Source of the DNA: Scyliorhinus canicula
Lineage: Eukaryota
Length of the DNA: 64,000 nucleotides
Direction of reading: 5' to 3'
Assembly (NCBI RefSeq): GCF_902713615.1
Contig: NW_024055498.1
Span: 4,520,554-4,584,553, forward strand
Each line of letters starts with the position of its first letter. Position 1 is the first letter of the stretch. Below the pieces are notes generated by a model. It made no database searches and had not been told where the DNA came from. It saw nothing but the letters and a program-made list of their open reading frames with translations. Shown here piece by piece: positions 1 through 64,000 of this stretch. Made by a program: the position numbers and the translations under genes.

Positions 1-11283: not shown

Positions 11284-13654
11284 ACCATCCTTCTGCGCTA
11301 CTCCACAATTTGACAAATTTCACGATTTCACCCTCTGGGCTGCAGCTGAGCAAAGCCGCGTTTATTCCTGTGCCCTAAGACCCACAGAGCTGGGAACAGT
11401 TGAACCTTAGCACAGATACTCCCACCGCTTCACAGGTCAAACACCCAGTAAGTTACCGTCAATTACAAGGACGAACGGATGTGAAGATCATCTAAAAATA
11501 ATTGTACATATAATCCCTCATGTTCACATATTTAGTTATGCTCTGAGGTTTGTCTGCGCACGGTGGCGCAGTGGTTAGCAGTGGCTGAGACCCCGGGTGC
11601 GATCATGTAGCGGATGCTGTGCAAATGTCCACAGTGCGAGTTCCAGTTAGAGTCACATATATGCGCTACCGTACTAATAAACCAAAATCAATAATTAAAC
11701 CACCACCATGAAACCCATTGCGATTTGTATTAAATGCAATGAAATGCAACAGTGACCAAGATTGGTTGAGGATTACATGTTCGAATTATATCTAGAGTTT
11801 ACAGTTATAATTTTTTTAAAATTCAAATGCACCTTCAGGACCTTAACGATGCCTTTCGATGTATTTTCCTTTTCTGTTCCCTCTAATCGCCGGTCTCCAT
11901 TTTTAAAAAATTCAGAATATTTTACGCTTCCTTGTTACAGTCTCTAAATTAGTGATGTCAAACCTTGGTTTATTCAGTCAGAACCGCTCAAACCGGACAT
12001 TAAATATAAAAGCTGTCACATCAGGCCAGTGATTGACACATGACTCCAGATCCACATTGATCTCTTTGACTCTTACCTTCGCTCTGCAATGACCTAGCAA
12101 GTCACTGAGATCAAAGGAACTGAGAGAGGGACATCAAATGCTGGCCTTACCACCAACGCCCAATGAAGAATAAAAATAAGTCAATATTAGTTCGCCAACA
12201 ATAAGATCTGAGTTACAGCAGTTAGGAAGACAACAGAGATGTATAATTGGGAAGGAAATGCTGACTAGTAATGATACAATGTTAGGGAATGGTGAAATAT
12301 GGTTCTGCTTCACTCTGTCAATCTGTAACTGCAGATTAGGGAATCTTCTGCTGGAGCCGGAATACACAGGTTCAACGCAATGCATTGCTGATACAACCAA
12401 TACTGAACAGGGAATATCGACAGGAACCATTCCAATAAAGCAGGACAGGTAAGGCTCATCAGAGTCTAAGCAGCGACATGAGGCTGCGGGCGTTGCAGCC
12501 ACAGACAATGGCACCACAAGGTTTGTTTCCAGTTCGGACCTGCGGGAAACATGTGACTACAGCGCCCTTCAACGGCGATTCTGGGAAATTTACACTGTCC
12601 AGATCACAAAGTGCAATTCATCAATGGGGCAGTTTCCAGCGGTCTTTTGTCGGGAGACATGTTTTAAGAATTCAGCATTGTAAATGGCCGCAATTGAAGT
12701 ATGGGCGAGTTGAAAGGAAATACTTTAACTAATTCTGAATCTCTTTCTTTATATCTTTGTCGTATCTTTTTGTTTTGCATTTTACACGCATTATGTCATA
12801 CTGTCCTGCATTTCTCAGAAAAGTTTGTTGTCTGCAAACATTCACTGACCAAGCAACATACTTTGATCAATAAACCCAGTGGCTGTGGTTAATGGCTCCA
12901 GGAAATGGCAAAGTGATGGGGGAATGACGGCTTAATATTGCACACAGGCAGGAACATGTACTGAAGGACAAATGGAATTTCTGGACCTATAGCACGTCAC
13001 ACAATACTGACCGATCACACTTCATAGAAACGTGATAGAACCGAACACCGCAGTGCAGAAGAAGGCCCTTTGGACCATCGAGTCTGCACCGACCCTCTGA
13101 AAGCGCACCCTACCTAGGACCACTCCACCGTCCTATCCCCACCTCCCCACCTAATCTGCACATCTTTGGACACTGAGGGGCAATATTAGTAAGGCTTCAC
13201 CTGCACGCCTATGTTGCAGTCGACTCATAGTATAACAGGATGTTCACAAGATCGTAATGGTCACCCAAAATACAGAGTTCTCATCAAAACGTCAACTTTT
13301 ACAACAGTGCCCACCGAATTCGTTAGAATTTGATCGGTTTCAGCTGTGAAACAACTGCCCATCACATATTATGAAGAACCATATCACTGTCAGCATGGAG
13401 ATGAATACATTTAATTTGCTGCATTCGATCTGCACCAATAGGATGAATTAGAGCTCCAATGCCCCGTGAGAAGATTGGTTGAATTGAAGAGAAAATAAAC
13501 TTACAGGCAATTGGATGTGACCCGATGACGTTATGAGCAATGTACCAATCAGCAGGCACTCGGATGTGACTCATTCTCTTTTCAACTCTTGGCGAAAACA
13601 ATTTCAGCCTCAATAATTTCTGTTGAAACCTAATCTGTTGATCTCTCTGCAAAC

Positions 13655-13706
13655 ATGTCGTTTGTTACTGTGTATTTATTCCTCACAGCGGCCGCGCTTT
13701 TAACCG
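13655..13706 (+). other. Distal leader-like exon MSFVTVYLFLTAAALLT-G with phase-1 GTAAGT donor
   Basis: Hydrophobic 17 codons plus 1 nt, then a consensus donor; no intact V exon before V3. Confidence 0.65.
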
Positions 13707-14354
13707 GTAAGTTCACAAGTTGCTCAACTCTTTATGTCACATCCTTTCTACACATGACATTCTGTCAGGCAGGTCGCTCAATACAAGGGGGTGGGTGTGG
13801 GTGGTTGGACAAACAGATTGACCCCAACTTCGAAAAATCATCTGGATCTCGCTGCTCTAAACACGGAACACTGTTTTCTGGAATTCGGCATATTTCCCTG
13901 AGGGAATGAGAGCGGAAGTGTTGGGCTGAGATTTCAGCTCCTCTGGTGCCAGTGAATGACCTTGGCAAACAGCAGACTATCAACCCCTCAGACTGAAGGT
14001 TGCCTTTTCTAAAAAGTTCAACTGTCAGATTACATAGCCTGATGTTATTTTTTCTGAATAAGTGGTGTGAGGAGTGAAGGGGTGGGACTAATTGTCAATG
14101 CAAACCCCGCCCAGAGCGGTGACGCGAGTAGATGATGTAGGAGGAGCTAGCGGAACGATCACTGACCAGTCAGCTGTCGTTGCTACCTAAAATGTTGCTA
14201 CCCAGTTAGCGCATTGAAGCTTCTTATTGGAAATATCATCTCAAAAACACTTCCTAAACTATAGTTTTAGCTCTCTGTGCAACATTTCTTAGCTTAACGT
14301 ATCGTAAGAGTGAATATATACATATGCTACCGAAAGATTGTTCCTGAAGATAGA

Positions 14355-14807
14355 ATGAGGCTCATGTCCTATAGCCACCTGGTTATATTGTGGCTGTTTT
14401 TCGGTATGTACAGCCAAAATATTTGGTTTGTTTGCAGTAAAGTGATGCTGATAGATTTTTGCACGCAATGTGGCATTGAACATTTTGCTACCTTTTATTG
14501 CAGCGGCCATTCAGGCAGATTCTGTGTCCCAGCCTCAGACTGCACTGAATATCACTGAAGGAGTTAGAACGAAATTAGATTGTACCTACACAACGAACTA
14601 CCAGAACCCCGATCTGTACTGGTACAGACAGCGCAAGAACCAGGCCCCGCAATTTATTTTGCATCGAGACCGAAGCAGGAAAACAGACGCAGATTTTGCC
14701 AAGGGAAAATTCGAAGCCGACCAAACTAATGCAGAAAAGAAGTTTCCTTTAACAGTCACTCGAGCGGAAACCCATGACAGCGCCGTATATTTCTGCGTGT
14801 TGAGAGA
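14355..14807 (+). CDS. V3: TCR alpha/delta V segment; leader 14355-14403 (MRLMSYSHLVILWLFF), intron 14404-14503, V exon 14504-14807
   Basis: GTATGT donor, phase 1; open frame AIQADSVSQPQ...LDC...LYWYRQ...DSAVYFCVLRD. Confidence 0.92.
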
Positions 14808-14846
14808 CACAGCGGTTTAATACTCATCTCCCGCTGTACAAAAACC
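14808..14846 (+). other. 23-RSS of V3: CACAGCG - 23 bp - ACAAAAACC
   Basis: Near-consensus heptamer, consensus nonamer, exact spacer. Confidence 0.95.
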
Positions 14847-14929
14847 TCACTGAAATAAAACTGTCACAGGCTGTGACTCCAGCTCAAAGAGTTATCCGTG
14901 TCTCGGCTGTAACTGTTCCATTTCTCAAC

Positions 14930-15240
14930 TCTAGGGCCCCTGAGCCAGGAAGTTGTGGGTTCAAGACTCCCTGCAGATATCTGAGGACTATCAGTACAAA
15001 GGGAGTCCGGGCGTCTCCGCAGTGAAGCATTCGGATAAACGAGCAATAGAGGCTTTAACTACCCTTTCTGGAGGATCTTCGTCACCGCCGCACTGTTTTC
15101 GAAAGCAGGGCAGTTCCCCGAGATACTTAAACCTCAGTCGACATCACTGAAACCGATGAACACATTCCCTGAGATCTTGCTGTGGGCACAGCGACACTTT
15201 CCTACGTTACACTCGTTACTGCACATCAAATTTACTTCGA
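14930..15240 (+). mobile_element. Decayed DeuSINE-like (SacSINE/AmnSINE-type) element
   Basis: gttgtgggttcaag B-box-like head, acatcactgaaacc and tttcctacgttaca segments resemble Deu-domain SINEs; from memory of the consensus. Confidence 0.5.
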
Positions 15241-16339
15241 AAGGGAAAATGCTGGAAAATCTCAGCAGGTCTGGCAGTATATGTAGGGAGAGAAAAGAGC
15301 TAACGTTTCGAGTCCGATGACTCTTTGTCAAAGCTGAGACTTGCTGAGATTTTCCAGCATTTTTACTTTCGTTTCAGATTCCAGCATCCGCAGTAATTTG
15401 CTTTCATCAAATTTACTTCCTTTGTTCTGCGGGACAAGCTGGGTGGACTGGGCTGCCCTTTGTCGGCCATTGCTGGCAGAATTAGTAAATTAAACATTAC
15501 AACTTGCCGGCCTCTATACATCATTTTCAGCTCCTCCATCAACACTCGCCCCAATAATGTCCATTGCCCGACTGGGCCTCATGTCTGACCCTCGCAGCGC
15601 TGAGTTTTCCAGAGAACCAAATTGGAGTCGCTGCGCCAATCTACGATCAGTACGCGAGCTCAGTCCCTGAAAACGTTTCTTCGTTCCCAGCGGATAGCAT
15701 TGGACTGGATTCAAACAACTCTCCTTCACGTTTAAGGTGATTTGTCTCAATAATCTGCTCAAGCTTACTCCATCCTCTCGTCATCCACATGCTCCACATC
15801 AGGGTTTTTGATGAAACGGAAACCGCAGGATATTGGTTATAGCATTCAGAGAAAAAAGACGATGATGAAATACATGAGTTCAACCGAGTTTTCCTGACGC
15901 TTTGTAAGCCTGAGCAATTTTTTCTAGCAAATGCTTATTAAGAAACGGGAAACATGAGAGCATCTACCTCCAGATTTTCCTGTACCATTATATTTCAGAA
16001 CCATTTTGTGCTGGGTGTGTGGGATTTGGAAAAGAAATGTTGCAAAATGGCGAACACTGAGTAATAGAGGGAGGACAACAATCCTGGGAATATTGCATTA
16101 TATCATTAACCAATTTAAATGTAATACAAGACAGTCAATCTCCTAAATAAAAGCAAATTACTGCGGATTCTGGAATCTGAAACGAAAGGGACAATGCTGG
16201 AAAATTTCAGCAGGTCTGGCAGCATCTGTAGGGAGAGAAAATAGGGAGGGGAAGGTGTAAGCAAAGAGGAGAAATGTACAGGAAAGGTGCAGGAAAGAAA
16301 TAAATGGTAAAAGACAGTCAAAGTGACATGAAAACAAAT

Positions 16340-16500
16340 GGGTCGAGTTGGGGCTGATCATCTGAAGTTGTTGAATTCGATGTTCAGGCCGGAAGACTGT
16401 AGCGTGCTTAACCGGAAGATGAGATGTTGTTCCTCCTGTTTGCGTTGCGCTTCACTGGAACATTGCAGCAGGCCAAGAACAGACACCTGGGCGCGCTCTT
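16340..16500 (-). mobile_element. Penelope-like element, GIY-YIG C-terminal fragment
   Basis: Reverse strand encodes EQHLIFRLSTLQSSGLNIEFNNF. Confidence 0.7.
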
Positions 16501-16644
16501 GCGTTATTTAAACGACCTTGGGAACAGCAACTTGATTTGTTGCTTTATTCAAACGTTTTCAAATTTTCCCACTACCTTTGTTGGACTCTGGACACTGGTC
16601 AGGTTTACGACAATGCAAGTAAATAAATTCCATTCAAGTTTAGC

Positions 16645-17000
16645 AGTTATCCAACATAGGCAGGTTGTTTCCACTGGCGGGTGACAGCAAAACTAGGGGG
16701 CATAGCCTCAAAATAAGGGGAAGAAGATTTAGGACTGAGTTTAGGAGGAACTTCTTCACCCAAAGGGTTGTGAATCTATGGAATTCCTTGCCCAGTGAAG
16801 CAGTTGAGGCTCCTTCATTACATGTTTTTAAGGTAAAGATAGATAGTTTTTTGAAGAATAAAGGGATTAAGGGTTATGGTGTTCGGGCCGGAAAGTGGAG
16901 CTGAGTCCACAAAAGATCAGCCATGATCTAATTGAATGGCGGAGCAGGCTCGAGGGGCCAGATGGCCTACTCCTGCTCCTTGTTCTTATGTTCTTATACT
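16645..17000 (+). mobile_element. CR1-type LINE 3' end
   Basis: SKTRGHSLKIRGRRFRTE...FFTQRVVNLWNSLP; (ttctta) tail. Confidence 0.9.
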
Positions 17001-18030
17001 GTTGTAGCAGTAAAATTACTATCCCACGAATTCAAAGATCCGTGTTGATGATATCAAGACATAGGTTCAATTCTCACCATAGCAGCGGGGGGAATTTACT
17101 GAATTCAATAATTAAATACAAATAATATGGAATTGACACCAGGCAAGTCTCAGTAATGGTGATCATTGGTTGTCGTAGAAACCCATCAGCTTTATTGTTG
17201 TCATTAGGGGAAGGGAATCTGCCATCTTAACTCAGTCTGGCTCGCAACGTGACACCAGACGCACAGCAACGTGGTTGCCTCGGAAATAGCAAAATGTAAC
17301 CAGGGACCCCAAAATCACATGAAACAATTATTTAAATTCTTAACGATCGGTTGACTGAGGTGCATTCCTAAGTTTCAGGGTGCATTTAGTGCTTTTGCTG
17401 TCTTTGTCATGCTGTATTTAAAAATATGGTGTGGGTAGATCAAATCTCAGTGACACTCCCGCTGAAACAACAGTCACCAAACATACACCCTACTAATGAC
17501 ATCACTTTGCTCAACATTTCCGAACTAACAGACGATTCGTGAAATCTAAATATATCAGTGGGACTGAGACCGATAATATCCCTCACAAAGAGATCCAATC
17601 GGTGCAAACACGAGCAGAAAGCTTTCCCGTTAAGATGAAATTCACAGTTGCTGTGAAAATACCAACAGATTGGACACCAAAATAACTGTAGGCAAGGCAA
17701 TGTTTTGGGTGGGGCTGTTCCGACTCGAGTTCGTAATTGAATCAAAAAGAAAAGTATGTTTTTGTGCCGATTTTGTATTTCTGAATGTCCGATGACACAG
17801 CCCTGGAATAAAAACAAATGAAGTCCATTAACAGCAAAACCGCGTTATTCTGGTACATTTTTTAAAAGCTGTTTACGAAACGTTAATCTTAGTATTCTCC
17901 ATCTCTCTCCCTCACGAAACATGTTTCGGAAATGTCAACTGTTTAGCAGCAAAATGTGCGTTAATGGAAAAGAGGTTTTACATTTTCATGATTCTCTTTA
18001 TTTAACACTTTATCTGATCTAAAATCTCTG

Positions 18031-18060
18031 TTAGGGTTAGGCTTAGGGTTAGGGTTAGGA
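18031..18060 (+). repeat. Short interstitial telomere-like tract, five TTAGGN units (three exact TTAGGG)
   Basis: ttaggg ttaggc ttaggg ttaggg ttagga. Confidence 0.8.
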
Positions 18061-18064
18061 AGGA

Positions 18065-18812
18065 ATAACAGGAAGACAGAGTACTGGGCTAATGGTAAGA
18101 TTCTTGGTAGTGTGGATGAGCAGAGAGATCACGGTGTCCGTAGGTCTCCATGTACATAGATCCCTGAAAGTTGCCACCCAGGTTGAGAGGGTTGTTAAGA
18201 AGGCGTACGGTGTGTTAGAGGAATTGAGTTTCGGAGCCATGAGGTCATGTTGCAGTTGTACAAAACTCTGGTGCGACCACATTTGGAGTATTGCGTGCAG
18301 TTCTGGTCGCCGCATTGTAGGAAGGATGTGGAAGAATTAGAAAGGGTGGAGAGGAGATTTACCAGGATGTTGCCTGATATGGAGGGAAGAACTTATGAGG
18401 AAAGGCTGAGGGACTTGAGGCTGTTTTCGTTAGAATGAAGAAAGTTAAGAGGTGACTTAATTGAGGCATACAAGATGATCAGAGGATTAGATAGGGTGGA
18501 CAGTGAGAGGCTTTTTCCTCGGATGGTGATGTCCAGCACGAGGGGACATAGCTTTAAATTGAGGGGAGATAGATATAGGACAGATGTCAGAGGTAGGTTC
18601 TTTACTCAGAGAGTAATAAGGGCATGGAATGTCCTGCCTGCAACAGTAGTGGACTCGCCAACACTGAGGGCATTCAAATGGTCATTGGATAGACAGATGG
18701 ACGATAAAGGAATAGTGTAGAGGGACTTTAGAAGGGTTTCACAGGACGGTGCAACATCGTGGGGCGAAGGGCCTGTACTGCGCTGTAATGTTCTATGTTA
18801 TATATGTTCTAT
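18065..18812 (+). mobile_element. CR1-type LINE, 5'-truncated
   Basis: LYKTLVRPHLEYCVQFWSPH, TRGHSFKLRG, FFTQRVIRAWN; (ctatgtt)-type tail. Confidence 0.92.
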
Positions 18813-18960
18813 TCAGGTAAATCTTTGAGAAGTGCGAAAGCAATAAGGAAGGGGTCATTTCCTAGAGCCATTTGACACCCTGGATTACTAGACCAGCCGC
18901 ACAAACACCATGTTGTCACTCCTGTACCCAGTGCAGTAAACAGAAAAACACGATGAGCGA

Positions 18961-18974
18961 GCTCCATCTGGTGG
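18961..18974 (-). promoter_or_regulatory. CTCF-type motif CCACCAGATGGAGC
   Basis: Close match to the CTCF core CCASYAGRKGGCRS. Confidence 0.45.
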
Positions 18975-19897
18975 CGATCTGAGGTATGGCCCTTTCCTGA
19001 AAAATCACCGAATTCTGTTGCATGGTGATGGAACATTATTTTTGTTCCATATTGTTATTATTGCAATTTATTTCAACTTACACACGGAGCTAATTCCAAC
19101 GTCATTTTATATCCTGGCGTTTCCCGTTGTTTAGTGTAATTTCTCAGGCACATTGGTTCAAGAAGCTGGGTTTAAACAATATGAATCCACGGAGATCACG
19201 ATGTGATCCCGACTCTAAACTGCCAACACATACAAAAATGTAAACATGACTCCTAATTCACACAAATATTCTATTTAATATTGGGATCTAAATGTAACTG
19301 TTTCCATTTTGATCCTACCCTGAGCTGTGGATATCCTATTTTACCTGTTATAAGAACATAAGAACTAGGAGCAGGAGTAGGCCATCTGGCCCCTCGAGCC
19401 TGCTCTGCCATTCAATGAGATCATGGCTGATCTTTTGTGGACTCAGCTCCATAGATGCTCCTTTTAACTGAACACATTGATGAACTCCTTGAAACTAAAA
19501 AGATGGACGAATTGGATTTTCTACAGTCTGAACTTCAAGGAAAACGGGAGAAAAAGAAAGAGGCAGAGGAAGTGTGTGAGAGAGGGTCAGAAACAGAGAA
19601 AAGGGAAACAGAGACACAGAGACCGAGCGACAGAGCGGGGCAGACCTTGAGACAAAGACAGAGCTGGAGGAACAGAGAAAGGCAGGAAGAAAGAGGACGT
19701 CAGAAGATATCATTGGTCCAAAACGAACACTGATTGGAGCCCAACTGTCACCAGTTTCGACAGACCAGCCAATCATGTCGCTGGGAAACGCTCCTCAGTC
19801 TCGCAGTCAGTGAAGCTTCCACTGATCTGAAATTCCGTGTTAATACAGAACATATTCAAAATCTGATTTATTTCTGTTGAACTCTAATCCAGACACC

Positions 19898-20332
19898 ATG
19901 TGTTCCCCATGTTGGTTACTGATAATAATGGCCATGCTTCCCGGTGAGTCGATGTTTAAATGTTCACCATGTGTTCTGTGTGTTATCTTTACTCCCAGAT
20001 ACTGAGTACATTTTCTGTTTTGTTCCAGGAACAAATGGTAAAGATTCAGTGTCCCAGGATCGATCTGAGTTAACGGTTCTTGAAGGACAGAGCATTAACC
20101 TGGACTGCGGATACTCGACAGCTGTTTTTGACACTCTGTTCTGGTACATTCAGTATCCCGGGAATCCTCCGAGGAATGTAATGAAAATATATAGCACTGG
20201 CAGTTCAGATAAGTCTCCAGATTTCCCAGCCAGATTCTCGGCTGTTTTACACAAAGAAAACCAAACGGTTCCTTTAAATATCGCCGAAGCTGATCTCTCC
20301 GACAGTGCCGTATATTTCTGCGCGATGGAGCC
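19898..20332 (+). CDS. V4: TCR alpha/delta V segment; leader 19898-19943 (MCSPCWLLIIMAMLP), intron 19944-20028, V exon 20029-20332
   Basis: GTGAGT donor, phase 1; open frame GTNGKDSVSQ...LDC...LFWYIQYPG...DSAVYFCAMEP. Confidence 0.92.
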
Positions 20333-20372
20333 CACACTGCTGCAGAGTTATAGCGGGTCCCGTACATGAACT
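20333..20372 (+). other. RSS of V4: CACACTG - 24 bp - ACATGAACT (non-consensus)
   Basis: Spacer is homologous to the V1 and V6 spacers but longer; nonamer is degenerate. Confidence 0.75.
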
Positions 20373-20396
20373 CGCACTGGGAGTTCCAGTTACTTC

Positions 20397-20410
20397 GCAG
20401 CAGAGGGCGC
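20397..20410 (+). promoter_or_regulatory. CTCF-type motif GCAGCAGAGGGCGC about 25 bp 3' of the V4 nonamer
   Basis: Strong match to the CTCF core; same position in V6. Confidence 0.65.
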
Positions 20411-21936
20411 TCTCACAATGATAGACGGACACAACTACTCAGCCTGTCAGGGTCACAGGCTCATTAATACAACATCAAAATCAAACAAGTGAGCAGGAAC
20501 TGAATACTTATATTCGTTAGTTTATAACTTGCATTTGTACTGAAATGAATTTCACAAGTTAATTTATGGTTCCTTAACTCACATTTAGTCTGTTTATGAT
20601 CTTTCCATTTCTGTCTGAATTATTGTGTGAACCTTTCTCCATCTCAGTTCTCCCCTTCTAGGACCCTTTGATCAAAGTCGATACACAGAGTCTGGATGAC
20701 TGGTGTATTTTATTGGTTCATTTGTAGAAAATTAGCACATTCCATGAGGCAGTGGTTGCAGACTTTATAACAAACGCCAAGGTCAGAGTCCCTCGAATAT
20801 TAATTCTCCTTTCGAGTGTCTGTTTATTGTTTTTCTGACACAATTCACAAACATGTGTTTCCGTCCTACAATAACCAGACCAGCAAACCCATTCCTAACC
20901 CCGTCTGGAAATATGCAGCGATTCTTCTTATAAGGTACTGACTGTATCCCAGCTCTGATTGTTCCCATTCACTGACGGGCAGTTCCCCACCTACAGGTCT
21001 TAAACCGTCATTGGAGACGCAAGAAAGTGAAGTGAGAAAATGCTGAGAAAGACAACCGATTCTTGGTGGTGCGGAATAGAAGGTGTTGCTTCGAATTTCA
21101 ACCTTTACAAATCAGACGGCGACAATGCGGCCATCTGGGTTGTATGGGGCTGGTGCGGGCGGGGCATTTCGGAAAGTAATTGTGGAACAAACACATTTCA
21201 TCGCATTTGAAATCATAGTTTCAATCGGAATTTTAAACATATGATTATTTCCTGTTTCAGCATGTATTTCTGATCTGAGTGATGGGAATTCTGTTTCTCG
21301 GCTACTGCCGTCTGATGTTAAGACAGAAGAAGAAGTTGCTGTTTTTAGTTTAATCTTTGATGCTGCCTTCTTGAACCGCTGCAGTCCGTGTGGTGTTCAG
21401 GAGAAAGTTTCAGTCTTTCACTTGTGCTATGTTACTCATGTCAGCAGACAAGCAGCGAGGCAAAAAACAAAACAGCAACAGCACCGCTCAGGCAGCCAAA
21501 CCTCTCTCTGTATCTCTGGGTGGAGAAAGTGGCTCTGAATAGTTACTCAGGAGCAGGATTCACAGACTGAGTTCATGGTGGACAACAGTCCCGTACTTTG
21601 TCTTAGAGCTCCTGTCTGTTGGAGTTTCGACAGAATCTCGGGCAGATGCAGACATGATGTGGAGCCATCGAGCAGCGGCGATGTCAGCCACACAAACCCA
21701 CACCGGGGCGGGGGAGGGGACCACATTAATCTCGAATGAAACTAACCCACCTGTTACCAGCAGCGGCAGTAAGAATAAACTGCAGAATCCGATCCGACCG
21801 ACAGATCCGTCATCAAACGAGTCTCCAGGGTAACCCAGTCTTGCTATTTCTGATCAGCTGTTAATTCTCTAAAACTCAGGGCTGGCTGTTCAGATCAGCT
21901 CCGGGAAAAATGTTTCTGACCCTTCAACCAGTCCCA

Positions 21937-22037
21937 CTTACGTCACTCGGTTTACAGACTTACGTCACTAAATCTGCAGGAAAACATCACACGTGTCCTC
22001 AGACTGACTCCACATAGGCGGTGCTCTGCGCATGCGA
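21937..22037 (+). promoter_or_regulatory. V5 promoter: two CRE-like cttacgtcact motifs 22 bp apart, E-box cacgtg, NRF1-like tgcgcatgcg
   Basis: Exact 11-mer at 21937 and 21959, about 280-300 bp upstream of the V5 ATG. Confidence 0.55.
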
Positions 22038-22240
22038 ATTCTTCGACCCACACCCCATCCAATGCTGAAGCTCCCTCACAGCTTCACTTTGTGATCACAA
22101 GTCACAGGGACCCGGTTCGGGCGGGCACGGTGCAATTGGTGTTAGACTCAGTTTGATATACAACAACGCTGCCTTCGCAGCATTGTCTCTGGTCCTGAAC
22201 ACTACCGACAGCTACTGAACACAGATCGACAGGATCCAAC

Positions 22241-22746
22241 ATGAAGCTGAGCTTTACTTTAGTGATTATTTCCCTGAATTTCTTACCCTTCTCTCCGTGT
22301 GAGTGTAATCACTCTTTCTGGCAGGAATATGTTACACATCAGATATGTCATGTTATAGGGACGTACAGTTTCCTTTATTGTATATATTGTTATGTCATGT
22401 TGTATTTGATTGTGCTAAATCATATTATCGCCGTCTGTGTGATATTAAATTATTCATGTTATTTTACATCTCAGATGCCGCTGGCAGTGACGAGTTATCG
22501 CAGTCTCCAGAGTCAATGGTGGTTCCCGAGGGAGACATTGCATCCTTGGCCTGTTCCACCACAGTAGCAGGAGTGATCCTACAATGGTACAGACAATACC
22601 CGGATGGAACCATGCAGCACCTGGCGATCGGCACCAGCGATCAGGGCAGGATCACAGCTCGGTTCATTTCAGCAGACAATCATAGCTCTCTGAATGTTAG
22701 TGACGTTCGAGTGACAGACACCGCCACCTATCTCTGTGCAGTGAGG
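22241..22746 (+). CDS. V5: compact TCR alpha-type V segment; leader 22241-22298 (MKLSFTLVIISLNFLPFSP), intron 22299-22474, V exon 22475-22746
   Basis: GTGAGT donor, phase 1; open frame SDELSQSPE...LAC...LQWYRQYPDG...DTATYLCAVR. Confidence 0.92.
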
Positions 22747-22785
22747 CACAGTGAACTGAAAACCATTCAACGCCGTACAAAAACC
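22747..22785 (+). other. Perfect 23-RSS of V5: CACAGTG - 23 bp - ACAAAAACC
   Basis: Exact consensus heptamer and nonamer. Confidence 0.97.
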
Positions 22786-23004
22786 TGCCGGGTCATTCTG
22801 AAAGTGTGTAGCCTGTGCAGTTATCCGAGAGCAGGCATTTTAGTAACAATTCCATGGATATGCTGCAATGAGTGAGGTACGTTCGTGATTTGCGTTTACT
22901 CTTTCATATCAGAAAAGAAGGGTCAGAATCCATTTAAATTCATTTTATTTCTTTAGAAGTCACAACCAGAGAGCACGGGTCCCATGGTGCATAATCCAGT
23001 ACTT

Positions 23005-23270
23005 AATATGCAAGAGCCCCGCCAGTATTATTAGAAACATGTCTGACTGGATCTCTCAGTGATTGGGAATGGAATGAATTAGAGATTGAGAGGAGCGAGG
23101 GAACCCAGGCTCTGTTCAGCTCAATGTCCCACCCAGACACAGCACGGGAGCCAGGCCCACTGTGACATCACTGAATATACGTCTGGCTTTGGTCTCATGT
23201 GACTTTCTATCATGCTTGGACTTTGCGCCCTCTGCTGGTGGATTCTGTTCAATCCGGTTCACAATGGGGG
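23005..23270 (-). pseudogene. Orphan leader (MFLIILAGLLH, donor mutated to TTAAGT) plus promoter module A (decamer ~23163-23172, CTCF motif 23225-23238); V exon absent
   Basis: Homologous to the leader and promoter of psiV7 (29838-30070) and psiV10 (50800-51030). Confidence 0.65.
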
Positions 23271-23509
23271 TTTCTGAATGGATTTAAGGTTCATTGATTT
23301 GTATGTGAAAATATCGATGTCAGGAATGAGACGTGACTATCCAAATCTGGATTCTTCTCATTACTTCTTTCTCTGGCGCTATCTGTCGGAGGGCAGGTCT
23401 AATCCATTGCAACGTCACGGGGAGACAGGTCGCAACCACCCCAGAGCTGGAACAGGAATCCAGACCGTTCTGGCTTTCCAATCTCCTGAGCTATACCCAA
23501 CCGTCGTTC

Positions 23510-24330
23510 GCACACAGCATGCAAATCGTCGGTGTGCTAAATAGCAAGGAGGAATGGTATAGATTGCAGGATGATATTGACGGAAGGCCAGATGGGCAGA
23601 ACAGTGGCAAATGGAATTTAACCCTGATGTATTTTGGGAGGACGAACTTTGCAAGAAAACACACAATGAATGGAAGGATGCCAAGAAGTACAGAGGCAAG
23701 AGGGACCTTGGTGTTCATGCCCAGATATCCCCCCAGTCAACTGGGCAAGTAGATAAGGTGGTGAAGAAGACACACAGGATACTTGCCTTTATTAGCTGAG
23801 ACATGGCATATAAGAGCAGGGAGGGAATTGTGGAGCCGTATAAAATGCTGGTTAGTCCTCAGCTGGAGTATTTTGTGCACATCTGCTCGCCACCTTACGG
23901 AAAGGATGTGATTATAGCAGAGAGGGTGCAGAAGAGATTAATCAGGAGGTTTTCTGGGCAGGAATGTTTCAGCTCTGAGGAGAGGCTAGATAGGCTGGGA
24001 TATTGTCCTTAAAGCAGAGAATACTGAGGAGGACCTAATCGAGGGGTGCAAAAAATAAACATTTCCATTAGCAGAGGGGTCAACAACGAGGGGGCATAGA
24101 TTTAAGGTGTGAAGCAGATGATTTAGAGGGAATTTGAGCGCGGTGGGAACCTGGAACTCATTGCCCATAAGGCTAGTCCAGGCGGAAACTCTCACAACAA
24201 CAAAGAAGCGTTTAGATGAGGATTTGAAACGCCATTGTATGCAAGGCGACGGCCAAGTGTCAGAAATTAGTTTAGACTAGATAGGTACTTGATGGCCGGA
24301 GCAAACACGATGTGTCAAAGGGCCTCTCCT
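23510..24330 (+). mobile_element. Decayed CR1-type LINE fragment
   Basis: RLQDDIDG...KWNL, YKMLVSPQLEYF, ERVQKRL motifs with frameshifts. Confidence 0.85.
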
Positions 24331-25055
24331 TTGCCGTAAAGCTCTACCTGCCAGAAGGCCACCTCGCCTTAGGTCAAAGAAAGTAAAGGAGAGACTGTAC
24401 TGAGTTGCTGAAATGTAAGTGGATCTGTCAATGAAGATGACACGGAGCTGGTTCCACGAGCAGATCCTTGGATAGTACGAAGATCGAGGAGAAATAAAGC
24501 CCAGGAAAGTTCCATTCATTATGTCTACTGCGATTTGCTGAACTGCAGAAGAGGTGTCTAAATAAAGGAAGGACATTCAACAATAACTTTAAGAAGGAAA
24601 TGTAAAGGCAATTACCCGGCTATGTAGAAAATGCTATTTTTGAAAGAAGAATAAGATAACCATTTCAAAGTGTCTCGGGCAATATAGGTCGTGTGCCCTC
24701 ACCCCCGACTCGAAGATTCTAGATTCTAGTCCGTCATGTCCTTTCCAATATATTTCTTGTCAGTGACTTGCACGATGAGCAGGTGCAGGATGGTTACGGT
24801 CTAGTGAAGATTCAACCGTCGCTATTTCCGCTTCATCAGTTCCGACTGCAGCTGAGAGTCACCGCACACTTCACTCAATATTCCCGCCCACAGCTTCCGG
24901 TTGCTGCTCTCACTCTGACCCAATTGTGGAGAGGTTGCTGCTGCTGGTTCATTCCTCTCATTGGCCGGATCAGCAGTGCAGTGTGACGGGGATCTGTATT
25001 TCTGTCTCTGACAGAGGATGTCTCTCATTGTAGAGTTTCAATCTCAAGGAGGATC

Positions 25056-25557
25056 ATGAGGAACCATCTCGCTTCGCTCATCATCGTTATCTCACTTCTC
25101 AGTCAGTATTTCCTTCCCAGTAACACTCCATTCTCTTCCTGAATGCCGTAACCCTGATTTTATTGGTAAAATGACAGAGATTATTTTGCTGGTGATCATA
25201 TTGCTGAATGCGATGCTAACTCTGATTGTCATTATTGTTGTTATTTCTGTTAGAATGGAGCCACCAGGACACCGTGGAACAAAAGGAATCTGAAATAATG
25301 GTTACAGAGGAAAGGAATGCCACAATAACCTGCACCTTGGAAACAAGCGATGCTAACCCTTTTGTGTACTGGTACAGTCAGCAGCCCGGGAAAGCACCAA
25401 CGTATATGTTTCTTCTTATTGGACAGATTGTGCAAAGGAACACCGACCTCAATGATCGGTTTTCTTCTACGTTTGATAAAAAAGACAAGACTACCGAGCT
25501 AACGATCAGTAACACAATGATCTCAGACAGCGCCATGTATTTCTGTGCCATGCAGCC
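25056..25557 (+). CDS. V6: TCR alpha/delta V segment (V1 family); leader 25056-25101 (MRNHLASLIIVISLL), intron 25102-25253, V exon 25254-25557
   Basis: GTCAGT donor, phase 1; open frame WSHQDTVEQ...ITC...VYWYSQQPG...DSAMYFCAMQP. Confidence 0.92.
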
Positions 25558-25596
25558 CACACTGCTACAGAGATACAGTGGACCCGTCCAAAAACC
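25558..25596 (+). other. 23-RSS of V6: CACACTG - 23 bp - CCAAAAACC
   Basis: Exact spacer, one nonamer mismatch. Confidence 0.9.
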
Positions 25597-25621
25597 CCAC
25601 ACTGGCAGTTCCAGCTGCCGC

Positions 25622-25635
25622 TCAGCAGGGGGCGC
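25622..25635 (+). promoter_or_regulatory. CTCF-type motif TCAGCAGGGGGCGC about 25 bp 3' of the V6 nonamer
   Basis: Strong match to the CTCF core; positionally equivalent to the V4 site. Confidence 0.65.
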
Positions 25636-26159
25636 GTCCTCATGGGCAGTTCAGGTTACACAGTGAGTGACAAACATTGTAACAAAACATCTCAAAAATA
25701 GCAAGAGGTGAGGTCCACTTGCACAGTTAAACCAGTTCACGATTGCAACTTGCATTCATAACAGATGTAAGATTGACGAATCGATCTGTCATTCCTTAAA
25801 TCCTGCTTCTTGTTCATATCTTGGTGTACAGACTCACTCACTCAGTAAACTATCAGGTCTCATTGGACAATAGCAAATGCAACAATTTAAATTAATGTTG
25901 AGCTTTTCACATCATTACATGTCCAAAGGAGATTCAGAGGAGCATTTATGTCAAATGATCAAAAACCTGCTCAAAGAGTTCGGTTATTTGGGGCGGTACA
26001 ATGGCTAGCACTGCAGCCTCACAGCGCCAGGGACCCGGATTCTACTCTGGCCTTGGACGAGCTCGTGGCGTTTGCACGTTGTCCCCGGGTCTGTGATGGT
26101 TTCCTCCGTGTGCCGCGGTTTCCTCCCACAATCCAAAAATATGCAGAATAGGTGGATTA

Positions 26160-26800
26160 GATAGATTTAATAAACCTCAATCAGGTGCTCCGTCAGCCTT
26201 CTCGGCTCTGAGGAAAACCATCCTAAGCCAATCAGCCTGTCATCATAGCAGAAACACTCCAGCCCCGGCAACATCCTGGGGAATCTCCACTGCACCCTCT
26301 TTCGTGCAATCAAATCCTTCCGATAGTGTGGCGACCAGAACTGCACACAGGGATCCAGCCGTTTCCTAACCAGCGTTTCTGCAGCTTCATCATAACCTCC
26401 CTGCTCTTATGTTCAACGGAAAATAAACGCAAATATTTCATAAGCCTTTCTTAACCACCGTATTTACCTGTGCTGCTGCTTTCAGGGCTCTATGGATACG
26501 CATCCCAGGTCCCTCTGGTTACTGTAATTCCGAGCGTCCTACTGTTCATTATATTTTCCCTTGCCTTTCTAGCCCTCCCAAATTGCATCACCTCGCAAAT
26601 TTTCAGACCATTTGCCACTATTCTAAGGTTTTCCTCTTCATTATTAACCACATCAACAATTTTCTCGGAATCTGCGAACTTACTGATTATACCTCTACCA
26701 GCGCCCCTGGGTTACACGGAATGTGGAGCTGAGGCCATGGTCACCTTAGTCATGATCTCATTGAATTGTGGAGTAGACTCGAGTGGCCGATTGACCAACT
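26160..26800 (-). mobile_element. Decayed CR1-type LINE fragments
   Basis: Reverse complement resembles 18065-18700 (RT C-terminal region). Confidence 0.7.
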
Positions 26801-27289
26801 CCCTCCTCCCAAATCGGATGCTCATATGGCAATGAAAAGGCAGTGCATTTTCCCGAGTCAGTGTTGGTTACTGAGCGAGACACAGAATCGTTGAGCTGAG
26901 CCCCCACACCAGCAGGCCGTATCCTTCAATGGTGCGTCGATCCCAATGCCTCAGCCAGCTCACGGTACTTGCTGTCCTAGCATTATCACATCTTGCTTTA
27001 TTGCAGCAGAGAAATGCATTCCTCTGTTTGCCAGTGACACGCCAGTGAAAGACAAGGCCAGTAAAATTGGGCAGCCAATGCCTGGACATAAATATGTACG
27101 CGGAAATCCTGGAAGTTTGTCACTCGCGGAATTATTATAGCGCCAGGAATGTTATAGCACTCAGAATCACAGATGCACAGAACCACCAGTTCAGATGAGG
27201 CCTTCCGGTCAATTGAGTCTGCACCAACATGTAAAATATACAGGACTAACTACAGGAACTCATTTGTCAGCACGTGTTCCATAGCCTTG

Positions 27290-27740
27290 AATGTGGGGAC
27301 GTGTAATGTGCTCATCCAGGTACTATTTAATCGATGTGAAGCACACTGCCTCGACCACCCTCCCACGTAGTTTGCTCCAGATAGTCACCATCCTCCGAAT
27401 AAATAAGATTTTCCTCAAATCCCCATAACCTCCTGCCCCTCACCTTGAACTTGTGTCCCTTCGCAACTGACCCTTCAACGAAGGGGAACTGCTGCTCCCT
27501 ATCCACCCTGCCATGACCCTCGTAATCTTGTACACACAAGACTATGCAACTTCTCTTCATAACATACATGTTCCATCCCAGGAAACATCCTGGTGAATCT
27601 CCTCTGCACCCCCTCCAGTGCAATCACATCCTTCCTATAATGTGGCGCCCAGAATTGCACACAGTACTCCAGCTGTGGCCTCACGGCAGTTCTGTACAAC
27701 TCCAACATGATCTCCCTGCTTTTAGAATCCATGCCTCTAT
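27290..27740 (-). mobile_element. CR1-type LINE fragment
   Basis: Minus ORF LYRTAVRPQLEYCVQFWAPHYRKD. Confidence 0.88.
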
Positions 27741-29121
27741 TGTCCTGCAAGCAGGGATGGTGCGGCGGAACAGGAGTGGTACAGTGGTTAGCACTGCTAC
27801 CTCACAGCGCCAGGGACCCGGGTTCACTTCCGGCCATGAGTGTGCAGTTTGCACTTTCTCCCCATGTCTGCGAGGGTTTCCTCCGGCTGCTCAATTTTTT
27901 AAAAAGACCTTATCAGAGTTACAAAGCTAGAGCTCAGAGTGTGGACAGGGGCAAACCCCTAATGCAGCTCCTTGCCTGCTCCAAAAACCAATTCAAATTG
28001 AATCCAATTCATGGCACCCAGAAGAGAGACATACCAGATCCACGCATTCCACCTGACCTCACGCTCATCTTAGCAAAAAGGCGAGAAGCGATTTCCTCCC
28101 ACAGTTCAAAGATGTGTAGGAAATCTGGATTGACCTTGCTAAATTGCCCCTTAGCGCACCTTCGTCTCAATTGGGCGAAGACTGTCCCTGATCTGTGTGG
28201 GAATCCAACATAAAACATGTCGTGTCAACAGAAACTTCAGGTATTTTCGATCGACAACTTGATTTCTATTAAAGCATAAACCTGGCACCATGTGCTTCCC
28301 ATGTCCCAGACTGATAGTAATTCTCATGTTGTTCAGCGGTTATTGTACATAATAATAATAATCTGTATTAGTGTCACAATTTGGCTTACATTAAGACTGC
28401 AATGAAGTTACGTTGAAAATCCCCTAGTCACCACATTCCGACGCCTGTTCGGGTACACAGAGGGAGAATTCAGAATGTCCAAATTACCTAACAGCATGTA
28501 TTTTTGGGACTTGTGGGAGGAAACCGGAACACCCTGAGGAAACCCACGCAGACACTGGGAGAATTTGCAGACTGCACACAGACAGTGACTCAAGCCGGGA
28601 ATCGAACCCGGCTTCCTGGAGCTGTGGGGCAGCAATGCAAACCACTGAGCCACAGTGCCGCCCATTAATTACCTGGTACATTTAGTACCGCAGCAGACAT
28701 TGATCCATTCTGCATTTCGTTACAGGAACGGGTAACGAGAAGACTTTGTCCTTGGACTCATCTGCGAGAGCAGGCCTGATTTTCGTCCATCTTAACTCCT
28801 CATTCGGGTGCCTCCCTCTGCCGGTAGGTAGATATTCGGTTTTAAAGATACAATAAAATGTGCGGTATAATAGACAATAATAAGATGATAAGGCCATTAG
28901 ACATAGGAGCAGAATTAGGCCACTTGGCCCATCGAGTGCGCTTCGCCATTCAATCATGGCTGATATTTTCAGACAAAGCTCTCATGATTTCCCAAACTAT
29001 TCCTCTGTCGATCTACACAAGGACAGAAAAATGTCTTGTAAATAGACATGATTGCTTGCCTGAGCCCGGGATCAATTCCTTCTCGGAAAGGAACCTCAGT
29101 GATGCTGTAAACACTCACTCA

Positions 29122-29872
29122 GGGTTGTGTACGGGGCTTTAGGTTTTTTCTAACGCTGTTCCTCAGTGCGCAGTAATAGACCTCCCCATCCTCCACATCG
29201 AATGCACTTATACTGAGGTAACCGTTCTGTTTAGATTTGTCAGCAAACGCCAGATATCGTCCTGACCCCACATCTTTCTTCATTACTAAGGTGTTGGTGA
29301 TAATCCATCACGGTGGCTGTGCCGGTTTCTCCTGATATCATTGCATTTTGGACATGTTGGGGCCTTTATATTGGCAATTTAACTTCACCGAACCCCCTTC
29401 TGGGACAGCTATTGTCACTGCTGACTGGGCTACTGGATTACATATAGCCGGCCTGCGAAAGTGAAGGACTGAAATGAACAGATTGTTGTTCCTTTACAAA
29501 GTTAGAGTTTTTTCAATTAAGAGGTGCTTTTTAGCGTGGCCACTCCACTTAGCCTGTACATCTGGGTTGTGGGAGTGAGAATGTTCAAACACCACACCGC
29601 CAGTGATCTGGGACCGGGATCGAACCCGTGTCCTCAGTGCAATGAGGCAGCAGTGCCAACCATTGCGCCACCGTGCCGCCCTGAGTTTAAACAGAGTTGA
29701 TATAAATTTGCTTGTATCTGCGGCATTTTCTGGGACCTCTGATGCAGGCACTTCATAGACATTCCCGATCGTTAATTATACTCTAGCCTATGTGTATTAA
29801 TATGCTAATCTGGTTTAATTAACACTATAACTACTTCCTGTGCCAAAGCGCCGCCAGTATTATCACTAACAT
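29122..29872 (-). pseudogene. psiV7: TCR V pseudogene (family B); leader 29872-29839 (MLVIILAALWH, donor GG), V exon 29452-29161, RSS AACAGCG-23-ACACAACCC
   Basis: NPVAQSAVTIAVPEGGSVKLNC...MQ*YQEKP...P*...frameshift...DGEVYYCALR; stops, frameshifts, mutated heptamer. Confidence 0.9.
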
Positions 29873-30545
29873 GTCTGACTGAATCTCTCTCAGTGAACTG
29901 GACTGGACTGAGTCAGGGATTGTGTAGGAGAGAGGGAACTTCGTGCAGCGCAGGGAGAGGGTCTATTGTGACATCACTCGCCTCCCATCCTATCGGCTTG
30001 GCCGACACCATCGGGTGAGTTTCTGACGCCCGTGCTTGAATTTGGCGCCCTCTGCTGCCGGATTCGGTTTACTCCGTGTTAGAATTCGGCTGTTCAGTGG
30101 ATTCAGTGTTGGCTGCAATGCATATCAGGACGGGAAACCTAGACAGAAATCTAAATTTCAGCTGTTTATACACTATCTTTGTCACTATAGGTGTTTCTAA
30201 TCAAAAAACGATGCTTAATCTGTGCAAATCATCCCTGGAGTTCTCGGTTCACACTTTAGGACGAAGTCGAAAGAATGCCAAGACTTTCGGTGGACATGCG
30301 GAGGTTAGAACTCAGAATAATAGCACGGCTCAACAGACTAGTTTTCTTTATTTTGGTTCTGACGAAGAAGGTACAAAAGGGGAACTGCTCTGAACATCGC
30401 TTTTTTCAGAGACCAAATTGTCTGGAATTATTTTCATTAGCTGAAGGTGAAATGTCCTATAAAGAAATAGGTGAATGATATCTCATGCTGCAAGTGTTTG
30501 CGATGCAATGAAACGTTACAGAGGACTTTGAATGGATCAGCACCG

Positions 30546-30617
30546 AGGCACGGACGGGAGTCGAACCCGTGATGTTTGGTTTACGAAACCAACGCCTTTC
30601 CTCTTGGCCATCGCGCC
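30546..30617 (-). tRNA. tRNA-Thr(CGT), A7:C66 mismatch; possibly weak or pseudo
   Basis: GGCGCGATGGCCAAG...TTGGTTTCGTAAACCAA...ACGGGTTCGACTCCCGTCCGTGCCT; matches the vertebrate Thr-CGT body. Confidence 0.85.
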
Positions 30618-31154
30618 TTAGGCAAGTTAATGATGTTGATTGCACTGTGAGTTGTTATCATTTGGAGTCTGGCGCAACAATTGATGAGAGAAGAAGAATC
30701 AATAGAACATTTCAAAAAGTATTGTCAGAACTTGAGAACGGAAAACCCCGCGGGATTTAAATGCAGGGTGAAATGGGCAATAGAAAAAGTTATTTCAAAT
30801 AGGCGCAGGAAGCGTCAGTTCAATCTGCCCCCAGCCCTCCGACACTATATTCTTCTCAGTGAGTTGAGCAGGTGCCGGACGGTCACGGGATGCTGGGTGC
30901 TCAACTGTCGCTATTTCCGCTCCATCACTTGTGACTGCAGCTGATAACCGCCGCACAATTTTCAGCTTTGAGTCTGCGGTGCCCCGGTCACAGTTTCCGT
31001 CTGATGCCCTCGCTCCAACACCATTGGGATATTCTAGACATTGCTGCCGCTGCTCGATTCCTGTCATTGGTTGGATCAGCAATGCAGTGGGACCTGAATC
31101 TGGATTGCTGCTCTGACAGACAATTGCCTGCGCTAAAGAGCGATTCATTCAGGA

Positions 31155-31545
31155 ACGATCGCGGGGAACTGCCTCGTCACCCTCTTCGTTATGATCTCGC
31201 TACTCAGCATTTCCTTCACTGCAAAACCCCCATTCTCCCCTTACTGAGTAACCAGATATTATTGTTAATTAAATAATAATGAGTATGGTGCAGGTGACCG
31301 TTACGTTGGTCAATATGAGGCTGATTCTGAATTTTGAGATTATTATTGTTTTCTGTTCGTTTCTATCAGACTGGAGCCACCAAGACCCAGTGGAACATCT
31401 GGACGCTGAAATGAGGGTTGAAGACGATACTGACGCCACACAGCAGTACAATCGATACTGACGATCCTGATACACAGTCAGCATCCGGGCAGCCTCCACG
31501 GTTCATATTCCGTCTGATTGGAGAGAATATGCGTAGCAGCAAATG
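31155..31545 (+). pseudogene. psiV8: V1/V6-family pseudogene (ACG start, GC donor, internal deletions, 3' end missing)
   Basis: Leader-like TIAGNCLVTLFVMISLL; exon WSHQDPVEHLDAEMRVEDD...QPPRFIFRLIGEN; block D upstream. Confidence 0.8.
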
Positions 31546-31809
31546 TAGAATTGATCGCAATATGACACATATATAGAGAAATACCAGCACATAAATATAG
31601 AGATCGCTATATGTGTAGGTGCCGTCAATCACATTATAGCAGAAAGACAGTGGGTCCCAGAAACAAACCGACACCGAGAGGGGTAGGGGTATATGTGTGT
31701 GTGTGGGGGGGGGGGGGGGGGGGGTGATATTCATCTCTCAAGGTGGATGCGAGAGGGCGGTCAGAAAGACCATTGCCATTTATTATTATGTGAAAATGGC
31801 GCAAGACGG

Positions 31810-33712
31810 GTTATTGGGTTGGATTTGCTTATTATCGAGGTACAGTGAAAAGTATTTTCTGCAAGCAGCTCAACAGATCATTCAGTACATGGAAGAAGAG
31901 GGAATTAAACAAAATTCAACAAAATACAAGAAAATACATGGGACTACATAATAGGGCAACACAATATATACAATGTAACTACATGTGCATTGGCATCGGA
32001 TGAAGCATACAGGGTGTAGTGTTAATGAGGTCAGTCAATAAGAGAGTCATTTAGGAGTCTGGTGACAGTCGGGAAGAAGCTGTTTTTGAGTCTGTTCGTG
32101 CGTGTTCCCAAACTTCTGTATCTCCTGCCCGATGGAAGAAGTTGGAAAAGTGAGTAAGGCGGGTGGGAGGGATCCTTGATTATGCTGCCCTCTTTCCCCC
32201 ACAGCGGGAGGTGTAGATGGAGTCCATGGATGGGAGGCAGGTTCGTGTGATGGACTGGGCTATATTCACGACTCTCTGAAGTTACTTGCGGTCCTGGGCT
32301 GAGCAGTTGCCATACCAGGCTGTGATGCAGCCCGATAGGATGTTTTCTGTAGTGCACGTGTAAAAGTTGGTAAGGGTTAATGTGGACATGCCGAATTTCC
32401 TTAGTTTCCTGAGGAAGTGTGGGCGCTGTTGTGCTTTCTTAGTGATAGCGTCGACGTGAGTGGACCAGGACAGAGTATTGGTGATGTGCACCCCTAGGAA
32501 TTTGAAACTGCTAACCATCTCCACCTCGTCCACGTTGATGCTGACAGGGGTGTGTACAGTACTTTGCTTCCTGAAGTCGATGACCAGCTCTTTAGTTTTG
32601 CTGGCATTGAGGGAGAGATTGTTGTCGTTACACCACTCCACTAGGTTCTCTATCTCCCTCCTGTATTCGGACTCGTCGTTATTCAAGATCCGACCCACTC
32701 TGGTCGTATAGTCAGCCAACTTGTAGATGGAGTTGGAACCAAGTTTTGCCACGCAGTCGTGTGTGTACAGGGAGTAGAGTAGGGGGCTAAGTACCCAGCC
32801 TTGCGGGGCATCGGTATTGAGGACTATTGTGGAGGAGGTGTTGGTGTTCATTCTTACTGATTGTGGTCTGTTGGTCAGAAAGTCAAGGATCCAGTTGCAG
32901 AGTGGAGAGCCAAGTCCTAGGTTTTGGAGCTTTCATATGAGCTTGGCTGGGATTATGGTGTTGAAGGCGGAGCTGTAGTCAATAAATAAATGAACGAAAA
33001 ATGAAAATCACTTATTGTCACGAGTAGGCTTCAATGAAGTTACTGTGAAAAGCCCCGAGTCACCACATTCCGGCACCTGGTACAGGAATCGAACCGTGCT
33101 GTTGGCCTGCTTGGTCTGCTTTAAAAGCCAGCGATTTAGCCTGGTGAGCTTCACCAGCCCTTGGAGTCTGATGTAGGAGTCCTTGTTTTCCAGATGCTCT
33201 AGAGATGAGTGTAGGGCCAGGGAAATGGCGTCTGATGTGGACCGGTTGCGATGGTATGCGAACTGAAGTGGGTCAAGGCGTTCCAGGAGTATGGAGGTGA
33301 TGCGCTTCATGATCAGCCTCTCGAAGCACTTCATTACTACTGACGTCAGGGCCGCCGGAGGGTAGTCATTGAGGCATGTTGCCTCGTTCTTCTTTGGTAC
33401 CGGTATGATGGTGGTCTTCTTGAAGCAGGTGGGGACCTCGGTGTGGAGTAGGGATAGGTTAAAGATGTCTGTGAATACCTCTGCCAGCTGGTATGCGCAG
33501 GCTCTGAGTGCATGACCAGGGATCCCGTCCGGGCCCGTCGCCTTCCGTGGGTTCACTTTCAGGAAGGCCGATCTGACTTCGGAAACTTGATGGTGGGTAT
33601 GGGTGAATTAAGAGCTGCTGGGGCACTCGACAGCGGATTGTTGGTTACCTGCTCAAACCGAGCATAGAATGCATTAAGTTCGTCGGGAAAGGATGCGCTG
33701 CTGCCAGAGATA
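31810..33712 (-). mobile_element. Rex1/Babar fragment with internal deletion, interrupted by a short SINE (~32990-33160)
   Basis: Minus ORFs at 32282-32851 and 33008-33556 nearly identical to the 8547 ORF. Confidence 0.92.
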
Positions 33713-33880
33713 CAGTAAGAAGTCTTACAACACCAGGTTAAAGTCCAACAGGTTTGTTTCAAACACGAGCTTTCGGAGCGCAGCTCCTTCCTCAGGTGAA
33801 TCACAAAACAGAATCATTTAACCTGGTGTTGTAAGACTTCTTACTGTGCTCACCGCAGTCCAACGCCGGCATCTCCACAT
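33712..33880. repeat. Penelope-like terminal sequence forming a perfect 31-bp inverted repeat (33712-33742 / 33817-33847)
   Basis: acagtaagaagtcttacaacaccaggttaaa vs tttaacctggtgttgtaagacttcttactgt; same at ~52305-52440; plus-strand relative at 57795-57920. Confidence 0.75.
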
Positions 33881-34304
33881 CATGGCCAGAGATACTGCTC
33901 GACCCGGTCCGGTTATGTAGATCTTTGGGTTTTTTTTCTGAGGGATTTTTCTCCAGAGACCGCTGAGATAGGCCCGTTGAAGATTTTAAGACAGATGTGG
34001 TTGGATTCTCAACTGAAAAGGTAATCAAAGGTTATCCGGGGTCGGTGAAATGTGAATCTGAGGTCATGTTCGCATCTGTCACGAACTTATTGAATGTTGG
34101 AGAAGGCTCAAGGGGATGAATAGCCAACTCCTGCTCAACATTCGTCTGTTAGCAGGTCCGTGAGGAGGTGTCACAATCTCCTGAGTTATCGAGGGAGACA
34201 CAGCATCGTTGAGCTATTCCCCAGCTCGGCGCCATGAAGGATATTACAGCAATAGAGGCAACTCCATGCCGTAGCCGGTGCACGGTAGGTGTTATCAGAA
34301 CAGG

Positions 34305-34475
34305 AAAATCTCTTATTGTCACGAGTCCGCTTCAAATGAAATTACTCTGAAAATCCCCTAGTCGTCACATTCCGGCGCCTGTTCGGGGGGGCTGTTACGG
34401 GAATCGAACCGTGCTGCTGGCCTGCTTGGTCTGCTTTCAAAGCCAGCGATTTAGCCCTGTCCTAAACAGCCCCTA
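34305..34475 (-). mobile_element. Short tRNA-derived SINE; other copies ~52905, 57411(+), 58765, 60262(+), 61145, 62575
   Basis: Shared ggctaaatcgctggc...gcagaccaagcaggccagcagcacggttcgattcccgta head and (tttca)n tail. Confidence 0.8.
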
Positions 34476-34507
34476 AAAACATATCATCCAGGAGTGGAAC
34501 AACAATT

Positions 34508-34524
34508 CGTCTCTGGGTGGGATC

Positions 34525-34581
<57 letters not shown>
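34508..34581 (-). tRNA. tRNA-Asn(GTT), C6:A67 mismatch
   Basis: GTCTCCGTGGCGCAATCGGTTAGCGCGTTCGGCTGTTAACCGAAAGGTTGGTGGTTCGATCCCACCCAGAGACG; T5 tract about 30 nt downstream. Confidence 0.9.
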
Positions 34582-35219
34582 GACAACAGGATCACAACTC
34601 TGTGCATTTCAACAGTGACGGCCAATCCTCTGATTGCCAGGGACCGAATGAGAATGCTGGCAATATTGGTCCCCTGAGGCAGTGCGGAAAATATCTGGAA
34701 GGAGCGTACACATGGTCCCGCGGGCATGGACATTTGTGAGACGTGGAATCATCACAGGCCCGTGGATTTTACAGAACTCACTTGGACAGCACCACACTTT
34801 CGTTGAAACACGTCCCTTATCCGGGAACCTCCATAACAGAAAGCAGGAAATGTCAACATAGATTTGATGTATTTTCGATCAGAAAGTCGATGTTCCGCTG
34901 AAGACTACTGGGGGCTCAGACTCATTGGCATAAGGTCGACCTAAGTTAACGGTCCTGGAAGATTTTATTATCCCCACATCTGAGAACTTTCATTACTGCT
35001 GCTCGGAAGTGGATATTCCAAGCTTAAATTTACTGTGCATCGCGACATGCTGATTAATCTCACGAATCCGAAACGGCTCCTCTATTGACCTATACAAGGA
35101 CAGAGACGGCAATGCAATTGTGGAGAAAGAGACCTGAGTATTTTTCTGAATCCAGATCAAACCATCCTCCGGTACAAGGGCAGGAACGCAAATTTACTGG
35201 AATTGAAAATACTCTCTGA

Positions 35220-35500
35220 GGCTTTCGTACGTGGTTGTAGCTGCTTTGTGACACTGTGCTCATTGCACAGTAATAGACCGCTCCATCCTCCACACTGAGC
35301 GCGTTTATATTGAGGTAACCATTCTTTTTAGACTTGTTGGCAGCCGCCAGATATCGTCCTGAGATCTCCTCTTTCTTCATCGTCAATATGTTAATGATGA
35401 CCAATCTCGGCGGCTGTGCCGGCTTTTGCTGATACCATAGCATGTGGTACATCGTCCGGTCTGTATATTCGCAATCTAACTGCACTGAACCCCCTTCTGA
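35220..35500 (-). pseudogene. psiV9: 5'-truncated family-B V segment, open from mid-FR1 to RSS CACAGTG-23-ACGAAAGCC
   Basis: SEGGSVQLDCEYTDRTMYHMLWYQQKP...EDGAVYYCAMS; no leader or acceptor, start of FR1 replaced by a repeat. Confidence 0.9.
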
Positions 35501-35670
35501 TTTCTAACCTGCCCCGGTTTTAATGAAAGGTGATGGTGAAAGACGAACTTTGTTGTCCTGTCGACAAATGCCGCCTGATTGCCTGAGATGTTGCAGTACT
35601 TTTGGCGTTCTCCGCAGATGTTAGATTGATTTTCGATGGCAATGACAGTATGCTTTGGCTCTTTTCGCGG

Positions 35671-46482: not shown

Positions 46483-47309
46483 TCGCGTGATTCTCGTTTT
46501 GTGTGACGAATATTTGCACAAAATACCTTTCTTCCTCAATCACGCACGTTCGAGGAACATGATATTTGGTCTCTCATGAGATATTAAAATTCCTGCAACA
46601 AAGTCAGAAATACGGAATATTCAAGACGCCAGGGGAGGAAAAGCCTTCCCTATTTTGCCACGATCGGATATTAGCAGTTTGTTCATCCACCACAGAATCT
46701 TTTTGGTTTACAGATGCAGATGAACACATTTAATCACCATTTCAGACATGTCTAAATGTAGGATAAAAGCAACTTACTGCGGATGCGTCAATGGAAAAAA
46801 AAACAGAAAACACAGGACAGTCTCAGCAGGTCTGACAGCCTCTGTGGAGAGAGATGGCAAGTGTCGTTTCGAGTCTGGGTGACTCTTTGTCGAAGCTGGA
46901 CAACTGGATCTTTGGTCAGGTGTAGACTGGCGGAGTGTGTGGGGGAAGTGGAGGGTGGGTGGGTGAGTGGGGGGAGAGGGGAGCGTGAAGCATTGGGCCT
47001 CGACAGACGGCCAGCCATGGGTGGAGAATAACAAAAATGTGTTGGGTCGAAAGAAAAAGGGAATATAAATGTTTCTAATCAGTGTTAAGAACTGTGCTGA
47101 CAGGCGATTAGAAGATTAGAATGTGTTAATGGCAGATGAAAATGAGGAACAAGGGGCGGATTGCCCAAGAGGGATGCGATTGGCTAGGGGAATGGGGAGG
47201 GCGGGACAATGGGAGAGGAAGACCAAGACCAATGGAAGCAATGAAATTAAGTTGATGAAAATAAACATGTGGTGAAGTGGGAAGAGTGATTTTACGGTGC
47301 GAAGTTGTA

Positions 47310-47945
47310 GTCAATAAATAGGAGTCTGATGTAGGAGTCCTTGTTTTCGAGATGCTCTCGGGATGAGTGTCGGACCAGGGAAATGGCATCTGATGTGCAC
47401 TGGTTTCGACGGTATGCGAATTGAAGTGGGTCAAGGCATCCCGGGAGTATGGAGGTGATGCACTTCATGATCATCCTCTCGAAGCACTTCATTATAACTG
47501 ACGTCAGGGCCACCGGGCGGTAGTCATTGAGGCACGTTGCCTGGTTCTTCTTTGGTACCGGTATGATGGTGGTCTTCTTGAAGCAGGTGGGGACCTCGGA
47601 GTGGAGTAGGGATAGGTTAAAGATGTCTGTGAATACCTCTGCCAGCTGGTATGCACAGGCTCTGAGTGCACGACCAGGGATCCTGTCCCAGCCCATCGCC
47701 TTCCGTGGGTTCACTTTCAGGAAGGCCGATCTGACTTCGGAAACTTGATGGTGGGTATGGGTGAATTATGGGCTGCTGGGGCACTCGACCGCGGATTGCT
47801 GGTTACCTGCTCAAACCGAGCACAGAATGCATTTAGTTCATCGGGGAGGGGTGCGCTGCTGCCAGAGATACTACTCGGTTTCGCTTTGTAGCCCGTTATG
47901 TTGTTTAGTCCTTGCCACAACCGCCGAGAGTCTGTCTGTGACTGT
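47310..47945 (-). mobile_element. Rex1/Babar fragment at the right edge of the tRNA array
   Basis: Minus [28 protein letters not shown]...YRPVALTS. Confidence 0.92.
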
Positions 47946-48400
47946 AGCATCTGCGGAGAAAGCGGAAAATACTGGAACAACTCAGGGAGTCAGGCGGCAT
48001 TTGTCGAAAGGACAATAAAGCTCGGCTTTCACCATCATCTTTCATTAAAACCGGGACAGGTTAGAAATATAGGGCGTCTTAACCAAGTGAAATCCCGGAG
48101 GCAGCAAACAGAACAACAGGAAAGGGCTCTAATAGGGGACAAGTCAAGAGAGATTAAATGAGAAGAGGCCATTGGTTCCTGCCCACAAGGGGAGGTTCGC
48201 ATCAAATCAGAGAATGATTACACCACAGATTGAGTCCATTCCGCCCGCCGTGTCTGTGCCAGCTCTCTGTCAGATCAATGGAAGCAACAAATGTCTGTTG
48301 AGCTTCTTTGGAACAATTCAAAGTCCGAGGTCCGGGAGGTCAGCGTTTAGATCCAGTTCTCCAGTCAGTTCAATTCTCCACTTGGGCTCTGTGGATTAGA

Positions 48401-48466
48401 AGGGCGTTGGTCTAGGGGTATGATTCTCACTTTGGGTGTCTCGCTGTCGGAATTTGCGAGAGGTCC
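48401..48466 (+). pseudogene. 5' part of intron-containing tRNA-Pro(TGG), cut before the T arm at the duplication junction
   Basis: Intron tgtctcgctgtcggaatt 48437-48454, then GCGAGAGGTCC joined to agcaggccg. Confidence 0.85.
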
Positions 48467-50084
48467 AGCAGGCCGTATCCTTCAATGGTGCGGCGATCCC
48501 AATACTGCAGCCGGCTCACGGTACTTGTTATCACAACATTATCACATCTTGCTTTATTGCAGCAGAGAAATGCATTCCTCTGATTACCAGTGACACGCCA
48601 GTGAAAGACAAGGCCAGTAAAATTGGGCAGCCAATACCTGGACATAAATATGTACGCAGAAATCCTGGAAGTTTGTCACTCGCGAAATTATTATAGCGCC
48701 AGGAATGTTATAGCACCCAGAATCACAGATGCACAGAACCAAGCAATTCAGATGAGGCCTTCCGGTCAATCGAGTCTGCACCAACATGTGAAAAATACAG
48801 GACTAACTACAGGACCTCATTTGTCAGCACGTGTTCCATAGCCTTGAATGTGAAGACGTGCCATGTGTTCAGCCAGGTACTATTTAATGGATGTGAAGCA
48901 CACTGCCTCTACCACCCTCCCACCTAGTTTACTCCAAACAGTCACCATCCTCTGGCTAAATAAGATTTTCCTCAAATTCACCATAACCTCCTGCCCCTCA
49001 CCTTGAACTTGTGTCCCCCCGTAACTGACCCTTCAACTAAGGGGAACAACTGCTCCCTATCCACCCTGCCATGCCCCTCATAATCTTGTACACCCAAAAC
49101 TATGCAACGTCTCTTCATAACATAAATGGGCGCAGTATGTCCCTGATCTGCGTGGGAATCGAACAGAAGACATGTCGTGTCAACAGAAATTTCAGGTATT
49201 TTCGATCGAAAAATTGATTTCTATTAAAGTCTAAACCTGGCACCATGTGCTTCCCATGTCCCAACTGATAGTAATTCTCATGTTGCTCGGCGGTTATTAT
49301 ACATTAAGGGTACATTGTCATAATAATAATCTTCACTAGTGTCATAAGTAGGCATACATTAACACTGCAATGAAGTTACTGTGAAAATTCCCGAGTCACC
49401 ACACTCCGACCCCTGTTCAGGTACACAGAGGGAGAATTCAGAATGTCCAATTCACCTAACAGCACGTCTTTTCGGGACTTGTGGGAGGAAACCGGAGCAC
49501 CCGGAGGAAACCCACGCAGACACGGGGAGGACGTGCAGACTCCGCACGGATAGAGAACCATGCCGGGACTCGAACGCGGGTCCTAGGAGCATGAGGCAGC
49601 AGTGCAACCCACTGAACCACAGTGCCGCCCATTAAGTACCTTGTACATTTTGTACCGCAGCACGTATTGATCCATTCTGCTTTGCGTTAAAAGAACAGGT
49701 AACGAGGAGTCTTTGTCCTTGGACTTTCTGCAAGAGCAGGCCATGATTTTCGTCCATCTCCTCAGTTGAGTGCCACCCTCTGCCGGTAGGTAGATATTCT
49801 GGTTTTAAAGTTACAATACAATTTGCGGTATGATAGACCATAATAAGACCATAAGACTATTAGACATAGGAGCAGAATTAGGTCACTTGGCCCATCGAGT
49901 CCGCTCTGCCATTCAATCATGGCTGATATTTTCAACCATAGCTCTCAAGATTTCCCAAACTATTCCTCTCTTGATCGACACAAGGACAGAGACATGTCCG
50001 GTAAATAGACATGATTGCTTGCCTGAGCATGGGATCAATTCCTTCTCGGAAAGGAACCTCAGTGATGCTGTAAACACTCACTCA

Positions 50085-50835
50085 GGGTTGTGTACGGGGC
50101 TTTAGGTTTTCTCGAACGCTGTTTCTCAGTGCGCAGTAATAGACCGCCCCATCCTCCACATCGAATGCGCTTATACTGAGGTAACCGTTCTGTTTAGATT
50201 TGTCAGCAAACGCCAGATATCGTCCTGAACCCACATCTTTCTTCATTGCTGAGTTGTTGGTGATAATCCATCTCGGTGGCTGTGCCGGTTTCTCCTGATA
50301 TCATTGCATTTTGTTCATGTTGGGGCCTTTATATTGGCAATTTAATTTAATTGAAGCCCCTTCTGAGACTGTTATTGTCACTGGTGACTGAGATACTGGA
50401 TTGAACATTGCCGGCCTGCGAAAGTGAAGGACTGAAATGAACAGATTGTTGTTCCTTTATAAAGTTAGAGTTTGTTCAATTAAGAGGTGCTTTTTAGCGT
50501 GGCCACTCCACTTAGCCTGTACATCTAGGTTGTGGGAGTGAGAATGTTCAAACACCACACGGACAGTGATCTGGGACCGGGATCGAACCCGTGTCCTCAG
50601 TGCAATGAGGCAGCAGTGCCAACCATTGCGCCACCGTGCCACCCTGAGTTTAAACAGAGTTGATACAAATTTGCTTGTATCTGCGGCATTTTCTGGGACC
50701 TCTGATGCAGGCACTTCATAGACATTCCCGATCGTTAATTATACTCTAGCCTATGTGTATTAATATGCTAATCTGGTTTAATTACCACTATAACTATTTA
50801 CTGTGCCAAAGCGCCGCCAGTATTATCACAACCAT
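50085..50835 (-). pseudogene. psiV10: paralog of psiV7; leader 50835-50802 (MVVIILAALWH, GTAAAT donor), V exon 50415-50124
   Basis: NPVSQSPVTITVSEGASIKLNC...MQ*YQEKP...DGAVYYCALR; Trp41 TGA, frame offset after the acceptor, heptamer AACAGCG. Confidence 0.9.
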
Positions 50836-51483
50836 GTCTGACTGAATCTCTCGCAGTGAACTGGACTGGACTGAGTCAGGGATTGTGTAGGAGAGAGGGA
50901 ACTTAGTGCAGTGCAGGGAGAGGGTCTATTGTGACATCACTCGCCTCCCATCCTATCGGCTTGGCCGACACCATCAGGTGAGTTTCTGACGCCCGTGCTT
51001 GTATTTGGCGCCCTCTGCTGCCGGATTCGGTTTACTCCGTGTTAGAATTCGGCTGTTCAGTCGATTCAGTGTTGACTGCAATGCATATCAGGGCGGGAAA
51101 CCTAGACAGAAATCTAAATTCCAACTGTTTGTACACTATCTTTGTCACTATAGGTGTTTCTAATCAAAAAATGATGCTTAATCATCCCTGGAGTTCTCGG
51201 TTCACACCACGGATGCGACGAAGTCGAAAGAATGCCAAGACTTTGGTGGACATGCGGAGGTTAGAACTCAGAATAATAGCAGGGCTCAACAGACGAGCTT
51301 TCTTTATTTTGGTTCTGACGAAAAAGGGGAACGTTGCTTTTTTCAGAGACCAGATTGCCTGGAATTGTTTTCATTAGCTGAAGGTCAAATGTCCTATAAA
51401 GAAGATTGGTGAATGATATTTCATACAGCAAGCGTTTGTGAGACAATGAAACGTGACAGAGAACTTTGAATGGATCAGCACCG

Positions 51484-51555
51484 AGGCACGGGCGGGATTC
51501 GAACCCGCGATTTTTGGTTTACGAAACCAACGCCTTTCCTCTTGGCCACCGCACC
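51484..51555 (-). tRNA. tRNA-Thr(CGT), all stems paired
   Basis: GGTGCGGTGGCCAAG...TTGGTTTCGTAAACCAA...GCGGGTTCGAATCCCGCCCGTGCCT. Confidence 0.88.
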
Positions 51556-52092
51556 TTATGCAAGAAAGTGACGTTTATTGCACTGTGAGTTATTATCATT
51601 TGGAGTCTGGCGCAACAATTGATGAGAGAAGAAGAATCAATAGAACATTTCAAAAAGTATTGTCAGAACTTGAGAACGGAAAACCCCGCGGGATTTAAAT
51701 GCAGGTTGAAAAGGGCAATAGAAAAAGTTCTTTCAAATAGGCGCAGGTAGCGTCAGTTCAATCTGCCCCCACCCCTCCGACACTATATTGTTCTCAGTGA
51801 GTTGAGCAGGTGCAGGATGGTCACGGGCTGCTGGGTGCTCAGCTGTCGCTATTTCCGCCCCATCACTTGTGACTGCAGCTGATAACCGCCGCACAATTTT
51901 CAGCTTTGAGTCTGCGGTGCCCCGGTCACAGCTTCCATTTGATGGCCTCGCTCCAACACCATTGGGATATTCTAGACATTGCTGCCGCGGCTCGATTCCT
52001 GTCATTGGTTGGATCAGCAATGCAGTGGGACCTCAATCTGGATTGCTGCTCTGACAGATAATTGCCTGCGCTAAAGAGCGATTGATTCAGGA

Positions 52093-52305
52093 ACGATCGC
52101 GGGGAACTGCCTCGTCACCCTCTTCGTTATGATCTCGCTACTCAGTATTTCCTTCCCTGCCGATCTGACTTCGGAAACTGTGATGGTGGGTATGGGTGAA
52201 TTAAGGGCTGCTGAGGCACTCGACAGCGGATTGTTGGTTACCTGCTCAAACCGAGCATAGAATGCATTAAGTTCATCGGGAAGGGATGCGCTGCTGCCAG
52301 TGATA
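52093..52305 (+). pseudogene. Orphan V1-family leader (52093-52144, ACG start) fused to a minus-strand Rex1/Babar fragment; V exon deleted
   Basis: Identical to the psiV8 leader; after gtatttccttccc the sequence jumps to the Rex fragment seen at ~33566. Confidence 0.8.
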
Positions 52306-53100
52306 CAGTAAGAAGTCTTACAACACCAGGTTAAAGTCCAACAGGTTTGTTTCAAACACGAGCTTTCGGAGCGCAGCTCCTTCTTCAGGTGAATCACAAA
52401 ACAGAATCATTTAACCTGGTGTTGTAAGACTTCTTACTGTGCTCACCCCATTCCAACGCCGGCATCTCCACACCATGGCCAGAGATACTGCTCGACCCGG
52501 TCCGGTTATGTAGATCTTTGGGCTTTTTTTCTGAGGGATTCTTCTCCAGAGACCGCTGAGATAGGCCCATTGAAGATTTTAAGACAGATGTGGTTGGATT
52601 CTCAACTGAAAAGGTAATCAAAGGTTATCCGGGGAAGGTGAAATGTGAATCTGAGGTCATGTTCGAATCTGTCACGAACTTATTGAATGTTGAAGAAGGC
52701 TCAAGCGGATGAATAGCCAACTCCTGCTCAACATTCGTCTGTTGGCAGGTCCGTGAGGAGGCGTCACAATCCCCTGAGTTATCGAGGGACACACAACATC
52801 GTTGAGCGATTCCCCAGCTCAGCGCCATGAAGGATATTGCAGCGATAGAGGCAACTCCATGCCGCAGCCGGTGCACGGTACGTGTTATCAGAACAGGAAA
52901 ATCGCTTATTGTCACGAGTCGGCTTCAAATGAAATTACTCTGAAAATTCCCTAGTCGTCACATTCCGGCGCCTGTTCGGGGAGGCTGTTACGGGAATCGA
53001 ACCGTACTGCTGGCCTGCTTGGTCTGCTTTCAAAGCCAGCGATTTAGCCCTGTCCTAAACAGCCCCTAAAAACATATCATCCAGGAGTGGAACAACAATG

Positions 53101-53174
53101 CGCCTCTGGGTGGGATCGAACCACCAACCTTTCGGTTAATAGCCGAACGCGCTAACCGATTGCACCACGGAGGA
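53101..53174 (-). pseudogene. tRNA-Asn pseudogene (anticodon GTT to ATT, damaged 5' end)
   Basis: Paralog of 34508-34581. Confidence 0.85.
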
Positions 53175-53802
53175 TCGCAACTCTGTGCATTTCAACAGTG
53201 ACGGCCAATCCTCTGATTGCCAGGGACCGAATGAGAATGCTGGTAATATTGGTCCCCTGAGGCAGGGCTGAAAATATCTGGAAGGACCGTACACATGGTC
53301 CCGCGGGCATGGACATTTGTGAGACGTGGAATCATCACAGGCGCGTGGATTTTACAGAACTCACTTGGACAGCACCACACTTCCGTTAAAACACGTCCCT
53401 TATCCGGGAACCTCCATAACAGAAAGCAGGAAGTGTCAACATAGATTTGATGTATTTTCGATCAGAAAGTCGATGTTCCGCTGAAGACTACTGGGGGCTC
53501 AGACTCGTTGGCATAAGGTCGACTTAAGTTAGCGGCCCTGGAAGATTTTATTATCCCCACATCTGAGAACTTTCATTACTGCTGCTCGGAAGTGGATATT
53601 CCAAGTTTAAATTTACTGTGCATCGCGACATGCTGATTAAACTCACGAATCCGAAACGGCTCCTCTATTGACCCACACAAGGACAGAGAAGGCAATGCAA
53701 TTGTGGAGAAATAGACCTGAGTATTTTTCTGAATCTAGATCAAACCATCCTCCGGTACAAGGGCAGGAACGCAAATTTGCTGGAATTGAAAATACTCTCT
53801 GA

Positions 53803-54045
53803 GGCTTTCGTACGTGGTTGTAGCTGCTTTGTGACACTGTGCTCATTGCACAGTAATAGACCGCCCCGTCCTCCACACTGAGCGCGTTTATATTGATATC
53901 GTCCTGAGATCGCCTCTTTCTTCATCGTCAATATGTTAATGATGCCCAATCTCGGCGGCTGTGCCGGCTTTTGCTGATACCAGAGCATGTGGTACATCGT
54001 CCGGTCTGTATATTCGCAATCTAACTGCACTGAACCCCCTTCTGA
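53803..54045 (-). pseudogene. psiV12: paralog of psiV9 with an internal FR3 deletion; RSS CACAGTG-23-ACGAAAGCC retained
   Basis: QLDCEYTDRTMYHMLWYQQKP...ISGRY jumps to NINALSVEDGAVYYCAMS. Confidence 0.9.
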
Positions 54046-54215
54046 TTTCTAACCTGTCCCGGTTTTTATGAAAGGTGTCGGTGAAAGACGAACTTTGTTG
54101 TCCTGTCGACAAATGCCGCCTGACTGCCTGAGATGTTGCAGTACTTTTGGCGTTCTCCGCAGATGTTAGATTGATTTTCGATGGCAATGACAGTATGCTT
54201 TGACTCTTTTCGCGG

Positions 54216-54305
54216 GGCTCGTTGGTCTAGGGGTATGATTCTCGCTTTGGGTGTGTTTCTGTTGGAATTTTTGAGAGGTCCTGGGTTCAAATGCCGGACG
54301 AGCCC
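54216..54305 (+). pseudogene. Intron-containing tRNA-Pro(TGG), intron 54252-54269, stem mismatches
   Basis: GGCTCGTTGGTCTAGGGGTATGATTCTCGCTTTGGG + 18 nt + TTTGAGAGGTCCTGGGTTCAAATGCCGGACGAGCCC. Confidence 0.85.
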
Positions 54306-54936
54306 TTCGATGAGGTTTCCCGTTGGTCAAGCCGCATGTTTTCTTCATTTCTTTGCGGCGGAAACGGCGGGATTCATTCACATTGGGTTTGCTTTGAGAA
54401 GCTGAGCTTGAACTGCATGGAACCAATACGTTCCCGAGAAGCTTGTCTACGTGTGGGCATTCACATTTCTATTGACTAATTCTGGTGGACTCAGACAGCT
54501 CTTTGTCCCTTTCATTTTATCAGTTCAACAACTTCAGACTGTGAACTCTCACTTCCCCCTCCACCACATGTTTTCTCCATCAACTTATCATCCCTTCCAT
54601 TGATATGTTTTATCCTCAGCATTGCCCACCTCTCCCCAGCCCATACCATCCTACTTCAGCAATCTGATCCCTGTTTGTAATTGTTCTCTGACGCACTGAT
54701 TACCTTTGTTCTGCCATTAACACATTCTGACCGCTTTATGCGCCATCAGCACCTTTCATAGCCTTGATTAGCCTCATTTACATTCCCTTTTTCTTTCTGT
54801 CCGAGACATTTTCGTCATTTCCCACCTATTGCTAGCCCTCTATCGAGGCCCAATACAGCACTCCACCAGCCCCACCCCCACCCACAATCGTCTGAATCTC
54901 CAGTTCCAATTCTCCAGCTTTGACAAAGAGTCCACT

Positions 54937-55121
54937 TTTTTTTTTAAATTTAGATTACCCAATTATTGTTTCTATTAAGGGGGCAATTTAACGTGGCCAA
55001 TCCACCTACTCTACACATTTTTGGGTTGTGGGGGCGGAACCCACGCAGACACGGGGAGAATGTACAAACTCCACACGGACAGTGACCCAGAGCCGGGATC
55101 GAACCTGGGACCTCAGCGCCG
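54937..55121 (-). mobile_element. 5'-truncated V-SINE with a 15-bp target-site duplication gacaaagagtccact
   Basis: TSD at 54922-54936 and 55122-55136; empty site in the paralog at ~36382. Confidence 0.9.
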
Positions 55122-55175
55122 GACAAAGAGTCCACTTGACTGGAAACGACAGCTGCCATTTCGCTCCGCAGACAG

Positions 55176-57410
55176 CGTGTAGGTTCGTTATTTACAGAGG
55201 TCTCTGGATAGTATATCCTTATTTAGTGTGGTCCCTGGCCAGTATATCATTATTTCCAGTGGTCCCTGGTAAAATGTCATTCTTTTCACTGGCCCCTGTA
55301 TAGTACATCATTATTTACAACGGTCCCAGCGTGTAATTTCATTATTTACAGTTGTCCCTGGGTAGTATATCATTATTTACAGTGGTCCCTGTGTTGTATA
55401 TCATTAGTTACAGTGGTCCCTGGGTAGTGTATCATTATTTACAGTGGTCCCTGACTACTATTCTATTATTTCAGTGGTCCCTGGGCAGTATATCATTATT
55501 TACAGTGGTCCCTGGGTAGGATATCATTATTTACAGTGTCCCTGGTTACTATTCTATTATTTAAGTGGCCCCTGGGCAGTATATAATTATTTACTGTGGT
55601 CCTTGGGTAGTATATCATTACTTACAGCGGTCCCTGGGTAGGATATCATTATTGACAGTGGTCCCTGTGTAGTATATCATTATTTACAGTGCTCCCTGTG
55701 TAGTTTATCATAATTTACAGTGGTCCCTGGGTAGGATATCATTATTTACAGTGGTCCCTGTGTAGTATATCATTATTTACATGGTCCCTGTGTAGTGTAT
55801 CATTATTTACAGTGGTCCCTGTCTACTATTCTACCATATCAGTTGTCCCAGGGCAGTATGCCATTATTTACAGCGGCCCAGTTGTAGTACATCATTATTT
55901 GCAACGGTCCGAGCGTGTGATTTCATTATTTACAGGCGGCCCTGGATACTATATCATTATTTGCAATGGTTCCTGGGTAGTATATCATTATTTACAATGG
56001 ACCGTGGGTGGCATGTCATTATTTACAGTGGTCCCTGGACAGTATATCATTATTTACAGTGGTCCCTGGATAGTATATCATTATTTACAGTGGCCCCTGG
56101 GCAGTATATCATTATATACAGTGGTCCCGTGTCATATATCTTGATTTAATTTCGTTTAATTTCGTTTGATTTAGTTATTTGCTGGCGCCCTAGGTAGGAT
56201 ATTTTATTTACAGTCGTCACTGTGTAGTACGTCATTATATACAGCGGCCCAGCGTGTAGGTTCGTTATTTACAGAGATCTCTGGATAGTATATCCTTATT
56301 TAGAGTGGTCCCTGGCCAGTATATCATTATTTCCAGTGGTCCCTGGTAAAATGTCATTCTTTACACTGGCCCCTGTATAGTACATCATTACTTACAACGG
56401 TCCCAGCGTGTAATTTCATTATTTACAGTGGTCCCTGTGTAGTATATCATTAGTTACAGTGGTCCCTGGGTAGTGTATCATTATTTACAGTGGTCCCTGT
56501 GTAGTATATCATTATTTACAGAGGACCCTGGATAGTATATCATTATTTACAGTGGCCCCTGGGTAGTATATCATTATTTACAGTGGTCCCTGTGTAGTAT
56601 ATCATTAGTTACAGTGGTCCCTGGGTAGTGTATCATTATTTACAGTGGTCCCTGACTACTATTCTATTATTTCAGTGGTCCCTGGGCAGTATATCATTAT
56701 TTACAGTGGTCCATGGGTAGGATATCATTATTTACAGTGTCCCTGGCTACTATTCTATTATTTAAGTGGCCCCTTGGCAGTATATAATTATTTACTGTGG
56801 TCCTTGGGTAGTATATCATTATTTACAGTGGTCCCTGGGTAGGATATCATTATTTACAGTGGTCCCTGTGTAGTATATCATTATTTACAGTGGTCCCTGG
56901 GTAGTGTATCATTATTTACAGTGTTCCCTGGCTACTATTCTACTATATCAGTTGTCCCAGGGCAGTATGCCATTATTTACAGCGGTCCAGTTGTAGTACA
57001 TCATTATTTACAACGGTCCGAGCGTGTGAATTCGTTATTTATAGTGGTCCTGGATATTACATCATTATTTATAGTGGTCCCTGGGTAGTATATCATTATT
57101 TACAGAGGTCCCTGGGTAGTATATCATTATTTACAGAGGTCCCTGGGTAGTATATCATTATTTGCCGTGGTATCTTGGCAATATATCATTATTTACAGAT
57201 GTCCTCTGAAGTTCATCATTATTTACCAAGGTCCTAGGGTGGAATTTCATTATTAACAGTGCTCCCTGGAAACTATATTATCATTTACAGTGATCACCGG
57301 GTGATATATCTTTATTTACAGTGTTGCCTGTGTAGTATGCCATTATTTACAGTGGCCCTCGGTAGTATATCATTAGTACAGTGGTCCCTGGGTAGAATAT
57401 CATTATTTTA
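55176..57410. repeat. 31-bp satellite (tagtatatcattatttacagtggtccctggg) with ~1.1-1.2 kb higher-order duplication
   Basis: Visible periodicity; diagnostic variants recur at 55176/56251 and 55454/56654. Confidence 0.95.
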
Positions 57411-57919
57411 GGGGCTGGCTTAGCTCACAAGGCTAAATCGCTGGCTTTTAAAGCAGACCAAGCAGGCCAGCAGCACGGTTCGATTCCCGTACCAGCCTCC
57501 CCGGACATGCGCCTGAATGTGGCGACTAGGGGCTTTTCACAGTAACTTCATTGAAGCCTACTCGTGACAATAAGCGATTTTCATTTCATATCATTATTTA
57601 CTGTGGGCCATGGTCAGTACGTCATTATTTGTAGTGCGTCGCACATCACTATTTACAGCGGTTCCTCTTTCACCTGTGATTATCCCTCTCTCTGGATCTG
57701 TAATGATTTGATTACCTGCAAATGCTCGCATTCCAAGCATTGTCCGGCATCTCTGACTTTGTCTATATAAATGTTTCTGGAACATACCTTGCCATTCACC
57801 TGAGGATGGAGCTGCGCTCCGAAAGCTCGTATTTGAAACAAACCTGTTGGACTTTAACCTAGTTTTGTAAGACTTCTTACTGTGCTCACCTCAGTCCAAC
57901 GACCGTCATCTCCACATCA

Positions 57920-58745
57920 CAATATGTGCACACTCCCTCACACTCTATCTCTCCCTTCCATTCTCTCCATCTCATACATATTCTCCCTCCTCACACTCTC
58001 TCACTCGCTCACACCCTCTCTCTCCCTCTCTCTCACACTTCTTCCCTCTCTCGCACTCTCAGCCTCTCTCGCACCCTCCATCTATCACACTCCCTCCCTC
58101 TCTCGCACTCTATCTATCACACTCCCTCCCTCTCTCGCACTCCCTCTCGCACTCTAACCTTCTTTCCCTCTCTCGCACTCTCTCTCTCTTGTGCTGTCTC
58201 CCTCTCTCTCCTTCTGACATGTTCTCGACCTCACTCAGCCTCTCTCGCACCCTCCATCTATCACACTCCCTCCATCTCTCCCACTCTCACGCACTCACCC
58301 TCCCTCTGTCTCTCCCTGCATGCCTCGCTCCCTCACACACTCTTTCCCTCTCTCACACTTTCTCTCACACTCTTTCCCTCTCTCACACTTTTTCCCTCTC
58401 TCACACTCTTTACTTCTCTCCAACTGTCTCTCACATTCTTTCCCTCTCCTACTCCCTCAGTCACTCAGTCGCTCTCTTATGTCTGATATAATGTTAGTAT
58501 TTTATACACCATCCTTCTCACACAATCTGCCTCCCTCATCCACTCACCCACTCGGCTCCATTCTCTGCTTCCCTTTCTATCAGACAATCTACCTCCTTCT
58601 CTCGTTTTATTCTTTATTTCTCCCACCCTCTTTCTCTCCCATTCTATCTCCTCCCACCCTCTTTCTCTCTCACCCTGTCTTCTTGCAGCGCATCGCACAG
58701 ACCAGTTCTCTCTTCCTCCACATCTCACCCCGCCTCTCTCCCAGA
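57920..58745. repeat. CT/CA-rich low-complexity tract
   Basis: Pyrimidine-rich ctctctc/cacact repeats; source of the Ser/Leu/His-rich ORFs. Confidence 0.92.
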
Positions 58746-59231
58746 TTAAGTGAATGAAATTAATTAGATTCGTTTATTGTCGCAAGCAGGCTTCAGTGAA
58801 GTAACTGTGAAAAGCCACTACTCGCCACATTCCAGCGCCTGTTCAGGGAGGCTGGTACGGGAATGGAACCGTGCTGGTGGCCTGCTTGGTCTGCTTTCAA
58901 AGCCAGCAATTTAGCCCAGTGAGCTAAACCAGCAGTCTGGCCAGTCTGTGTATCAGATGGTCGGCTGGTATCAGTTAGAGACGGGGTATTAGTTTTCACA
59001 GCTGTATATGTTTTAATGCTGCTCTCTGAGGTGTTGAGTTTGAATGTGCTGCAGCCTCTGAGTTTTCTGAGGTTCCAATGGTTCTAAAGATTTTCTTAGT
59101 TTGAGGGTCTGAATTAGATTTAGATATGGGATCACATACTTTGCGCTTAAAACAGTTCCAGATTTTGGAGACATTGAAATGTGCTACTTAGGCTCAGACA
59201 GAACGTACTGACATCAAATAAAGGAATGGTC

Positions 59232-59925
59232 TCAGATAGAGGCAGCTACATCCCAGAGGGCAGTGGAACCACCCAGAGAAACACACTGACAATTGGAACT
59301 GAATCACTGAATGGTCACAGGTACAGAGGCAGCTCCATCCCAGAGTGCAGTGGACCCACCCAGAGAAACACACTGACAATTGGAACTGAATCACTGAATG
59401 GTCACAGTTACAGAGACAGCGACACCCCAGAGTGCAGTGGACCCACCCAGAGAAACACACTGACAATTGGAACTGAATCACTGAATGGTCACAGTTACAG
59501 AGACAGTTACACCCCAGAGTGCAGTGGACCCACCCAGAGAAACACACTGACAATTGCAACTGAATCACTGAATGGTCACAGATAGAGGCAGCTACACCCC
59601 AGGGTGCAGTGGAACCACCCAGAGAAACACACTGACAATTGGAACTGAATCACTGAATGGTCACAGATAGAGGCAGCTACACCCCAGGGTGCAGTGGAAC
59701 CACCCAGAGAAACACACTGACAATTGGAACTGAATCACTGAATGGTCACAGATAGAGGCAGCTACACCCCAGAGTGCAGTGGAACCACCCAGAGAAACAC
59801 ACTGACAATTGGAACTGAATAACTGAATGGTCAGAGTTACAGAGGCAGCTACATCCCAGAGTGCAGTGAAACGACCCAGAGAAACACACTGACAATTGGA
59901 ACTGAATCACTGAATGGTCACAGTG
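59232..59925. repeat. Tandem repeat, 8 copies of 85 or 87 bp
   Basis: Marker gagaa ends at 59280, 59367, 59454, 59541, 59626, 59711, 59796, 59883. Confidence 0.95.
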
Positions 59926-60759
59926 GTGTGAGGGTTATCACTGTAACAGTCTGAGATCTAGAGATGGGACTGATGTTGTCTGAGTGGACAGTATCATTTC
60001 TGTTAGTGTTAGCTGAACAATGTGATCAACACAGTTCAGCGTTTGGAAAGTGGTTACTCACTCAAAAGAGAATATTTTATTTCACTGAACACAATATCGT
60101 AATCTGTTTGTTCATATATTTCTAATAATAACGTGTACGATTTCACAACCTCAATATCCCTGATGTGGTCCCCCAGGGTATAAATTAAATGCTTTGGGAA
60201 CATATAACCTCGGAGTTTCAGACACAGAGACTGACACCAGCACGAAAGGACACATCACTTCATACAGGCTAAATCGCTGGCTTTTAAGGCAGACCAAGCA
60301 GGCCAGCAGCACGGTTCGATTCCCGTACCAGCCTCCCCGGACAGGCGGCGGAATGTGGCGACTAGGGGCTTTTCACAGTAACTTCATTGAAGCCTACTCG
60401 TGACAATAAGCGATTTTCATTTTCATTTTCAAGTGAATATCACCATTGAACTTGTGTAAATCTGTGTGTGAGCGGCTCTCTGATTTGAAACTTTGAGTGA
60501 AAATGTTTAATCCTGATCTCGAGCTCACTGTTATACAGACACATGATCAACGATATAATTGTCAAATGTATTTAAGCATGTCAATGGTTTCAATCCCTTC
60601 CATCAAATCACAATAAACCTCTGTTTGTTACTCACTGGATCTCTGACCGGTGAAGTTATGATATTGAGTGGCATCTTGTATAATGTTAGATTGGATCTCA
60701 GTGAAGGCAATTTCTCTGAAGGGAGGTTTAGGAGGAGAAAGAATTAAAGCAGACTGCGT

Positions 60760-60960
60760 GTGGGTAACTAACCAGAGTGGAATATCTGACAGCTGTGAGG
60801 AAGTGTTACTGGAAGTATCTCAGTGTAGAATTGGAATGAGTGTGGGTCTCTCGCCAGAGTGGAATATCTGACAGCGGTGAACAAGGATTACTGGAAGTAT
60901 CTGACAGTGTAGAATTGTACTGAGTGTGGGTCTCTAACCAGAGTGGAATATCTGATCTAA
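60760..60960. repeat. Diverged ~80-bp tandem repeat, about 3 copies (ccagagtggaatatctga)
   Basis: 18-mer recurs at ~60772, ~60854 and ~60939. Confidence 0.7.
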
Positions 60961-62459
60961 TTATCTCTCGATTACTGAGGCTATCTGTCCATGTGTAATT
61001 GTATTGTGTGTGGGTCAGTAACTGGACTGACATTAGTTAGTTCTATTTTGAAATGATGTATTTTATTGGTGAGTTGTTGCTTCATTCTGTGGAGTTCTCT
61101 ATGTGAGTTTTAACTTTGGAATAGGTTGAAAAGAGGAAGAGTTTGAAAATGAAATGAAAATGAAAATCGTTTATTGTCACGAGTAGGCTTCAATGAAGTC
61201 ACTGTGAAAAGCCCCTAGTCGCCACATCCCGGCGCCTGTCCGGAGAGGCTGGTACGGGAATCGAACCGTGCTGCTTGGCCTGCTTTAAAAGCCAGGGATT
61301 TAGCCCAGTGAGCTATACCAGTCCCCAGTGAGCTAAACCAGCCCCTAGTGAGCTAAACCAGCCCCTGTTTGGTTGGGTTTTGAAGATGTTTGATATTTAT
61401 TGTATGGAGTGAAATGTCCCTATCTCTGTTTTCTATTGACCTACCCCAACAGGAACAAACATGATCCACACTTCAATATTTCATAAAACCCACAACAGTG
61501 CAGTATTCCAATATGTTTTGTGATATTTTCTCATTTCTATTCATTCTGAAATGAACTCACAGGTTTGATCAATTGTTATGGATGTTTTTAAACTGTTTCT
61601 GCTTCACACGAATTGTGAATCTATTCACCTGAACCCAGAAACCCCTCCAGTCCATTCACACACTTGTTTTCCAAGGAGTGATTGCGGGACTTATTGTTCT
61701 GATCAAAATGCAGCAGCAGACACTGATCTGTCGGGAAATTAATTTCCCGTTGGAATACCCACTTTGCAAATTCATAATTACTGATAATGTGTTCTTGTAA
61801 TTAGTTATATTCTTCCTCTGTATTCACTATCACTCTCAATTTGATTTTGTCTGTAAATTGTTCAATTATCGGACTGCTTCCCGATTCCGTAATGATGATG
61901 GGAATGGGGAAGGAGAGTGATCCCAATGCTGACCCTTGTGGAACACCACTTCCCACCTTCCACCAATCAGCCTAAATCCCTTTACCTCCTCTCCCTGTTT
62001 TATGTGTGTGTCGCCAGCATGTGTCAATTCTGCTGCTATGTCCCCTAACTCCACTGGCTCTGAGATTACCCATCAGTCTGTTATGTTGGATCTAACTGAC
62101 GGCCTTTAGAAACTCAAATTGTTTAACATCTATTATACTACTCAGATCTATTATTTCTGATAGTTATTACAATAATTGGATGAAATGTGTCAGGAATAAT
62201 GTTAACTTTGGAATATGTGCCGACTATTTAGTAGACTCTGTGTTATTGGATTTCTTTAACTCAGACTTCTAATTCCCTTTTTCCAACTGTTGACATTGTG
62301 ACTGGAAGATTTTATTATGTTCTGTTGTAAATTCAAGAATAACAGAGACCGACTTCTGCTTTTCAATTCTTTGGTAATTATTCTGATGGTGATCAGTGAG
62401 TAGATAATATTGTCTCTGCTGTTTCTCACTGTCTATTTTATGAATATTTGTTGCTGAAA

Positions 62460-63990
62460 ACCATCTGCCTCCAGTCATCTCCCTCTACCTGGACCCCACC
62501 CTCTGGCTTCCTATCAGCTCTTGATCTTTTCATTGAGATCTGTCAGTGCAACATCGACCGTCTCAATTTCTCTGTGAAATGAAAAATGAAATGAAAATCG
62601 CTTATTGTCACAAGTAGGCTTCAATGAAGTTACTGTGAAAAGCCCCTAGTCGGCACATTCCGGCGCCTGTCCGGGGAGGCTGGTACGGCTGGTGCCTCTC
62701 ACCAACTCTATCCTGACTCACTCGAAACTTGCTCCAAACCTCTCTCTAATATCCAACCCTGACCTGGTGATCTGAGCTGCCCACAAGGGCGGTGCCATTA
62801 TTGTCTGGTGTACTGACTTCCTCCTCACAGAGACTGACCGTCAACTCTCAGGCCCATCCTGCTACCTCCTCCTAGACCAGCACCACACCACCAAACATCA
62901 TGATATTGTTCCCAGGATACTCACTGACCTCATTGGCTCTGGATATCCTCTGTTCACAGCCTCAGACATCATCGTCCCACAACCCCACACATCCTGCATC
63001 AACCTCCTGCTTCTACCTCCTTCCCAAAATCCACAAACAGGAAAGTCCCAGTAGACCCATTATTCCGGCCTGTTTCATCCCAGCAAGATCATTTCTTCCT
63101 ATCTTGATTTCATCCGCTTTACCTTATTCTGCCCCTTCCTAATGACATTGGCGGAACAGTGACACAGTGGTTTGCACTGCTGCCTCACAGCACCAGGGTC
63201 CCCAGATCAATTCCCACCTTGGGTCACTGTCTGTGTGGAGACTGCAGTTATCCCCCTGTCTCCGTGGGTTTCCTCCAGGTGCTCTGGTTTCCTCCCACAG
63301 TCCAAAGATGTGCAGGTTAGGTGGACTGGCCATGATAAATTAATCCGTAGCGTCCAAAAAATGTGTAAATTCGATTAAGGGGTTAATTAGATAGGCGGGG
63401 GTGTGAGCTTGGTTGAGTTACTCTTTTAGAGGTTTGGTACAGACTTAATGGGCCGAATGACCTCCTTTTGCACTGTGGGAAGCCTATGATTCCTGATTCC
63501 TCTGGTGCCGTATGTCATATAAGGAAGGTCCATTTTCCTGGCCCCAACCGCCTAATCTTCACAATGGATGCCCAATTCTCTGCAGGTCCGTTCCCCAACA
63601 GGAGGGTTATGTACAGATCCTCATATCCTGCTTCCTGTGAAGACTGCATCTGATTCTCCCACTTTCTCCGCCTCCATCGCTTCTGTTCTGATGATGACGT
63701 GTTCGAAAATAGCCTGTCTGGCATGTCTGTCTTTTCCTTAACCGGGGCTGTCCCCACCACCTTCCTTTTGTTAACAGGGCTCTCAATCGTGTTCAATTCA
63801 TTTCTCACACCTCTGTCCTCACACATCCCCCTCCCTCCCGGAAAGATGATAATGTCTCCCTATTCTCAATTTCCACACCATCAGCCTCCACATTGAAAGG
63901 AAATTCCTCCACCATTTCTGTCAACTCCAGCATAATGTCACCACCAAAGACATCTTCACCTCTCTCCAACCACCCCCCTCAATGTCTGCA
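62460..63990 (+). mobile_element. Decayed Penelope-like retroelement RT region, interrupted by two SINEs (~62575-62690, ~63150-63470)
   Basis: FYLLPKIHK...P.RPII motif at ~63010-63070; IPFSHFLRLHRFCSDD-like C-terminal motif at ~63650. Confidence 0.75.
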
Positions 63991-64000
63991 TTCCTCGGGT

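Follow-up and report, generated by a model that had tools for sequence, protein, structure and literature searches.

V segments in the window

The window, i.e., the whole stretch of 64,000 nucleotides of Scyliorhinus canicula DNA that was analyzed, contains both V segments and tRNA genes (Table 1). Five V-set exons on the + strand (at approximately 3.0, 14.5, 20.0, 22.5, and 25.3 kb) are open, with plausible leaders and an RSS with a 22-23-nt spacer, and all of them lie to the left of the first tRNA, where an earlier sequence-only reading of this DNA had placed five intact V segments. The description of the region as a TCR V array is borne out for these + strand segments by their best PDB matches, one of which is ambiguous. 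For the exon at 20.0 kb (V20k), 17 close paralogs are present at other places in the genome; none of them has a stop, and 15 keep the 146-codon frame.

The V segments inside the tRNA zone had all been described as disabled, and this is the case for the four relics found, which carry stops or a frameshift and are all on the - strand. These relics form a separate, antibody-VH-like class on the strand opposite to that of the intact V segments, a feature that had been missed. Two V pseudogenes located outside the tRNA zone, at 4658-4881 and 26828-26932, had also been overlooked.

tRNA genes, pseudogenes, and fragments

Between 30.5 and 54.3 kb, ARAGORN, Rfam RF00005, and an intron-allowing search, together with a truncated Pro 5' half at about 48401, give 21 tRNA genes, pseudogenes, or fragments, with two SINE heads counted apart, which is close to the 20 originally proposed. 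The types present are Thr, Asn, Pro with an 18-nt insert, Val-CAC, Arg-ACG, Val-TAC, and Val-AAC, and approximately six of the 21 look intact. ARAGORN reports 15 tRNAs between 30545 and 53174, whereas RF00005 gives 14 matches above the gathering score in the window and, at E<=1, six further tRNA matches, one of which (36796-36857) is above the gathering score; two more Pro-type genes, with an 18-20-nt insert, come from the intron-allowing search, at 35670-35761 and 54215-54306. Two ARAGORN candidates for a tRNA-Phe(aaa), at 57412 and 61245, lack Rfam support, and the Rfam search turned up neither 5S nor snRNA genes in the window. The SINE to which both heads belong has at least 5,532 dispersed copies genome-wide.

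Table 1. Coordinates of the features in the window, in order of position.
Feature	Position	Strand	Remarks
Intact V exon, V3k type (V25k family)	3048-3320	+	Leader ~2818; RSS CACACTG, 22-nt spacer, ACAAAAACC
V pseudogene	4658-4881		Left of first tRNA
Intact V exon (V14k)	14515-14808	+	Best PDB match human TCR delta variable 3
Intact V exon (V20k)	20040-20333	+	Best PDB matches TCR alpha V domains
Intact V exon, TCR-alpha-like	22480-22749	+	Perfect RSS23 at 22747-22784
Intact V exon (V25k)	25262-25558	+	Best PDB matches antibody light chain, then Vdelta1/TRA
V pseudogene	26828-26932		Left of first tRNA
Block A, copy 1	26909-36398		Thr, LINE insertion, SINE head, Asn, VH-like V pseudogene, Pro
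VH-like V pseudogene, type 2	29164-29400	-	Two in-frame stops
tRNA-Thr(CGT)	30546-30617	-	55.4 bits; 6 changes from family consensus; A7-C66 mismatch; no T4 run within 40 nt
5'-truncated LINE (reverse transcriptase)	31833-33713	-	Same family as element at 8547-11063
tRNA-derived SINE head, not a tRNA gene	34389-34471	-	83 nt
tRNA-Asn(GTT)	34508-34581	-	65.7 bits; identical to cassette consensus
VH-like V pseudogene, type 1	35255-35503	-	TAG stop in FR1 just upstream (35504-35506); RSS23 CACAGTG ... ACGAAAGCC
tRNA-Pro(TGG)	35671-35760	+	18-nt insert at intron position; 7 changes from family consensus
tRNA-Val(CAC) pseudogene	36796-36857	-	Deletion in T-arm
tRNA-Arg(ACG)	36927-36999	-	59.4 bits; identical to family consensus; T4 run at +11
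Tandem array of 2.3-kb unit (Val-TAC, Arg-ACG, Val-AAC)	37231-47308	+	~4.3 units
Hybrid tRNA-Val pseudogene	37559-37631	+	Upstream flank of Val-TAC type, downstream flank of Val-AAC type
tRNA-Pro, truncated	48401-48466	+	5' half
Block A, copy 2	48465-54937		91-96% identical to copy 1
VH-like V pseudogene, type 2	50127-50366	-	In-frame stop in common with the copy at 29164
tRNA-Thr(CGT)	51484-51555	-	64.2 bits; identical to family consensus
Second SINE head, tRNA-like	52982-53064		83 nt
tRNA-Asn, anticodon mutated to ATT	53101-53174	-	5 changes from consensus; likely pseudogene
VH-like V pseudogene, type 1	53833-54048	-	Internal deletion and frameshift
Pro-type tRNA gene with insert	54216-54305	+	Anticodon stem damaged

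Tandem amplification and recombination

The tandem amplification of a 2.3-kb Val-Arg-Val unit is real, with units that are spaced by 2273-2335 bp and are 92-98% identical to one another; their tRNAs start at 38924, 39091, 39493, 41198, 41421, and 41828, and then at 43532, 43691, 44087, 45841, 46008, and 46410. This array is flanked by a second, larger duplication, the two copies of block A, the second of which is missing the truncated LINE found in the first.

The hybrid tRNA-Val pseudogene has flanks of two different types, and a crossover therefore occurred within the tRNA body; the stretch that contains it matches scaffold C87 at 98.7%. The proposal that the tDNAs drive duplication is thus partly supported at this small scale, but not for the large block, the ends of which are not within tRNAs.

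Copies of the cassette across the genome

The block of V segments and tRNAs recurs as a cassette, with an identity of 91-99%, on more than 30 scaffolds, most of which are small (C35-C644), and collinear stretches reach 8.4 kb at 95.5%. For the Thr module, at least 45 matches (91-97%) are spread over approximately 30 contigs, while the VH-like V gives 150 scored matches among 1,186 candidates, some of them, on C86, C94, and C90, with 100% identity. Within two mismatches, there are at least 134 copies of Val-TAC and at least 97 of Arg-ACG genome-wide, almost all on scaffolds C35-C644, and the VH-like V is present on 23 of the 32 listed Val-TAC contigs.

The 2.3-kb unit is also found on C262, C66, C83, C53, C69, and C84, and arrays with a spacing of 2.27-2.31 kb on C84, C85, and C87. 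Gene order and orientation are as in the window on C262, C66, C69, C86, and C87, the tandem unit is as in the window on C83 and C53, and the right flank of C106 shows both layout and tandem unit. On C86, C83, and C53, the tRNA blocks are preceded or followed, at a distance of no more than a few kb, by intact alpha/delta-type V segments.

Given that nearly all of the copies are on small scaffolds, some of them may be uncollapsed haplotypes or the result of assembly over-expansion. It is very unlikely, however, that the arrangement as a whole is an artefact of chimeric joins, uncollapsed haplotypes, or over-expanded repeats, even though this would agree with the restriction to small scaffolds, with the presence on C62 of the V14k, V20k, Thr, and VH-like modules in the order of the window at 92-99% identity (most 97-99%), and with the V20k stretch, for which the best DNA run of the species contains only 26% of the sampled words. 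The adjacency of V segments and tRNAs recurs independently on many scaffolds, the copies are 3-9% apart and differ in module number, insertions, and inversions, which is excessive for haplotypes or a duplicated assembly, and the window contains no N. The region probably represents a single copy of a modular, segmentally duplicated cassette that has been amplified many-fold in the 4.2-Gb genome.

Origin of the V lesions

The TAG stop in the FR1 of the VH-like V is common to six copies on five scaffolds, and this lesion is therefore older than the amplification. Together with the W-to-stop change shared by both type-2 copies in the window, it indicates that the lesions were inherited with the cassette, and the idea that the tDNAs drive V pseudogenization is not supported. 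Fork pausing or recombination at the tDNAs of this site might have disabled the V segments inside the zone, as all four of the relics there are disabled and tDNAs do recombine, to judge from the one crossover within a tRNA body, but such an origin is extremely improbable in view of the shared stops, the existence of V pseudogenes outside the zone, and the fact that the disabled relics are a distinct, VH-like class.

Divergence and possible use of the tRNA copies

In 18 aligned units, which have shared ancestry, substitutions per site amount to 0.0296 in the tRNA bodies and 0.0341 in the flanks (p=0.17), and copies identical to the consensus number six of 18 for Val-TAC, one of 18 for Arg, and four of 18 for Val-AAC. 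These values bear on the possibility that the arrays are a selected and actively used supply of tRNAs, for large oocytes or early embryos, for example, with the V segments as passengers. In favor of a supply role, the consensus tRNAs fold as regular cloverleafs, with sequences nearly identical to those of human Val-AAC, Arg-ACG, Asn-GTT, and Pro-TGG. Exact-consensus copies number 45 for Val-TAC and 18 for Arg-ACG genome-wide, T4 terminators are found at +11 to +16 in Arg and some Val-AAC copies, and zebrafish chromosome 4R (PMC11075544) and the reported abundance of elasmobranch tRNAs (bioRxiv 10.1101/2025.06.08.657570) provide precedents.

On the other hand, the divergence of the bodies equals that of the flanks, and the exact-consensus fraction of Arg-ACG (18 of 97) is close to the neutral Poisson expectation of approximately 0.18 derived from the measured substitution rate. 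Many copies have broken stems or altered anticodons, and the Val-TAC and Thr copies have no T4 run within 40 nt. A selected supply is thus a possible but rather doubtful explanation of the arrays.

Proposed chromatin boundary

It had also been proposed that the tDNAs form a boundary at the edge of the locus, and a TFIIIC/Pol III boundary or open-chromatin domain delimiting the usable V array would be in line with the B box (GGTTCGANNCC) kept in most tRNA copies, with the tDNA insulators established in yeast and mammals, and with the position of the five intact V segments of the window, all on one side of the zone. The human tandem tRNA array at 1q23.3 has itself been proposed as a boundary element (PMC4041453). 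A further hint, weak and non-robust, is the slower decay of CpG in the tRNA bodies than in the flanks, as the deficit of CpG changes is marked at the cell level (p=1.6e-5) and could reflect tDNAs that are unmethylated and occupied, but disappears in the column-by-column comparison, where it is not significant (p=0.25).

The zone, however, is not an edge: tRNAs and another VH-like V continue within 30 kb to the right of the window, and V-like matches occur at 0.78-1.49 Mb and at 4.60 Mb of the same 4.93-Mb scaffold. The recurrence of the V/tRNA block on more than 30 scaffolds, where intact V segments lie a few kb or less before or after it, the lack of a strict CTCF core in the motif search of the tRNA zone, unlike the human array, and tRNA bodies that are not conserved beyond their flanks also argue against a boundary, which is an unlikely role for this cluster. 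As the whole block is repeated on dozens of scaffolds, the mixture of V segments and tRNAs at the locus is better ascribed to co-duplication than to a special boundary.

Proposed history of the cassette

The amplified cassette comprises TCR alpha/delta-type V segments, still open and with RSS, VH-like V pseudogenes in reverse orientation, and a Pol III tRNA gene cluster formed by Thr, Asn, intron-bearing Pro, Val-CAC, and Arg-ACG, together with the 2.3-kb Val-TAC/Arg-ACG/Val-AAC tandem unit. The interleaving of V segments and tRNAs results from their joint duplication, with the disabling lesions of the VH-like V already in the ancestral cassette. Following this co-duplication, unequal crossing-over, with at least one event inside a tRNA-Val body, altered the copy number of the modules, and most tRNA copies drifted at an approximately neutral rate, the consensus being kept in only about a quarter to a third of them. 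The intact minority is probably transcribed and would feed the very large elasmobranch pool of tRNA genes.

Comparison with known systems

Both of the 83-nt elements of the window belong to the tRNA-derived SINEs. The Val, Arg, Thr, Asn, and Pro genes, in contrast, match the full tRNA model (1-71), and tRNA genes occur in 97-134 copies, almost wholly on cassette scaffolds and duplicated with their flanks; given the full-length match, the confinement to cassettes, and the copied flanks, the tRNA genes were not retroposed.

VH-type V segments are known from the shark TCR alpha/delta locus or its vicinity (TAILV; antigen-receptor complex of PMC12227049), and the window is similar in having VH-like V segments with RSS23 among alpha/delta-type V segments. 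Here, however, they are pseudogenes that run opposite to the alpha/delta-type V segments and sit inside tRNA modules, and the main text of that study does not contain the term "tRNA".

According to the Squalomix preprint (bioRxiv 10.1101/2025.06.08.657570), tRNA loci are unusually numerous in sharks and rays, are clustered, and in many cases contain introns, which fits both the arrays and the insert-bearing Pro-TGG genes of the window. The clusters of that preprint are tied to histone clusters instead, and neither "T cell receptor" nor "immunoglobulin" appears in its text.

Region-2 of the long arm of zebrafish chromosome 4 combines tRNA genes with expanding multigene families, ZNF and immune NLR (PMC11075544), and is thus likewise a duplication-rich compartment that pairs tRNA genes with fast-expanding families. 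The immune partner in the shark is the V segment of rearranging receptors rather than the NLR, and the 5S and snRNA genes are not seen in the window. If transcribed, the intact tRNA copies would be comparable to the tandem tRNA arrays known from frogs and from zebrafish chromosome 4.

The human tandem array at 1q23.3 (PMC4041453) shares the head-to-tail arrangement of a multi-kb tRNA unit, the variable copy number, and the instability. It differs in its 7.3-kb unit, its single locus, its binding of CTCF via a conserved motif, and its lack of antigen-receptor V segments, whereas the shark array has a 2.3-kb unit and no strict CTCF core and lies within a V-containing cassette on more than 30 scaffolds. 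The kind of system to which the shark locus belongs, tandem tRNA arrays in segmental duplications, is already known.

Repeat Layers and Recombination within tRNA Genes

Self-comparison of the window, combined with a repeat finder, defined three layers of repetition. A large block, referred to here as block A, is present in two copies with an identity of 91-96%, and between them lies a tandem array in which a 2.3-kb unit is repeated head to tail ~4.3 times at 92-98% identity, every unit carrying a Val-TAC, an Arg-ACG, and a Val-AAC tRNA gene, which bears out the tandemly amplified Val-Arg-Val unit described in an earlier, sequence-only reading of this DNA. The coordinates of these and the other features are collected in the table. 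The LINE fragment in block A copy 1, which is related to the longer LINE near the left of the window, is also present in the cassette on contig C86 of the same assembly, but block A copy 2 lacks it.

The most informative feature of the tandem array is found in its first, short unit, at 37559-37631, where a tRNA is flanked upstream by sequence with 81-90% identity to the flanks of the Val-TAC genes and only 30-58% to those of Val-AAC, and downstream by sequence with 84-92% identity to the Val-AAC flanks and only 36-45% to those of Val-TAC. This switch of flanks shows that a crossover occurred inside the 73-nt body of the tRNA-Val and removed the intervening Arg gene. The 1.2-kb stretch that carries the hybrid (36974-38164) has a 98.7% match to another scaffold, C87. 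The hybrid tRNA-Val provides direct sequence evidence for tRNA bodies as crossover points in arrays, and tRNA-mediated recombination is supported at this small scale. The earlier proposal that the tRNA genes drive duplication in this region is supported in part, for exchange within arrays; block A, however, ends in non-tRNA sequence, beside a LINE fragment and a satellite.

Further repetitive sequences were observed around these layers. Block A copy 2 is bordered on its right by the 31-bp satellite, and the region at 59-62 kb is found again, inverted, in the left flank of the window on the same contig. The ~150-nt inverted-repeat hairpin gave weak matches to miRNA families on both strands, well under the gathering scores, and is probably a MITE-like element that was copied along with block A.

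Repeats, tRNA genes, V segments, and motifs of the window
Feature	Position	Strand	Remark
Block A, copy 1	26909-36398
Block A, copy 2	48465-54937
Tandem 2.3-kb array	37231-47308
LINE	8547-11063	+	endonuclease and reverse transcriptase, 838-codon open frame
5'-truncated LINE	31833-33713	-	reverse transcriptase; interrupts block A copy 1, inside the cassette
Truncated LINE copy	47299-47948		inside the cassette
Satellite	4984-6248		35-bp unit x36
Satellite	55188-57408		31-bp unit x72, 154-bp higher order
Satellite	59224-59924		87-bp unit x8
Inverted-repeat hairpin	33705-33855, 52300-52446
tRNA-Thr(CGT)	30546, 51484	-	ARAGORN/Rfam
tRNA-Asn(GTT)	34508	-	ARAGORN/Rfam
tRNA-Asn, mutated to ATT	53101	-	ARAGORN/Rfam
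tRNA-Arg(ACG)	36927	-	ARAGORN/Rfam
tRNA-Arg(ACG)	39091, 41421, 46008	+	ARAGORN/Rfam
tRNA-Val(TAC)	43532, 45841		ARAGORN/Rfam
Mutated Val(TAC) copy, now read as Ile(TAT)	38924		ARAGORN/Rfam
tRNA-Val(AAC)	39493, 41828, 44087, 46410		ARAGORN/Rfam
Damaged tRNA copies	36796, 37559, 41198, 43691
Pro(TGG)-type genes	35671-35760, 54216-54305		18-20-nt insert; ARAGORN, introns allowed (starts 35670/54215)
5' half of Pro(TGG)-type gene	~48401-48466
Undamaged-looking tRNAs	Asn 34508; Arg 36927; Val-AAC 41828, 39493; Val-TAC 45841; Thr 51484
SINE heads, 83 nt	34389, 52982		weak Rfam matches
Open V exons	~3.0, 14.5, 20.0, 22.5, 25.3 kb	+
V relics of the tRNA zone	29164-29400, 35255-35503, 50127-50366, 53833-54048	-
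Further V pseudogenes	4658-4881, 26828-26932		outside the tRNA zone
Strict CTCF-core matches	2001-2014, 6480-6493, 23225-23238

The tRNA Genes of the Window

ARAGORN and Rfam were concordant on a dense set of tRNAs at 30.5-53.2 kb, with 14 Rfam matches in the window at 34-67 bits (gathering score 29), each covering model positions 1-71. In total, 21 tRNA genes, pseudogenes, or fragments were counted, close to the 20 reported previously, and ~6 of these 21 appear undamaged, judging by the family consensus and the cloverleaf pairing. The B box (GGTTCGAAACC or GGTTCGACTCC) is retained in most copies, and T4 terminators follow the Arg copies and some of the Val-AAC copies; no T4 terminator was found within 40 nt after the Val-TAC or Thr copies. 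When the tandem array was scanned for promoters and terminators of bacterial type, hits were at chance level, and the tool is irrelevant to Pol III genes.

Some candidates were set aside. The two 83-nt elements were rejected as tRNA genes based on their genome copy number, being the heads of a tRNA-derived SINE of which all chromosomes carry copies, at least 5,532 altogether, and the ARAGORN calls of tRNA-Phe(aaa) at 57412 and 61245 were rejected because they lie beside satellites, without Rfam support. A SINE origin of the Val, Arg, Thr, Asn, and Pro genes was also rejected: genome-wide, the Val-TAC consensus has 134 copies within two mismatches (45 exact) and Arg-ACG has 97 (18 exact), almost all on the scaffolds C35-C644 that carry the cassettes and not on the chromosome-scale contigs, so that the Val and Arg genes are not dispersed in the manner of SINEs.

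The Pro(TGG) family presents an 18-nt insert at the intron position, which also occurs at other loci of the genome; the insert sequence is itself conserved across scaffolds, the truncated 5'-half variant is recurrent, and the consensus of 18 copies reads, once the insert is removed, like a standard vertebrate Pro-TGG. In the Arg-ACG genes of the arrays, position 37 is A and positions 44-45 are GG, whereas those on the chromosome-scale contigs (C9:4113250, C108:5085393, C17:131632046) have G37, which indicates that the arrays encode a distinct Arg-ACG isodecoder. The copies on C9 and C108 appear identical to human Arg-ACG.

Two Classes of V Segments

The five V exons on the + strand are open (Pfam V-set E-values of 3e-10 to 6e-17), with plausible leaders and RSSs with 22-23-nt spacers. 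Among solved structures (PDB), the best match of V20k and V22k (the segments being named by their position in kb) is TCR alpha, and that of V14k is TCR delta variable 3 (TRDV3), while V25k matches an antibody light chain best and then Vdelta1, and is ambiguous. The identification of TCR V segments from the sequence is thus supported for three of the four tested, which are closest to TCR alpha/delta.

All four relics of the tRNA zone are disabled by an FR1 stop, in-frame stops, or a frameshift, as the sequence-only reading had stated of the V segments there. The best preserved of them, the second, kept its RSS23 (CACAGTG, 23 nt, ACGAAAGCC) and has a TAG stop in FR1. Given that the PDB structures it matches best are nanobodies and antibody VH domains rather than TCR V domains, the disabled relics are assigned to a separate, VH-like class; these class assignments follow the best PDB matches only, since word-index protein searches with the VH-like V and V20k returned no match. 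The relics resemble the VH-type V segments of the TCR delta locus (TAILV) in being VH-like, with an RSS23, and located among TCR V segments, but they have no functional open V exon. VH-type V segments are known in or near the TCR alpha/delta loci of sharks (PMC12227049).

A search of the window for J segments or Ig cluster remnants found neither a J motif nor a strict RSS12. No RNA run was confirmed to contain V20k. Four poly-A RNA runs, of which 1-34% each was read, contained no V-exon reads over 19800-25700 and are uninformative on V usage; only partial reads were found, at 21362-21396 and 23589-23627, and these were taken as repeat fragments.

Amplification of the Cassette across the Genome

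The assembly has 4.22 Gb in 646 contigs, with the window at 4520554-4584553 of a contig of 4.93 Mb (C106), and the modules of the window recur widely in it. For the 1.5 kb around the Thr gene, ~30 contigs gave at least 45 matches at 91-97%. Of 1,186 candidates for the VH-like V, 150 were scored as matches, and on three other scaffolds a copy is 100% identical. The 2.3-kb unit also forms arrays on C262, C66, C83, C53, C69, and C84, and arrays with a spacing of 2.27-2.31 kb are found on C84, C85, and C87. Among the 32 contigs in the Val-TAC listing, 23 have the VH-like V as well.

The layout was compared in 170 kb from eight other places in the assembly, and five of them (C262, C66, C69, C86, and C87) share the order Thr(-), Asn(-), VH-like V(-), Pro(+), and Val-CAC or Arg(-), where the VH-like V was scored only if open enough for the motif search. 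From there, C66, C69, and C262 run on into repeated Val-TAC/Arg/Val-AAC units (+), and tandem units of this type are also found on C53 and, inverted, on C83. The collinear blocks reach up to 8.4 kb at 95.5%. The copy number of the modules varies between cassettes, for example on C262 and C66, where the Pro/Val-CAC module is repeated, and this variation fits ongoing unequal exchange.

The open V segments take part in this process. Outside the window, 17 full-length copies of the V20k region were found at 93-97%, on the same set of scaffolds, and alpha/delta-type V segments are co-amplified along with the tRNA modules. On C62, the order of the window is preserved, with V14k at 99%, V20k at 97%, Thr at 92%, and the VH-like V at 99%, in a block that may have been duplicated very recently or may represent an uncollapsed haplotype. 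The modules shared between C62:140943-160918 and positions 14000-35503 of the window span at least 20 kb. Overall, more than 1,100 candidates for alpha/delta-type V segments included at least 146 matches at E<=1e-20; the majority of these are open, and almost all are on C35-C644. The 17 closest V20k paralogs have no stops (0/17), and 15 of them retain the same 146-codon open frame, a pattern that suggests either constraint on the V segments or very recent copying.

Divergence of the tRNA Copies

For the tRNAs themselves, 18 Val-TAC/Arg/Val-AAC units from seven places were aligned, and the differences from the consensus per site were 0.0296 in the tRNA bodies and 0.0341 in the flanks (Fisher p=0.17), or 0.0287 and 0.0305, respectively, when only non-CpG sites were considered. 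The exact consensus was found in 6/18 units for Val-TAC, 1/18 for Arg, and 4/18 for Val-AAC, and the exact Arg-ACG copies, 18 of the 97 within two mismatches genome-wide, compare with a neutral Poisson expectation of ~0.18 (our own calculation from the measured rate). In a per-cell count, CpGs appeared to decay more slowly in the bodies of the tRNAs than in their flanks (p=1.6e-5); a protection of the bodies was rejected as evidence because a per-column test showed no significant difference (p=0.25).

Many of the changes in the tRNA bodies break stems or alter the anticodon, and as a result ARAGORN reads such array copies as Ile, Ala, Cys, Trp, or His. The anticodon point mutants observed on Val, Arg, and Asn bodies are Ile-TAT, Ile-AAT, Ala-TGC, Cys-ACA, Trp-CCA, His-ATG, and Asn-ATT. 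If any of these were expressed, they would mis-decode, and automatic scans will miscount the isotypes.

Taken together, the region is probably a segmental-duplication cassette in which V and tRNA modules were co-amplified, with the tRNA copies mostly drifting.

Proposed Boundary and Pseudogenization Roles

Two functional roles had been suggested for the tRNA genes, and neither is supported. The first was a Pol III boundary or open-chromatin domain at the edge of the locus. The supposed edge is not one, as the next 30 kb beyond the right end of the window hold further tandem units and, after them, Asn(-) and a VH-like V(-), V-like matches occur elsewhere on the same contig (at 0.78-1.49 Mb and 4.60 Mb), and in other cassettes (C86, C83, and C53) intact alpha/delta-type V segments are located a few kb before or after the tRNA block. 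The tRNA zone (30.5-54.3 kb) yielded no strict CTCF core in a motif scan of the window. The strict matches that do occur in the window number three, against 0.02 by chance, and all are in its V part.

The second role, the pseudogenization of the V segments by the neighboring tRNA genes, is contradicted by lesions held in common among the copies: the TAG in FR1 is present in six of the six in-frame VH-like copies, on five scaffolds, and a W-to-stop change is common to both copies of type 2, one of the two kinds of VH-like pseudogene. The lesions of the VH-like V are older than the amplification.

Implications and Comparison with Known Systems

The small scaffolds that carry the cassettes are taken to be unplaced, and a large share of the TCR alpha/delta-type V segments of the genome lies in these tRNA-rich duplicated cassettes. 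Given that the V segments are mostly in such scaffolds, V counts and locus maps based on placed chromosomes alone would be badly incomplete, and the usable V repertoire may far exceed that suggested by them. The cassettes are predicted to form one or a few chromosomal blocks beside the TCR alpha/delta-IgH complex, for which C17:131.6-133.5 Mb, with V-like and Arg-ACG-variant matches, is a candidate location. The cassettes also provide a concrete picture of the growth of tRNA gene numbers in elasmobranchs, through the DNA-level amplification of multi-gene modules, in which many array copies are decaying, some with changed anticodons, so that the raw counts of tRNA scans would overstate the functional set.

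A more far-reaching reading, that the linkage of tRNA arrays and V segments was inherited from a tRNA cluster of an ancestral proto-MHC/antigen-receptor complex, with the tDNA arrays acting as an engine of V-cassette duplication in elasmobranchs, is improbable. If it were true, recombination-prone tDNA arrays would inflate the elasmobranch V repertoire to hundreds of segments. A comparable pairing is present at two places in humans, with the tRNA/ZNF/butyrophilin cluster of 6p22 beside the MHC and a Thr/Pro/Leu/Tyr tRNA cluster at 14q11.2, ~1 Mb from TRA. The co-amplified cassette with mostly drifting tRNA copies, preferred here, demonstrates no new mechanism.

Literature searches yielded no account of tRNA arrays intermixed with the V segments of TCRs. 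The tRNA loci of elasmobranchs are reported to be exceptionally numerous, clustered, and often intron-containing (2025 preprint, 10.1101/2025.06.08.657570), and the terms “T cell receptor” and “immunoglobulin” are absent from the text of that study. Tandem multi-tRNA arrays are already known in vertebrates, and the closest described case found to the array of the window is that of human 1q23.3, which is variable in copy number and unstable (PMC4041453). The human array differs in being a single locus with a conserved CTCF site, whereas the array of the window is without a strict CTCF core. On a larger scale, zebrafish chromosome 4R is a compartment rich in both tRNAs and duplications, which is shared with fast-evolving gene families (PMC11075544).
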